From NCBI GenBank assembly GCA_003599255.1, contig QZJF01000012.1, forward strand, positions 1-51,901: a stretch of 51,901 nucleotides of DNA, in the 5' to 3' direction. The position numbers and the translations under genes were made by a program. Positions 1 through 51,901 of the stretch are shown piece by piece. Position 1 is the first letter of the stretch, and each line of letters begins with the position of its first letter. The notes under the pieces were generated by a model. That model saw nothing but the letters and a program-made list of their open reading frames with translations, had not been told where the DNA came from and did not search any database. The stretch is from a candidate division WWE3 bacterium (GTDB lineage: Bacteria > Patescibacteriota > WWE3 > UBA101185 > UBA10185).

Positions 1-60
1 TGGTAGAATGTCTCCCTTCCAAGGAGAAGGTCGCCGGTTCGAATCCGGTCCGCCGCTCCA
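1..60 (+). tRNA. tRNA-Gly(TCC), 5' end cut by the window edge
   Basis: Anticodon arm TCTCC-CTTCCAA-GGAGA, T-loop GGTTCGAATCC, encoded CCA at 58-60. Confidence 0.93.
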
Positions 61-82
61 TGTAGCGTAAGAATGAGAACTT

Positions 83-158
83 GCGCCCGTAGCTCAGAGG
101 ATAGAGCAGTTCCCTTCTAAGGAAAAGGTCGGGGGTTCGACTCCCTCCGGGCGCGCCA
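83..158 (+). tRNA. tRNA-Arg(TCT)
   Basis: Acceptor stem GCGCCCG/CGGGCGC, anticodon loop CTTCTAA, GGTTCGACTCC, CCA end. Confidence 0.95.
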
Positions 159-176
159 TCTGATGAGTTAATCTAC

Positions 177-262
177 GGGCGAGTGGTGGAACGGCAGACA
201 CGAGAGACTTAAAATCTCTTGTCCTTCGGGACGTGAGGGTTCGACCCCCTCCTCGCCCACCA
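177..262 (+). tRNA. tRNA-Leu(TAA)
   Basis: Acceptor stem GGGCGAG/CTCGCCC, anticodon arm AGAGA-CTTAAAA-TCTCT, long variable arm GTCC-TTCG-GGAC, CCA end. Confidence 0.95.
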
Positions 263-266
263 TTAT

Positions 267-1574
267 ATGAAAATAAAAGTTAACGGAGGCTTCAAGTTAA
301 ACGGCACCGTAACCCCAATAGCAAACAAAAACTCAATTGTTGCGGCCCTTCCTGCCAGTATTCTAATCAAAGGCAAAACAGTATATAAAAATGTTCCAAA
401 ATCCACTGATGTCGACAAAATATTAAGTATACTCAGGGACCTTGGCGCGGTAGTAAATGACGTGGACTACAACAATTTGACTGTAGACTGTACAAATGTA
501 AAAAGTTGGGAAGTTAATTCGCAATCTTCCAATAAATTTAGGGGATCTATTATGTTCGCCGGACCTTTACTTGCCCGGTTTGGTAAAGCCAAGATCCCTC
601 TCCCCGGCGGATGTGTGCTTGGAAAAAGATCAATTGCCGCCCATCTGGATGTTTTTAAGGGATGCGGTATAAAAACAGAATATGGAAAAGATTCCGTAAC
701 ATTTTCCGTCACTAGAAAATTAAAAAATGTACGGATATGGCAACTGGAGGCCAGCGTTACAGCTACTGAAAACTTTGCAATGTTCGCGGCGGGCACTGAC
801 GGAGTGTTTGAACTTATTGACGCTGCGTGTGAACCACATGTTTCCGAAGTTTTGACTTTACTCGAGAATATGGGTGCGAAAATTTCCGGTGTTGGATCAA
901 ATAAAATCCTAATCACGGGGACTAAAGAACTTAAAGGAACAACCTATACTCCGGGGCCTGATGTTATCGATATTGTTGGTTATATAACAGCAGCTGCCTT
1001 AACAAAAGGAAAAATATTAATAAAAAACGCAAACGTCCCGGACATTGTAGACGGAGTGATCCAGTATTTAACAAAATTCAACATAAAAATTACGGAGTCA
1101 GGCAAAGATCTGCTCGTTGACGGCACTAAACCTTTAAAGATTGACCTTGTTAACTCAGGAATACCACTTGCAGGGGACGATCTGCCGAAATTTTCTCCGC
1201 GCCCCTGGCCTGGTTTCCCGGTGGATGCCCTCCCGCAAATTGTAGCTTTAGGATGTAAGTTAGATGGACGTATTCTTATTCAAAACTGGATGTATGAATC
1301 GGGACTGGAATTCAGCAGGGAAATTCTGTCAATGGGAGGTAACGTTTTTATGTGTGATCCACAAAAAATCATAGTGTCAGGTCCCGCAAAACTTAAAAAT
1401 TCGGAGGTATTTCCACCGGACGTTATCCAAGCAATCATGGCTCTCTTTTTACTAGCACTCAGCGACCCGGTCGAAACTACAATAAATAATGCACAATTTT
1501 TGCTTCGCAGATACCCGAATATAATCCGGGATTACACTAAACTTGGAGCTAAAATAAAAATAATCGAATCATGA
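267..1574 (+). CDS. murA: UDP-N-acetylglucosamine 1-carboxyvinyltransferase
   Basis: N-terminal KNS, LPGGCxLGxR with the catalytic Cys, SVTATEN, PWPGFPVD motifs. Confidence 0.92.
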   Translation: MKIKVNGGFKLNGTVTPIANKNSIVAALPASILIKGKTVYKNVPKSTDVDKILSILRDLGAVVNDVDYNNLTVDCTNVKSWEVNSQSSNKFRGSIMFAGPLLARFGKAKIPLPGGCVLGKRSIAAHLDVFKGCGIKTEYGKDSVTFSVTRKLKNVRIWQLEASVTATENFAMFAAGTDGVFELIDAACEPHVSEVLTLLENMGAKISGVGSNKILITGTKELKGTTYTPGPDVIDIVGYITAAALTKGKILIKNANVPDIVDGVIQYLTKFNIKITESGKDLLVDGTKPLKIDLVNSGIPLAGDDLPKFSPRPWPGFPVDALPQIVALGCKLDGRILIQNWMYESGLEFSREILSMGGNVFMCDPQKIIVSGPAKLKNSEVFPPDVIQAIMALFLLALSDPVETTINNAQFLLRRYPNIIRDYTKLGAKIKIIES

Positions 1575-2626
1575 GAAATTATCTTGTTTTACTCATAACA
1601 ACACTAACGATACTTATAAACTCTCAGTATAGAGTATTAGCTCAGGATTCCTCAGGTGTTCAATATAGAGGCACCATTATAGAAATACTGGAAGAAACTA
1701 CTGAAGAATCCCGAGTTATTTATCAAAAGTTACTTGTGAGACTATCAAACAAGGAAAATGTGGAGGTGGAAAATAAAACACGCGAAACAGGGAGGAATTT
1801 GACATACAGAGTAGGGGACAAGGTAATACTCCAAAGTTTTGAAGTAGGTGAAACACAAACAATGTTTATTACTGATTATGATAGAACAGGGTTTTTGATA
1901 TTTATTTTTGCTGTATTCACCATATTATCAGTAATGATAGGCAAAAAACATGGTTTGTACTCTGTAGTCGGGATGATTTTTTCTTTTTTTATCATTTTTA
2001 AATTCATGCTTCCCCAGATAGTTTCAGGTAAAAACCCGATAATAATAACTATACTTACAGCACTGTTAATAACCCCTATTACTTTTTATCTTTCTCATGG
2101 CTTTAATAAAAAAACACACGTGTCGATTTTTAGCACGGGAATAGCGCTTATTCTAACCTCGATATTAACGTCATTATCTATAAGTCTTGCAAAACTCACA
2201 GGATATTCTACGGAAGAGGCTGTTTTTCTTCAGGTCTCTGTTGAATCAATTAACATGAAAGGAATTCTATTGTCAGGGATTATTATTGGTCTGCTTGGAA
2301 TACTTGATGATGTAACTGTTTCACAATCCAGCACGGTAATGCAGCTAAAAAAACTGAACCCTAATATGGGGACTCTGGAGCTATATCAAAACGCTATGGT
2401 TATAGGCAGAGATCACATTACTTCAATGATAAATACACTTGTGTTGGTTTACGCCGGTGCCGCCATGCCGCTTCTTTTGCTATTTTCCAACTCACAACAG
2501 CCGGCATTGTTTGTAGTCAACATGGAATCGGTTTCAGAGGAAATTATCAGGACGCTACTGGGAAGTATCGGCTTGATAATGGTAGTGCCAATATCAACTT
2601 TTTTTGCCGCAGTTGTAGCAGAGTAA
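1571..2626 (+). CDS. YibE/F family membrane protein
   Basis: Multiple hydrophobic segments; LGILDDVTVSQ and GRDHITSMINTLVLVYAG family motifs. Confidence 0.85.
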   Translation: MRNYLVLLITTLTILINSQYRVLAQDSSGVQYRGTIIEILEETTEESRVIYQKLLVRLSNKENVEVENKTRETGRNLTYRVGDKVILQSFEVGETQTMFITDYDRTGFLIFIFAVFTILSVMIGKKHGLYSVVGMIFSFFIIFKFMLPQIVSGKNPIIITILTALLITPITFYLSHGFNKKTHVSIFSTGIALILTSILTSLSISLAKLTGYSTEEAVFLQVSVESINMKGILLSGIIIGLLGILDDVTVSQSSTVMQLKKLNPNMGTLELYQNAMVIGRDHITSMINTLVLVYAGAAMPLLLLFSNSQQPALFVVNMESVSEEIIRTLLGSIGLIMVVPISTFFAAVVAE

Positions 2627-2670
2627 TACAAATCCTTGATTTTTCGAAATCTGAAAGAGTAAACTAATAT

Positions 2671-4389
2671 GTGCAGCATAAAAAAGTAGCTCATCAGGAT
2701 ATTCCAAAATCAAAATTCATATTTGTAACAGGTGGGGTTATCTCAGGCCTCGGCAAAGGCATCACATGCGCTTCACTTGCGAGACTTGTTCAGGAACATG
2801 GCTATAAAGTGTCTGTAGCAAAAGCTGATATGTACCTGAATCTAGACGCAGGCACCATGAACCCTCTTGAACACGGGGAGGTTTTTGTAACTGAAGACGG
2901 CATGGAAACAGACCAGGATGTTGGGCATTATGAAAGATTTATCAATCAAGATTTAAGCAGAAACAGTTACTTTACATTAGGTCAGATTTATTACGATGTG
3001 ATTTCAAAGGAACGAAGACTTGAGTATGACGGAAAGTGCGTGGAGGGACATATTCATATACCAGAAGAAATAATTGGCAGAATCCTAAACTCTGTTAAAG
3101 ACACCGATACAGAAGTTACTTTCATAGAAGTTGGAGGAACAGTTGGAGAATACCAAAACATTATGTTTTACGAGGCTATACGCCGATTTAAACAACGCTA
3201 CCCTAATAATGTTTTCCTTGTGCATTTGGTATATCTAATAGTCCCCGGTTTTTTGGGCGAAATGAAAAGTAAACCTGCGCAATCGTCCATATACGAACTT
3301 TATAAGTTGGGCCTCCAACCTAATTTTGTAGTTTGCAGAGGAGATACTGAAGTCGATGAAAAACGTAAAACTACTATCTCATTTAATACAGGGGTCAAAT
3401 ACGATCACATTATATCCGCACCAGATGTAGATACAATTTATGAAATACCTTTAGTTTTAAAAAGACAGAAAATGGATGTTCTGATCCTAGAAGAAATGGG
3501 CCTGAAACCAAAAAGCAAGACCGACACTTCCTGGGAAATAATGGTTAAGAATACAAAGAAGGCAAAAGATGTGCTTTCAATAGCAATAGCCGGAAAATAT
3601 TTCACATCGGGAAATTTTTGCTTGGAAGACTCTTACGTATGCGTAATTGAGGCAATTAAGCACGCCTGCTGGAAAAGCAAAATCAAACCGGAAATTCACT
3701 GGTTTGATGTAGAAAAACTGGAGAATCCCAAAACAAAAGCTGAAATCGAAAAACAGCTCATTGTGGCCGATGGAATAATCGTTCCACAGGGATGGGGAAA
3801 AAGAGGAGTTGAAGGTAAACTTGAAGCAGTCCGAATTGCACGTGAAAATAAAATTCCGTACCTCGGTCTGTGCTTTGGAATGCAAATGGCTGTCATAGAG
3901 TATGCACGCAACGTCCTGAAGCTTAGAGATGCAAATTCGGAGGAAGTTGACCCGAATACTAAAAACAAGGTCATCCATATTATGGAGCTTCAAAAAGAAT
4001 TTCTGACAAAACAAGAGTACGGCGGGACCATTAGACTTGGGGCTTACCCCTGTAAAATTAAGCCGGGGACATTACTTGAAGACGCCTATAAAAAAAACGG
4101 CGCGCACAGAATTAACAAAGGCACTGTAATGGAAAGACATAGACACAGATATGAATTCAATAATCAATATAGACAAATGCTTGAAGATAAAGGACTCGTT
4201 ATCAGCGGGACATCTCCCGACAACATGCTAGTTGAATCCATAGAATTGCCCGTTAACACACATCCGTTCTTTGTAGGCACTCAGTTTCATCCCGAATATA
4301 AGTCACGCCCGCTTGACCCCCACCCGATATTTTGTGAATTTATAAACGTCAGTAAAAAGATAAAAATTAAAAATGAAACAACTATTTAA
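2671..4389 (+). CDS. pyrG: CTP synthase
   Basis: KFIFVTGGVISGLGKG, GTMNPLEHGEVFVTEDG, GLCFGMQ, ERHRHRYE, QFHPEY. GTG start. Confidence 0.98.
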   Translation: MQHKKVAHQDIPKSKFIFVTGGVISGLGKGITCASLARLVQEHGYKVSVAKADMYLNLDAGTMNPLEHGEVFVTEDGMETDQDVGHYERFINQDLSRNSYFTLGQIYYDVISKERRLEYDGKCVEGHIHIPEEIIGRILNSVKDTDTEVTFIEVGGTVGEYQNIMFYEAIRRFKQRYPNNVFLVHLVYLIVPGFLGEMKSKPAQSSIYELYKLGLQPNFVVCRGDTEVDEKRKTTISFNTGVKYDHIISAPDVDTIYEIPLVLKRQKMDVLILEEMGLKPKSKTDTSWEIMVKNTKKAKDVLSIAIAGKYFTSGNFCLEDSYVCVIEAIKHACWKSKIKPEIHWFDVEKLENPKTKAEIEKQLIVADGIIVPQGWGKRGVEGKLEAVRIARENKIPYLGLCFGMQMAVIEYARNVLKLRDANSEEVDPNTKNKVIHIMELQKEFLTKQEYGGTIRLGAYPCKIKPGTLLEDAYKKNGAHRINKGTVMERHRHRYEFNNQYRQMLEDKGLVISGTSPDNMLVESIELPVNTHPFFVGTQFHPEYKSRPLDPHPIFCEFINVSKKIKIKNETTI

Positions 4390-4810
4390 ATCCTTTTTGA
4401 TAATTTTTGTAATATTGTTCTTGATTTATTACTGGTTTCTATACATAGATATCAAAGAAAAATGTGTATTCGTATTAGTGCCTACATTTCAGCCCAGCAA
4501 CTTAAGTACAAAGGAAACTATAAATTTTCTAAAAGAGAGCTCAGCTGAAGAATATAAAAATTTATGTATTCATGTTAGTGCAATAAATAAGAATCCCGCC
4601 TGCGGCGGGTTTGATGGGGGGTGTTATGAACCAAATAAAACAAGAACCATATACGTAGGAAACGATCAGAATAACATTGCACTTGCTGCAGCGATTTTAG
4701 TTCATGAAACGTGTCACGCAATTCAGGGTCAAAAGGGGTTACCTTTAGCAGAAGGAGAATGCTACGCTGCCGGATCCCATTATCTTAATTCAATAACTGA
4801 TCTGTATTAA
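4373..4810 (+). CDS. Membrane-anchored putative zinc metallopeptidase (HExxH)
   Basis: N-terminal TM helix; ILVHETCHAIQ followed by a downstream E (AEGECY). Confidence 0.6.
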   Translation: MKQLFKSFLIIFVILFLIYYWFLYIDIKEKCVFVLVPTFQPSNLSTKETINFLKESSAEEYKNLCIHVSAINKNPACGGFDGGCYEPNKTRTIYVGNDQNNIALAAAILVHETCHAIQGQKGLPLAEGECYAAGSHYLNSITDLY

Positions 4811-4813
4811 AAG

Positions 4814-5287
4814 CTATTCCAGAGAGCTGGCGATTTTACTCAGAACTTTCACTCGGTCATTAAAATCCGTATCTTTACCATTAAGGGGTTTTATAAACAC
4901 GTACCCCGTATTTTTTAAATAACACCCGTTATTATTCTGCATAAATATTTTTGATGTTTTTTCGTCACTCAGAATACAAGGGGATTCATCAATGGCTCTA
5001 ACGTTCCTACAAAGTTTTAGATAATTAATATAATCAGTGCGCTTTAAAGTAGCAATTATACCCTTTACAGTATTCCTGGAAGTATCCATCCCCGAAGTTC
5101 TCACTTTAATCAGGCAATAATTTTCAGGATCAATATAGTACTGCGAAACAAATAGAATAAATATCCCAAAGGCAACCGGCAGTGCTAGTATAAATAGTAA
5201 AGTAAATAACTTGGTTTTTTTGGGATTCCTGAAACGCAGCGTACTTTCTATTCCGGAATACGCTGATTCTTCATACAGGGAAATCAT
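4814..5287 (-). CDS. Membrane-anchored hypothetical protein, paralog of 4373..4810 without HExxH
   Basis: TM helix; shares the YID..C, LK..Y..LC..V.AI...P(A)C and GCY pattern with its neighbour. Confidence 0.65.
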   Translation of the reverse strand: MISLYEESAYSGIESTLRFRNPKKTKLFTLLFILALPVAFGIFILFVSQYYIDPENYCLIKVRTSGMDTSRNTVKGIIATLKRTDYINYLKLCRNVRAIDESPCILSDEKTSKIFMQNNNGCYLKNTGYVFIKPLNGKDTDFNDRVKVLSKIASSLE

Positions 5288-5345
5288 ATATATTATTGTA
5301 CGCTATACAAATAAACATTAATATTAACCTAAACAAAAACTGCTC

Positions 5346-6743
5346 ATGATAGGAAACAAAAATCTGCCCAATATCATATATCTATTATTCGCAACCCTAA
5401 TCCTTGTTGAGGCATTTTTAAGTATATTTTCCCTTCTGGCATTCACACCGGTGATTACCTTTATACTGATAATAACAACAGCATTGACCTCGTTGCTTTT
5501 TTATTTTTTTCTCCAATTTTATGAATACCTTAACCAAAAAACCAAGCTGACCGAAACCCAAAATGCCGAACTAACAAATACAAAAGATAAATTAACAAAG
5601 ATATTAATTGAGCTTGAAGAGGAAAAACAGACAACGGAAAAACAAAAAAATGAATTGCTAAAGTTAGAACTGGCCATAGCTAATGCATCCGACCCTATTG
5701 TTATTACCGACCCGGATGCAAAGATTATTTATGCTAATAAAGCGGTTGAATATATTACAGGTTACACAAAGAGTGAAATTATCGGAGCTAGTCCAGCACT
5801 TTGGGGCAAACAGATGAGCAAAGAGTTTTACGAAAACATGTGGTACACAATAAAAACCAAGAAAAATAATTATCACGGATTAGTAACCAACAAGAAGAAG
5901 AGTGGAACGAAATATATTGCAGAAGTACACATTTCACCAGTGATAAACGAGAAAGGGGATATTCTGTACTTTGTCGGAATTGAGCGGGACGTTACCCAGC
6001 TAAAAGAAGCGGACAGGATGAAAACGGAATTTATTTCACTGGCTTCACACCAGCTCAGAACTCCTTTATCCACTATGAAGTGGTATTTGGAGATGCTTAT
6101 GAACGGGGACGTGGGCAAAATGAACAAAGAACAAAATGATTTTATTAAGTATATAAATAAAGCAAATGAGAGAATGATCGAGCTTGTTAACTCGCTGCTT
6201 AACGTCTCAAAAATCGAATCCGGAAAATTAATGGTTGATCCGGTTCCAACGGACATTGTCATGCTAATTGAGGAAGTTGTGAATGAAATCGCCCGTAAGA
6301 TAGAAGAAAAAAAGATTCAATTCTCAATGGACGTTAACCGCTCGGTGCCAAAAACAATAAATTTAGACCCGAAAATGTTCAGACAAGTAGTAAGCAACTT
6401 GCTTTCCAACTCAATCAAATACACGCCTGATTACGGAATGGTCAGCATAGCACTATACACTGAAGATAAAAATCTGGTGGTGCAGGTGAAAGACAATGGA
6501 TACGGAATACCTGCTAAGGATCAATCAAAACTATTTACAAAATTCCACAGAGGCGAAAACATCGCGAAAATGGAAAACGATGGGACAGGACTAGGACTAT
6601 ATCTGGTAAAAGCAATACTTGATGCATCCGAAGGAAAATTATGGTTTGAAAGTGAGGAAAACAAGGGATCAACATTCTGGGTGAGCATTCCTTTGGAGGG
6701 AATAAAGCGATCAGAAGGCGATGTTACACTTGACAGCTACTAG
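5346..6743 (+). CDS. PAS-domain sensor histidine kinase with N-terminal TM segments
   Basis: PAS/PAC, H-box EFISLASHQLRTPL, N-box NLLSNSIKYT, G1 DNGYGIP, G2 GTGLGL. Confidence 0.95.
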   Translation: MIGNKNLPNIIYLLFATLILVEAFLSIFSLLAFTPVITFILIITTALTSLLFYFFLQFYEYLNQKTKLTETQNAELTNTKDKLTKILIELEEEKQTTEKQKNELLKLELAIANASDPIVITDPDAKIIYANKAVEYITGYTKSEIIGASPALWGKQMSKEFYENMWYTIKTKKNNYHGLVTNKKKSGTKYIAEVHISPVINEKGDILYFVGIERDVTQLKEADRMKTEFISLASHQLRTPLSTMKWYLEMLMNGDVGKMNKEQNDFIKYINKANERMIELVNSLLNVSKIESGKLMVDPVPTDIVMLIEEVVNEIARKIEEKKIQFSMDVNRSVPKTINLDPKMFRQVVSNLLSNSIKYTPDYGMVSIALYTEDKNLVVQVKDNGYGIPAKDQSKLFTKFHRGENIAKMENDGTGLGLYLVKAILDASEGKLWFESEENKGSTFWVSIPLEGIKRSEGDVTLDSY

Positions 6744-6764
6744 ACTGCCTATATGATTTAGGTT

Positions 6765-7160
6765 ATGACACACAAAAATATGACTATAATGGTTATAGAG
6801 GATGAGGAGCTACTACTTAACGCCATTACAAAGAAACTGGAAGTAAGCGGAATAAAGCCTATGGCTTATCTTGACGCTGATACAGCTTTGGCGTATCTCA
6901 TGGATGAGAGCAACATTCCCCCGCATGCAATATGGCTTGATTATCATTTAAAAGGTACAGATGGTCTCGAATTCACTAAGAAAGTAAAAGAGTCACCACG
7001 TTTAAAGAGCATCCCAATAGTTGTAGTGAGCAATTCGGCAAACGATGAGACCGTAAAAAACGTTTTGTCACTTGGTATAGATAAGTATCTTCTTAAAGCG
7101 GAACACAGATTGGACGATATAATAAAAGTTATTGAAAGTATTTTGGAGACCAATAAATAG
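6765..7160 (+). CDS. Stand-alone response regulator receiver
   Basis: VIEDEE, IWLD (phospho-Asp), VVSN, YLLK; no output domain. Confidence 0.9.
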   Translation: MTHKNMTIMVIEDEELLLNAITKKLEVSGIKPMAYLDADTALAYLMDESNIPPHAIWLDYHLKGTDGLEFTKKVKESPRLKSIPIVVVSNSANDETVKNVLSLGIDKYLLKAEHRLDDIIKVIESILETNK

Positions 7161-8234
7161 ATGAGGAACTTCTTTTCCGAACATCCTATACTTGCAGTCT
7201 TGATGACGTCGTGTCTGACAACCGTATTTCTATCGGTGGTTTCGGTACTTCTTTTTGTCGCCATTGTTGTCAAAAGCTTTTCATGGCTTGGAGAGCAGCT
7301 TGAAATGCCGGTAAGTGATTCTTCTGAAGAATATTCCTATATAGCAGGTAGTAGTAACAGTCAAAACAAATTACTCTCGATAAAAATAGATGGAGTTATA
7401 TACTCCTCGAGAACCGCTAATGATCCCTTTGACTTTTTATTTCCTGGCACCACATATGGTTATACTATAAAGGATATTTTGACTAAAGCTGCGGAAGACC
7501 CTGATATCAAGGGAGTTATTTTGGAAATCGACTCTCCCGGAGGGACAATCAATGGCTCAAGGGCTATTTATGACGGCGTAAAGTATTTCAAAACCAAATC
7601 CGGAAAACCTGTACTGGCTTTTATAGAAGGTATCGGGGCATCAGGTGCTTACATGAGTGCTATTGCAGCCGATTATATTACTGCCGATCACGGTAGCCTC
7701 ACCGGCAGTATCGGAGTGATCATGGGACCTTTTAAATACTATAACAAGGTAATATCCGAAAGCGATTTTGTAGGCAGTGTGGCAACAGAAAACGGAATTG
7801 AATATACATACATTACTGGTGGAGAGGATAAGGAATTCGGATCCCCATACAAACCCTTGTCCGAAAAAGCAAGAAACATTATGCAGCAAAACGTAGACAC
7901 TGAGTACCAAAGTTTCGTAGAACTGGTATCCACAGACAGAAACATCTCGCGCTTGGATATTACTCAGAATATCGGAGCCCTAGTATATGAAAACACTCAA
8001 GCAAAAGAGCTGGGACTAATTGATGAAATTAAAAATAAGCATGAATCATACAATCACCTTGCTAATATGTCTGGAATTACAAGTAGTGATTATCAGATTG
8101 TAGGTTATAAAGAAAATGATCTGTGGTCCAGCATTTTTTCAGGAGTTTTATCTAACTTTTATAGTGCAGAAACTTTAGAGTGCCGCCTCTGCAATCAAAT
8201 GCTTTTTTTGTACGGCGAACCTCGGATATTTTAA
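7161..8234 (+). CDS. sppA: Signal peptide peptidase SppA (S49)
   Basis: IDSPGG, GASGAY, TGSIGV motifs; N-terminal TM. Confidence 0.9.
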   Translation: MRNFFSEHPILAVLMTSCLTTVFLSVVSVLLFVAIVVKSFSWLGEQLEMPVSDSSEEYSYIAGSSNSQNKLLSIKIDGVIYSSRTANDPFDFLFPGTTYGYTIKDILTKAAEDPDIKGVILEIDSPGGTINGSRAIYDGVKYFKTKSGKPVLAFIEGIGASGAYMSAIAADYITADHGSLTGSIGVIMGPFKYYNKVISESDFVGSVATENGIEYTYITGGEDKEFGSPYKPLSEKARNIMQQNVDTEYQSFVELVSTDRNISRLDITQNIGALVYENTQAKELGLIDEIKNKHESYNHLANMSGITSSDYQIVGYKENDLWSSIFSGVLSNFYSAETLECRLCNQMLFLYGEPRIF

Positions 8235-8249
8235 ATATATAATTAATTC

Positions 8250-8936
8250 ATGAAAAAATATCGGGATTACCTACTTTTAATACTTATCTTCTTTTTGGTT
8301 GGTATAGGTGTTTACTCAAACATCATGCAGCAAAATGCCGTAGATCAAACCAAAATACCCGGAAAGGTCGAGGAAAGCAGGGGTTTTCAAAGGTGGACTA
8401 CTAATTTGCGGAATAAAGATGTTGTTCTTGATGCAGATAATTTCAGGTTGGTTGAAGTGAATGAAGTGTATAACACTAAATGGATGAAGGTATATTCTGC
8501 AGATGATCCTGAACAGAAGATAATTTTTGAAAAAACACTTGCGGAACATAGGGAACTTGATAAAGTTATATTTTCTCCCAGCGATAGAGAATTTATTGAC
8601 TTTAGAAATATCGACCGTGGAGACTATAAATCAAATGAAGTCAGATTCTACGGTCAAAAAGAAGACAAGATAATTGACTCAAGAGTTCTAGATTGTTCAA
8701 TCAAAGCAAATTGCTATATAGACAGAGCATATTTTCTGGATAATGATGTTTTTGTAATTTCAGAAATTTCCAGAAACATTGACAAGAAAGATGAGAACCC
8801 GGCTATATGCACCCCTGAGGAGGCCTGTACTTACACGTTCAAAGTACATGTTGTCGATTTAATAAACAACAAGAGACACATATATGAATCTGAAACTTTT
8901 GAAGTAGTGCTGGTACAGCTAATTCCTGAGTTGTAG
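8250..8936 (+). CDS. Exported or membrane-anchored hypothetical protein
   Basis: 228-aa ORF, N-terminal hydrophobic anchor, two Cys pairs; TATAAT 6 nt before the ATG. Confidence 0.7.
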   Translation: MKKYRDYLLLILIFFLVGIGVYSNIMQQNAVDQTKIPGKVEESRGFQRWTTNLRNKDVVLDADNFRLVEVNEVYNTKWMKVYSADDPEQKIIFEKTLAEHRELDKVIFSPSDREFIDFRNIDRGDYKSNEVRFYGQKEDKIIDSRVLDCSIKANCYIDRAYFLDNDVFVISEISRNIDKKDENPAICTPEEACTYTFKVHVVDLINNKRHIYESETFEVVLVQLIPEL

Positions 8937-8956
8937 TGTGTTAAAATTGGCTGCGA

Positions 8957-9032
8957 CGGGGTGTGGCTCAGTTGGTAGAGTGCACGGTTTGGGACCGTGA
9001 GGCCGCCGGTTCGAGTCCGGCCACCCCGACCA
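8957..9032 (+). tRNA. tRNA-Pro(TGG)
   Basis: Acceptor stem CGGGGTG/CACCCCG, anticodon arm CACGG-TTTGGGA-CCGTG, GGTTCGAGTCC, CCA. Confidence 0.95.
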
Positions 9033-9140
9033 TTATTTGTAATATTATTGATTGAAGACAACAGGAAGCTTAAAACTATTTTTGGAAACAACCTCAAAGA
9101 CTCAAATCAGTAAAATTCAATTAATGCTAAAATTTAATCA

Positions 9141-10625
9141 ATGGAAACTGCCCCTCCTTCTTGGAATAATGAAGACATTCTAAGCTTAATTGTCGAGCAA
9201 ACTACCGATATGGTGGCTATCCATACTTTTGATTGGGTATTTTTATATGTCTCTCCTTCTTCAAGACTACTACTGGGTTACGAACCTGACGAGCTTTTAA
9301 ACAAATCGGCCTTCGAACTTTTTCACCCGGATGACTTAAAAAAAATATCCTCGCACGAGACAAGTGATGTAAACGACCAAAAAATCCACACTATTACATA
9401 CAGAATTAAAAGGAAAGGTGGGGGATACGTTTGGTTTGAAACAACAGTAAAACCAATAAAAGATCTTCGCCTGGGAAACGAGCTAAGACTTATCACTGTA
9501 TCACGCGATGTCACATCCAGAAAAAACTCGGAAGAAATGGTAAAAAAGTTTGTACAGGCGGTTGAAAGCGCGTCAGACTCAATAGTTATGGCCAATTCCG
9601 AGGGAATAATTATGTACACTAATCCGGCAATATATAATATGACCGGGTACAAACCACCTGAAGTCATTGGTAAACATGCCAATTTTATATGGGAAGGAAC
9701 AATGGACAAAATTTTCCTGACCTCATTGTGGCACAATCTTAGAGAAGAAAAGAAACCATTTAACGGAGAGATCACAAACGTAAGAAAAGACGGAATGAGA
9801 TACGTCTCCGATACGCACATTACTCCGATATTAGATGAGAAGAAGGATGTTTCATTTTACGTCGGCATAGCAAGAGATATCACCAAAGCAAAAGAGGTGG
9901 ATAGAATGAAAACCGAATTTATTTCACTGGCATCTCATCAACTCAGAACTCCGCTGACATCCATGAAATGGCGACTTGAAATGCTGCTAAAAGGTGAAGA
10001 AGGAAATATTAATGACAAACAAAAGGAATATCTTTTAAACATAAACGGCACAAATGAAAGAATGATTGATCTGGTAAATTCACTATTAAACATTTCCAGG
10101 ATAGAATCGGGCCGACTTATTATTGATTCCAAACCCACTTCCTTGACGGATTTAATGCTTTCTGCTATCGACGAAGTCTCTAACAAAGCCAAGGACAAGC
10201 AGATCCGTATAATAAAAGATTTTCAGGAGGCTCTTCCTGTTATTAGCGTGGATCCAAAACTTTTAAGAAATGTTTACATTAATCTGCTTACGAACGCTAT
10301 TAAGTACACCAAAGAAAAAGGTGCAATTGAAGTGCGTATTTATGAGGACAACAACATGATACTTACGCAAGTTGCGGACAACGGTTACGGCATTCCAAAG
10401 AGTGACCAGGACAAAATCTTCCAGAAATTCTACCGCGCAGATAATATAAAAAAGGTGGAAACCGACGGCACGGGCTTGGGACTATACTTAACAAAAGCAA
10501 TAATAGAGGCTTCAAACGGAAAAATATGGTTTGAAAGTGAAGAAAATAAAGGAACAAGTTTTTATGTAGCACTTAGCAGATCCGGAATGGAGCCCAAAAA
10601 GGGCGAGGTATCAATTACGGTTTAA
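9141..10625 (+). CDS. Cytoplasmic double-PAS sensor histidine kinase
   Basis: PAS (HPDD...VWFET), a second PAS/PAC, H-box ASHQLRTPL, NLLTNAIKYT, GTGLGL; no TM segment. Confidence 0.95.
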   Translation: METAPPSWNNEDILSLIVEQTTDMVAIHTFDWVFLYVSPSSRLLLGYEPDELLNKSAFELFHPDDLKKISSHETSDVNDQKIHTITYRIKRKGGGYVWFETTVKPIKDLRLGNELRLITVSRDVTSRKNSEEMVKKFVQAVESASDSIVMANSEGIIMYTNPAIYNMTGYKPPEVIGKHANFIWEGTMDKIFLTSLWHNLREEKKPFNGEITNVRKDGMRYVSDTHITPILDEKKDVSFYVGIARDITKAKEVDRMKTEFISLASHQLRTPLTSMKWRLEMLLKGEEGNINDKQKEYLLNINGTNERMIDLVNSLLNISRIESGRLIIDSKPTSLTDLMLSAIDEVSNKAKDKQIRIIKDFQEALPVISVDPKLLRNVYINLLTNAIKYTKEKGAIEVRIYEDNNMILTQVADNGYGIPKSDQDKIFQKFYRADNIKKVETDGTGLGLYLTKAIIEASNGKIWFESEENKGTSFYVALSRSGMEPKKGEVSITV

Positions 10626-10643
10626 TTAATTTATAATTAAATT

Positions 10644-11078
10644 ATGGATGACAATAAAAGAGAACAGAAATGTATTTTGGTCGTAGAAGATGACCCTGAC
10701 TTCGTAAAAATAATCACAGAAAAACTGGAAAAAAACAATATAAGAGTAGTAAATGCAAAAACGGCAGATGAGAGTATGGAACTTCTAAAAAATAATCACG
10801 TTGATTTAATTTGGCTGGATCATTATTTGGTAGGTGATAAGACCGGTTACGATTTTGTAACATCAGTAAAGAATGACTCAAAGTACAGAAAAATTCCAAT
10901 ATTTTTGGTCACAAATTACGATGATTACGGAAACACGGTTGTTTTTATGGAAAAACTGGAACATGAAGAAAATCCAAAAACATATGTAGAATTTGGAATA
11001 GATAAGTACTTTGTAAAGTCCAACAGCAGTCTTGATACAATCCTTGAAGAGGTTAAGAAATACTTGAAAATTGAGTAA
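10644..11078 (+). CDS. Stand-alone response regulator receiver
   Basis: LVVEDD, LIWLD, LVTN, YFVK; no output domain. Confidence 0.9.
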   Translation: MDDNKREQKCILVVEDDPDFVKIITEKLEKNNIRVVNAKTADESMELLKNNHVDLIWLDHYLVGDKTGYDFVTSVKNDSKYRKIPIFLVTNYDDYGNTVVFMEKLEHEENPKTYVEFGIDKYFVKSNSSLDTILEEVKKYLKIE

Positions 11079-11081
11079 GTT

Positions 11082-11576
11082 ATGAGAAGAAAAAAAATCT
11101 TTCCTGATTATGTCAGAAATATAGTGTTTGGAGCTGAAGACAGTCTGGTGTCCACTGTAGGTGTGCTATTCGGACTTGCAAGTTCAAATGAATACACTTT
11201 GGCTCAGTTAATGCTTGTTGGGGTTACGCTGACGTCAGTAGAGGCTTTATCCATGGGGGTAGGTTCATATCTTTCCGAAACCGAGATTCATGAACTTGAT
11301 CACAGCGGTAATCATAAAGATTCTCCGATAATTGGGGGATTATTGATGTATTTTTCTTATCTGATTTTTGGAATTGTTGTTCTTGCTCCGTATCTGCTAT
11401 TCGGAATTCCAACAGGTAAATTTGTTTCGATAATATTAACGTTTATATCCTTATATTTTGTCGGATATTTTCCTACGAAAAGTATCAGAGAGGGCTTACG
11501 GATGTTTATTGTTGCAGGAATAGCAATTATTGTAGGATTCACGGTTACAAAAATTTTTGAGAATGTAAAATTTTAA
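11082..11576 (+). CDS. VIT1/CCC1 family transporter
   Basis: IVFGAEDSLVST and ALSMGVGSYLSE motifs; several TM segments. Confidence 0.88.
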   Translation: MRRKKIFPDYVRNIVFGAEDSLVSTVGVLFGLASSNEYTLAQLMLVGVTLTSVEALSMGVGSYLSETEIHELDHSGNHKDSPIIGGLLMYFSYLIFGIVVLAPYLLFGIPTGKFVSIILTFISLYFVGYFPTKSIREGLRMFIVAGIAIIVGFTVTKIFENVKF

Positions 11577-11587
11577 GATAGAATATT

Positions 11588-12346
11588 ATGAGCATGCCCA
11601 CACGTGATGAGATAACCACACTTTTTGATACTGAAGAGAAAGACATCAACTCAAATCTTGTTAAGAAATTAACCGCATTGCGCTTCAACTCCAAGAAAAT
11701 CAGATCTTTTGTTGCAAAAAAATATCTAGAAGCCAAAGCTGATTTCCAAAAGGGTACTTTTGCGTATAAATGGGTTATCACATCACTGGTTCTTTTTTCC
11801 ATTACCTCCGTTGTCACAATAATTTATCCGGTAAAGATCAGTCCGAAACTCAATCACAAATATTCCATATATGCGTCTCGCCCACTTACTTTCGGTAATA
11901 GCGAGTATGAGATATATTCCAAAGATTCGCGCTCTCAAAAGATCAACGAAATATTTAAAGAATTTAATTGCCCGCTTGAAGGTTTAGGTGAAATATTTGT
12001 TTACGAAGCGGATAAAAACCACATACCCTGGTGGATCACGGCTGCAATTGCATTTCAGGAGTCAAGCTGCGGAAAAATGACACCGGAACCTGAGGGTATT
12101 GAATCATATAACGCTTGGGGATGGGGAGTATACGGTGAGAATGTACAAAGCTTTGATAATTGGGTAAGGGGAGTAGAAACCGTATCGGAATATCTCAGAG
12201 AAAGATTTTACTCAAAAAATATTAAAGATCCCTGCGACATAATGAAAGTATATACACCTCCATCAAAGGGCTCCTGGTGTGAGGGCGTAAATTATTTTGG
12301 GGATATGATACAAAACTATAAAACTCCTGTTAGTAATGACCTATAG
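11588..12346 (+). CDS. Membrane-anchored lysozyme-like (glucosaminidase/GH73-like) protein
   Basis: AIAFQESSCGK...YNAWGWG...YTPP after a TM helix. Confidence 0.6.
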   Translation: MSMPTRDEITTLFDTEEKDINSNLVKKLTALRFNSKKIRSFVAKKYLEAKADFQKGTFAYKWVITSLVLFSITSVVTIIYPVKISPKLNHKYSIYASRPLTFGNSEYEIYSKDSRSQKINEIFKEFNCPLEGLGEIFVYEADKNHIPWWITAAIAFQESSCGKMTPEPEGIESYNAWGWGVYGENVQSFDNWVRGVETVSEYLRERFYSKNIKDPCDIMKVYTPPSKGSWCEGVNYFGDMIQNYKTPVSNDL

Positions 12347-12349
12347 CGT

Positions 12350-12378
12350 TTGACCTCGGGGAAATTTACTGCTATAAT
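12350..12378 (+). promoter_or_regulatory. sigma70 promoter TTGACC-N17-TATAAT
   Basis: Near-consensus boxes with 17-nt spacer, 7 nt upstream of ATG 12386. Confidence 0.75.
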
Positions 12379-12385
12379 GGGCGTC

Positions 12386-12940
12386 ATGCCAAAAAATATT
12401 AAAGCTTTTGGCGCTTTTTTTGCTCCCGCTTTATTTATTGTTATAACAGCATTAATAGGCGGTCAACTTGAAAAAGAGGCTGTAGCAAAGGAAAACTTTG
12501 TAGCCACTATTTCAGGCGATATTGAAGCCAAAAGAATAGATAGAGAATTGATTTTGACCAGGTTCTTTGAAAAGTACAACTCTCCTTTAATGCCTCATGT
12601 TAAGACCTTTGTAGAGGTAGCAGACAAGTATAAGATTGACTTTAGACTTTTGCCTGCTATTTCGTGTATAGAGTCCTCTTGTGGAAAGAGACTAATACCT
12701 GGGTCTTACAACCCTTTTGGATGGGGAATATATGGTGATAATGTTATAAGATTTGTATCTTATGACGAAGCTATAGAGAAAGTAGGTGAAGGCTTGAACA
12801 AAGGTTATTTTGCCAAGGGTTTAAATACTCCTGAGAAAATAGCCCCGGTTTACACACCTCCTTCCCATGTCCATTGGTTAGGGAAAGTTAAGTACTTCAT
12901 GAACGAAATGGATCAGATTCAAGAATCTCTTGAAATCTAA
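12386..12940 (+). CDS. Lysozyme-like (glucosaminidase/GH73-like) protein, tandem paralog
   Basis: PAISCIESSCGK...YNPFGWG...YTPP. Start moved to ATG 12386 because the ORF-track start lies inside the promoter. Confidence 0.6.
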   Translation: MPKNIKAFGAFFAPALFIVITALIGGQLEKEAVAKENFVATISGDIEAKRIDRELILTRFFEKYNSPLMPHVKTFVEVADKYKIDFRLLPAISCIESSCGKRLIPGSYNPFGWGIYGDNVIRFVSYDEAIEKVGEGLNKGYFAKGLNTPEKIAPVYTPPSHVHWLGKVKYFMNEMDQIQESLEI

Positions 12941-12962
12941 AAATTAAATAGTTAGTCGAACA

Positions 12963-12998
12963 AGTACCGGTCTGCGAAAGTAGACCGGTATTTTGTTT
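12963..12998 (+). terminator. Intrinsic terminator
   Basis: TACCGGTCT...AGACCGGTA stem followed by TTTTGTTT. Confidence 0.85.
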
Positions 12999-13037
12999 GT
13001 TAACAAGTGGTAAAATAGTTTGTGAGTTTATAGGCTC

Positions 13038-13122
13038 GGGCGAGTGGCGGAATTGGCATACGCGTATGGCTTAGAACCATATGCCGCAAGGCTTGGAGGT
13101 TCGAGTCCTCTCTCGCCCACCA
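13038..13122 (+). tRNA. tRNA-Leu(TAG)
   Basis: Acceptor stem GGGCGAG/CTCGCCC, anticodon arm TATGG-CTTAGAA-CCATA, variable arm GCC-GCAA-GGC, CCA. Confidence 0.95.
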
Positions 13123-13215
13123 TAAAAGCTCAACTTATTTAATCCTCTTTTATCTAGAAAGGTTTTACCACTGTATAGATACTAGGCAGCAAAATATAAA
13201 TTTTTTTTCTACAAA

Positions 13216-13545
13216 TTAATTTTCAGTAGGTGAGGGAATTCCATCATATTGCTTAACACACTTCAGAAATTCATCAAATTCTTTGCTATCTAAGCTTACA
13301 CTTGCAGACTCCGCCCCTATATCACCTTGAAAATCCAAACATTTTGTCTTATCAAACTCGTTTAACTTGTATGTTGTTTTTCTATCAACCGTATATTCAC
13401 AATTACATCCATAACAACTAAAACAAGCAACAGGATTAAACTGAACTAAATGATTATCTGAATTCTTGTTTTTTGTAACTGTCGCCACCAAATAGATCGA
13501 TATAGGTATCCCGAGTAATAGCAACAAAGTGATTATTTTCTTCAC
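13216..13545 (-). CDS. Small exported Cys-rich hypothetical protein
   Basis: GTG start 6 nt after TATAAT, KKIITLLLLLG anchor, CFSCYGCNC cluster. Confidence 0.6.
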   Translation of the reverse strand: MKKIITLLLLLGIPISIYLVATVTKNKNSDNHLVQFNPVACFSCYGCNCEYTVDRKTTYKLNEFDKTKCLDFQGDIGAESASVSLDSKEFDEFLKCVKQYDGIPSPTEN

Positions 13546-13595
13546 GATTGAATTATACGATAGTTCGCACATCCTGACAGATAACCCACCAAAGT

Positions 13596-14171
13596 TTATT
13601 TCTTTTCAAAATCCTCCCGCGTAAGCTCGCGCGGGGCTTTTCCTGGGTCACCATCCTGCAAGATAGTCCTCCAGTTGCCTAAATGATCTCTCAATTTTTC
13701 ATTCAAAATGTCCTTGGCTTCTTCAATATTTTTTGGCTGGTCTCTTTCCTGGGAGGATTCTACAAAGATGCCGGTTATGTGGTGTCGAACCCGTGCTCCG
13801 GAACTAACTTTGTTTACATTTTGTCCGCCGGCACCGCCTGACCTAAAAGTTTCAACTTTTAAATCCGATTCATCTATATCAACCTCGCCAGTTTGCAAGC
13901 ACAAATTTACCCAGGCAATGTAATCTCCCAAACATTGTTCAGTCTCTTGAGGGGATTTGCCTCTGACTAAGTTTTCAACTACTCCGGCAACTGCATTTAT
14001 TGATTCTTCATGTCTATTGCGCATTGCCTCTTCTTTATGACGATTTCTCGCCGCTTGTGATGTTTTACTTGTGGGACTACGTTCTTTCTTTTTCCCACCA
14101 CTGCCACCACCGGTCTTTCCGGGAAATAATTCGTCTTCTATTCCGTAGTAATCTTCTGGGTTTAGTGTCAT
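13596..14171 (-). CDS. Peptide chain release factor-like (GGQ, RF-1 domain) protein
   Basis: DLKVETFRSGGAGGQNVNKVSSGARVRH...ERDQPKN. Start uncertain (ATG 14171 preferred; ORF open to 14273). Confidence 0.85.
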   Translation of the reverse strand: MTLNPEDYYGIEDELFPGKTGGGSGGKKKERSPTSKTSQAARNRHKEEAMRNRHEESINAVAGVVENLVRGKSPQETEQCLGDYIAWVNLCLQTGEVDIDESDLKVETFRSGGAGGQNVNKVSSGARVRHHITGIFVESSQERDQPKNIEEAKDILNEKLRDHLGNWRTILQDGDPGKAPRELTREDFEKK

Positions 14172-14202
14172 CTTTTTTGTGTGAGTAAGGAAACTCCCGG
14201 TT

Positions 14203-14361
14203 TTAACTTCCTGAAGTTTCCTTAATTTCATCCGCTTCTGCGGTCTTGGCTGATTCATTGGGCGATTCCTCACTTTTTACAAGAGAAAGAGCCCATTCAA
14301 GCAAGTCCGACATAGCGGAAAGCAATAAACGCGGTGCAGTACTCCGATTGCGGTTATCCAT
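14203..14361 (-). CDS. Small 52-aa ORF, not in the ORF track
   Basis: MDNRNRSTAPRLLLSAMSDLLEWALSLVKSEESPNESAKTAEADEIKETSGS; its ATG overlaps the upstream stop (ATGGATAA). Confidence 0.4.
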   Translation of the reverse strand: MDNRNRSTAPRLLLSAMSDLLEWALSLVKSEESPNESAKTAEADEIKETSGS

Positions 14362-15529
14362 TGCTTCTTATATCCTTTCTTCTTTCTAATACTTCAAAAG
14401 CATGATCGAGTTTGGCTTTCAAATGGTCTTGCATCTCTGCATCTTCAAAAAATTTGGAAAGCGGAACCCTCACTGAAAGGCACATATTACCTCGTTGGGC
14501 AAATTCTATTAGACTCCTCGGAGTTTTGCAACTTTCCAGATCTACAGTACCTCCGGAATCTCTAAAAGTAAAAGGGGTTTCCTCTTCTCCTTTACCGATG
14601 GCCACAACATCCAGATATCCCGAAGTCTTGATATCAAGATAAAAAGTATTGTTTCCCCCGTACACTTTTAAATCAAAGCCGTTAAGTGCATCTTCCCTGG
14701 AGTCTGAGGTGTCAACCTGATGATCCATGCGTTCCTCTATAAACTTCTTCACTACAGCTTCACAGGCACATCCGCTCATCACTTCATTAAATGCTCTTTG
14801 GTAGTTGTAGATTTCCGGAAGATTGGCGGATACTTCCTGTCCAATTTGAATAAGGTGCTCCTGATCGTCAAAACTTTTCATTCTTTCATCCATTGTATCT
14901 GCTACAGCTCCTACAACCCTGGCATAACCCACCTTGGCACCCATGGGCCATGATTCATAAGGTGCGTCACTATTGATAATCTGTGTATCAATCAGCCATC
15001 TTACAGCGGAATTTACTAAGATTTTAGTAGCAGCTTCCGTTCGGGACGGTTCATCCAGTGACTCCATCCATTCAAGTATCTTTTTTAGACCAACGGCATG
15101 TCGCAACATGTACCTGTGTGCCGTAGATCTCTTATCCTCGTTTTTTGTCAACTCACGTGTAAGGCTTTTATTTTCAGAACTCATCCATTTTTCATATGTG
15201 GAAACAACATGCTGAGCAGATTCAGGTTTGGCCTCCTGTTTTAAAACTTCGTACAAAACAACAGGGCTATCCAGGTTAATCAACTCAACTACCTCGACCT
15301 CACTAAGCCGTGTGATCATATCCTGCGATAAGCTAAAATTTGTCCACTCCTCGCGCGGCATTTCTACAATAGATTCAACTGTAAACTCAGTTGGTACAAC
15401 TGCACTTGTACTCTTGGGAATAGGATTCTTAGGTGTAAACTTAGGGTCATTTTCTACTCCGGCAGCTAAAGTCGTAATGTTTTCCTGAAATTCAAGTAGT
15501 TCTCTGGGCAACTGGGTTTCAACAGGCAT
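14354..15529 (-). CDS. Hypothetical protein with a C-terminal PD-(D/E)xK nuclease-like domain
   Basis: GCACEAVV...DALNGFDLKV...FYLDIKTS gives an E..D..DxK catalytic pattern; TGnTAAACT 6 nt before the ATG. Confidence 0.6.
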   Translation of the reverse strand: MPVETQLPRELLEFQENITTLAAGVENDPKFTPKNPIPKSTSAVVPTEFTVESIVEMPREEWTNFSLSQDMITRLSEVEVVELINLDSPVVLYEVLKQEAKPESAQHVVSTYEKWMSSENKSLTRELTKNEDKRSTAHRYMLRHAVGLKKILEWMESLDEPSRTEAATKILVNSAVRWLIDTQIINSDAPYESWPMGAKVGYARVVGAVADTMDERMKSFDDQEHLIQIGQEVSANLPEIYNYQRAFNEVMSGCACEAVVKKFIEERMDHQVDTSDSREDALNGFDLKVYGGNNTFYLDIKTSGYLDVVAIGKGEEETPFTFRDSGGTVDLESCKTPRSLIEFAQRGNMCLSVRVPLSKFFEDAEMQDHLKAKLDHAFEVLERRKDIRSNG

Positions 15530-15568
15530 GTTTAAAGTTTAGCATAGAGAAAGAGGGGATTAATGGAT

Positions 15569-15613
15569 AAAAAAAAGGCCAGGGGAGTTGTGTAAACTCA
15601 TAATCCCTGGCCT
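15569..15613 (-). terminator. Intrinsic terminator
   Basis: AGGCCAGGG/CCCTGGCCT stem followed on the minus strand by a T run (A run at 15569-15576). Confidence 0.8.
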
Positions 15614-15622
15614 CATGGCGTT

Positions 15623-15871
15623 CTAGTCTTCGGTGTGTTCCAGCTCAACCCTGCGGTTAAACTCAGAGAGCACCAAAGCCAAGAACTCAGGAGTAGTGCC
15701 GACCCGGCGAAGCGAAGCGCTAGCGTTGAAAGTCACCTCTTCCAGTTGGGAGCGGTCCCGGAGCCGGAAAAGAACTTCCACCGTCTGCTCAACATCACCG
15801 GCGAAAACCGAATCCCACAAGGGGCCGTTTTCGAGTTCGTCCAGAGTTGTTGAAAACGTCTGGTCTGTCAT
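15623..15871 (-). CDS. Small acidic hypothetical protein
   Basis: 82 aa, strong SD AAGGAGGT, followed by a terminator. Confidence 0.7.
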   Translation of the reverse strand: MTDQTFSTTLDELENGPLWDSVFAGDVEQTVEVLFRLRDRSQLEEVTFNASASLRRVGTTPEFLALVLSEFNRRVELEHTED

Positions 15872-15881
15872 GTTACCTCCT

Positions 15882-16976
15882 TCAAGACTTGATGGTGCAC
15901 GCCGCAGGCATGAACCAACACGGATCTTCCGGAACGACGAACAACAACGGAATGAAATCCGTGATAGTTGTCGAGGTCCAGATTATTGCGGCCTCAATGG
16001 CTGCTGGAATTGAAACCTGCGCTGCAGCTGCTGCCGCGCGAAGTTGGTATCCCAGTGTCCAGTAAAGATGCCGCCAAATAGAGGGAGCATTACCGCCCCA
16101 ACTGTCCCGAATGTGTTGTGGAACCTGTGACGAATCAACGCGGACATATCCACGTCCAACCATGCGTGACATAAAACGGGCAAGCTCCTTTGCGGAATAT
16201 ACACCATGCTGCATACCTGGATTGTAGCTTGTGACCACAGCTCCGTTCTCAGCAGCAATGAATGTTCCCCAAACGCGTGCCTGGCCGGACGCCTCTACAA
16301 CACGAGTGAGAAACAGGTATTGGTCTTGCATGCCTCCGCCTCCGGCGAAATAGTAAACATCGCCGAAACCTGTTAAGCCACCCCTCACGATTTGAGCTAC
16401 CCAGGCGCTGTTCGCGCTCAGGGCATAAGGGTTTGCCATGTGGTTCGTCCAATGGAACAGCGAAAACCACATATTATCGGCGTACGGCTTTGCAGCAGCA
16501 AGAGAGGTGTAGAACGCATTCAAATCGGCCGGCGTCAATTGAGCCATCGGAATCAAGATAGTTCCGGGGTCGCCGATAGAGGATAGCTGAACATTTCCAT
16601 ACGAATCTGCGCTCAGCGATCCAAGTCCCACGTTCTCTCCGCCAGCCAGCATTGTGTCAATCGCTGTCCTGTCTTGATCACTGAGCGGTTGAACAACTAT
16701 CTGATTGGAGAGAATCGACCACTGCGCCGCCTCCATTGAAAGTACCTCCGCCTCATAATCCAGCTCGTCAACAGGTATTACAACCTGAGGAACTGAATCA
16801 GTTGGAGAATTCTCTGCGGGCTGCGCTGATGACGATGCGGCCACAACAACTTCTGGTTGGGCACTGTCAGCAATTTCTTGGCTGCCGGACCCAACATTTC
16901 CCGATTCAGTGCAAGCTGCTGAAACCAGCCAGACAAGCACTACAAAAACAATGAAAGGGGAAAAAACGCGTTTCAT
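15882..16976 (-). CDS. Putative lipoprotein or secreted protein of unknown function
   Basis: SD AAGGAG before MKRVF; signal-like segment ending LVSAAC, then an S/A/P/E-rich linker; GC-rich. Confidence 0.7.
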   Translation of the reverse strand: MKRVFSPFIVFVVLVWLVSAACTESGNVGSGSQEIADSAQPEVVVAASSSAQPAENSPTDSVPQVVIPVDELDYEAEVLSMEAAQWSILSNQIVVQPLSDQDRTAIDTMLAGGENVGLGSLSADSYGNVQLSSIGDPGTILIPMAQLTPADLNAFYTSLAAAKPYADNMWFSLFHWTNHMANPYALSANSAWVAQIVRGGLTGFGDVYYFAGGGGMQDQYLFLTRVVEASGQARVWGTFIAAENGAVVTSYNPGMQHGVYSAKELARFMSRMVGRGYVRVDSSQVPQHIRDSWGGNAPSIWRHLYWTLGYQLRAAAAAAQVSIPAAIEAAIIWTSTTITDFIPLLFVVPEDPCWFMPAACTIKS

Positions 16977-17019
16977 GTCTACTCCTTTTTTGGTTGTTAT
17001 TGTACGAGTACGATAGCGT

Positions 17020-17048
17020 ATTATATCAGGTTTCTCGCGATCTGACAA
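17020..17048 (-). promoter_or_regulatory. sigma70 promoter TTGTCA-N17-TATAAT
   Basis: Near-consensus boxes with 17-nt spacing upstream of ATG 16976. Confidence 0.75.
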
Positions 17049-17109
17049 CCTATAGCACCCTTACAGCGGGCGTCTGATATAATGCTTGAGCTGTCCAAAA
17101 ATCAGCAAA

Positions 17110-17751
17110 ATGAAACAAGGTATTCTTGTAGCCTTTTTTATTGCAAGTACAATCTATAACTCTGCCTCAATCTCACATGAAGAAAAAGCTGTAACCTCGC
17201 AGCCGTTGCATTATTTAGTAAATACAGACACAAACATACTTTTAAACGTTCCTTATGTACACCAGGTCGATGATCTTCCCGAAGACAAAAAACCACAAAT
17301 TATGGCTTCGGCATGCGGACCCACGGCAATAAATATGATTCTTAAGTACATAGGGGAGGACATAGATTTATACTCAGTTATAGAGAGATTACCTGACAGT
17401 GTGTACATTAAAGGCAAGATGTTTTACAACTTATACGAGGGACCCGGATATTTTGGCAAGGAAACTAAAAGAATATCAAAAGATCCTCAAGCCATATACC
17501 AGGCATTAAAAGACAGAAACCCCATTATACTTAACATACAAAACTACAACGGAATGATTGGACATGCTGTGGTTATTGTGGGAATAAGAAACTTCGATGG
17601 AAAAACAGCTGAGTCATTAATAGTGCATGATCCCTATGTCGGGCCATACAGAGAATTTAAATACATAAATGAAACAACAATAAAACAGCCCGAGGGTTTT
17701 AATAACTACATTGGAATTTTAGACCCATTCTACGTAGTAAATTCCGATTAA
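17110..17751 (+). CDS. C39-like (papain-fold) cysteine peptidase, exported
   Basis: LNVPYVHQ, ACGPTA (Cys), GHAVVIVG (His), HDPY (Asp). Confidence 0.85.
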   Translation: MKQGILVAFFIASTIYNSASISHEEKAVTSQPLHYLVNTDTNILLNVPYVHQVDDLPEDKKPQIMASACGPTAINMILKYIGEDIDLYSVIERLPDSVYIKGKMFYNLYEGPGYFGKETKRISKDPQAIYQALKDRNPIILNIQNYNGMIGHAVVIVGIRNFDGKTAESLIVHDPYVGPYREFKYINETTIKQPEGFNNYIGILDPFYVVNSD

Positions 17752-17766
17752 TGATAGAATTTTATA

Positions 17767-19077
17767 GTGAAAAGATTTCTGCCTTTAATTATCTTAACCC
17801 TTCTTTTGGGGGGTTTTCTTGCAGCATTCTACAAACCTCATACAATATTGGCGGAAAACACCTTTTTTGGAAACATGAATATTGGCAAAATGAACCCGAA
17901 AGAGGCAGTTCTTCAAATCCGTAACATTCTCGAAAACCCAATTTACCTTAATGCGGATTTATCCAGTAGAGCTGTAACACTTGATGAAATAGGAATAGGG
18001 TATGACTTGATGCAACTTAGTGCGGCTGCAAAAACGCAATGCTTACTCGAAATCCGATCTTCAAGCAGACTTTGCATTGGTAATAAAACCGAGGAATTTA
18101 AAAACGATGTGATGACTGTTGATGAGGCTAAGTTAAAGGCATATCTAAAAGACTTAGAAGGAGATTTTGACTTTATTACCGAGAATACACAAATATCATA
18201 TGAAGATTATTCATTTGTCGCACCCGGTAAAAACGCTGAAGTAAAAATAGATTATGACGATTTTTTAAGTTCTTTAAAAACCGCCGTTGCAGATGTATCA
18301 AAAATCAAGATTAGAATATCAATTGAAACCGAAGACAGCGTAAATCAACAAAAAACTGAGAGTGCCGCCTTAATAGACAAAATAACCGCCCCCCTTTTAA
18401 TTAAATACGGAAGAAATCCTATATATATACAAAAAGCCGATTTGCTGAATTTTATTGACTCGTATGAAACCGCAGGAACATACAAAAACTATATTCTAGA
18501 AGAAAAAATCGAAGAATACCTTGAAAGTCTTGGAGAAAAGTATGGGTCAGATGATGTAAAAGTAATAATGCCTGATGCTGTAAAAGCCATACAAAATGCC
18601 CTGATACTAAAAGCGGCTAATTATGAGGTTAACAATGCCGTAATATTGCCATTAGAAGGTAAACCAAGAACTAACGGAGAGAAACATGATATCTATCTTG
18701 AAGTCATAAAATCCCAACAAAGGCTTTACAGATTTGAAAACGGTGAATTGGTTAAAACATATATTATATCTACTGGTTTAACCTGGGAAACACCATCAGG
18801 GGAATTTAGTGTCCTAGGGAAACAAAAAATGACAATTTCATATTTCGGGAACTGGTATATGCCTGATTATTTACCTATAGGAGTAATTAATGGACAATAT
18901 AGATTCGGATTTCACTCAATCCCTTATCACATGGATGGATACGGAAACATCTACTCTCGCGACCCAAACACCATGGGAAGTCCAGCAACAGGGGGTTGCA
19001 TACAGCTTAAACCCGAAGAAGCAACGGAACTGTTTGAATGGGCTGAGATCGGAACACCTGTATATATTTACGAATAA
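17767..19077 (+). CDS. L,D-transpeptidase (YkuD domain) with N-terminal anchor and stalk
   Basis: ISTG..ETPSGEF, GFHS, GSPATGGCIQL, IGTPVYIY. Confidence 0.88.
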   Translation: MKRFLPLIILTLLLGGFLAAFYKPHTILAENTFFGNMNIGKMNPKEAVLQIRNILENPIYLNADLSSRAVTLDEIGIGYDLMQLSAAAKTQCLLEIRSSSRLCIGNKTEEFKNDVMTVDEAKLKAYLKDLEGDFDFITENTQISYEDYSFVAPGKNAEVKIDYDDFLSSLKTAVADVSKIKIRISIETEDSVNQQKTESAALIDKITAPLLIKYGRNPIYIQKADLLNFIDSYETAGTYKNYILEEKIEEYLESLGEKYGSDDVKVIMPDAVKAIQNALILKAANYEVNNAVILPLEGKPRTNGEKHDIYLEVIKSQQRLYRFENGELVKTYIISTGLTWETPSGEFSVLGKQKMTISYFGNWYMPDYLPIGVINGQYRFGFHSIPYHMDGYGNIYSRDPNTMGSPATGGCIQLKPEEATELFEWAEIGTPVYIYE

Positions 19078-19083
19078 GAAATC

Positions 19084-19551
19084 TCACGGACACAAGTTAT
19101 CTGAGGGCACGGCAGAAGAATCGCATTCACGTATCTGACCCCATGCCGTTCTATATTTATAGTCTCTGTTATCACTGGCGTTAACCGTAATACCAATGGT
19201 CCTTCGAGCCGCATCAACCCAATAGGTATAAATTGCGCCCGCTGGCTCGTTGTTTGGCCAAACATCTACAAGATATGTGTTTATTACTGGATCGTCCTCG
19301 GGATTACCGTCACTATTTGGATCCAATGGGTACAAATTCTCGGTAGTCCTGTATGTCTCTACCACGTCTACCAGTTTTTGAAGGGTAGCACGTCTTACAG
19401 AGTCATCTGTACGAAGCCGGTGTCTTTGATAGTTGATGATAGAAGCGGTAGCCCCACTTAGTATGGCAATGACCATAGCCGTTATAAGTAGCTCAATCAT
19501 TGTGAAGCCGGAATTATACTTTTTTGATGTATGAAGGAATCTTTGATACAT
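19084..19551 (-). CDS. Type IV pilin-like protein (orphan)
   Basis: Prepilin cleavage motif G|FTMIELL followed by a hydrophobic helix. Confidence 0.88.
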   Translation of the reverse strand: MYQRFLHTSKKYNSGFTMIELLITAMVIAILSGATASIINYQRHRLRTDDSVRRATLQKLVDVVETYRTTENLYPLDPNSDGNPEDDPVINTYLVDVWPNNEPAGAIYTYWVDAARRTIGITVNASDNRDYKYRTAWGQIRECDSSAVPSDNLCP

Positions 19552-19626
19552 AAGGCAGTAACGCCATTATAGCACTTTAACTAATAGTATGATAATATTT
19601 GTCCGTCAAATTAACTAAAAATAATT

Positions 19627-20529
19627 ATGAAAGTAAATGTAGAAAAAAAGCCTAAGGCTACTATAGAACTAGCTATCACAATAGAAAATTCAAAGGTAAA
19701 GGAAGCATACGAAAAAGCGCTGGACAAAGCCGTGGAAAACACAGAAATTGAGGGCTTTCGCAAGGGTAAAGCTCCCCGCGATATGGTCAAAGAAAAAGTG
19801 GGCGAAAGAAACCTCTACGGAGATGTCATCAATGACCTCCTTCAAATATATTATCCGCAAGCACTTAAAGAAAATATGATAGTTCCCATAGCCAATCCCA
19901 AAGTGGAAATTAAGGAATTTGACATAGATAAAGATTTGGAATTTACCGCTACAATAGCCACAAAGCCAGAAGTAAAAGTAGGGGAGTACATCAAACCCCT
20001 CAAAGAGTCGTTCGAAGCCCGGCTTAGTGAAAAAAAGAAATCCAACGAGTCAAAAATTAAGAACGGCGAAAAAATTGATGAAGCGCATGTGCATGTCAGC
20101 CCAAACGAAATTATTGATATCCTCACTAAAGTATCCGAGGTAGAAATAGCGGATATTCTTGTTGAAGAGGAAACTGATCGTATGATGTCCCGCCTTCTGG
20201 ATCAAGCTCAGTCTATTGGATTATCTATCGACCAGTATCTTAAAGCGCAAAACAAAACAGCTGATCAACTCAAGAATGATTACAGCGATATAGCTGAGAA
20301 GAATCTCAAAGCTGAATTTATTTTAGGTAAATTGGTGCTGGATAAAAACATTGAAGTTACCGACAAAGAAATAGAGGAGACTATGGCAGCCGCGGGTTAC
20401 GAAAATGTTGAAGAAAGAATGAAAGATAATATTGAAAAATACTATATAAAAAGCATTCTTCAAAAAAATAAATTAATATCAAATTTAATCGAAGAAATTG
20501 AAGGAGAAAATCATCATGAGCATAAATAA
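19627..20529 (+). CDS. tig: Trigger factor, short form lacking the FKBP domain
   Basis: GFRKGKAP ribosome-binding loop; N and C domains only, 300 aa; upstream of clpP. Confidence 0.9.
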   Translation: MKVNVEKKPKATIELAITIENSKVKEAYEKALDKAVENTEIEGFRKGKAPRDMVKEKVGERNLYGDVINDLLQIYYPQALKENMIVPIANPKVEIKEFDIDKDLEFTATIATKPEVKVGEYIKPLKESFEARLSEKKKSNESKIKNGEKIDEAHVHVSPNEIIDILTKVSEVEIADILVEEETDRMMSRLLDQAQSIGLSIDQYLKAQNKTADQLKNDYSDIAEKNLKAEFILGKLVLDKNIEVTDKEIEETMAAAGYENVEERMKDNIEKYYIKSILQKNKLISNLIEEIEGENHHEHK

Positions 20530-21130
20530 TAATACTTTAGTACCAATAGTTGTAGAAAAAGAACCCAACGGCTTTGAAAGATCTTACGACATCTACTCGC
20601 GTCTTTTAAAAGACTTTATAGTCTTTGTCACCGGACCAATTGACATGTCCGTAGCAAATACGTTTATTGCACAAATGCTTTTTCTGGAGAGTGAAAACCC
20701 GGAAAGAGATATCTCTGTTTACATAAATTCACCCGGCGGTGAAGTATATTCAGGTATCGCTATGTACGATACTATCAAACATGTCAAAAATGATGTGAGA
20801 ACAGTAAATGTAGGGTTGGCGGCATCAGCAGCTTCACTACTTCTGGCCAGCGGAACAAAGGGCAAAAGAATTGCACTCCCAAACACATACACTATGATTC
20901 ATCAGCCGCTTATTTCCGGAGGAATAGGTGGGCAAGCCACTGATATTGAGATCGAGGCAAAACATATGATCAAGCTGAAACACCAGTTTGCACAAATAAT
21001 CTCCGAAAATACGAACGCAGATCTGGAGAAAACCCTGAAGGACATGGAACGAGACTATTGGATGACTGCAGGGGAAACAAAAGATTACGGTCTCATAGAC
21101 GAGATAATGGTCACCAAGAAAAAGAAATAA
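20516..21130 (+). CDS. clpP: ATP-dependent Clp protease proteolytic subunit
   Basis: DIYSRLL, YINSPGG, AASAA, MIHQP, ERDYWM; AAGGAG before ATG 20516. Confidence 0.96.
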   Translation: MSINNNTLVPIVVEKEPNGFERSYDIYSRLLKDFIVFVTGPIDMSVANTFIAQMLFLESENPERDISVYINSPGGEVYSGIAMYDTIKHVKNDVRTVNVGLAASAASLLLASGTKGKRIALPNTYTMIHQPLISGGIGGQATDIEIEAKHMIKLKHQFAQIISENTNADLEKTLKDMERDYWMTAGETKDYGLIDEIMVTKKKK

Positions 21131-21142
21131 CTAAAACTTTAT

Positions 21143-21199
21143 AAAAAAATACGGAAAGACAGGTTGCGCGGTTAAGCACATCTTATCTTTCCGTTTTTT
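21143..21199. terminator. Bidirectional intrinsic terminator
   Basis: A run, ACGGAAAGA...TCTTTCCGT stem, T run; lies between convergent genes. Confidence 0.75.
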
Positions 21200-21202
21200 G
21201 TC

Positions 21203-21436
21203 TCAGACCTCTGTTTTCTCCTTCCGGCGTTTGGGCTTATATACACGAATTTCCGCAGAAGGCGTGTAATCCCCATGGCAGGAGATCATATGATTCTGAA
21301 CGTCTTCGAGCGCGAAAAGGTCGGCTTCCAATTCTGACCGGGTGCTCGATCGCTCAAGAGTGCATCCGCAATCTTTCTTTGGACACCTAACCTTAACGAA
21401 ATATGTTACGGTGCCGTCATTAGAATTGCCTGACAT
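21203..21436 (-). CDS. Small putative zinc-binding protein
   Basis: CPKKDC...HMISCH, basic tail, strong SD AAGGAGG. Confidence 0.65.
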   Translation of the reverse strand: MSGNSNDGTVTYFVKVRCPKKDCGCTLERSSTRSELEADLFALEDVQNHMISCHGDYTPSAEIRVYKPKRRKEKTEV

Positions 21437-21527
21437 ACATCCTCCTTCTTCTTATAGGGTATTTGGATATTACTTTTTTATCATTGGTATGGAAAAAAAG
21501 CAAATAAGAATGTAGAATAGCGAGTAC

Positions 21528-21604
21528 GGGCTCCTAGCTCAGCCGGTTAGAGCGCTTCAGTGACATTGAAGAGGTCACAGGTTCGAGTCCTGTGGAGCCC
21601 ACCA
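21528..21604 (+). tRNA. tRNA-Val(GAC)
   Basis: Acceptor stem GGGCTCC/GGAGCCC, anticodon arm CTTCA-GTGACAT-TGAAG, GGTTCGAGTCC, CCA. Confidence 0.93.
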
Positions 21605-21641
21605 TTGAACCTATCATCCATTTGTATGTATCATTAATACA

Positions 21642-22577
21642 ATGAAAAATTCCGGGTATTACATTAAAACGCTTTTTCTGGCTCTCATAATCTTTTTTGT
21701 ATCTTACTTCCTGACAAAAACAATTTCCGAACCTATAAAAAATCAGAATTATTTTTCTTTCTCCGCAGAATACGCTGCAAAGATTATTTTATTGATGCTT
21801 GTTAACCTCTACGTATTCTCGCTTACAGTAGGCGCATGGAATAAGTGGGAACAATATATAATTGTTTCAATCCCGGTCTCACTGGCAATTTTCTTTGCAA
21901 TATTTCCGATAAGCCCCGCTTATGCCTTTATTTTAGCCTTCTTATCAGGAACACTTATATCCTTTGATGTATACAAATCAACAAGAATCAGTCAGCTTAT
22001 GATCAGATTTGATCCGAAAATCATTTTAAGATTGTCGACAAGCGGTTTATTGTTTGTTTTCAGTATCGTGGGTGGGGTGCTCGTGATACTTTACTCGTAT
22101 GTGTCTCCTGAATTTAACATTGGAAAAGAGATATCAAGTATTGTTGAGAAGCCTCTAAAATCAATCGTAGAAACACAGTTAAAAAACAATTTAGAGCAGC
22201 AACTTATACCGCTTAATTTAACAGGTAAAGAGGAAGTAAATTCAAGTGTAGAGGACTTGCTAAAACAATTCGGACTGGAACTCGAAGCGGAAGAAATCAA
22301 AAGCAACGTAAGCGAAACGGAGATTACTGAACAGATAATACAAAACCTGGATATTAAAAGTATAGTAGAAAAGGAAATAAACGGTTTCGTTGGGCCGTAC
22401 AAAAACCTGGTGCATCCCTTACTTGCAGTTCTTATGTTCGCACTGTTCCAATTTTATGCCGCAATAGCCCTGTTTCTTTATATTATTACAGTAGATGGAA
22501 TATTTTGGCTTGCACGTAAAACAGGGTTTTTTAAATCCACTCAAATTGATGTAAAAAAAGAGATACTAAAATTCTAG
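21642..22577 (+). CDS. Polytopic membrane protein of unknown function
   Basis: About six hydrophobic segments with one soluble loop. Confidence 0.75.
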   Translation: MKNSGYYIKTLFLALIIFFVSYFLTKTISEPIKNQNYFSFSAEYAAKIILLMLVNLYVFSLTVGAWNKWEQYIIVSIPVSLAIFFAIFPISPAYAFILAFLSGTLISFDVYKSTRISQLMIRFDPKIILRLSTSGLLFVFSIVGGVLVILYSYVSPEFNIGKEISSIVEKPLKSIVETQLKNNLEQQLIPLNLTGKEEVNSSVEDLLKQFGLELEAEEIKSNVSETEITEQIIQNLDIKSIVEKEINGFVGPYKNLVHPLLAVLMFALFQFYAAIALFLYIITVDGIFWLARKTGFFKSTQIDVKKEILKF

Positions 22578-23246
22578 TTCTTCTATTCTTTTTGCGGTGT
22601 CTATCATGTAAATACCTACTTTTGTTCTGACCAGTGACACTAAAGTTCCCCTAGATCCTATCTTCTCTCCAATATCCCGTGCTAAGGATCTTATATAAGT
22701 ACCGTGGGAACACCTGACATTTAGTTTAACAGTTGGTATTTGTTTTACGCCTTCGACGGTAGTTATTTCTTTATTTTCAAACCTCAGTATCTCAATGGTA
22801 TAAATACTTACAGTTTTTATCGGAAGTTGCTCTGTATCAACCGGTTTCCCGGATCTGGCCCGTCTGTATAGGGGTTTTCCTGAGACTTTGACTGCAGAAT
22901 ATAGTGGAACTCTCTGCTCAATTTGTCCTGTAAAACTGTTTAAAACGGGAGGTAATACCTTTTTAACATAATCCAACGAGGGTATATTAGCGATTTCAGG
23001 AATCACCTCCAAATCGTTAGTCTCAGAACATATTCCAAATCCAATTTCAGCAACATATTCCTTTTCCGTTTTCAGAACTTCGTCCTGTTTCTTTGTATCC
23101 GATCCTGTCAGAACAACTAAAACACCCTCAGCCAAAGGATCGAGCGTTCCCGCGTGTCCTACCTTCTTAATCCCGGATTTTTTTCTAAGCTGATACACAA
23201 TGTCGAAACTCGTAATTCCTTTCGGTTTGTAAATGTTTAAAATCAC
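22566..23246 (-). CDS. truB: tRNA pseudouridine(55) synthase
   Basis: KVGHAGTLDPLAEG, PLYSAVK, GTYIRSLARD; GTG 23246 lies 6 nt after TGnCATAAT. Confidence 0.95.
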   Translation of the reverse strand: MILNIYKPKGITSFDIVYQLRKKSGIKKVGHAGTLDPLAEGVLVVLTGSDTKKQDEVLKTEKEYVAEIGFGICSETNDLEVIPEIANIPSLDYVKKVLPPVLNSFTGQIEQRVPLYSAVKVSGKPLYRRARSGKPVDTEQLPIKTVSIYTIEILRFENKEITTVEGVKQIPTVKLNVRCSHGTYIRSLARDIGEKIGSRGTLVSLVRTKVGIYMIDTAKRIEELEF

Positions 23247-23266
23247 CTTCACATTATGCCAAGTTC

Positions 23267-23295
23267 TTGACACCACTACAATCAATACGTATAAC
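23267..23295 (+). promoter_or_regulatory. sigma70 promoter TTGACA-N17-TATAAC
   Basis: Perfect -35, 17-nt spacer, -10 ending 7 nt before ATG 23303. Confidence 0.75.
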
Positions 23296-23302
23296 TAAAA
23301 CA

Positions 23303-23365
23303 ATGGATTATTCCAAGTCTATACAATACACACTCACTACTACAACCCCTATAATGGGAAAATAA
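23303..23365 (+). CDS. Candidate Thr-rich leader peptide MDYSKSIQYTLTTTTPIMGK
   Basis: ACA CTC ACT ACT ACA ACC = 5 Thr in 6 codons; stop lies 62 nt before thrS. Confidence 0.55.
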   Translation: MDYSKSIQYTLTTTTPIMGK

Positions 23366-23427
23366 CTGTATCAAACATTTATATGTCTTTCAGACAAACA
23401 AAGTATAATAATTAGGAGAAGAATAAA

Positions 23428-25221
23428 ATGAGCAACATTAAAGTAATTGAAAAACTAAAAGACGATCCGCTAATGCCGCTAAGACACACTGCAGAACATA
23501 TCCTGCACATGTCTATGCAGGAGTTGTATCCGCAACTCAAAAAGGTTATGGGGCCACCAATAGAAGACGGTTTTTATTTTGATTTTGATCTGGAAGAAAA
23601 AATTACACCTGAGGATTTCGAAAAAATTGAAAAATTAATGCAGGAAATTGTTAATTTAGACCTACCGGTAACCCGCCTTGAGGTAACACTGGAAGAGGCT
23701 ATGGATATATTTAAGGATAATGAATATAAACTCCAATGGCTTGATGAAATAACCGACAGAAGCGAAAAGATCTCAATATATGAGATTGGGAGCCCCTCAG
23801 GAGAACATTATGACCGCGATCTCTGTGCAGGACCTCATGTAAATAGCACAGGGGCTGTTAAATCTTTTAAGCTGTTAAGTATAGCAGGAGCATATTGGAA
23901 AGGTGACGAGAAAAACAAAATGCTTCAGAGAATCTACGCTACCGCGTTTGATAGTGATGAGAAATTGGAAAAGTATCTCCAGAATCTCGAAGAAGCCAAA
24001 AGAAGAGATCACAGAAAATTAGGTAAAGAACTGGATCTGTTTACATTTTCAGAATTGATAGGCAGTGGATTTCCGCTTTATACTCCAAAAGGAGCCTTGA
24101 TAAGAAGGCTTGTAAATGAATATGTTGAAGAAATCCAAAGCGCACACGGATATCAGCAAGTCTGGACACCGCAAGTAGCAAAAGCTGATTTGTTCAAGAT
24201 TTCCGGGCACTACGATAAATACAAAGATGATATGTTTGAGGTTCGTTCTCACTACAGTAAAGAAGAATTCTACTTAAAACCCATGAATTGTCCACAGCAC
24301 ACACAGATATATGCTAGTAAACAGAGAAGTTACCGTGACCTCCCTTTAAGAATGACGGATTTTGCAATGCTCTATCGGGACGAGAAACCGGGTGAATTGA
24401 ATGGTTTAGCCAGGGTAAGAGCATTTTCACAGGATGATTGCCACGTTTTCTGTACAGAAGATCAGGTTGATGCAGAAATTGATATGGCTTTAAACATGAT
24501 AAAAGACATCATGAACACATTCGGCTTCAAATACAGATACAGATTATCAACCAGAGATCCTGAACATCCGGAAAAATTCCTCGGGGATCCTAAGATGTGG
24601 GATAAGGTTGAAAAGTGGGCTGAGGTTATCATGGAAAGAAATAACATTGAGTATTTCCCCGGTGTCGGCGAGGCTGCCTTTTATGCCCCGAAAATGGATT
24701 TAATGGCAACCGATGCTCTGGGACGGGAATGGCAGCTGTCCACCATACAGATTGATTACGTCATGCCGGAAAGATTCGGGCTGGAATACATAGATAAAGA
24801 CGGGGAAATAAAAAGACCTGTAATGCTACATAGGGCAATTATCGGCTCTCCTGAAAGGTTTATGATGATTCTGATTGAGCATTTTGCAGGAGCTTTTCCC
24901 GTATGGCTTTCTCCTGTACAAGCCCAGCTGATACCGATATCAGACAAACACGTTCCATATGCAGAGTCAGTGCTAGAAAATCTCAAAGAAGTAGGTATAC
25001 GCGCCGAATTAAACAGTAAAACTGACACAATGCAGGCAAAAATCAGAGATGCACAGCTGGAAAAGATACCTTATATGTTAATAGTAGGGGACAGGGAAGC
25101 CGAAAAAGGGGAAGTCAGCTTAAGATTAAGGACCGGGGAAGATTTGAAGTCAAAACCGCTTCCTGAGGTTATTGAAGGAATTAACAAAATCAGATTGACC
25201 AAAAGCCTGGATTTATGGTAA
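23428..25221 (+). CDS. thrS: Threonine--tRNA ligase
   Basis: RHTAEH, DLCAGPH, RDHRKLG, KPMNCP, QDDCH, HRAIIGS; SD AGGAG. Confidence 0.98.
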   Translation: MSNIKVIEKLKDDPLMPLRHTAEHILHMSMQELYPQLKKVMGPPIEDGFYFDFDLEEKITPEDFEKIEKLMQEIVNLDLPVTRLEVTLEEAMDIFKDNEYKLQWLDEITDRSEKISIYEIGSPSGEHYDRDLCAGPHVNSTGAVKSFKLLSIAGAYWKGDEKNKMLQRIYATAFDSDEKLEKYLQNLEEAKRRDHRKLGKELDLFTFSELIGSGFPLYTPKGALIRRLVNEYVEEIQSAHGYQQVWTPQVAKADLFKISGHYDKYKDDMFEVRSHYSKEEFYLKPMNCPQHTQIYASKQRSYRDLPLRMTDFAMLYRDEKPGELNGLARVRAFSQDDCHVFCTEDQVDAEIDMALNMIKDIMNTFGFKYRYRLSTRDPEHPEKFLGDPKMWDKVEKWAEVIMERNNIEYFPGVGEAAFYAPKMDLMATDALGREWQLSTIQIDYVMPERFGLEYIDKDGEIKRPVMLHRAIIGSPERFMMILIEHFAGAFPVWLSPVQAQLIPISDKHVPYAESVLENLKEVGIRAELNSKTDTMQAKIRDAQLEKIPYMLIVGDREAEKGEVSLRLRTGEDLKSKPLPEVIEGINKIRLTKSLDLW

Positions 25222-25229
25222 TTTACACT

Positions 25230-25268
25230 GCAAAGAATCTCACAGAGATTCCTTTGCTTTTCTGGAGG
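25230..25268 (+). promoter_or_regulatory. Hairpin with U tract, then a GGAGG SD, upstream of infC (terminator or leader)
   Basis: GCAAAG-AATCTC-aca-GAGATT-c-CTTTGC-TTTT, then GGAGG. Confidence 0.55.
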
Positions 25269-25276
25269 AATCTACA

Positions 25277-25783
25277 ATAGATCGATACTACGAAATAAAT
25301 AATAGAATTAAGGCATTCGAATTAAGAATAATAACAGGGGAAGGCGAGAATCTGGGCGTAATGAAGACACAGGATGCCTTGAATCTGGCAAGAGAAAAAG
25401 GACTTGATCTGATTGTGATTACTCCCAACAGCGTCCCGCCGGTCGCCAAGATGCTTGATTTTAAAAAGTTCCTTTACCAAGAGCGCAAGAAAAAGTCGAC
25501 AGCTAAGGTAAAGTCCAAAAAAAGCGAACTTAAGGAGATTAAGTTGGGTCCTTACACAGGTGAGGGCGATGTTACAAGGTGGGTAGAAAGAGCAAAGGAG
25601 TTTTTGGAAGAAGGAAACAGAGTGAAGGTTACAGTTACTCTTAGAGGACGAGAAAATCTTTATCCTGACCTTGGATTTGCAAAAATTAAGAAGTTTCAAG
25701 AGGCGTTAATTGAAGTAGCCAGACAGGAGTCGGAAACAAAACAGAGCGGAAATATGATAACAACTGTGTTTGTTTCCAAATAA
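25277..25783 (+). CDS. infC: Translation initiation factor IF-3, non-canonical ATA start
   Basis: In-frame extension DRYYEINNRIKAFELRIITGEGENLGVM upstream of ATG 25361; GGAGG 8 nt before ATA 25277. Confidence 0.92.
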   Translation: MDRYYEINNRIKAFELRIITGEGENLGVMKTQDALNLAREKGLDLIVITPNSVPPVAKMLDFKKFLYQERKKKSTAKVKSKKSELKEIKLGPYTGEGDVTRWVERAKEFLEEGNRVKVTVTLRGRENLYPDLGFAKIKKFQEALIEVARQESETKQSGNMITTVFVSK

Positions 25784-25786
25784 CAT

Positions 25787-26002
25787 ATGCCAAAGTTAAA
25801 AACAAAAAAGACACTTACAAAAAGAATAAGGGTAAGTAAAAACGGAAAGATAATTAAAAAGCAAACACGTATTGGTCACCTTAAATCAAAGTGGACTGCA
25901 AACAAGAAACATCGAAAAATGAGCAGAGAAACACAAGAAAACAGGGGACACATAACAGTTATCAAAAAGTTGCTTGCTAAGAAGGGAAATAAGGTAAGAT
26001 AA
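25787..26002 (+). CDS. rpmI: 50S ribosomal protein L35
   Basis: [17 protein letters not shown]; infC-rpmI-rplT order. Confidence 0.92.
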
Positions 26003-26003
26003 T

Positions 26004-26357
26004 ATGCCAAGAGTAAAAGGAGGGCCAAGAGCCCACAGAAAACACAGAAAAATAATTAAGCTGGCGAAAGGATATAGAGGTTCCAGAAACAGGCTCTACA
26101 GACGTGCTAGCGAGGCTGTAGAAAGAGCAGTTGAGCACTCTTTCGCAGGAAGAAAGCAAAAACGCAGAGATTTCAGACGTTTATGGATTGCAAGAATAAA
26201 CGCAGCCTTAACCGGAACTGATTTGAATTACAGTAGATTCATTAAAGGCCTTAAGACCGCCAAAATCGACTTAAATAGAAAGACTTTATCGGAAATGGCC
26301 ATTAATAACCCTAAAGCTTTTGAAGAAATAGTGAGCAAAGTCAAATCCTCGTTTTAA
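26004..26357 (+). CDS. rplT: 50S ribosomal protein L20
   Basis: [29 protein letters not shown]. Confidence 0.97.
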
Positions 26358-26413
26358 CCTTTCAACATATTAAGTTCTAGAGTTTTACTCGTTGTTAAGA
26401 TAGAATTTAAAAC

Positions 26414-27418
26414 ATGCAGGGTGAAATTAACGACATAAGAAAAGTTTTCGACTCAGACCTTCGGGCAGCAAAACTTTCAGGAGATTTCGATACACTGTAT
26501 CTCAAATATTTCTCAAAAACACAAGGCATAATTAGCTTATTACTAAAAAAAATACCAGAACTGACTATCGAGGATAGGAAAATTTTTGGACCAGAGATAA
26601 ATGAACTCCAAAACGACCTTAAAAGGGTAATAGAGAGCGCAAGGGCAGAATATGAAGAAACCGTTACTTCCGACCCGTCCATAGATCTGACCGTCATAGA
26701 ACCCCCATATAACACGGGTATGATGCATCCTATTACTCAGACAATATTAGAGATGAACAAGTTCTTCAGGTATTACGGTTTTTCAATTGCTGAAGGCCCG
26801 GAAATAGAATCAGACGAATATAACTTCAGGAAGTTAAATCTTCCTGAGGGCCACCCAGCAACAGACTTGCAGGATACACTTTTTGTCCGCGAGCCGAATA
26901 TTCTGCTCAGAACACATACTTCATCTATTGAGGCTAGAGTACTGACTGAATATGAACCACCTCTAAGAGTCGTGGTTCCGGGAAAAGTGTACCGAAACGA
27001 AACAGCTAACGCCTCCAATTTAGGATTTTTTCATCAATATCAAGGATTTGTTGTAGACAAAAACATAACAATCCAACATTTAAAAGGTACTTTAGAAGCG
27101 TTTCACAAATTTCTATTTGGTGACGATATAGTTTTGCGGTTCAGATATAAGTACTATCCTGAAGTTTCTCCCGGAATGGGTGTGGATATGCAGTGCAGGT
27201 TCTGCGCCGGTATGGGATGCGTTGTGTGCCGTCAGAAGGGATGGATCGAGGTTCTTGGATCGGGGATGATTCATTACAACACATTAAAAATGTGCGGTAT
27301 TGATCCAGAAGAATATACCGGTTTCGCCTTTGGCATGGGCCTTGACAGGCTGGCAATGTCGAAGTTTGAAATAAACGACATCAGAAAATTGTATAGCGGT
27401 GAAATGATATATGTTTAA
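26414..27418 (+). CDS. pheS: Phenylalanine--tRNA ligase alpha subunit
   Basis: HPATDLQDT, LLRTHTS, PGKVYRNE, GFAFGMGLDR. Confidence 0.97.
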   Translation: MQGEINDIRKVFDSDLRAAKLSGDFDTLYLKYFSKTQGIISLLLKKIPELTIEDRKIFGPEINELQNDLKRVIESARAEYEETVTSDPSIDLTVIEPPYNTGMMHPITQTILEMNKFFRYYGFSIAEGPEIESDEYNFRKLNLPEGHPATDLQDTLFVREPNILLRTHTSSIEARVLTEYEPPLRVVVPGKVYRNETANASNLGFFHQYQGFVVDKNITIQHLKGTLEAFHKFLFGDDIVLRFRYKYYPEVSPGMGVDMQCRFCAGMGCVVCRQKGWIEVLGSGMIHYNTLKMCGIDPEEYTGFAFGMGLDRLAMSKFEINDIRKLYSGEMIYV

Positions 27419-27430
27419 AAGTAATTTACT

Positions 27431-29374
27431 ATGAAAATACCTGTTGAATGGTTAAAAGAATATGTAAATATTAAGAAGTCCTCAGCTGAGATAGGGAAAG
27501 CATTTACTTCAATTGGTCTTATGCTCGATAAGCCAATCTATGAGTATAAAGGGCAGGGGTATTCAACAGAAGTTCTGGATCTTGAGCACAGAATGGATAG
27601 ATCGGACTGGTTATCCGTTCTGGGATGTGCAAGGGACTTGGCCGCCTTTGAAAACGTCCCTTTAAAGTATCCTGATACTTATATCGGGGAACTTAGAGAA
27701 AGTGACGAAAGTCAAAAAGTGCCGATAATTGTAGAGTGTCCGGACCTGGTAAATAGATTCAATACAGTAATTTTCAAAAATATCAGAGTGGGGGAATCTC
27801 CAGAATGGCTTAAATACAGGCTTGAGGCCTACGGAATTGCTTCAATAAATAACATAGTAGACATAACAAATTATGTCATGGTAGAAACAGGGCAGCCCAT
27901 GCACGCGCAGGACCTGGCTAAATTTCAAAAAAGAGAGATTCTTATCAGGAGAGCACGCAAAGACGAAAAGATTACAACCCTTTTAGGTGAAGTAATAGAA
28001 CTAAATGACGAGTACTTCGTTTTAACTCAAGACGGAAAACCAATAGTACTGGGAGGTATCGTTGGAGGTATAAGCACTGCGGTTGATAATAAAACCACAG
28101 AGATAGTTTTGGATGCAGGTAACTATAATCAGATAAATATTAGGAAATCTTCTCGTAGATGCAAGATCCAAAATGAAACTGTACTGAGATACGACAAGTA
28201 CCTAAACCCTAAACTTACAGAATTAGCCTTAATGAGGGCAATCAAGCTTATACTGGAAAATGCAGGAGGTGAAGTGTATAAGAATATGGATTGGTATCCC
28301 TCTCCGACAGCGGATAAGAATATGGTACTCAGATACGACAGAGTAAGCAGACTTTCAGGAATGCAAATCGAACCGGAAAAAGTCAAAAGAATCCTTAAAT
28401 CTTTGGAGTACAAAATATTAGAAGAAAATAATACGGAAATTAAATTACAGGTGCCGCACTTTAGAACCGATGTGGCAGTAGAGGACGACTTGGTTGCCGA
28501 TGTTTTAAGAATAAATGACTATGCAAACATACCTGTTTCTTTTATAAAAAATTCGCCTCCAAAGGAAATCACTCCTGAAATCTATAATTTCGAAGAAGAA
28601 TTACGTGAGATATGTGTTAGAGCAGGGATGCATGAGCATATTTCCGACCCTCTTGTACAACCTAACCCCGAAGATAAAACACAGGTGATTCTTGAAAATG
28701 CAATTTCAGCTGAAAAATCCGGTTTGAGAACCGAGGGGTACAGCGGACTCGAAAATGTCTCAGACACTTATGTTAAGCATAAGATAAAAGACATTAAGCT
28801 GTTCGAAATCGGAAAAATATATTCAAAAATAGGTACACAAACTAAACTTGAGAATTTCACTGAAACAAGGATTCTAGAGGTTTATAACAAAAACATCGAC
28901 CTTTCCCTTAAAGAGAACTCCGGCAATACGGTGCGTCTTCTTAGTACTGTGATGAGGGACCTTGGAATTGTTAACTACCGTATAGATTACCTTGATGGTA
29001 AGAGTGTCATTTTGGTAGATGAGGACACACTAGGAGAGATTAGACACACGGATTTCAACCTGCTGACTGAAATGCTTCTTAAACATCGGGGACAACCTCA
29101 TAGAATCATTAGTGAATATAGAGTTGTGAAAACTGAGGATATTTCCGTTATTGTTCCAAAAGCCTACAAATCCGGTCCATTAGTTCATCGGCTCAAGTCC
29201 GTGGACAATAATATTATTGATATACACTGTTTAATTGAGGAGCTAGAAAGTTTGATCGGACCGGAGAGCAAGAACTTACTATTAAAATTCAGCTATCTTG
29301 GGGGATCTTTCTCACAAACCAAAGAAAAGATAATCGAGATACTTGGAACGGAAGGTTTGACGGTTCGCAGATAG
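27431..29374 (+). CDS. pheT: Phenylalanine--tRNA ligase beta subunit, short form
   Basis: EWLKEYV, RSDWLSVLG.ARD, NNIVDITNYVMVETGQPMHA, VPHFRTDV. Confidence 0.93.
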   Translation: MKIPVEWLKEYVNIKKSSAEIGKAFTSIGLMLDKPIYEYKGQGYSTEVLDLEHRMDRSDWLSVLGCARDLAAFENVPLKYPDTYIGELRESDESQKVPIIVECPDLVNRFNTVIFKNIRVGESPEWLKYRLEAYGIASINNIVDITNYVMVETGQPMHAQDLAKFQKREILIRRARKDEKITTLLGEVIELNDEYFVLTQDGKPIVLGGIVGGISTAVDNKTTEIVLDAGNYNQINIRKSSRRCKIQNETVLRYDKYLNPKLTELALMRAIKLILENAGGEVYKNMDWYPSPTADKNMVLRYDRVSRLSGMQIEPEKVKRILKSLEYKILEENNTEIKLQVPHFRTDVAVEDDLVADVLRINDYANIPVSFIKNSPPKEITPEIYNFEEELREICVRAGMHEHISDPLVQPNPEDKTQVILENAISAEKSGLRTEGYSGLENVSDTYVKHKIKDIKLFEIGKIYSKIGTQTKLENFTETRILEVYNKNIDLSLKENSGNTVRLLSTVMRDLGIVNYRIDYLDGKSVILVDEDTLGEIRHTDFNLLTEMLLKHRGQPHRIISEYRVVKTEDISVIVPKAYKSGPLVHRLKSVDNNIIDIHCLIEELESLIGPESKNLLLKFSYLGGSFSQTKEKIIEILGTEGLTVRR

Positions 29375-29382
29375 CCGTTAAG

Positions 29383-32043
29383 TTACCTGGCGTATCCAAT
29401 TACTTCCAATTGCACTTTCTTAGAGCCTTTATTACCATCCTCATCTTCGGCTACCGCCTCAAATTCGTGCATACCAATGCCGGATGCGTCTAACTCAAAA
29501 TTGAATCCGTATGGTGCTGACTTATCATTTGTAACCTTATTTCCATCCATATATATCCTCACAACCTCAACATCCTCATAAGCTGAAACCTCAACGTTAA
29601 GTCTGAAATTTAGGTACACCTTATCACCATTTTCCAGCTCTATGATCTCCACATTCACATCATTTTTATTCTCAACTTCGTCGCCGTCAAATTCAAGACG
29701 GGATCTCATTTGTGGAGGGAAATATGTTTCCTCGTCATAGTTTTCCTTTACCCAGGAATCTACGGATGTCTGCCATTCTGGAAGCTCCGCTTTTATCTTA
29801 ATAAACGTCTTTGTGTCTGTTTCGTCCGCGTCTTTGCACCCCTGATTAGCGATACGCCCGTCTATTTTGCATATCTCAATTCTCTGGTACCAGTCGCTTC
29901 GGGCCGTGGGCTGAGTCTGTTCAAGAAACCATTCTTGCCTGGTAGGGAAACCTTCCTGCGGTAGTAACCCTGTGAGTTGGTCAATTTCAATTTTTTTAAC
30001 GCTTGAGGGCGCCTCAAATTTCTCGTCCGGTTTATCTGCTAAATACTCCTTCATAAATCTATTCCAGATAGGAGTTGCTCCGGTAATACCTGAGGCAATA
30101 TTTGGGTTCATTTCTTCATTATTATTGTTTCCAACCCACGCACCTGCAACTATAGATGGGGTAAATCCAATAGCGTAATTATCCCGCTTATCATCAGTTG
30201 TACCTGTCTTCACCGCAACCTGGTGCCCCGGAATATTTAAGAGACTGCCAAAACCGAATACCGCACTTCTAGCTCCGTCATCTGAAAGGATATCCGAAAT
30301 TATAAAAGCGGTACCTTCATCCATAGCTTTCAAACCCCCCGTGTCCTGCCATTTGTAAATTATATTACCGTTGGAGTCTTTAATTTCGACAATTGGGGTC
30401 GGTTGTCTGTAAATTCCCTTAGCCGCAAATACATTAAAAGCACCGGTTAATTCCAACAATTTTGTCTCTCCGCCTCCAAGCGTAAGTGACAAACCGTAGC
30501 GTTCTCTTTCCTTAAAAGTTGATATTCCCATTTTCTCTGCCATATCAATCATGTTATCGATTCCGACTATTTTTAAAGATTTTACTGCGGGTATATTTAA
30601 AGAGTTGCCAAGCGATTTTCTCAAAGACATAACGCCCCTGAATATTCCGTCATAGTTGACAGGTATATACGGTTTGTCGGGGGCAGACCCTTCAAATATT
30701 GAGGGAACATCCAGAAACGGAAAGGACGCAGGATAACCCTGAGAGAGCATAGTGGCATAAGTTATCGGTTTAATAGCGGAACCAGGCTGTCTGTTGGCTA
30801 AAGTCACATTAAGATAAGGCTCAAATTTACAGCTATTTTCTCCTGTTATACCGGATATGCAGTTCTCCGGCTGGGAGTCCAAATCGTACCCCTTAGAACC
30901 TACCATGGCCAATATCTGGGCAGTTTTAGCGTCCAACACTACCAGGGACCCATTCCAAACGTTCATGGAACTTGCTTTCTCGACTTCCTCTAAAACTATT
31001 TGCTGGGCCTTTTCTTGGAGATCCAAATCTATACTTGTAGTTACCTGCAATCCTCCTTGCTCTACTAGTTCTTCTCCGAACATATCGGCTAGAATCTGTT
31101 TGGCATAGAAAACAAAGTGCGGTGCTGCAAATGGAACAGATGCAGCCTGGAATTGAAGCTCTTCTTTTTTTGCGTTTTCATAATCTTCATCTCCAAGGTA
31201 GAACCTTTTACCGTCGCTTCCTGCCCATCCCCGAACATTCATGAGGTATAAAACATAATCTTTTCTTTCCATACCGGCCTGGGGATCTCCAGCATAGTAT
31301 GAGTAATAGCTAGGACGTTGAGGTAACCCGGCAAGGTAGGCAGCTTCAGCAACAGTCAGATCCTTTGGATGTTTGTTAAAATAAGCCTTAGCAGCACTGA
31401 AAATTCCGTAATTTTGGCCGCCATATGGCGACTCATTCAGATACATCTGTAAAATCTGATCTTTGGAATATTTATTTTCAAGCTGTAAAGACAATATCAA
31501 CTCTTTAATTTTTCTTGGGAGAGTTTGTTCCGACGTCAGCAAGGTATTTTTTATAACTTGCTGAGTTATAGTCGAACCGCTCTGAAGACTCTCTCCGAAG
31601 ATCATATTTTTCATGGCACGGGCCATACCTCTTATGGAAAAGCCTCTGTGTATATAAAAATCGGAATCTTCGGTGGCCAATGTGGCATCAACAATATGTG
31701 GGGAAACTTCGTCCAGACCAATTAAAGTCCTGTTTTTGTCCCCGAAAAGTTCATATATCATTTTGCCGTTTCGGTCATAAAACCTGGTGGAAAGTTCAAA
31801 GTTTCTTTCAAGGAGTCTATCCGGATTTGGAAGTTCCCTTGAAAAATAGGCAAAAACAATCACTACGACCAAAAGTCCTATGACCATGCTCAACAAAACA
31901 AACGAAGCAAAATAGGTCACAAATGTAAGAGATTTAACATTGTTTAAAAATGATAAATTAGGTCTGGGGATATTAAATTTCGGAATAGCACGAGATCTGC
32001 TTTTTCTGCTGCGCGATCCCGATGTCATAAACTTAGCACGCAT
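29383..32043 (-). CDS. Class A penicillin-binding protein (transglycosylase/transpeptidase) with C-terminal Ig-like domain
   Basis: EDSDFYIHRG, GSTITQQ, RKIKE, GSAIKP, SLN, KTGT. Start placed at ATG 32043, 6 nt after TATAAT. Confidence 0.93.
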   Translation of the reverse strand: MRAKFMTSGSRSRKSRSRAIPKFNIPRPNLSFLNNVKSLTFVTYFASFVLLSMVIGLLVVVIVFAYFSRELPNPDRLLERNFELSTRFYDRNGKMIYELFGDKNRTLIGLDEVSPHIVDATLATEDSDFYIHRGFSIRGMARAMKNMIFGESLQSGSTITQQVIKNTLLTSEQTLPRKIKELILSLQLENKYSKDQILQMYLNESPYGGQNYGIFSAAKAYFNKHPKDLTVAEAAYLAGLPQRPSYYSYYAGDPQAGMERKDYVLYLMNVRGWAGSDGKRFYLGDEDYENAKKEELQFQAASVPFAAPHFVFYAKQILADMFGEELVEQGGLQVTTSIDLDLQEKAQQIVLEEVEKASSMNVWNGSLVVLDAKTAQILAMVGSKGYDLDSQPENCISGITGENSCKFEPYLNVTLANRQPGSAIKPITYATMLSQGYPASFPFLDVPSIFEGSAPDKPYIPVNYDGIFRGVMSLRKSLGNSLNIPAVKSLKIVGIDNMIDMAEKMGISTFKERERYGLSLTLGGGETKLLELTGAFNVFAAKGIYRQPTPIVEIKDSNGNIIYKWQDTGGLKAMDEGTAFIISDILSDDGARSAVFGFGSLLNIPGHQVAVKTGTTDDKRDNYAIGFTPSIVAGAWVGNNNNEEMNPNIASGITGATPIWNRFMKEYLADKPDEKFEAPSSVKKIEIDQLTGLLPQEGFPTRQEWFLEQTQPTARSDWYQRIEICKIDGRIANQGCKDADETDTKTFIKIKAELPEWQTSVDSWVKENYDEETYFPPQMRSRLEFDGDEVENKNDVNVEIIELENGDKVYLNFRLNVEVSAYEDVEVVRIYMDGNKVTNDKSAPYGFNFELDASGIGMHEFEAVAEDEDGNKGSKKVQLEVIGYAR

Positions 32044-32140
32044 ATCTTTATTATAGCTCAAATGAAGTCTAATTATAGCAAAACCATTGTATGCTTGCAC
32101 TGCATTGTAATAAGTGAGAGAAACTTTTATACTGGGGTAA

Positions 32141-33346
32141 ATGGCAAAAGTAATAACAGATATTGAACTCATAAATAAGTTTTTAAATAGGGGAGTGGAT
32201 AGCATATTTCCGGGCAAAGACGAACTTAAACGAAAACTCATGTCCGGTGAGCGAATTAGAGCCTATCAGGGCTTCGATCCTACAGGCCCCTACCTTCACG
32301 TAGGACATGCGATGGGTATAAGAGCACTGAGAATACTTCAACAGCTTGGACATGAAGTAGTCTTTCTCGTAGGAGACTACACAGCTAAAGTAGGCGACCC
32401 GGACAAACCCACAGGCAGGCCGATACTTTCAGACAAAACTATCAAAGATAATATGCAGGGATGGAAGAAACAGGCAGCGCAACTTATAGATTTTGACGGG
32501 GAAAATCCTGTACTTTTCAGAAGAAATTATGAGTGGCTTTCAAAGTTGAAACTGGCTGATTTAATCCGGCTAATGTCTCACGCAACAGTACAACAGATGA
32601 TGGAAAGAGATTTGTTTCAGCGCAGACTTTCCGAAAACAACCCCATTGGTCTGCAGGAGTTCATTTATCCCCTAATGCAGGGCTACGATAGTGTAGCAAT
32701 GGATGTAGATTTAGAGATCGGAGGTACGGATCAGACTTTTAACATGCTTGTGGGAAGAAACTTATGCAAGTCATACCTAAACAAAGAAAAATTTGTTAGA
32801 ACCAACCAAATGATGGAGGCTCCTGATGGCGTTACAATGAGTAAAACCAAGGGTAATGGGATAAACCTGTCAGACACACCTGAAAACATGTATGGAAAAG
32901 CTATGTCTTACTCCGACAATCAAATTGTGAAAGGTTTGTTCCTTCTTACCGAAATGGAAGATGAAGAAATTAAAGAGATTGATCAACTATTGCGTAAAGG
33001 TGAGAATCCGATGAAATATAAGAAGATAATGGCATTTGAGATAGTAAAGACTATTAAAGGCAGAAAAGCGGCTGAAAAAGCGCAGGGAAACTTTGAGAAA
33101 GTTGTGCAGAATAAGGAAATTGCAGAGGAAAATATAACTTATGTTTCTCCAGCGGAAAAAACTACAATCCTAAATTTTCTGAAAAGTTCTGTGGGTTCGG
33201 AATCTTCCAGCCAAATAAAAAGAGTCATCGAACAAGGCGGAGTAGAGGTAAATGGGGAACAGGTCAAAAACCCGTTTCAGGAATTCGAATTTAATACCGG
33301 ATTAGTAATAAAATTCGGCAAACGTACATTTTTTAAGGTTAAATAA
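32141..33346 (+). CDS. tyrS: Tyrosine--tRNA ligase
   Basis: GFDPT, HVGH, YPLMQGYD, GGTDQ, MSKT, C-terminal S4 domain. Confidence 0.97.
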   Translation: MAKVITDIELINKFLNRGVDSIFPGKDELKRKLMSGERIRAYQGFDPTGPYLHVGHAMGIRALRILQQLGHEVVFLVGDYTAKVGDPDKPTGRPILSDKTIKDNMQGWKKQAAQLIDFDGENPVLFRRNYEWLSKLKLADLIRLMSHATVQQMMERDLFQRRLSENNPIGLQEFIYPLMQGYDSVAMDVDLEIGGTDQTFNMLVGRNLCKSYLNKEKFVRTNQMMEAPDGVTMSKTKGNGINLSDTPENMYGKAMSYSDNQIVKGLFLLTEMEDEEIKEIDQLLRKGENPMKYKKIMAFEIVKTIKGRKAAEKAQGNFEKVVQNKEIAEENITYVSPAEKTTILNFLKSSVGSESSSQIKRVIEQGGVEVNGEQVKNPFQEFEFNTGLVIKFGKRTFFKVK

Positions 33347-33347
33347 A

Positions 33348-33470
33348 ATGATTAAGTCAATAAAGAAGACATTCAGAAAAGCGTTAAAAAGGGAAAATCT
33401 GACAAAGCTCTTAATAATACTAAGTACTTTGGCTTTGATCGCTACTTCCATATTACCCTATATAATATAG
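33348..33470 (+). CDS. Small 40-aa membrane protein, not in the ORF track
   Basis: MIKSIKKTFRKALKRENLTKLLIILSTLALIATSILPYII fills the tyrS-recG gap almost exactly. Confidence 0.6.
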   Translation: MIKSIKKTFRKALKRENLTKLLIILSTLALIATSILPYII

Positions 33471-33473
33471 TCA

Positions 33474-35489
33474 ATGCTAAATTTTGACACCAAAGCTGAA
33501 AAGGTTACAGGTGTAGGACCAAAATACCGCGATTTGCTGGAAAAACTGGAAATAAAGAATGTAAGGGATTTCTTATACCATTTTCCCTTCAGATACGACG
33601 ATTATTCTGAAATAAAAAATATTAAAGATATTCAGGAAGGGGAAACCGTCACACTACGTGGTACGCTGGGGCCTGTAGAAAATATTTTTACTAAATTCGG
33701 CAAAAAATTGACCAAAGCGGTATTGGCAGACCATTCCGGGAAAGTTGATCTTGTGTGGTTTAATCAACATTTCCTGAAAAAGGTCCTGCTCCCCGGACAA
33801 ATTTACAGCGTAAGCGGCAGAGTAACTCTATTTAACAATAAGCCATCAATATTAAACCCGGAAATTGAAGCCTATACAGCTAAAAGCTTGAACACCGGTA
33901 GACTAGTACCTGTATATCCGGAGACTTACGGGATAAGTTCAAAATGGCTTAGATCCAAAATACATAATTTATTGACCAGTATAAGTGAAACTGAGGATTT
34001 TCTCCCTGAAAAAATACTTAAAAAATACAACTTTCCCGATATAAACCTCTCCATGAATAGCATCCATTTCCCAGAAAGCAGGGAGCAGTTAGAGCGGGCC
34101 AGATCAAGATTTGCCTTTGAAGAACTTTTTATTCAGTTGCTGAAAGTAGAAAAGAAAAAATTTGAATGGAATAAATCCGGCAGAGGAACTGCAATAAATA
34201 AAGCGCAGGAAGCACAGGAAGAATTTATAGAGTCGTTGCCTTTTACACTCACGGATTCACAAAAGAAAGCAGTTGAGGAAATCTTAGACGATATGTCTCG
34301 TGATGTTCCCATGAATAGACTCCTGGAGGGAGACGTGGGGACCGGAAAAACTGTTGTCGCTGTTATAGCTGCTTATATCACTAAACATAACAAATTAAAA
34401 ACATTGTATATGGTCCCCACTGAACTTTTAGCACATCAACATTACGAAACATTTAAGGCTCTTCTTGATCCTTTTAATGTAAACATCTCGTTGTTAACCG
34501 GTTCGGTGAAAAATCATAAAGATAACAACTGGGACATACTTATAGGCACTCACGCACTGCTCTACAATAATGAAGAATACTCTGATACGGGCCTTGTCAT
34601 AATAGACGAGCAACATAGGTTTGGGGTTAAGCAACGCGGAAAGTTGCTCGATGTAGGAAAAAACAAAAAGGTCCCGCATCTGCTCACCATGACTGCGACT
34701 CCAATACCACGGACCTTGGCGCTGACTCTTTATGGTGACCTCTCCATATCCGTGCTGGACACACATCCAAATTTACAGCGAAAAATACACACCAAGGTTG
34801 TATCCGATAAAGACAGAGACAAAGCATACGAATGGATTTTGGACAAAAATGAACCTGCGTTCATAGTGTGCCCGCTAATAGAATCATCGGAAAGTGAAAC
34901 AATGACCAATGTTAAGGCGGCTGAGGATGAGTATGAAAAACTTAAACACGGGGTATTTAAGGACGTTGACGTAGGACTGGTGCACGGAAGGATGAAAAGC
35001 AATGAGAAAAAACAAATGCTGGAAAATTTTAAAAACGGAAAAATCAAGATTCTTATAGCCACCCCTGTTATTGAGGTAGGTATAGATGTTCCTGAGGCAT
35101 CAATCATGGTCATTGAAAGTGCGGAGCGGTATGGACTTGCCACGCTTCATCAACTGCGCGGTAGAGTAGGGCGGGGTGACAAGCCAGGATATTGTTTTAT
35201 TTTCATGAGCGATGATTCCAAAAGTGCTTATAAGAGATTAAAAAATCTCGAGAATATCGATAGCGGACTTAAACTGGCAGAGCTGGATTTGGAATTGAGG
35301 GGAGAAGGCGATATATTTAGCACATTGCAGCATGGCTTTAAGAGGTTTAAAATAGCCGATCTGTCGGATTTTGAACTTTTATCCAAGGTCAAATCAGAAG
35401 CCGAAAATCTGTTTCCCGAGCTTGATAAATATCCTAAGCTTAAGGAAGCTATAATGGACGTACAGGAAACACATATTAGAAATAATTAA
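33474..35489 (+). CDS. recG: ATP-dependent DNA helicase RecG
   Basis: RLLEGDVGTGKT, IIDEQHRFG, MTATPIPRTL, LHQLRGRVGR. Confidence 0.97.
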   Translation: MLNFDTKAEKVTGVGPKYRDLLEKLEIKNVRDFLYHFPFRYDDYSEIKNIKDIQEGETVTLRGTLGPVENIFTKFGKKLTKAVLADHSGKVDLVWFNQHFLKKVLLPGQIYSVSGRVTLFNNKPSILNPEIEAYTAKSLNTGRLVPVYPETYGISSKWLRSKIHNLLTSISETEDFLPEKILKKYNFPDINLSMNSIHFPESREQLERARSRFAFEELFIQLLKVEKKKFEWNKSGRGTAINKAQEAQEEFIESLPFTLTDSQKKAVEEILDDMSRDVPMNRLLEGDVGTGKTVVAVIAAYITKHNKLKTLYMVPTELLAHQHYETFKALLDPFNVNISLLTGSVKNHKDNNWDILIGTHALLYNNEEYSDTGLVIIDEQHRFGVKQRGKLLDVGKNKKVPHLLTMTATPIPRTLALTLYGDLSISVLDTHPNLQRKIHTKVVSDKDRDKAYEWILDKNEPAFIVCPLIESSESETMTNVKAAEDEYEKLKHGVFKDVDVGLVHGRMKSNEKKQMLENFKNGKIKILIATPVIEVGIDVPEASIMVIESAERYGLATLHQLRGRVGRGDKPGYCFIFMSDDSKSAYKRLKNLENIDSGLKLAELDLELRGEGDIFSTLQHGFKRFKIADLSDFELLSKVKSEAENLFPELDKYPKLKEAIMDVQETHIRNN

Positions 35490-35506
35490 TTTATAGAAAT
35501 AGCGAC

Positions 35507-36055
35507 ATGATTAGAGTCACGACCGGAATAGCAAAAAATAAAAAACTTGAAGCACCCGACGTTGAGAATTTCCGCGCAGTTCAGGAAAAAGTAAAGCTTG
35601 CAGTATTCGCAATACTGAGTGAGAAAATAAACAATGCAATATGTCTGGATCTATATGCCGGAAGCGGGAATTTAGGCATAGAAGCACTGAGCCGAGGGGC
35701 ATCCTGGTGCGATTTTGTAGACGAACATCCAGAGAGCATAGAAATTATCTCTAAAAACATAAAATTCACAGGTTTTGAAGAAAAATCCGGCATATTCAGA
35801 AGAGATGCCGTTAAATACGTTACTCACGCCGAGAAACTTTACAACATAATATTCTGCGATCCTTTCTATGAAAACACATCTCACGTACATTTGCTAAATA
35901 ATATGGTCAATATCCTTGCCGATAAGGGTGTTCTTATCTTCTTCCACGGTGAACAATTGGATATTAACGCTACCTCCAAAAAGTCCGATTTAAAAATTTT
36001 GACACAAAGAAAGTTCGGCAGGGGTTACTTTACGATCCTCCAAAAAGATCATTAA
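35507..36055 (+). CDS. rsmD: 16S rRNA m2G966 methyltransferase RsmD family
   Basis: LDLYAGSGNLGIEALSRGA, DPFY; follows recG. Confidence 0.88.
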   Translation: MIRVTTGIAKNKKLEAPDVENFRAVQEKVKLAVFAILSEKINNAICLDLYAGSGNLGIEALSRGASWCDFVDEHPESIEIISKNIKFTGFEEKSGIFRRDAVKYVTHAEKLYNIIFCDPFYENTSHVHLLNNMVNILADKGVLIFFHGEQLDINATSKKSDLKILTQRKFGRGYFTILQKDH

Positions 36056-36102
36056 TTTGGGAAAAACTTGCAATTATCCGAAATATTTGCATAATAATGT
36101 GC

Positions 36103-36249
36103 ATGGCTGTTCCAAAAAGAAGGCATTCAAAAAGCCGAACAAGAAAAAAGAGAAACTCGCACTACACCCGTAAAGTGACTGTTGCTGTCAAGACCAAGGA
36201 TAAGAAAGGCTACAAGAGACCGCACGTTGAAGAGTACGTTGAGATATAA
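36103..36249 (+). CDS. rpmF: 50S ribosomal protein L32, not in the ORF track
   Basis: MAVPKRRHSKSRTRKKRNSH...KRPH, 48 aa. Confidence 0.92.
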   Translation: MAVPKRRHSKSRTRKKRNSHYTRKVTVAVKTKDKKGYKRPHVEEYVEI

Positions 36250-36261
36250 TTTAACATAGAA

Positions 36262-36687
36262 ATGAAGTCAAGAACTGATCCAAGACATGCTGCCAGAAGA
36301 CTTGCGTTAGCTTCAATCTTTTGTTGGCTCTTTTCTGAACAAAACAAGGAAGAATGCCAAATTCTATCCAAAGAACTCTTAGATCACGAAGAAGTAGATA
36401 ACAAACTTTCTGATTTTATAATCGACGGGGTTAAGATTAATCTGGACAATATCGATAAAATCATTGAAAATGCTGCTCCCGAGTGGCCTTTGGACAAAAT
36501 TTCCAAGGTTGATTTAGTGGTGCTTAGAATTGCTGTTTTTGAAATAGTATATGGTAAGAAAGCACCAATAAAGGTAGCTATTGATGAATCGGTGGAGTTG
36601 GCAAAGGAATTTGGCAACGACACATCTCACAAGTTTGTAAACGGGGTCTTAGGCACAATAGTTGACCAGTTGGAGAACAAACAATGA
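36262..36687 (+). CDS. nusB: Transcription antitermination factor NusB
   Basis: RHAARRLA, VAIDESVELAKEFG, FVNGVL. Confidence 0.96.
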   Translation: MKSRTDPRHAARRLALASIFCWLFSEQNKEECQILSKELLDHEEVDNKLSDFIIDGVKINLDNIDKIIENAAPEWPLDKISKVDLVVLRIAVFEIVYGKKAPIKVAIDESVELAKEFGNDTSHKFVNGVLGTIVDQLENKQ

Positions 36688-36917
36688 ACGAAACCGCGAA
36701 AAAAATAATAAAAATAATAATAGACAAATCCGGTCATGAACATGACGAGATAGACGAATCTTCATATTTCGAGGATGATTTGAACATAGGAGAGATGGAA
36801 CTTATGGAGATACTTACCGAGATAGAGGAAAAATTTCAGGTCGAAGTTGTACAAGAAAAAGAAACCTTAGAAACTGTAGGAGATTTAATAGACCTAGTGA
36901 TGGAACAGCTGGAATAA
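36684..36917 (+). CDS. Acyl carrier protein-like protein lacking the DSL serine
   Basis: 77 aa, acidic; SYFEDDL...EIEEKF...LETVGDLID; directly upstream of rnc. Confidence 0.75.
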   Translation: MNETAKKIIKIIIDKSGHEHDEIDESSYFEDDLNIGEMELMEILTEIEEKFQVEVVQEKETLETVGDLIDLVMEQLE

Positions 36918-36922
36918 CTGAG

Positions 36923-37618
36923 ATGACTTTTGACTTTCAACTGCTTCAAAAAAAGTTAAATACAAAGCTTAATAACGAGGCGCTTTTCAGGCTTGCTTTT
37001 ACACATAGATCTTATCTTAATGAACACCCTGACTTTGAACAGGTCTCTAACGAACGTTTGGAATTCCTAGGAGATGCTGTACTGCAGCTTCTATCTTCGG
37101 AGTTTCTATATGAAAAATACCCAAATTCACCTGAAGGCATTCTGACCAACTACAGATCTGCCATTGTCTGCACTCCTTCTATAGCAGCTGAGGCTAAGAG
37201 ACTGGGATACGGTGAGTTTCTGCTGTTGTCCAATGGCGAAGAAAGCACCGGTGGAAGAGAAAGAGAGTATATCCTTGCAAACACCTTTGAGGCTGTACTG
37301 GGAGCACTGTATCTGGATAAGGACCTTGATTTCTGCAAAGATTTTGTAATTAAAGAGCTGTTATATAAGGTCACTGAGATTGTAGAAAATGAAGACTACA
37401 AAGACGCTAAATCAAAGTTTCAGGAAATTGCTCAAGAAAAAATGGGAATAACTCCGGTATATCAGGTTCTAGAATCTTGGGGACCTGATCACGAAAAAAA
37501 TTTTAAAGTGGGAGTATTTTTAGGAGAAAAATTATGGGGGGAAGGGACTGGAAGAAGTAAGCAAAAAGCGGAACAACAAGCCGCCTTGCAGGCATTTGCG
37601 AAACTTTCTTCAAATTAA
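36923..37618 (+). CDS. rnc: Ribonuclease III
   Basis: AFTHRSY, NERLEFLGDAVL, dsRBD (GPDH...SKQKAEQ). Confidence 0.97.
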   Translation: MTFDFQLLQKKLNTKLNNEALFRLAFTHRSYLNEHPDFEQVSNERLEFLGDAVLQLLSSEFLYEKYPNSPEGILTNYRSAIVCTPSIAAEAKRLGYGEFLLLSNGEESTGGREREYILANTFEAVLGALYLDKDLDFCKDFVIKELLYKVTEIVENEDYKDAKSKFQEIAQEKMGITPVYQVLESWGPDHEKNFKVGVFLGEKLWGEGTGRSKQKAEQQAALQAFAKLSSN

Positions 37619-37662
37619 TTACTGTTGGAAAAACCCCGGAATTCTGCTAGAATGCTACAGCT

Positions 37663-37971
37663 ATGTCAATAACAATAAGATTAGCAAGAATAGGAAGAAA
37701 AAACTCACCGGCTTATAAAGTCGTGGTGGCAAATACGCGAAGTAAAAGAAATGGGCGTTTTTTGGATATATTGGGGCATTATAACCCTTCTGAAACACCC
37801 GTAGCGCTGGAGATAGACAAGAAAAGATTGGAAGACTGGCGGTCAAAAGGCGCCTTAATAACCGATTCGGTTACAAATCTATTGGAAGGTAATTATTCTT
37901 ACACTCCATACAGATCAAAAAAAGCGACCGCGCAGAAGAAAGACGACCAGGAAATAGAAAGTTCTGAGTAA
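37663..37971 (+). CDS. rpsP: 30S ribosomal protein S16
   Basis: IRLARIGRK..P.Y.VVV, LGHYNP. Confidence 0.96.
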   Translation: MSITIRLARIGRKNSPAYKVVVANTRSKRNGRFLDILGHYNPSETPVALEIDKKRLEDWRSKGALITDSVTNLLEGNYSYTPYRSKKATAQKKDDQEIESSE

Positions 37972-37975
37972 AACG

Positions 37976-38224
37976 ATGAAATCATTTCTGGAGCATCTTA
38001 TAAAACAGCTAGTGAACAATCCGGATGAAGTAGTCATCGACGAGTTACGCGAAGAAAGCGGAAATTTTCTGTACACTATAACAGTTTCTCCTCAAGATAT
38101 GGGTATTGTTATAGGAAAAGATGGCAATACAATAAACAGCATAAGAAATCTTGCAAAAGCTAAAGCCATTAAAGATAACGTTCGAATCGGAATTCAATTA
38201 AATGAGGTTTATGATAACAATTGA
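37976..38224 (+). CDS. khpA: KH-domain RNA-binding protein
   Basis: DMGIVIGKDGNTINSIR; follows rpsP. Confidence 0.88.
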   Translation: MKSFLEHLIKQLVNNPDEVVIDELREESGNFLYTITVSPQDMGIVIGKDGNTINSIRNLAKAKAIKDNVRIGIQLNEVYDNN

Positions 38225-38888
38225 TGTAATTACACTCTTTCCAAACCTTTTTCAAGAACACCTAAACAATCTTCCTTTTAAAAAAGCTATAAACTCCGGA
38301 TTATTGAAAGTGAACCTCATAAACCTCAGAGATTATGCCCTTGATGATTACGGCACAGTTGATGATAAGCCGTATGGAGGCGGCACAGGGATGCTATTAA
38401 TGATTGAACCTGTTTATAAAGCACTTACTGACATCTACGGAGAAAATTTTGAGAAACAATCAGACAAAAAAAGAATTATTGCACTTTCTCCAAGAGGAAA
38501 CACCTATTCACAATCAAAAGCTGCGGAACTTTCCAGAGAAACTAGAATTACATTCATTTGCGGGAGATATGAGGGTATGGATGCAAGGATAGAGGAAGAA
38601 TTAGCAACAGAAGCCATTTCCATAGGAAATTATGTCGTCTCAGGAGGTGAACTTCCATGCCTTGTTATCATGGAATCCCTCACAAGACTACTACCTGGAG
38701 TTTTGGAAAAAGATGATGCTGCCGAGAATGAATCTTTTTCGAATGGGAATTATGAGCATCCGCAGTACACTAGGCCTGAAGAATTCAGAGGAATGAAAGT
38801 TCCGGGTGTTCTTTTGTCGGGGGATCACAAGAAGATTGATGATTGGAAAAATGAAAACAAGGGACCAATTCTGCCTATTCTAGGTTAG
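38211..38888 (+). CDS. trmD: tRNA (guanine37-N1)-methyltransferase
   Basis: VDDKPYGGGTGM, CGRYEG, SIGNYVVSGGE, PQYTRP. Confidence 0.97.
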   Translation: MITIDVITLFPNLFQEHLNNLPFKKAINSGLLKVNLINLRDYALDDYGTVDDKPYGGGTGMLLMIEPVYKALTDIYGENFEKQSDKKRIIALSPRGNTYSQSKAAELSRETRITFICGRYEGMDARIEEELATEAISIGNYVVSGGELPCLVIMESLTRLLPGVLEKDDAAENESFSNGNYEHPQYTRPEEFRGMKVPGVLLSGDHKKIDDWKNENKGPILPILG

Positions 38889-39720
38889 CTGGTTCTTCGA
38901 CTGGAACTTCTTCACCCGATTCATCGCCAAAAACACTCACAACTTCTTCGCCTTCCTCGCTGGGTGTCGATTCCTCAACCTCAGGCTCAAAAGGCACAAT
39001 AGGAAGATCGTCTACATTTACATCTTCAATATTCGAATAATCATAATAACGTAAGTTCTTAACTCTATTAATGAAAGAGATAAAATTATCACTTGCGATA
39101 TCCAAAGTTACAGGATCATCCGTAATGGCGGATGATTGAACCATCAAATAAGGAGAATAAACGGAAAAATTCAAGGAAAGAGTATTATTGTCACCAATTT
39201 CTGCAAATCTAAAATTTGCAACATTTATGAGACGGGCAGCAGTCTCGGCCGATTTCATAAAGGTTACCATTTGTTCATATGTACCTTCCGCCCCTAATGA
39301 GATAACAACAATATTATACGAGCCGCTTTGTTCTTCTTCGGAAGGTACCTCACCAAAAGTGTAGCTAAGTTTAGTAACATCAAGTCCTGAGTTTCTGGCT
39401 ATAGTATCAACTTGATCCAACAGCGCGGGAACAAACTCCTCGGAGGGGAGAGCCCTGTCTACTAACAGCGAATTCTCATCCACCACACTCTTAAAATCTA
39501 CTAATTTGTATATATTTTCTTTTTTAGCAGCTAGGGTATCCCTCAAAGCTCTTTTTGATTCAAGATCGCTCTGAAGTTGCGGTACTCTCGATACAGACGG
39601 GTATATTATCAAAAAGAAAAGTATTGCAGAAATAGTTAAGCAAACAATAGGAACAAGAAAATTAACAAACGCGTTTCTAATTCTGGAAGTATCTATGTTT
39701 ACGTTTCCTTTAAGATTCAT
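38875..39720 (-). CDS. pilO: Type IV pilus assembly protein PilO-like
   Basis: TM plus coiled coil; ALP...LLDQV...GL, GTYEQMVTFM...RLINV; third gene in M-N-O order. Confidence 0.8.
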   Translation of the reverse strand: MNLKGNVNIDTSRIRNAFVNFLVPIVCLTISAILFFLIIYPSVSRVPQLQSDLESKRALRDTLAAKKENIYKLVDFKSVVDENSLLVDRALPSEEFVPALLDQVDTIARNSGLDVTKLSYTFGEVPSEEEQSGSYNIVVISLGAEGTYEQMVTFMKSAETAARLINVANFRFAEIGDNNTLSLNFSVYSPYLMVQSSAITDDPVTLDIASDNFISFINRVKNLRYYDYSNIEDVNVDDLPIVPFEPEVEESTPSEEGEEVVSVFGDESGEEVPVEEPANLE

Positions 39721-39721
39721 T

Positions 39722-40303
39722 CTATTTGTTCTTTATCATTTCCAAATTTATATCTACGGTTATTGCAAATCTGACCAAACCCTTGGACTTCTCAAGGTTT
39801 ACCGAATTTAGAGAAACTGATGTAAACATTCCTCTCAGCTGCGGATTACCGCCCTGAAATTCTGGTGATAGTAGATTGTTCATGAAATTCGAAATAAGAA
39901 TATAGTTATTTGCCACACCTGATAAGCTGATCTTGGTTCCCTTTTGAAGGGTAAAGCTATCGATGAGGATACCTTCTGGCGTCCTGGCACGAAGCTCCTC
40001 AGCTAACATAGAATAATTACCCCTTGAGGCAAAAATCTCGTTAAGAACCTTGTATTTACTATCAAGATTTCTTGCACTGATTTCAACAGGGGCTAGTGAG
40101 TTAATTTCAGCACGAAGTTTTTCTACTTCAGAATCCAAATCATCTATTGACCCACTTAGTGTAGTTGTTTGGTAAAAAAAGTAGCCACCGATACCTCCGA
40201 CAATTATTAAAATAAGAATCGAAACGACAGTGCTAAGTTTTACAACTTTAGTTTTTGTCTGCTCCTGTACTTCTTGTTGAGGTATTAAGTTAATACTTTG
40301 CAT
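39722..40303 (-). CDS. pilN: Type IV pilus assembly protein PilN-like
   Basis: INLIP N-terminal motif, TM, coiled coil. Confidence 0.85.
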   Translation of the reverse strand: MQSINLIPQQEVQEQTKTKVVKLSTVVSILILIIVGGIGGYFFYQTTTLSGSIDDLDSEVEKLRAEINSLAPVEISARNLDSKYKVLNEIFASRGNYSMLAEELRARTPEGILIDSFTLQKGTKISLSGVANNYILISNFMNNLLSPEFQGGNPQLRGMFTSVSLNSVNLEKSKGLVRFAITVDINLEMIKNK

Positions 40304-40304
40304 C

Positions 40305-41336
40305 CTATACTTCCTTTAGTGCAAGTCCATACGCCGACGAAAATATCGGGCCTTGCTCCAGTAAAGACGGATTTTTCTGCTGTGCTTTGGGACCTAATAT
40401 GAGATCTCTAAACGGGTTTGCCACCTCGACTTCCAGGTCGAGATTGCTTGCCATATACAATAATAGTCCCGGCATCTGAGCAGCTCCGCCGGTTAAAATT
40501 ACCCTTTTAATGTTAGCATTAGGCTGTTGCTTTGTGAAGAAAATACTTGCGCGTTTGACCTCCTCAATCATACTGTCAATATGGGGTTTTACAACATCGT
40601 ATATTTTTCCGTCTACCTGATTCTTATCCATACCATAAACTTTTTTGTATTCTTCGGCCTGATTATAATCAAGATTAAGGCTTTGCTGAATTGATCTGGT
40701 CATGACATCCCCTCCAATTTGAACATTTCTAGTAAATCTTACGAAACCTCCGTATGTAATGATGATTATCGACCTGGAATAACCCATATCCAAAATGACA
40801 GACCCTGACGGTGCCTCTTTTGTGTCTCCCAGAGCTCTTCCCAACGCGAGAGTTTCCGGCTCTATTGCTTTTGGAATAAGATGCGCACGTTTGATAATAT
40901 CTACATGTTTCTCGAGAGTATTTTTTCTGGCGGCAACCATCTGCACATTCATTTTGGCTTTATCCGCATAATCAACGTCAAGTTTCTGAAATGATAAATT
41001 TACTTCGTTTAGTGGAAGGGGGATATATTGCTCAGCCTCGTAATTGACAGCGTTTCGTAAATCTTTATCACTCATTTGAGGAAACTTAATTATTCTCATG
41101 TATATGTAAGTCTCGTCCAGACCGACGACTACATAAGGCGTGGAAAAACCAACTTCTGCAAAAAAATCCTTTAATGAATTGGCATATATTTCTCTATCGT
41201 CTGTAGACTCGGATTCAAAGTTAAGCTTGGGATTCTCATAGACTGCATATCTGTTGACTGTAAGTCCTTCTTTTTTTCTCTCTAGCTCTATAGCTCTAAA
41301 GTTATTTTTTCCTAAATCCAATCCAACAATGGGCAT
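40305..41336 (-). CDS. pilM: Type IV pilus assembly protein PilM
   Basis: VGLDLG, EAEQYIP, ILDMG, ILTGGAA, VANPF, AYGLALK. Confidence 0.93.
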   Translation of the reverse strand: MPIVGLDLGKNNFRAIELERKKEGLTVNRYAVYENPKLNFESESTDDREIYANSLKDFFAEVGFSTPYVVVGLDETYIYMRIIKFPQMSDKDLRNAVNYEAEQYIPLPLNEVNLSFQKLDVDYADKAKMNVQMVAARKNTLEKHVDIIKRAHLIPKAIEPETLALGRALGDTKEAPSGSVILDMGYSRSIIIITYGGFVRFTRNVQIGGDVMTRSIQQSLNLDYNQAEEYKKVYGMDKNQVDGKIYDVVKPHIDSMIEEVKRASIFFTKQQPNANIKRVILTGGAAQMPGLLLYMASNLDLEVEVANPFRDLILGPKAQQKNPSLLEQGPIFSSAYGLALKEV

Positions 41337-41359
41337 AAATAAATGTTACCTTAGATAAG

Positions 41360-42184
41360 CTAATTAGACAATGCATCAGTGTCCGACTTTTGGTAGATAA
41401 CGTAGTCAAATATGGCCGGAACAAACGGATCAGATTTAATAACAGTTACGGTTTTTCTTGCCTCACCTACCTGGCCAACTGAGTCAATCCTGATACCTTG
41501 TGCGGGAATTGTATAGCCGGGTGCAGGGAGTACATCCACGTCCACCGGCGCATATGCTGATTTTAATCGAATCGACAACGGTGTATCACTTGCTGTTAAC
41601 GTAAAGCAATTCTGATATCCATAAAGTGATGAGGCTGTCAGGAAGTTATTTTCAGGATGTGCGGAGGTGGTTGAGTTATACGCAAAAGGTTCGGCATTAG
41701 TAGCACCACTTACGGTTTTAATATACATTCCTGTTACAGACTGCTCTCCGTTCCAACATACACTTATACCTTGACCGGATGTATACCCAACAAGAGATAA
41801 CTCCGTGGTCTCAGATTCTCTGAGTGACAGGGGATATGGATCAGAGGATGCCCCCATATGACTCAACGTAACGTTTGCAATAAGCTTCTGACCATTAACA
41901 TCAGTAATTTCCAGGTAGCAGCTCGTCCCGCAGTTATTAAATGTAATAAAATCTTCTAATGTTTCTGTTGGTAAAACTAAGAGCCTTTCTATAGCCGCTT
42001 CCGCTACTGCTACGGCTTTTGTAGTATTATCCGAGGATGTAATTGCCCTTAAACCTTTTATAAATCTATCCGATACAGTTACTCCCACCATCAATGCAAT
42101 AATCATTAACACAATCATCGCAAGCACTGTCTGACCCTTTTGATTTCGAAAAAGATCCTTTGTTTTTAACTCTAGTGACAACAT
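41360..42184 (-). CDS. PilX-like minor pilin
   Basis: KG|QTVL (no Glu5), AVAVAEAAIE, C-terminal PAIFDYVIY. Confidence 0.75.
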   Translation of the reverse strand: MLSLELKTKDLFRNQKGQTVLAMIVLMIIALMVGVTVSDRFIKGLRAITSSDNTTKAVAVAEAAIERLLVLPTETLEDFITFNNCGTSCYLEITDVNGQKLIANVTLSHMGASSDPYPLSLRESETTELSLVGYTSGQGISVCWNGEQSVTGMYIKTVSGATNAEPFAYNSTTSAHPENNFLTASSLYGYQNCFTLTASDTPLSIRLKSAYAPVDVDVLPAPGYTIPAQGIRIDSVGQVGEARKTVTVIKSDPFVPAIFDYVIYQKSDTDALSN

Positions 42185-42188
42185 ATTC

Positions 42189-42731
42189 CTAATAAGAATT
42201 TCTGATAACTATAGTATTTATAATTTGAACTTCACCCTCAAATGTGGGACTGGGTGTAGCCTGCGCCTGTCTGAAAACAAGTGCTATATCAACAACCTGC
42301 GGAGTACCGGTAGTAACTATAAAGCAAGTAGGGTTGCATGCCATGTGTACTCCGCCCACGGTTTGACCAACCAATGGAGTAGCAACAAGAGCATTAGCAT
42401 TACTCGTAGACCAAACACATGCACCGGTGGTAGTTGTACGATATATATTGTTGTTGGCGACGTTGTAACATATTGTGATATTTGTAGAAGGATCTTCAAA
42501 GCTTATCCGCGTCCCGCCGTTTGTTACCACAACGTTTGATGCATTCCTCAACTCTTTTTCCAACTTTAACCCCAAAAAGTTGGCCTGCTGTTCTAATTCG
42601 TTAATCAATGTGGATTTGTTAAAGCTTCGTACAAGTGAAACTAAAATATCCCCGGTTACTCCAACAGATATAGAAACAAGAGCTATAACAAGAAGTAGTT
42701 CTATTAAGGTAAAACCGGAATTTCTCTTCAT
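42189..42731 (-). CDS. Minor pilin, PilW/GspJ-like
   Basis: G|FTLIELL; LEKELRNA. Confidence 0.8.
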   Translation of the reverse strand: MKRNSGFTLIELLLVIALVSISVGVTGDILVSLVRSFNKSTLINELEQQANFLGLKLEKELRNASNVVVTNGGTRISFEDPSTNITICYNVANNNIYRTTTTGACVWSTSNANALVATPLVGQTVGGVHMACNPTCFIVTTGTPQVVDIALVFRQAQATPSPTFEGEVQIINTIVIRNSY

Positions 42732-43258
42732 TTGCCCCTCCAGTTGGAAAGATCAGTATACACATTGGTCATCTTAGCTTGTGTACCTACATCCCAGGTT
42801 ACTGTCACATAAACTCTGACTATATTAGTAGGGTCGTTAGCGTCCGGGACTATGCTGAACCAATGAGTCACGTTCTGCCCATCGATATTTTCTACCCGCG
42901 CGCCTGCATTTACCTGCACAGGATTAGAAGTCATATTGCATTGTTTTGTACAGGGTGCCGCTGCACAAGTACAATCATAGTCACTCACTAAGGGGTCGTT
43001 ATCAGTAATATCCAATGTGTCCATAAAAACCAGCCAGGAAACGTTCTCGTCGTCTCTGAACGCCCTTACCAATTCTGATTCACGATTTGCAATTTTTGTC
43101 GCCTCAAGTAGTAACTTGCTTTGCAAAGAAGACCTTAGTGTGTAGAGTGAAAGAGACACTAACGCAGTAATTACAACCATTGATATGCCAAACGCGGCTA
43201 TAACTTCAACTAACCCTATACCTTTTTGATTGAGCATCGATTTTTTGGTTAAGTACAT
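42728..43258 (-). CDS. Minor pilin, PilV/GspI-like
   Basis: KG|IGLVEVI; C-terminal VYVTVTW. Confidence 0.78.
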   Translation of the reverse strand: MYLTKKSMLNQKGIGLVEVIAAFGISMVVITALVSLSLYTLRSSLQSKLLLEATKIANRESELVRAFRDDENVSWLVFMDTLDITDNDPLVSDYDCTCAAAPCTKQCNMTSNPVQVNAGARVENIDGQNVTHWFSIVPDANDPTNIVRVYVTVTWDVGTQAKMTNVYTDLSNWRGK

Positions 43259-43830
43259 AGCAATGATGAATTTGTATAAATCAGGCCACGAGTATTAAAC
43301 AGGATTCTTCGGCAATCTCCACTTGTTGTACTGCCGACATAACCTACAATAAGCTGTGTTCCTGGAAAATTAACTGTATTTATACTCCCATCCCTTATGC
43401 TGAAATACATACACCTGAATCCGCCCGTCACCTTTATTTCTAAAGTATTCTGGATTTCCGAATGTCCTTGAGCCTGTGCGACAGGTATGGGGTCAGGACA
43501 AGTTGTATTGGTATCCGATATGAAGAACTCGTACCTGTTGCTACCGGTACCTGCTCCGGAGTTAAACCTGATTCCCCAATATTCCACTGGGTTCGGTCCA
43601 ATAGTAGTGTCTGATAGAGTGCCTGTCAGTGCTTTATTTTGGATATTTCTCATATCACTTTTAAGCTGCTCTTGGGCCTGTTTGACATTTTGATTTCTGA
43701 TATAACCTGCAAAAGAGGGGATAAGTGCACCTGTCACCAGGACAATTATTGTAACGACCACCAGTAATTCTACAAGCGTAAAACCCGATGTCTTAACTGG
43801 AATACATTTAAGGGCAGAACTGCGTCGCAT
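43249..43830 (-). CDS. Minor pilin, FimT/GspH-like
   Basis: G|FTLVELL; LKSDMRNIQNKAL; ILFNTRGLI. Confidence 0.8.
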   Translation of the reverse strand: MRRSSALKCIPVKTSGFTLVELLVVVTIIVLVTGALIPSFAGYIRNQNVKQAQEQLKSDMRNIQNKALTGTLSDTTIGPNPVEYWGIRFNSGAGTGSNRYEFFISDTNTTCPDPIPVAQAQGHSEIQNTLEIKVTGGFRCMYFSIRDGSINTVNFPGTQLIVGYVGSTTSGDCRRILFNTRGLIYTNSSLLCT

Positions 43831-43848
43831 AAAATAATATTAACACAA

Positions 43849-44361
43849 TCAAGGAGAAATTAGACTAAGATTAGTGCCTACTTCATACGTTCCTGTGTCA
43901 TCCCCACCGTCGTTTGACATTTCAGAAACTGCAAGTTCCATTTTCACATTTAATTCATAGGTTTCACCGTTATGAACATAAGAATAATGGTAATTTGCAT
44001 CATTTATTGGGTCCAACGGCAAGAATGTTGAATAGTTTCTTAGATCCTGTTCAATCCAACCGGACTGCGAATTGTCCGGAGATATGGTACTCGCTGAGGG
44101 GAGCTCGTGACTATTTCTAAGGGTGTCTGGAGCATCAGGATAACCTCCAGTATCCAAATGGTATTCCGTAATTATTCTCTCCAAAACAAATATATCGTTA
44201 ATCCGTTTATTGTCTCTTGCCCTAGCTCTGCCCTCCAGAGGATTATAGACTAATAGAGTTACTGTTAATAATATTGCAGCTATCGCCATCACCAGCATTA
44301 ACTCAACATAAGTAAAACCTTTTGACTTACTTCTCATATTAGAGGGGATTCTCAACGCCAT
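43849..44361 (-). CDS. Pilin, GspG-like
   Basis: G|FTYVELM; RARDNKRINDI; YP; LPLDP. Confidence 0.85.
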   Translation of the reverse strand: MALRIPSNMRSKSKGFTYVELMLVMAIAAILLTVTLLVYNPLEGRARARDNKRINDIFVLERIITEYHLDTGGYPDAPDTLRNSHELPSASTISPDNSQSGWIEQDLRNYSTFLPLDPINDANYHYSYVHNGETYELNVKMELAVSEMSNDGGDDTGTYEVGTNLSLISP

Positions 44362-44893
44362 AACAGGGAGTTCCGCAGTTACACCCGGTAACGTTTCCGC
44401 TGGTGCAATTTGACAAAGAGTTGCACAGACTCTGGGCAGCAGATGTCTGTGTTTCCATAAGAGTTATTAAAACATATCTGGATGATAAACAACCGGCACC
44501 TACACATGTATTAGTGCGGTAATAATAGCCATACGTTGTCATTCCGCAAGTTGCGGCGCCGATATTTTCATTGTTTCTTGGATCAATTGGTATAACTTGA
44601 ACGTACGTGCCTTGCAAGGGTGTGGCTAATATTCCCGGTGTTCTGCTCCAACTGGCAGAATTCTGGGGATACCCTCTGTTATCTGCAAAGTACAATTCCA
44701 AGGCAGTTTGAATTCTTTTTAAATCTCCGGATCTTTGAGCATCTCTAGACCTAGCCCGTATTCCGGCAACATTGATAACACTCAGAACAAGACCGCTTAA
44801 GACACCAATTATAATTACTACCAATAGCAGTTCTATTAATGTAAAACCGGATTGTTTTGTTTTTTTCATCCTTGCTATTTTAGGTTCAATCAT
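44339..44893 (-). CDS. Pilin, GspG-like with Cys-rich C-terminus
   Basis: G|FTLIELL; RSRDAQRSGDLKRIQTALELY; IPIDP. Confidence 0.87.
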   Translation of the reverse strand: MIEPKIARMKKTKQSGFTLIELLLVVIIIGVLSGLVLSVINVAGIRARSRDAQRSGDLKRIQTALELYFADNRGYPQNSASWSRTPGILATPLQGTYVQVIPIDPRNNENIGAATCGMTTYGYYYRTNTCVGAGCLSSRYVLITLMETQTSAAQSLCNSLSNCTSGNVTGCNCGTPCYGVENPL

Positions 44894-44903
44894 ATAAAAA
44901 ATA

Positions 44904-46448
44904 TTACTGTGTGACTAAAGTTGTTACTCTTATGGAGGCGGTATCAAATTGATTGTTATACGACGCGGTAACCGTTACTAATCCGGGAGAGACTCCCTGT
45001 ACAGTACCGTCGCTTCTCACATTTACCGCCCCACCCAATCTTGAAGGTGCTGCGAGCCATGTGGCTTGGTTTGTTACATCTATGGTCAGCCCATTGCTGT
45101 AAACTGCTAGCGCCCTTAATTGCACTATTTCCCCAATTCCTATTGTGGCTGAGGAAGGCGTTACGGTCAAAGAAGTAATGGAAGGGGTAACAATTGATTG
45201 CACAGTGATAATAGAACTATTGGAAAATCCTCCGTACGACGCAAAGACCCGGGCAGTACCGCTTGCCAATGCAGTAACCATACCCTGGCTATCAACCGAA
45301 ACAATATTACCGAGCTGTTGCACCGTCCAAGAAGCATAATTTGTAACTATTCGAAGAGAACTGTCCGAATATGTTGCAACCGCAGTTAGCTGCTGTCTTT
45401 GGCCAACATCAAGTGTTGCCGATGTAGGACTGACTGTTAAACCGGTCATTGTTGCACTTGAAGCATTAACCGTCAGAGACGCACTTGCATTATAACCTCC
45501 GAATGATGCCCTGACCGATGCGGTACCTGCGTTCTGTGCTGTAACTAAACCGGTACTATTAACGGAAGCAACATTCGTTCCGCTTATGTATAGGACCGTC
45601 CAGGTCGCTGATGAGTTTACATTCGAAGTAGAACCATCCGAGTATGTCGCAGTGGCTGTATATTGTTGCGTGCTTCCAACTGTCAAAGTAGTAGAAGTAG
45701 GAGCTAAAGAAAGTGATGTTACAGTTGGCGCTACAGCGGTTACTGCAACGGGAATAGTCGCGCTCAAACCGCTGAAAGAGGCGGTCACAGTTGTATTTCC
45801 GGCACCGGTCGCGGTAATCAAGCCTGACGATGAAATTGTAACTACCCCTGAAACAGAAGATGTATAAGATGCAGATGAGGCGACGTTTACAGTTGCTCCG
45901 TCAGAATATGTTGCAGTAACAGTTAACTGTTGAGTATTACCAACCTGAAGCGAAATGGGTGAGGGAGTAGCCGTCAGAGACACTACGCTTGGTGCGGTCC
46001 CTCCCGGCGTAACACAAACATCAATAACATCTATATTAGTAGCATCACAGTGAAAAGCGCCATCCCACGCTGTACTGAATTTTCTAAAATTTTGATCAGA
46101 TTGCTGCACATAAGCAGCAAATGCATCATTAACAGGATCAACTCGATATTCCACACCGGTCGGCCAACTTACGATATATTCGTCTAAATTAGGATCTGAG
46201 GGAATGCCCCCGCTTTCAGCAGGGTAATAGCCTTCAATAGCCTCAAAAGCTTCTATTGCTTGATTTGCCTGTTCTAATTGGGACAACCTTACGGCATCGG
46301 CTGCCCTTTCCCTCTGTGTCTGCTGGTTGATTGTTGTAATAACTACACCGGCCAAAATACCAATTACGGTTACCGACAGCAAAATCTCCACCAAAGTAAA
46401 TCCGCGTTCGATGATAGAATTTTTTTTTGAATTTATATGCCGATTCAT
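44904..46448 (-). CDS. Modular pilin with four Big_2 (bacterial Ig-like) repeats
   Basis: G|FTLVEIL; four units of about 85-90 aa matching L...P....L.VG..QQL.A.ATYSD....V...A.W...GLVTA...G...V.AS. Confidence 0.88.
   Translation of the reverse strand: MNRHINSKKNSIIERGFTLVEILLSVTVIGILAGVVITTINQQTQRERAADAVRLSQLEQANQAIEAFEAIEGYYPAESGGIPSDPNLDEYIVSWPTGVEYRVDPVNDAFAAYVQQSDQNFRKFSTAWDGAFHCDATNIDVIDVCVTPGGTAPSVVSLTATPSPISLQVGNTQQLTVTATYSDGATVNVASSASYTSSVSGVVTISSSGLITATGAGNTTVTASFSGLSATIPVAVTAVAPTVTSLSLAPTSTTLTVGSTQQYTATATYSDGSTSNVNSSATWTVLYISGTNVASVNSTGLVTAQNAGTASVRASFGGYNASASLTVNASSATMTGLTVSPTSATLDVGQRQQLTAVATYSDSSLRIVTNYASWTVQQLGNIVSVDSQGMVTALASGTARVFASYGGFSNSSIITVQSIVTPSITSLTVTPSSATIGIGEIVQLRALAVYSNGLTIDVTNQATWLAAPSRLGGAVNVRSDGTVQGVSPGLVTVTASYNNQFDTASIRVTTLVTQ
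44910..45990 (-). repeat. Four diverged tandem Ig-like domain repeats (protein level)
   Basis: Recurring ATYSDG/ATYSDG/ATYSDS/AVYSNG and ASFSG/ASFGG/ASYGG/ASYNN; boundaries approximate. Confidence 0.8.
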
Positions 46449-46471
46449 TTAAAAAACACTTCGATCTGCAA

Positions 46472-46495
46472 AGGCCCCGCCTGTTGGTGGGGCCT
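46472..46495 (-). terminator. GC-rich hairpin after the putative major pilin (leaky terminator or stabiliser)
   Basis: AGGCCCC...GGGGCCT stem with only a short U tract. Confidence 0.55.
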
Positions 46496-46512
46496 GAGAG
46501 ATGAAGTTATTA

Positions 46513-47199
46513 TTACAATCTGGTACAAAGTGCATCCCCAGCAGGTGCGGCAACCGAAGGTGCCGTCGTAATGTTGTTGTACTGATATGCCGGAGTTGCA
46601 GGGTTATCACACCCGTAAAAACCCTCATTTACAGTCCCGTTAGCGGCTTCCCAGTAGTTATAGACAAATGTGGTGGTTGGATTAGCTGAACCGTGTACTG
46701 CTACTCTTAGAAATGTAGCACCGTCGGTAAAGTAAGCAAACTGGCATGCTGCCGTATCTGAACCCGCGTCGTCCCCGGTCCACGTAGATGTAGCATCGCA
46801 GTTGCTTTGCATATTTACACCGTTTATAACGAATGTACAGGGTGTAGCCATAGCACCTGGAGTCGCACCGGTACAGTTATGTACCCCTATGCTACCAATA
46901 CCAGCTGCAAACTCTGCAGGAGTAGGAGCTCTGTTAGTATTTCTTGGCGACGAAACCCAGAGTCCTTTAGTAGCTAATGCCATTTTATCCAATTGCGACC
47001 TGAGGTTAGCGTCTCTAGCCCTGTTTTGTTGCTGCACAGGATTCAAAACACCGATAACGACACCGGCTAAAATACCGATAATAACGATGACTATCAAAAG
47101 CTCTACAAGTGTAAAACCGGCTGAACTCTTTGACGAAGCAAAACTAACCTGCGAGAAAGTAGAGTTGGGGGTTAGTTTTTTGATTAAACTATTTCTCAC
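46513..47199 (-). CDS. Type IV pilin, probable major pilin
   Basis: G|FTLVELLIVIVIIGILA; own promoter, purine-rich SD-like GGAGAGGGGGTG and a 3' hairpin. Confidence 0.85.
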   Translation of the reverse strand: MRNSLIKKLTPNSTFSQVSFASSKSSAGFTLVELLIVIVIIGILAGVVIGVLNPVQQQNRARDANLRSQLDKMALATKGLWVSSPRNTNRAPTPAEFAAGIGSIGVHNCTGATPGAMATPCTFVINGVNMQSNCDATSTWTGDDAGSDTAACQFAYFTDGATFLRVAVHGSANPTTTFVYNYWEAANGTVNEGFYGCDNPATPAYQYNNITTAPSVAAPAGDALCTRL

Positions 47200-47300
47200 A
47201 AGCTCTCACCCCCTCTCCAAACATATTTATGTTTAGCAAATCTCTTAAATACATAATCTGGGCAGGCAAGGTTTTAACCTTAGATAAAACCGATTTGCCT

Positions 47301-47336
47301 ATACTTAAGTATGAATTGATACTAACTTAATGTCAA
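47301..47336 (-). promoter_or_regulatory. sigma70 promoter TTGACA-N17-CATACT with overlapping palindrome
   Basis: -35 at 47336-47331, -10 at 47313-47308, ATACTTAAGTAT palindrome at 47301-47312. Confidence 0.7.
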
Positions 47337-47354
47337 GGAAATCGCGACAAAAAG

Positions 47355-48284
47355 TTAATCAATATCGCCGTCAGAATAAACCGCGTAATCAAAAATTGAG
47401 GGCATGTATGGGAACGATCTGTAAACTTGTATTCTTTTAGTAACTCGGATACCGCTGTCATCGGATATCTCTCCGGTTGATTCGATTAGGAAACCTTGAA
47501 GAGGGAAGTTATTTGAAGTTGCGGGGAAAATTCCCACTTTTGATGGGGCGTATAATGATTTCAATCTTAGTCCGGTCCTATTTGTATTTATATTTATTCT
47601 GTAGCACTGGTCAAAATCGAGTCTTCCTGCGCCTGCGTTCACATCTCCACCGACATCATAAGTCCCTACCGGAAAAGTAGGGGAGGCAACACCTTTTGAA
47701 ACCACACCGCCCGAGGAGTAAGTTGCAAAATAAATCCCGCTCGATTGCGAAGCTTCTAAGGATCTCCAGCATATGTCGATATTACCTTGATAGTAAACAT
47801 TGTTAGCAATATTAACGAGCCTTACTTCCTTTACATCTCCCGGATCCAAGTTAAACCAATAATGATCATTTGCCCCGTCTTGGAAGTTCCAGGTGAACGT
47901 ACTTATACGAACTGAGGCCTGCGCGTTTATGCTGTCGCCACTTTGACCGGGATATTCAAGAATGCATGCACTGTTATCCGTAGGGTGAGGAAGAGTGCCA
48001 CAAGGACATTCCGAGTTTGTAGCGGGACAGTTGACCCCGTTATTAACATCACCATCAGACAATTCCATCAAGACATCCGTTGGTTGGCGCAAAAACCATT
48101 CGATACCTCCCTCAGCAGTTGCAAAGACCCTAGTGGACGTATCAGTACTTGTTGTTCTCCTGAGCGAAGTAAGAGTTCTGGAAGAAACTGCTATGCCAAT
48201 GGCAAGAGCAACACTCATGGCAACTACTATGAATAGTAAAGCCTGTCCACTGGAATTGTTGTAATTAATAAATTTATTTTTCAT
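47355..48284 (-). CDS. PilX-like minor pilin, paralog of 41360..42184
   Basis: SG|QALL, FATAEGGIE, PSIFDYAVY; start ATG 48284 follows the upstream stop. Confidence 0.75.
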   Translation of the reverse strand: MKNKFINYNNSSGQALLFIVVAMSVALAIGIAVSSRTLTSLRRTTSTDTSTRVFATAEGGIEWFLRQPTDVLMELSDGDVNNGVNCPATNSECPCGTLPHPTDNSACILEYPGQSGDSINAQASVRISTFTWNFQDGANDHYWFNLDPGDVKEVRLVNIANNVYYQGNIDICWRSLEASQSSGIYFATYSSGGVVSKGVASPTFPVGTYDVGGDVNAGAGRLDFDQCYRININTNRTGLRLKSLYAPSKVGIFPATSNNFPLQGFLIESTGEISDDSGIRVTKRIQVYRSFPYMPSIFDYAVYSDGDID

Positions 48285-48288
48285 ATTT

Positions 48289-51200
48289 TTACGGCTCCGA
48301 ATAAACCCACTGAACATCATAAGTTGCCAACCCTGTGAAATTATAGCTTCCGGTGTTTGTAACTTCATATCTGGTAAGCCAGTAAACCATCCTGCTGTAG
48401 TACCTTATCATCTCTGCAGGGAAGCTGTAGTTGTTTAAGAACCCAAGGTTTCTGTCAAAATTAATTATTGAACGGGAAAGTACCGGCCCGGTAATTACGA
48501 CAGGCATATCAAAAGTCTGTGTTGGCCAGTCATATACAGATGGGAATTCTACATTCGAGGAAGTTACTATTCCCATGTGAATCTGGGGAGCCGATGATAC
48601 CGAGTATGTCGCTAAACTTGGAACTGCTACAGACGCATCAACATTCACCGGCGACTCGGTTACCACCAAAATTATTCTGTTCTGAGCTCCGCAGTTACCG
48701 CAGGTAAAACTATTGTTTATATTAATATCTCCGCCACCCGTAACATAAACTACCGCCACACCGGTAACATTTCCCCCCATCAGATAGCTTCCGCCAGTTA
48801 GAAGGGTATTGAAATCACTCACTGTGATGTTATAGACACTTCCGGTTTGGAATACATTCCCGCCGGGAACTCCCGTAGTGGCTGAAGCAGGAGGTTCAAA
48901 CCCAAAGTTATTAAACCAATCATCTTCGAAATCATGTATACCTGTAACATTCAGCTGCTGTCCAAAACCCCCGCTTTCACTGACTCCGCTACCAACTCTT
49001 TGCGGATCTATAACCGTACCAGCAAATCCGAATCCGCCAATTGCGGTATTTGTCTGAGTGTTAATGAAGTTTGAAGTAAAGTTATCGCCGGGATCCGTTG
49101 TGATATCAGCTACTACACCGGATGAATAAAAATCACCGTCAAGGAATGTGAACCATTTTTCGTTGTCAAATCCCAAATATAACAAATCGATATTTATATC
49201 ACTGGCATCAAGGGCATTTGTGGGAGTACAGTTTACGGCACATGCACCGGAACCGGCCGTACAAGTCACACCTGTACCGTTAACACACTGAAGTACATAA
49301 CCTTTAGTGCCGTCGCCCAGAATCCCATTTATACAAATTGAATCGAAAATAGTGCTTCTAAACAACGGTGTAATACTGAACGAGTCACCGGAAACCGTGC
49401 CTGTCGGGAGCAGGGGAGTAGCTCCATTAAAGATTTGTGCTATCGGATTCAGGGTATTATTAATCGAAATCAATGAACCACAGGTCGGGTATCCGGTCTG
49501 AGTTTCATAAGTGTGTCCTGTAATGGTTCTCGCGACACCGATCAGACTACCGGTACAAACAGGACCGTTGTAATAAGGAAGGGGTACATTCTGATTTAAT
49601 GTAATATCACAGGAACCTGGTGCTGCCGGACCTCTCCACATCATCGGGAAACGTAAAGCCCCTCCATAGTACATCATAACGTGATCTGTCTTAAATGTAT
49701 CATTAGGATCATTTACTACCGTATAGGGATCTGTACCGTCATTATTCCTTCCATCAAAATAAGTACCTGTATCATAATAAACTCTTCGTGTTACATCTGT
49801 TCCATCATGTGGCTGGAATGCATATAAAATATCATTTGGAGGTGCAAGATTATTTCGGACCTCCACATTATAAATTTTCACGTTCCTATCTTCGGTAGCA
49901 TTAGATGCATCATTAATAAATGCAACCTCTACCATGGTAATAGAGCGTCCGGCAGCAAGATTAAATGTATAAGTAAAAGTATCCGGGTCAGAATTAATCT
50001 CGCCAATCGTACTCGCCAAACGTTGCCCTAAATCGGTGGTTGCGTAAACTCTGATATCCGGCCAATCTCCAAGACCATAAACCCCACCTGCAGTTACTTC
50101 AACTGTCACGGCCCCTGTTAACGGGAAATCCCCACAAGTAACATCGTAGTCATAATCTACACGGGCACCGTTGGGATGTTTAGCGTTGGAACTAAAGGTC
50201 ATTAGCTGGTTAGCAGCAATAAATTCAGTAGGCCAGTTCTGAAAAGGAGCACATGCCGGTAACTCAACGCCTCTCGTAACGGTTTCATCTTGATACCCAT
50301 CGGTCCAGGTAGGATCGCAGTCTGCCCAATCAGTAACTATACCTTGATTAACTTGAGGATTCCCGTTGCACCTATTTGATACTCCCGGTGTAACGTTAGC
50401 GTACTCGTCCTGGGCTGTAGAATAATATACCGAGTAGCCGGCAGGTACTGCACTTGAATAAGTTGCGGAACAAGTAGTGCCTGAGCAGGAATTATTAACA
50501 CCGACTGATGTAAACGGATCCGAGACTACACGTGTGGTTGGATTAAAAGGTCTCATTCCGATTCCGACCGAAGTCAAATTAGCTCTTGTATCTGTGGCAC
50601 TTGCAGTAAAACTCTGACTTGAACCAGTTATATAGTAATTTACCGGTTGACCATTGACTGTTGTAGTATGCCCAACTTGAGGAACTGAAGTAATTGTTGC
50701 CAAAGGAGGTCTGTTTTTTTCCCAACGCATATGTAAATGATTTGACCAGTCTTCTCCATTGTCGTTGCCGATTGTAATCGAATTGACAACACACGTAGTA
50801 CCGCTGGAGTTAGCCGTATTTGTACACCCCAAATTTGTACACCTGGAGAATGTCCATGATGCATAAGCACACGGAAACAAAGTAGTGTCGTTGCTGGGAG
50901 GAACAAAAGAATGGGGTCCGACGGTCCTTAAAGTCCCGGGTGCGCCATTAAGGTCATAGTCCCATGACCAGTAATATGCTTGAGCGGGCCATGAGTTACA
51001 CTCCCAGCCTCCCACAATACTGGTGCCGCTGCCATTCAGGAAATCTATCGAACCATTTACCAGCGGAGCGCATGTGTTACCGGGTGCAACATTATCAGAC
51101 ATTACCTCTGTATATCCTGAATAAGTATTGTCGCTGTTCAGGTCTTCCCAAACTCTTCCGACAATTCTTGAGCATGAGTCAACAGTAAAACCCCAAGTTG

Positions 51201-51901
51201 GGGAGTCAGTAGTTCGGGCACCATTGCTCGCCTTTATATACCATGTGTGTGAGGTGTTCCAGCTGCCTGTGTAATCATATGAAGTTACCGAATCGCTCAC
51301 TGATGCTACTTCGGCGCCATCCACATACACCTTATATGTGTTCGTGTTGCCTCCGCAATTAGTGCCCCATGAACTTACCGCATTCCAATCAAGAGTTATC
51401 GTATTTGAGGTAAAACATGTGGTAGTGTCGGGAGGAGAAACCAAAACAGGGGCCGCCGGATTCGAATCGCTGCATCCGTTTTTATTATGCGCATATACCT
51501 TATTGGCAAAGTAAGTATGTTCGTCCCCGTCCAAAATCAGATTATAGGTTTGAAGACCTTGCTCAACATAGGTATACCCAAGGATTTGGCTCCAGGTGCG
51601 ATCTTCTCTCAATAGGTAATCTCCCTTTTTTATTAAAGCCACCTGTATACCACTATCTAAATATGCCATTTCAGGCGAAAAGGCCCCCCAACCGGAATAT
51701 GTATCATTTTTGAAAAATAAAGGGTGCTCACTGGTCACGTCAAGAACAGTCTGATCATCCAACGTGACCTTGTAATAACCTTGTCTTAACGGGTTTTCCA
51801 CTTCCATAATCGAAGAGGATGAATAACCTCCATCAACTCCGAAAGTTCTAACGCGTTCTCCAACTTTTACGTCCTCTATTCTCTTGCTAGAGCCATCAGC
51901 C
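48289..51901 (-). CDS. Large pilus-locus surface protein/adhesin with an internal Hint domain; 5' end outside the window
   Basis: Frame open to the window edge (ADGSSKRIEDVKVGERV); VTSEHP; TYNL...HTYFANKVYAHN; then FN3/Ig-like and CBM-like modules. Confidence 0.85.
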   Translation of the reverse strand, partial: ADGSSKRIEDVKVGERVRTFGVDGGYSSSSIMEVENPLRQGYYKVTLDDQTVLDVTSEHPLFFKNDTYSGWGAFSPEMAYLDSGIQVALIKKGDYLLREDRTWSQILGYTYVEQGLQTYNLILDGDEHTYFANKVYAHNKNGCSDSNPAAPVLVSPPDTTTCFTSNTITLDWNAVSSWGTNCGGNTNTYKVYVDGAEVASVSDSVTSYDYTGSWNTSHTWYIKASNGARTTDSPTWGFTVDSCSRIVGRVWEDLNSDNTYSGYTEVMSDNVAPGNTCAPLVNGSIDFLNGSGTSIVGGWECNSWPAQAYYWSWDYDLNGAPGTLRTVGPHSFVPPSNDTTLFPCAYASWTFSRCTNLGCTNTANSSGTTCVVNSITIGNDNGEDWSNHLHMRWEKNRPPLATITSVPQVGHTTTVNGQPVNYYITGSSQSFTASATDTRANLTSVGIGMRPFNPTTRVVSDPFTSVGVNNSCSGTTCSATYSSAVPAGYSVYYSTAQDEYANVTPGVSNRCNGNPQVNQGIVTDWADCDPTWTDGYQDETVTRGVELPACAPFQNWPTEFIAANQLMTFSSNAKHPNGARVDYDYDVTCGDFPLTGAVTVEVTAGGVYGLGDWPDIRVYATTDLGQRLASTIGEINSDPDTFTYTFNLAAGRSITMVEVAFINDASNATEDRNVKIYNVEVRNNLAPPNDILYAFQPHDGTDVTRRVYYDTGTYFDGRNNDGTDPYTVVNDPNDTFKTDHVMMYYGGALRFPMMWRGPAAPGSCDITLNQNVPLPYYNGPVCTGSLIGVARTITGHTYETQTGYPTCGSLISINNTLNPIAQIFNGATPLLPTGTVSGDSFSITPLFRSTIFDSICINGILGDGTKGYVLQCVNGTGVTCTAGSGACAVNCTPTNALDASDINIDLLYLGFDNEKWFTFLDGDFYSSGVVADITTDPGDNFTSNFINTQTNTAIGGFGFAGTVIDPQRVGSGVSESGGFGQQLNVTGIHDFEDDWFNNFGFEPPASATTGVPGGNVFQTGSVYNITVSDFNTLLTGGSYLMGGNVTGVAVVYVTGGGDININNSFTCGNCGAQNRIILVVTESPVNVDASVAVPSLATYSVSSAPQIHMGIVTSSNVEFPSVYDWPTQTFDMPVVITGPVLSRSIINFDRNLGFLNNYSFPAEMIRYYSRMVYWLTRYEVTNTGSYNFTGLATYDVQWVYSEP

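Follow-up and report, generated by a model that had tools for sequence, protein, structure and literature searches.

A predicted leaderless, threonine-rich leader ORF upstream of thrS in a WWE3 bacterium, a candidate ribosome-mediated sensor of charged tRNA-Thr

In the pheM-pheST system of Escherichia coli a leader peptide serves as transcription attenuator of synthetase genes, and the thrL leader, which carries Ile as well as Thr codons, controls biosynthesis genes. The gene encoding threonyl-tRNA synthetase (ThrRS), thrS, is preceded by a T-box leader in Firmicutes and by a tRNA-like RNA operator in E. coli. The leader peptides tnaC, mgtL and speFL are Rho-dependent switches in which a nascent peptide that senses a small molecule stalls the ribosome. 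Gene regulation in the uncultivated, tiny-genome CPR/Patescibacteria is, to our knowledge, almost unknown. For Streptomyces trpS and leuS, candidate leader-peptide attenuators have been presented (PMC1262725), and leaderless polycysteine sORFs of mycobacteria are reported as attenuators that free a sequestered ribosome-binding site (RBS) at a biosynthesis locus (bioRxiv 10.1101/834739). No description of a cognate leader peptide controlling thrS was found in the literature searched.

The window, by which we mean the whole 51,901-nucleotide stretch of DNA analysed, comes from a WWE3 bacterium; this lineage and its relatives are bacteria with tiny genomes. Its thrS is the first gene in the order thrS-infC-rpmI-rplT, and the product has the Pfam domains tRNA-synt_2b, HGTP_anticodon and tRNA_SAD. 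The preliminary description of this DNA had placed a leaderless, Thr-rich uORF upstream of thrS as a candidate threonine-sensing leader, and every coordinate it gave was confirmed on the sequence: TTGACA-N17-TATAAC followed after 7 nt by the ATG at 23303, five Thr codons among six, the stop (TAA at 23363-23365) 62 nt before the thrS ATG at 23428, an AGGAG Shine-Dalgarno (SD) sequence and a second TATAAT at 23404-23409. The features of the locus are as follows.

23267-23272, plus strand: TTGACA, −35 of promoter P1, read from the sequence.
23290-23295, plus strand: TATAAC, −10 of P1, after a 17-nt spacer, read from the sequence.
23267-23295, plus strand: promoter P1 as a whole, from the sequence, with a geometry that recurs in 22 of 29 related leaders.
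23303-23365, plus strand: predicted leaderless leader ORF of 20 codons plus TAA, MDYSKSIQYTLTTTTPIMGK, from sequence and comparison.
23315-23394, plus strand: match to covariance model R1 (Thr run, hairpin and downstream element), 54.1 bits.
23330-23347, plus strand: Thr-codon run ACA CTC ACT ACT ACA ACC, putatively regulatory, from the sequence.
23347-23358, plus strand: small hairpin of three pairs, CCC / loop TATAAT / GGG, from RNAalifold and covariation.
23378-23391, plus strand: TT(A/C)ATAT-like element (TTTATAT) with a T-rich tract after it, from an alignment of 31 sequences.
23404-23409, plus strand: proximal −10-like TATAAT, candidate basal thrS promoter P2, from the sequence and comparison with shuffles.
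23414-23418, plus strand: SD sequence AGGAG of thrS, from the sequence.
23428-25221, plus strand: thrS, threonyl-tRNA synthetase, 597 aa, from Pfam.
22566-23252, minus strand: truB, divergent from thrS, from Pfam (TruB_N).

We read 23267-23427 as a putative ribosome-mediated attenuator of thrS and give its candidate role as a sensor of charged tRNA-Thr a probability of roughly 0.7. A Thr-rich mini-gene is kept in dozens of relatives, and sensing of a shortage of charged tRNA-Thr is therefore very likely. The strong sigma-70-type promoter P1 would produce an mRNA beginning at or beside the ATG at 23303, on which 70S ribosomes would translate the 20-codon leader; the Thr codons form its last third, with the GC hairpin directly after them and the stop codon just past the hairpin. 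With Thr-tRNA-Thr plentiful, ribosomes would translate the leader and leave it without delay, and P1 transcripts would mostly yield no ThrRS. With Thr-tRNA-Thr scarce, a ribosome would stall on the Thr run, a second probably queuing behind it, and would shield the hairpin's 5′ arm as well as most of the 5′ RNA, so that P1 transcripts would continue into thrS. Both the direction of regulation and the readout are parts of this scheme that we infer.

Read-through from P1 would add to basal expression from P2. Among 29 leader-bearing loci, 25 have a −10-like box between −45 and −5 of thrS against 16.0 expected from shuffles, and by eye the loci that lack the leader also have one, 6–15 nt before the thrS start; the caution that this second promoter might drive thrS independently was thus reasonable, and P2 alone could supply all thrS mRNA. 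An SD-like word lies between −18 and −5 of thrS in 23 of the 29 loci.

With the synthetase attenuators (pheM-pheST; Streptomyces trpS and leuS) the locus shares a short ORF that lies directly upstream of a synthetase gene and carries consecutive cognate codons, and the expected logic, in which stalling leads to more synthetase, is the same. The leaders there are SD-led whereas this one is predicted to be leaderless, the target here is thrS, and mutually exclusive antiterminator and terminator hairpins with a U-tract terminator were not found in the window's lineage. The full terminator form—a Thr-run leader before thrS with a canonical GC-hairpin/T-tract terminator—does occur in distant loci of other CPR lineages (L041, L042, L051, L145 and L150; five of six distant Thr-leader candidates by an explicit criterion). 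The leader of thrABC likewise senses Thr-tRNA through a run of Thr codons in a leader peptide, but the window's element has no terminator and no match to that family: a search of 22800-23900 against Rfam at E up to 10 returned only three chance-level eukaryotic matches, with neither Thr_leader (RF00506) nor T-box (RF00230), and a search of 16 loci at gathering score returned only tRNAs and no Thr_leader.

The mycobacterial polycysteine sORFs resemble this leader in an mRNA that starts at the start codon (predicted here), in consecutive cognate codons, in the lack of an intrinsic terminator and in cis control at the level of an operon; they differ in that the RBS is freed there, whereas tests for RBS sequestration are negative here and the target is a synthetase gene. 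As with tnaC, mgtL and speFL, a stalled ribosome would keep Rho off the nascent RNA, which here is unstructured and G-poor in a genome that encodes rho; stalling would, however, come from a run of hungry codons, and away from the Thr codons the RNA is only weakly rut-like in composition. The T-box and the E. coli thrS operator act on the same gene and sense the same or a related quantity, but the window has neither a T-box nor a conserved anticodon-like loop, and sensing would proceed via translation. At the corresponding position before thrS, one other locus, L039, has a T-box match that falls below threshold (38 bits, E 2.3e-5).

Comparison with relatives strongly supports the central idea of the preliminary description, a leaderless, Thr-rich leader ORF that belongs to thrS and is a candidate sensor of charged tRNA-Thr; the absence of such an ORF from relatives, which that description had named as grounds for refutation, was looked for and is not what they show. 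By reading, 29 relatives with DNA upstream of thrS were compared, and 16 have a Thr-rich uORF with a hairpin there: 13 among 18 from the same family, all 3 from the sister family, and no clear case among 8 from other families. The ThrRS of these 16 is 45–59% identical to that of the window. An automated criterion flags 15 of the 16 and misses the window's own leader with its 3-pair stem. Among 134 class genomes the covariance model R1 finds exactly one copy in each of 36, the sole match in the window's genome being the one at 23315-23394; all 30 copies that were fetched sit immediately before thrS and share its strand, and 13 of them come from genomes that did not contribute to the model. The leader is kept also where the gene upstream is not truB. 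With strict filters R1 does not pick up the element in 55 of 86 family genomes, which either lack it or have a form that the model fails to recognise; it is therefore dispensable. A metagenome scan for nucleotide footprinting yielded no relative with ThrRS identity above 75%.

The 31 aligned leaders, all directly upstream of thrS and with ThrRS identities of 45–73%, share one design: a sigma-70-type promoter, 5–9 nt, an ATG or GTG, 12–18 codons that end in a Thr-codon run, a GC hairpin adjoining that run, and a stop codon in the hairpin or just past it. What this comparison of sequences establishes is a leader ORF in a defined frame, with leaderless promoter geometry, a Thr run and a hairpin, linked exclusively to thrS. 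Of 29 loci, 22 have a promoter and start followed by an open frame to the hairpin in the Thr frame, and 0 of 29 have them in either of the other two frames; the strict promoter test behind these counts demands a −35 with at least 4/6 matches, a spacer of 16–18 nt, a −10 with at least 4/6 matches and A at its second position, and 5–9 nt to ATG or GTG, and seven of the 29 loci fail it. The geometry in those 22 loci is one in which a transcript may begin at the leader start codon. Genome-wide, ORFs of at least 100 aa opened by ATG or GTG peak 6–7 nt after strong promoters (10 cases), from which we conclude that leaderless genes occur in this genome.

The distance from start to hairpin holds steady at 12–18 codons although the N-terminal residues differ, and the stop codon always lies in the hairpin or at most 15 nt after it. 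In 29 leaders the 10–11 codons before the hairpin include 3–7 Thr codons (mean 5.3), drawn synonymously from ACA (65), ACT (40) and ACC (48), with ACG at 0; this is the variation that the preliminary description had proposed to look for. In the whole 1.10-Mb genome only 24 runs of at least four consecutive ACN triplets exist on both strands, and only 14 short ORFs have the strict leaderless promoter geometry, the leader ORF alone among them having five identical residues in six. Neither a strict leaderless scan nor a crude short-ORF scan (109 candidates) turned up another cognate-run leader before a synthetase gene in this genome, and a Thr-rich match at C7:22154 was rejected as it lies inside a 1379-aa ORF. 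We also rejected a hungry-codon frameshift as a way to fuse leader and ThrRS, since the thrS frame stays open for no more than 4 codons upstream of its ATG (601 versus 597 aa).

The preliminary description had missed a small hairpin whose 5′ arm is the CCCC that follows the Thr run (CCC at 23347-23349, GGG at 23356-23358). It is the sole consensus structure found by RNAalifold, in which long-range pairing is absent, and it adjoins the last Thr codon in every case. Its stem has three pairs in the window and 4–6 in relatives, and across the 31 leaders 81% of hairpin cells are paired. The covariation score of 0.174 compares with 0.060 in shuffles (none of 500 reaches 0.174) and with at most 0.055 when the hairpin is slid, and compensatory forms of the stem include AGGCCT/AGGCCT, CCTCGC/GCGGGG, CGCCGC/GCGGTG and ACCCGC/GCGGGT. 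The loops vary among loci and no anticodon-like loop is conserved. Downstream, TT(A/C)ATAT stands out as high-information columns in the 31-sequence alignment, at +18 to +24 after the hairpin in the position profile (spacing 17–20 nt; 19 nt in the window). It was considered as the −35 of the proximal promoter and as a −10 whose −35 would fall at the hairpin, and both were rejected as unproven, spacings and hexamers being inconsistent by eye.

Past the leader RNAalifold gives no further conserved hairpin and no terminator, and the first 46 nt beyond the hairpin fold less well than shuffled sequence (mean z +0.38; MFE 0 in 12 of 30). The most likely readout, although we hold it only tentatively, is premature Rho-dependent termination within the leader and spacer, which are unstructured and poor in G; one or more stalled ribosomes would prevent it. 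The window's genome encodes rho (Rho_RNA_bind, 86 bits), as do, by the same kind of match, 122 of 134 class genomes and 33 of 36 leader-bearing genomes; one of the three leader-bearing genomes with no match, G027, is 97% complete. Canonical terminators are rare in the window's genome, at 11 of 682 ORF ends versus 1 of 682 random stretches. The leader has 23.1% C and 9.4% G and the spacer 12.7% C and 11.1% G, non-ORF DNA having 19.9% G. The excess of C over G in the leader comes mostly from the ACN codons; its non-Thr codons have 16.2% C and 13.5% G. By C/G ratio the window's leader ranks among the top 1–2% of 80-nt windows; across loci, the median percentile of a leader within its locus is only 0.905. 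Next after Rho, protection of the mRNA from 5′-end-dependent decay by RNase J or Y might be the readout, a less likely possibility; both enzymes are present in the genome, and RNase E/G was not found there.

The conserved TT(A/C)ATAT at its fixed spacing is not accounted for by the attenuator proposed here. It is conceivable, if doubtful, that the Thr run, the abutting mini-hairpin and TT(A/C)ATAT 17–20 nt on together form an expression platform that uses neither a terminator nor sequestration and would be new for leader-peptide sensors. Within such a platform the −10-like element might hold RNA polymerase in a pause that depends on sigma or on another factor, and what the ribosome at the hairpin is doing would then determine whether the polymerase is released or aborts; alternatively, the hairpin and TT(A/C)ATAT might form a decay or processing signal for RNase Y or J. 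A NusG-type TTNTTT pause motif is not enriched (5 of 29 loci against 5.2 expected).

A further and rather improbable reading makes the hairpin itself a weak, non-canonical intrinsic terminator or pause site whose folding is prevented by a ribosome stalled on the Thr codons. Its constant position beside the last Thr codon would suit this, T is enriched at +4 to +8 after the hairpin (9–18 of 29 loci per position), and in 4 of 29 loci the hairpin with its tail satisfies a terminator-like criterion. Yet the first three bases past the stem are mostly A (26, 21 and 18 of 29 loci) where the canonical terminators of this genome have T, and the stems are just 3–6 pairs long. The preliminary description had seen neither a terminator hairpin nor a T-box, and this stands: no canonical terminator was found between leader and thrS, and the leader hairpin, the one small hairpin from RNAalifold, is in those 4 loci the only site that passes the terminator-like criterion. 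Moreover, a ribosome that does not stall would probably melt the hairpin as well on reaching the stop codon, and a single hairpin alone therefore cannot tell plenty from shortage.

Less probable again is translational attenuation, in which the thrS RBS would be sequestered, by CCCCUA paired with UAGGAG or by a pyrimidine tract paired with the SD sequence, and freed by a ribosome stalled on the Thr run. The precedent of the mycobacterial polycysteine sORFs, which work by freeing the RBS (bioRxiv 10.1101/834739), and the frequency of SD-like words noted above speak for it, and in predicted folding of the window, masking the stall footprint raises the probability that the RBS is unpaired from 0.56 to 0.76. 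This rise does not generalise: of 19 loci folded with the footprint masked, only the window and L003 gain at least 0.1, the other 17 changing by less than 0.1 or falling. Across 28 loci, duplexes of spacer with RBS (anti-SD) and of the 3′ hairpin arm with spacer are not stronger than in shuffles (mean z +0.30 and +0.35). The preliminary description had offered the CCCCUA:SD pairing as one option; this part of its interpretation is not supported, the CCCC pairing locally with GGG(G) in the covarying hairpin, and its leader-peptide reading is well supported.

That the ACN repeats and hairpin form an untranslated RNA element bound by ThrRS, tRNA-Thr or another factor, with the ORF incidental, is highly unlikely. 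The hairpin is conserved and covaries, and pairing of tRNA-Thr anticodons with the ACN repeats is possible in principle; against this, the start with promoter geometry keeps to the Thr frame and to neither other frame, the stop stays in or close behind the hairpin, third positions of the ACN codons vary freely among A, T and C, loops are not conserved and no Rfam family matches, and relatives with textbook leader-peptide attenuators carry the same Thr run. That the ORF arose by chance in a divergent promoter region rich in A and C, the proximal TATAAT alone driving thrS, scarcely deserves consideration: the region between truB and thrS must indeed contain promoters, and the −10-like box near thrS is enriched, but the leader is kept in 36 genomes and also without truB upstream, the frame test is one-sided and the feature is rare genome-wide, and on this comparison of sequences the leader ORF is not a chance product.

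If the sensor reading is true, the locus is a clear, testable cis-regulatory device in the CPR/Patescibacteria, in which thrS, a synthetase gene, would be under a form of control for which our literature search gave no precedent. Neighbouring lineages, whose thrS genes have a T-box-like leader, a textbook attenuator or the terminator-less form, would then offer a natural series for how an attenuator changes its readout. The leader element is short and defined, about 125 nt, and suits cell-free or surrogate study.

On the opposite strand, truB likely starts at a GTG at 23252 or 23246. It may have a leaderless-type promoter of its own, with TGG-CATAAT at 23261-23253 and TTGTAG at 23281-23276, which would be interleaved with P1. 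P1 itself, TTGACA-N17-TATAAC, is absent from the list of an automated promoter scan because that scan demands T at the last −10 position.

All the sequence elements that the preliminary description had listed ahead of thrS, which encodes threonyl-tRNA synthetase (ThrRS), are present: the promoter, the ATG at 23303, the run of Thr codons, the distance to the stop, the AGGAG and the proximal TATAAT. What that description overlooked is a small hairpin abutting the Thr run, in which the CCCC that follows the run pairs with GGG at 23356-23358. The leader stop lies 62 nt from the ATG of the 597-aa thrS gene, infC, rpmI and rplT follow thrS, and truB is divergent on the opposite flank. The features, read from the sequence, are:

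23267-23272, + strand: −35 subsequence TTGACA of the leader promoter (P1), then a 17-nt spacer
23290-23295, + strand: −10 subsequence TATAAC of P1, then 7 nt
23303-23365, + strand: leader ORF MDYSKSIQYTLTTTTPIMGK*, from ATG 23303 to its end
23330-23347, + strand: Thr-codon run ACA CTC ACT ACT ACA ACC
23378-23384, + strand: TT(A/C)ATAT-like element, with a T-rich tract to 23391; same place in 30 related leaders
23404-23409, + strand: TATAAT ahead of thrS
23414-23418, + strand: AGGAG, the SD of thrS
23244-23281, − strand: putative truB promoter and start: TTGTAG, 17 nt, TGG-CATAAT, directly before GTG 23252/23246

The Thr-rich leader ORF is a rare feature within the genome that holds the window (G000; 1.10 Mb in 25 contigs, 90% complete, a member of a small-genome lineage whose closest named relatives by ThrRS are Microgenomates-group CPR MAG records). 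Runs of at least four ACN triplets occur 24 times in the 1.10 Mb, both strands counted, and of 14 short ORFs whose promoter geometry is strictly leaderless, the Thr leader alone has five identical residues out of six. Leaderless expression is plausible in G000, since ORFs of at least 100 aa preferentially begin 6-7 nt past strong promoters. Both tRNA-Thr GGU and tRNA-Thr UGU are encoded. An Rfam search of the leader/thrS region with E values up to 10 returned no matching family.

From 40 relatives we took thrS with its flanks and examined 250 nt ahead of every start codon; 29 loci had upstream DNA. In 16 of these a short ORF closes with a Thr run, and a GC hairpin plus stop come directly after it (13/18 in the same family, 3/3 in the sister family and no clear case among eight in other families of the class). 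Because ThrRS of the leader-bearing relatives is just 45-59% identical to that of the window, the leader ORF and hairpin are not residual similarity. Each leader is preceded by a sigma-70-type promoter, most commonly TTGACN with a 17-nt spacer, and 5-9 nt separate the end of the −10 box from the leader ATG or GTG. Start and hairpin are 12-18 codons apart, and the N-terminal residues show no conservation. In an explicit test of 29 leaders, 22 had a promoter-plus-start of this geometry in the Thr frame with the frame open as far as the hairpin, and none had one in either of the other frames. The Thr codons vary synonymously (ACA 65, ACT 40, ACC 48), and ACG is absent from all 153 of them (31 leaders, alignment A3) vs 67 of 573 in the adjacent thrS genes.

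The hairpin was the only structure that RNAalifold predicted in 17 leader-to-thrS stretches. In 31 leaders, 81% of hairpin cells pair, three of the five pairs show double changes, and covariation scores 0.174, compared with 0.060 ± 0.016 for shuffled alignments (0/500 as high) and at most 0.055 when slid, although this alignment was fitted to our covariance model (R1) and is thereby biased in favour of structure. Among the variant arms are AGGCCT/AGGCCT, ACCCGC/GCGGGT and two forms with G-U pairs, CCTCGC/GCGGGG and CGCCGC/GCGGTG; the structure therefore belongs to the + strand RNA. The last Thr codon always stands directly against the hairpin, and the leader stop falls within the loop or at most 15 nt after the hairpin. 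The distance from hairpin to thrS is 57-114 nt except at L138 (genome G132), where it is 272 nt and an insert of about 200 nt, GC-rich with repeated palindromes, lies between leader and thrS.

We searched 134 genomes of the class with R1, which covers the Thr run, the hairpin and the next 35 nt, and obtained exactly one match in each of 36: 31/86 in the family (G000 counted), 3/3 in the sister family, 2/12 in one further family and 0/33 elsewhere. All 30 of the 36 matches that were fetched immediately precede thrS and share its strand, 13 of them in genomes outside the training set (locus L121 duplicates the training sequence L037); of the six unfetched, the match in genome G017 adjoins thrS pieces. 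Among 80 metagenome loci, L146 and the truncated L148 matched. No Thr run plus hairpin was seen at outgroup thrS loci of the genome-contig set, whose labels include Bacteroidota and Bryobacterales/Acidobacteria. An automated Thr-run and hairpin criterion flagged 18/103 loci, including a false match inside the truB region (L023), and missed the window's own leader because its stem has just three pairs. In L014 and L023, which have no Thr leader, the truB-thrS spacer contains a GC hairpin instead, long and perfect.

Conservation, the frame test and the specificity of R1 bear out the core of the preliminary description, a Thr-sensing leader of thrS, and we regard the leader as a likely sensor of Thr-tRNA (probability about 0.72). 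That it is such a sensor and would raise thrS expression is proposed mainly because of the kinds of leader that precede thrS in neighbouring lineages. In five loci from other CPR or metagenome lineages, a Thr-run leader before thrS is followed by a canonical terminator (GC hairpin plus T tract):

L041: 1354-1500
L042: 1340-1503
L051: 411-504
L145: 537-620
L150: 541-620

Under an explicit hairpin-plus-T-tract criterion five of six candidate Thr-leader loci pass and L163 fails. Several of the five have a leaderless start, and in L041, judged by eye, a CCC/GGG hairpin whose loop holds the stop comes first and an antiterminator and terminator arrangement follows. The L041 leader ORF begins 4 nt after a tRNA gene (1278-1353; Rfam tRNA, 67 bits); a separate promoter is not evident there and the leader may arise by tRNA processing. 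In L026 (genome G029) and L051 the Thr-rich stretch and hairpin belong to the 3′-terminal part of an upstream ORF of greater length (in L026, about 125 aa); there the tail of a real gene may act as sensor. Ahead of thrS in L039, positions 1218-1416 match the T-box at 38 bits (E 2.3e-5), below the gathering score of 93, and the upstream regions of L031-L034 look similar, though just by eye. All of these could be divergent T-boxes, a form that Rfam may detect too seldom in CPR. Judged by sequence, the thrS leaders here are of at least two kinds, textbook and terminator-less leader-peptide forms, plus the one sub-threshold T-box match.

How the window's sensor would be read out is less clear-cut. 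The 46 nt after the hairpin are less structured than shuffles (mean z +0.38; MFE 0 in 12/30), G is almost missing over 24 nt past it (31 leaders, A3), and the pause motif TTNTTT is not enriched after it (29 leaders). In nearly all leaders the TT(A/C)ATAT-like element follows the hairpin at a distance of 17-20 nt, ahead of a T-rich tract; it does not fit consistently into either promoter.

The remaining readout would be discrimination of naked from ribosome-covered RNA. Rho-dependent termination or polarity is the favoured form of it, at low confidence: rho is found in G000 and in 122/134 genomes of the class, canonical terminators are scarce in G000 (11/682 ORF ends, counting ORFs of 200 aa or more, vs 1/682 random stretches), and leader and spacer are G-poor and without structure; however, it is mostly the Thr codons that produce the C/G skew, C is scarce in the spacer, and genome G027, leader-bearing and 97% complete, has no rho match. 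GC hairpins without a T tail show no enrichment in G000 (60 at ORF ends vs 61 random). Stabilisation of the mRNA, known for other stalled-ribosome leaders, is unlikely but is considered because decay enzymes of Gram-positive type are present (RNase J and RNase Y; RNase E/G was searched for alongside and not found); stalling of a ribosome at a distance of 12-18 codons from the 5′ end could have this effect. The only terminator-like site between leader and thrS is the hairpin itself, in 4/29 loci. It is improbable that the hairpin is a weak terminator or pause: a single-hairpin terminator would be logically weak, as a non-stalled ribosome reaching the stop would melt it too. A translational switch, in which a stalled ribosome frees the thrS RBS, is very improbable: masking the stall footprint raised RBS accessibility in the window from 0.56 to 0.76 but gave no consistent shift in 19 loci, and in 28 loci spacer:RBS and 3′-arm:spacer duplexes did not exceed shuffles in strength (mean z +0.30 for the former, +0.35 for the latter). 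Given these negative tests, neither the pairing of CCCCUA with the SD nor mycobacterial-type RBS sequestration is supported; the pairing is where the preliminary description went wrong, its observation being confirmed and the core of its interpretation supported.

Synthetase genes with a known leader-peptide attenuator include pheST. For trpS and leuS of Streptomyces such attenuators are predicted (PMC1262725), and mycobacteria have leaderless sensory sORFs, with an RBS-sequestration model (bioRxiv 10.1101/834739). The window's element lacks both the terminator/antiterminator that defines classical attenuators and the RBS duplex of the mycobacterial type, and we regard it as a variant form of leader-peptide control belonging to neither. 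Full-text searches of literature outside most subscription journals turned up neither a Thr leader before thrS nor leader peptides in CPR bacteria.

Finally, a −10-like box lies between −45 and −5 of thrS in 25/29 leader-bearing loci vs 16.0 expected, and in loci without a Thr leader one is seen by eye 6-15 nt before the thrS start; in L037 and L051 the box is 6-8 nt before the ATG, a leaderless geometry. Since such boxes are enriched and present also without a leader, TATAAT at 23404-23409 is likely a basal thrS promoter, with P1 and the leader an inducible addition; the preliminary description had cautioned that this box could drive thrS independently. A transcript starting about 7 nt after this box would cut AGGAG, so the SD would serve P1 transcripts only. 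The truB start is most likely GTG 23252 or 23246, truB appears to be leaderless too, and its putative promoter interleaves with P1, since the −35 of each falls inside the spacer of the other.

Follow-up and report, generated by a model that had tools for sequence, protein, structure and literature searches.

What might a Hint domain that ends in His-Asn, followed by a lysine, do in a putative pilus adhesin of an ultrasmall CPR bacterium? The question is raised by the window analysed here, the whole 51,901-nucleotide contig QZJF01000012.1 of a candidate division WWE3 bacterium, in which the adhesin gene leads a type IV pilus operon. The host organism is a CPR bacterium by the relatives of its ThrRS, and we infer an episymbiotic lifestyle from this Microgenomates-like lineage. 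CPR bacteria are reported to depend on type IV pili for finding and holding their hosts (PMC11623550).

A Hint domain in a truncated gene

The adhesin ORF (48289..51900, minus strand, 1,203 codons) is open at its 5′ end, where it runs off the contig, as an earlier sequence-only reading of this DNA had described; the peptide quoted in that reading agrees letter for letter with the ORF translation. ORF residues 1–139 correspond to the last 139 of the approximately 149 residues of a Hint domain, and the first ten, including Cys1, are lost because the contig ends there. A database copy of the adhesin (P0002, 1,204 aa) stops at the same truncation point, and a scan of the genome contigs for the upstream part returned only a spurious 14-residue match. 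The Hint features of the window are as follows.

51484..51900, minus strand: Hint domain, type A bacterial intein-like (BIL), positions 11–149 of about 149, from profile A2 against the PDB
51724..51735, minus strand: block B, Thr56-Ser-Glu-His59 (TxxH), with T56 and H59 invariant in alignment A2
51484..51489, minus strand: His138-Asn139, predicted C-terminal splice or cleavage junction (Asn cyclisation site), invariant in A2
51481..51483, minus strand: Lys140, the +1 residue and start of the C-terminal part, from the ORF translation

On its own, the Hint fragment scores below the Pfam cut-offs (PT-HINT 17.4 bits, cut-off 27.7; Hint 16.6, cut-off 29.7; Hom_end_hint 13.7, cut-off 32.1), and its best PDB match, which covers residues 1–139, has an E value of 0.008. 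P0003, the closest complete relative, has a complete domain that shares 48% identity with the fragment and scores 31.8 with Pfam Hint, above the cut-off of 29.7. At E ≤ 0.01, profile A2, which spans 149 positions and was made from six sequences with the window fragment among them, picks out 34 distinct sequences in the PDB, every one of them Hint-fold or AXH. Its top matches are BIL2 of Tetrahymena thermophila BUBL1 (6y75, 6tmm; E value of 4.6e-16, over the full length), the type A BIL of Clostridium thermocellum (2lwy; 1.5e-12) and the PT-HINT domain of UmbC1 from Streptomyces umbrella particles (8w20; 1.9e-12), with true inteins behind the BIL domains at about 2e-7. The presence of a Hint domain, as first read from the letters of the DNA, is thus borne out by the profile and is significant for the relative P0003, whereas the fragment alone does not reach the family thresholds. 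A single-sequence AlphaFold2 model of the Hint part has a pLDDT of 31.8, too low for it to inform on the fold.

The catalytic residues T56, H59, H138 and N139 are all invariant in A2. The Thr and His of the TxxH motif form the catalytic pair for the N–S acyl shift in established intein chemistry (PMC4031507), and the junction ends in Asn139, whose codon occupies 51486-51484 on the minus strand, followed directly by Lys140, as had been read. With about 149 residues the domain is too small to hold a homing endonuclease, and the fragment aligns to the 149-position profile without a large insert, in keeping with the earlier view that it carries none. The fragment combines a block B TxxH motif, a C-terminal His-Asn, mini size and a +1 residue other than Cys, Ser or Thr; every feature open to testing assigns the window Hint to the known class of type A BILs. 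It shares with type A BIL domains such as that of Clostridium thermocellum an approximately 150-residue mini Hint, TxxH, the terminal His-Asn, no endonuclease, Cys1 (seen in relatives of the window protein), a non-nucleophilic +1 position and a secreted, variable host protein. It differs in belonging to a clade with a conserved +1 Lys and in lying near the N terminus, with a predicted Cys-rich module before it and a pilus-operon adhesin body after it.

Judged from five complete relatives, the lost N terminus would hold a Sec-type signal peptide, a 60–130-residue Cys-rich module and Hint residues 1–10, Cys1 among them. The order signal peptide, Cys-rich module, Cys1...His-Asn and body is seen in 8/8 complete relatives examined, of which seven have Lys at +1 and one has Ser. 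Complete proteins of the same architecture measure 690–1357 aa, and the window adhesin is therefore probably not the ‘giant' protein for which it had been taken.

The adhesin body and its predicted pilin-like partner

The C-terminal part that follows the Hint domain comprises 1,064 aa and is succeeded by a pilus operon on the same strand.

51181..51474, minus strand: Ig/FN3-like β-sandwich module, residues 143–240 (Ig_RIMBP2 20.8 bits, cut-off 27, sub-threshold)
49531..51180, minus strand: variable middle region, residues 241–790, aligning with P0023 and a few others only
49837-50103, minus strand: CBM60-like stretch (CBM60 27.1 bits, cut-off 28.2, sub-threshold)
48292..49530, minus strand: conserved C-terminal region; family matches end 0–28 residues from the C terminus in 85/85 hits
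48295-48975, minus strand: family-defining core domain, HMM match to residues 976–1202
47355..48284, minus strand: next gene, 309 aa, pilin-like hydrophobic N terminus, no Pfam family
47358-47438, minus strand: predicted docking tail of the next gene's product, its last 27 residues, from complex prediction
38875..47199, minus strand: rest of the operon, with prepilin ORFs, a PilX_N-like protein, PilM, PilN and PilO

The body has a Hint-less counterpart. Residues 143–1200 of P0001 align end to end with residues 94–1228 of P0023 (E value of 2e-149), the closest relative of the body, in which the Cys-rich module is joined directly to the body. This homology begins at the Ig/FN3-like module, which recurs in 81 of 154 hits. 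Hint presence among the relatives is sporadic: the domain accompanies the C-terminal domain in only 6 of 106 proteins, and none of 41 scanned family members (0/41) has a Pfam Hint-family match. Hint-bearing members are scattered through the adhesin family tree, in which, over 92 rows, the six Hint-bearing rows require six changes; an AU test rejects a single Hint clade (p value of 7.9e-6, calculated with the 6 rows against 28 of 46 Hint-less full-length rows). On these alignments, the Hint domain is an insertion into an adhesin family.

An AlphaFold2 model of the core domain shows a β-sandwich and a β-solenoid-like fold (pLDDT of 83.5, pTM of 0.79), for which a Foldseek search of the C-terminal domain model returned nothing at E ≤ 0.001. 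DUF7305 (PF23981) is matched weakly by 4 of 42 family members (best E value of 0.0011) and not by the window protein, and as an Atlas neighbour of the C-terminal domain it scores only 0.84. No toxin family was found in the 1,064-residue part in Pfam or NCBIfam. The view that this part resembles an adhesin rather than a toxin agrees with its Ig-like module, its sub-threshold CBM60 stretch and its β-rich C-terminal domain.

The ATG of the next gene lies 4 nt past the adhesin stop codon, with a GGAG about 10 nt upstream. Its product had been read as PilX-like rather than as an immunity protein; the pilin-like character stands, whereas the PilX label derives solely from a neighbour cluster in the Atlas, 13% of whose members have PilX_N, and has no Pfam match behind it. 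Further along, six ORFs carry the prepilin N_methyl motif above the Pfam cut-off, and a seventh (42728-43258) scores below it (16.3 bits against 21.2); one of these prepilin-motif ORFs, of 514 aa, has four Big_2 domains. A second protein with a PilX_N-like N terminus (41360-42184, minus strand) is followed by PilM, PilN and PilO.

Complex prediction suggests how the adhesin and the pilus could be connected. With the next gene's product, the adhesin C-terminal domain scores 0.89 (0.89, 0.90 and 0.88 in separate runs), against 0.24 for the best of three controls, and in the model it clamps the tail at the C terminus of its pilin-like partner. Among solved complexes 116 of 157 attain the score mark, as against 2 of 215 among mismatched pairs; these counts are only a rough guide here because the docking was made with a custom alignment. 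Contact agreement between runs is at least 84% and the pLDDT of the partner at least 72; since the body has no solved sequence relative, it is unlikely that the predictor simply reproduces a known structure. As the predicted clamp falls on a pilin-like protein of the same operon, the adhesin is most likely displayed on a type IV pilus, which strengthens the pilus association proposed from the gene order. Like the PilY1/PilC tip adhesins of type IVa pili and the Saccharibacteria tip candidates PilX1/PilX2, as described in PMC11623550, the adhesin is large, has minor pilins encoded beside it and is presumed to bind hosts, with a C-terminal domain predicted to dock on a pilin-like partner. Unlike these, it has neither β-propeller nor vWA domain and carries a Hint domain, and its relatives start with a Sec-type, not a pilin-type, N terminus. 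The C-terminal domain has no Pfam PilY1 match, and PilY1 is absent among the Foldseek matches listed.

Candidate outcomes at the His-Asn-Lys junction

At E ≤ 1e-10 the Hint clade comprises at least 238 proteins, by source names mostly from uncultivated bacteria and archaea; the domain is housed in surface proteins from CPR bacteria and several archaeal lineages (Thermoplasmata, Woesearchaeota and Aenigmatarchaeota, again by source names). Clade counts leave out 15 near-copy rows (P0007–P0020 and P0002). Cys1 is present in 228 and the His-Asn terminus in 215 of 229 complete domains, a clade-wide conservation that argues for an active domain. Among 214 domains running from Cys1 to His-Asn, the +1 residue is Lys in 167 and Cys, Ser or Thr in only 15, and Lys is the majority residue in 47 of 65 clusters formed at 50% identity. 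Clade Hint domains also occur fused to type IV pilins and in tandem arrays of up to eight complete copies (seven in P0172) with linkers of 1–3 residues, and two pilin–Hint fusions (P0255, P0260) have a nearly C-terminal Hint with a tail of just 22 residues.

We give slightly better than even chances to a type A BIL in an exported CPR adhesin that is processed after export and displayed on the type IV pilus. By the chemistry of its class, the Hint domain would, once exported, make a thioester of the peptide bond that precedes Cys1, and the Asn139–Lys140 bond would be cut via a succinimide, freeing the 1,064-residue body with an N-terminal Lys. The thioester would then either be hydrolysed, leaving three pieces, or be recaptured by the Lys140 amine, joining the Cys-rich module to the body in the way that type A BILs splice. 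The body's C-terminal domain would dock on the tail of the pilin-like partner, and the adhesin would ride the pilus of its own operon. Type A BILs are described as having a C-terminal His-Asn, no +1 nucleophile and the possibility of splicing by aminolysis, with mainly cleavage products in vitro (PMC4031507, PMC7664689). Release of the C-terminal part, the function first proposed for this domain, is only one of two outcomes that the chemistry makes plausible. The clade as a whole has Lys at +1, which makes amine-mediated re-ligation as plausible as simple release, and the single chain that module and body form in the Hint-less relatives speaks against mere release as the function.

Splicing through an amine as the main outcome is a possibility to which we assign a clearly lower probability. 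Here the Hint domain would be excised and the Cys-rich module joined to the α- or ε-amine of Lys140, recreating the single chain of the Hint-less relatives, and the domain would be a tolerated or regulatory insertion, not a release device. The Hint-less one-chain relatives, the conserved +1 Lys and the lysine isopeptide formed by BIL2 (PMC8616854) make it a serious rival. The relatives are contiguous at exactly the insertion point; the distribution is sporadic, polyphyletic and intein-like; conservation of Lys to the degree observed is not obviously needed for Asn cleavage; BIL2, the best solved relative, is reported to form its final amide with the ε-amine of a lysine (PMC8616854); and type A BILs are able to splice by aminolysis (PMC4031507). 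BIL2 itself is a eukaryotic, cytoplasmic domain with ubiquitin-like flanks in a polyubiquitin-like locus, and the lysine that it uses as acceptor belongs to the following domain or to a different protein and need not be the +1 residue. However, cleavage products dominate for BILs in vitro according to the reviews, whose available text describes no assayed BIL with Lys at +1 (PMC4031507, PMC7664689), and the +1 Lys may instead be conserved for the rate of Asn cyclisation or as a later protease site.

Transfer in the manner of Hedgehog is improbable. An outside nucleophile would attack the Cys1 thioester, attaching the Cys-rich module to an amine or hydroxyl of cell wall, lipid, pilin or host surface and releasing the body. 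Cys residues are enriched in the 30 residues upstream of Cys1 (mean of 1.82 against 0.64 expected, with at least three in 34 of 122), the two pilin–Hint fusions end in Hedgehog style, and BIL2 is reported to conjugate its N-terminal flank to other proteins (PMC8616854). The Hedgehog domain itself shares the Hint fold, the Cys1 thioester and an N-terminal part transferable to a nucleophile, but has no terminal Asn cleavage or large C-terminal part, and its acceptor is cholesterol. The proposal is speculative, its acceptor hypothetical, and the module is a plain part of the chain in Hint-less relatives. Marginally less probable still is an inactive relic that now serves as a structural spacer: Cys1 of the window copy lies beyond the contig end, which leaves some room for this reading, but the conserved catalytic positions of the clade and of A2 stand against it.

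A pre-toxin Hint, which would free a C-terminal toxin neutralised by a downstream immunity protein, is very improbable. The weak PT-HINT score and the rank of UmbC1 as third-best PDB match point towards it. The UmbC1 Hint, too, sits in a large secreted multidomain protein, whose C-terminal portion it presumably cuts off. However, the window locus shows no toxin family in Pfam or NCBIfam and no immunity gene, its downstream genes are pilin-like, and its 1,064-residue adhesin-like body also exists Hint-less elsewhere. Hardly credible at all is a canonical mobile mini-intein with class 1 splicing, which the Hint fold, block B, terminal His-Asn and sporadic presence in the host family would fit, but not the Lys at +1, a host that offers no conserved enzyme site but is a fast-evolving, exported surface protein, or the closer solved relatives among BILs (about 1e-16 to 1e-12) than among inteins.

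Meaning for CPR type IV pili

The BIL Hint class was described two decades ago, and the window domain, as a member of it, makes an interesting case but no new principle. A rather unlikely extension, which we rate below amine splicing in the window protein itself, is that the ‘His-Asn|Lys' Hints form an undescribed functional clade that carries out extracellular splicing or ligation via the lysine amine and not via Cys, Ser or Thr. If so, the lysine-amine reaction would here join the Cys-rich module to a pilus-borne adhesin or transfer the module elsewhere, an ATP-free means of assembling or re-wiring adhesins on the surface once they have been exported.

The adhesive parts of CPR type IV pili are largely unknown, and the window locus supplies a concrete candidate for them, an adhesin family of modular build whose conserved C-terminal domain is predicted to dock on a PilX-like carrier. 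A few of its members bear a putatively self-processing Hint domain. If that domain cuts, it would provide protease-free shedding or activation of an adhesin; if it ligates via its lysine, it would extend the known chemistry of protein splicing and may yield a new extracellular ligation tool.

The adhesin gene and its Hint domain

The adhesin gene and the visible end of its intein-like autoprocessing (Hint) domain lie at the edge of the window:

48289..51900, minus strand: adhesin ORF (P0001), 1203 residues, without a stop before the window edge
51489-51484, minus strand: His138-Asn139, with Lys140 next

As the sequence-only reading had proposed, the frame stays open up to the contig end, the peptide quoted there matches the translation exactly, and a terminal His-Asn is followed by Lys. 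The window takes up the entire contig, the longest contig with the window's own proteins measuring 51901 bases. P0002, a public copy of the protein, ends at the identical point, and a scan of genome contigs for the upstream part of the gene yielded nothing but a spurious match of 14 residues, to a Planctomycetota contig. The ATG inside the ORF at 51807 (1172-aa ORF) was rejected as the true start: residues 1–31, which precede it, match the N-terminal portion of the Hint domain in relatives, and the true gene therefore extends past the contig end. The fragment begins at position 11 of a 149-position Hint, with ten residues, including Cys1, lying beyond the contig. By analogy with five complete relatives, about 75–145 residues would be missing and the full size would be about 1300 aa, which does not bear out the earlier description of the protein as giant.

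Taken alone, the 139-residue fragment scores below threshold in Pfam (PT-HINT 17.4, Hint 16.6 and Hom_end_hint 13.7 bits), several Hint-superfamily models being among these matches, and its best PDB match, which spans the whole fragment, has an E-value of 0.008. A homologue search gave three proteins with a Hint aligning to the fragment. The Hint of P0003 (48% identity to the fragment) scores 31.8 against Pfam Hint, above the curated cut-off of 29.7, and those of P0004 and P0005 score 58.8 and 65.4. The check by family HMMs that had been suggested thus fails on the lone fragment, below the PT-HINT and Hint cut-offs, but succeeds on its relatives. A profile built from an alignment of six sequences including the fragment (A2) and searched against every PDB sequence matches 34 distinct sequences at E ≤ 0.01, among them BIL2 of the Tetrahymena BUBL1 locus (4.6e-16; PDB 6y75 and 6tmm, identified in section 2.4 of PMC8616854), the 'Bacterial intein-like domain' 2lwy (1.5e-12) and UmbC1 (1.9e-12; PDB 8w20, identified in an excerpt of PMC11062931); true mini-inteins appear only from about 2e-7. 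A2 shows no variation at Thr56, His59, His138 or Asn139. At 149 residues the Hint is too short to house a homing endonuclease, and this size, the profile matches and the relatives over the Pfam cut-off uphold the claim of a Hint domain without one. Single-sequence AlphaFold2 prediction of the Hint part (residues 1–190) gave a pLDDT of 31.8.

Excerpts of PMC4031507 and PMC7664689 define type A bacterial intein-like (BIL) domains by a C-terminal His-Asn and the lack of a nucleophile at +1, the residue directly after the terminal Asn; once the Asn has cyclised, splicing by aminolysis of the N-terminal thioester is described there as possible, with cleavage products dominating. The window Hint agrees with this type in every feature checked and, judged by its sequence, is a member of this known class.

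A search with the A2 profile among longer proteins gave 238 matches at E ≤ 1e-10, 120 of them listed, and 15 near-copies (P0007–P0020 and P0002) were removed ahead of the clade counts. Among the proteins collected by that stage, the clade has 229 complete Hint domains in 121 proteins, with Cys1 in 228 and His-Asn in 215. Of the 214 domains in this set that run from Cys1 to His-Asn, 167 have Lys at +1, 8 have Arg and only 15 have Cys, Ser or Thr; clustering at 50% identity leaves 65 clusters, with Lys the majority +1 residue in 47 and Arg in 7. Lys at +1 is therefore a trait of the clade and no accident of the window copy. Where a match listed has a source name, which most lack, it is that of uncultivated archaea (Thermoplasmata, Woesearchaeota, Aenigmatarchaeota) or bacteria.

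In many clade proteins, P0172, P0005, P0004 and P0188 among them, complete Hint domains stand in tandem with linkers of only 1–3 residues; P0172 has seven (linkers KGG, KGA, K, KC and RS), and another Hint lies at most 8 residues downstream of 96 of the 229 domains counted. P0255 and P0260, which resemble type IV pilins and have the prepilin N_methyl motif, also contain a Cys-rich segment; their Hint sits near the C-terminus, followed by Ala at +1 and a tail of only 22 residues. Their layout is like that of Hedgehog, on a pilin. These fusions were rejected as kin of the window locus, the N-terminal helix being all that they have in common with the window pilins (E ≥ 0.003).

The host family and the Hint insertion

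The body of the adhesin, the 1064 residues after Asn139, was searched against 1.84 billion representatives, giving 160 matches at E ≤ 0.001 (150 listed). The Ig/FN3-like module directly C-terminal of the Hint recurs in 81 of the 154 re-scored matches and the C-terminal domain in 85, where the match always ends 0–28 residues from the protein's own C-terminus; this domain defines a protein family. An N-terminal signal-like segment is present in 54 members, 49 of which have at least six Cys in residues 26–110 (Cys fraction in this region 0.117, versus 0.025 elsewhere), and the middle regions of family members contain Ig, PKD, TSP1 and CarboxypepD_reg domains. The Cys-rich N-terminal module of six of the 54 N-complete members (P0003, P0029, P0031, P0053, P0056 and P0073) carries a sharply conserved motif, CCxGxGCPx[WY]xC.

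Residues 94–1228 of P0023, the best relative at 1229 aa, align with P0001 143–1200 (E 2e-149); ahead of them, residues 1–93 of P0023 hold a signal peptide, then a Cys-rich module, then a Pro/Thr linker, without a Hint. Compared with P0023, the window protein thus has the Hint and the following 'KNG' cleanly inserted where the Cys-rich module would otherwise adjoin the body. The comparison of presence and absence among relatives that had been called for therefore yields both states, the Hint occurring in only 6 of 106 proteins that bear the C-terminal domain. Five complete proteins combine the two (P0003, P0137, P0215, P0263 and P0277), all with a signal peptide, an N-terminal flank of 63–132 residues with 6–18 Cys, and a Hint that runs from Cys1 to His-Asn with Lys next. 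A Pfam scan of 41 members (of 85 then known) gave no Hint family match.

A quick maximum-likelihood tree was built from 92 rows of the C-terminal domain. Six of these rows bear the Hint, and six changes are required to account for them, of which well-supported branches impose at least five. A single Hint clade is rejected by the AU test (p 7.9e-6), run on the 6 Hint-bearing rows and 28 of the 46 Hint-less full-length rows, picked to span the tree. Four Hints, from the window protein, P0003, P0215 and P0137, are nonetheless mutual nearest relatives (41–58% identity). Within the family the Hint thus behaves as if it had been gained on several occasions or exchanged, or else lost many times over. 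A foreign origin by base composition was rejected for the Hint segment, whose GC of 0.417 is no anomaly beside 0.401 ± 0.041 in 417-nt windows.

One stretch of the body resembles a carbohydrate-binding module:

49837-50103, minus strand: CBM60-like stretch in mid-adhesin, Pfam 27.1 bits, just under the cut-off of 28.2

CBM60 is a Ca-dependent xylan-binding module, and the stretch could be a pointer to glycan binding. Ig_RIMBP2 is the only other Pfam match of the adhesin, also sub-threshold, and the whole protein matches no NCBIfam family. The earlier view of the body as adhesin-like and not a toxin is borne out by these matches, a search of Pfam and NCBIfam having found no toxin or enzyme family in it. 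Alignment-based AlphaFold2 models the last 453 residues with beta-sandwich and beta-solenoid-like parts (pLDDT 83.5, pTM 0.79). Foldseek found nothing for the C-terminal domain at E ≤ 0.001 in PDB or BFVD; ice-binding/DUF3494 beta-helices are a weak recurring lead (target-normalised TM-score about 0.4), and DUF7305 is another weak lead (4 of 42 members; Atlas score 0.84).

The pilus operon and a predicted docking partner

The operon runs from the adhesin gene through a 309-aa protein, seven prepilin-motif ORFs (six over the Pfam cut-off, one under) and a second protein with a hydrophobic N-terminus to PilM, PilN and PilO:

47355-48284, minus strand: next gene, 309 aa, start 4 nt past the adhesin stop, GGAG about 10 nt upstream of the start
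44904-46448, minus strand: pilin-like protein of 514 aa, prepilin motif, four Big_2 Ig-like domains (94.7 bits)

The description of the next gene as PilX-like stands only in part: neither the 309-aa protein nor a 274-aa ORF matches PilX_N or another meaningful Pfam family at E ≤ 10, but the nearest Atlas clusters of the former are CPR hypothetical proteins (scores 0.97–0.98), one of which has PilX_N in 13% of its members. The proteins of 41360-42184 (minus strand) and 47355-48284 have a PilX_N-like hydrophobic N-terminus in common, GQ(A/T)(L/V)L..., and lack both the Gly-Phe-Thr-Leu-x-Glu prepilin motif and a Pfam family. The 514-aa protein, unusually large for a pilin, is a further candidate adhesive subunit.

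Complex prediction for the C-terminal domain (residues 900–1203, with alignment) and the soluble part of the 309-aa protein scored 0.89 (runs 0.89, 0.90 and 0.88), and the best of three controls 0.24. Of 157 solved complexes 116 reach the same mark, as do 2 of 215 mismatched pairs, a comparison that is rough only, our own alignment having been used. Contact agreement between runs is at least 84% and partner pLDDT at least 72. In the predicted interface, the last 27 residues of the partner (window 47358-47438) face P0001 917–931, the start of the solenoid, 1138–1148 and 1165–1203. As the whole C-terminal part has no solved relative by sequence (phmmer against PDB, 0 matches at E ≤ 1), the score is unlikely to reflect a memorised structure. 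As a prediction, the model lends support to binding of the 309-aa protein by the C-terminal domain.

Housekeeping and other genes are also present in the window:

1-259 (plus strand), 8957-9029, 13038-13119 and 21528-21601: six tRNA genes, three at the very contig start, the first cut by the contig end
5346-7160 and 9141-11078, plus strand: two adjacent PAS histidine kinase/single-domain response regulator pairs
13596-14273, minus strand: 225-aa ORF, an RF-1 domain (residues 130–196) its sole Pfam match at E ≤ 1e-5
19084-19551, minus strand: solitary prepilin-motif gene, 155 aa, about 19 kb from the pilus operon

The 225-aa ORF is below the size of a full class I release factor. Named relatives of the ThrRS at 64–73% identity are from Candidatus Shapirobacteria, Collierbacteria, the Microgenomates group and one Saccharimonadales. 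By these ThrRS relatives, the source organism is a CPR bacterium, for which we infer an episymbiotic lifestyle from lineage only.

Proposed processing of the adhesin

The comparisons identify a type A BIL-like Hint, catalytically complete as far as it is visible, inserted after a Cys-rich leader module and ahead of an adhesin-like body whose gene lies in a pilus operon. The adhesin precursor would be exported by Sec, a thioester would be made at Cys1 of the exported Hint, Asn139 would cyclise and cut before Lys140, and the body would be displayed on the pilus via the product of the next gene. We regard this combined model, with the flanks either separated, in line with the sequence-only reading, or re-joined via the Lys140 amine, as somewhat probable on balance. 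Ligation through that amine is favoured by the contiguity of Hint-less relatives at this point, the intein-like scatter of the Hint in the family, the conserved Lys at +1 and the Lys isopeptide chemistry of BIL2, but published BIL behaviour favours cleavage, and we consider ligation unlikely as the main outcome. The polymorphic-toxin and canonical-intein readings both fail their defining tests.

In the parts of the literature that our search reached, no paper was found that connects pilins or CPR with Hint or intein-like domains. Lys at +1 throughout the clade is new here, though the original BIL literature may already report Lys at this position. The Hint insertion site is new, as is the host: a family of CPR adhesins from a pilus operon, whose putative docking domain at the C-terminus had no name before.
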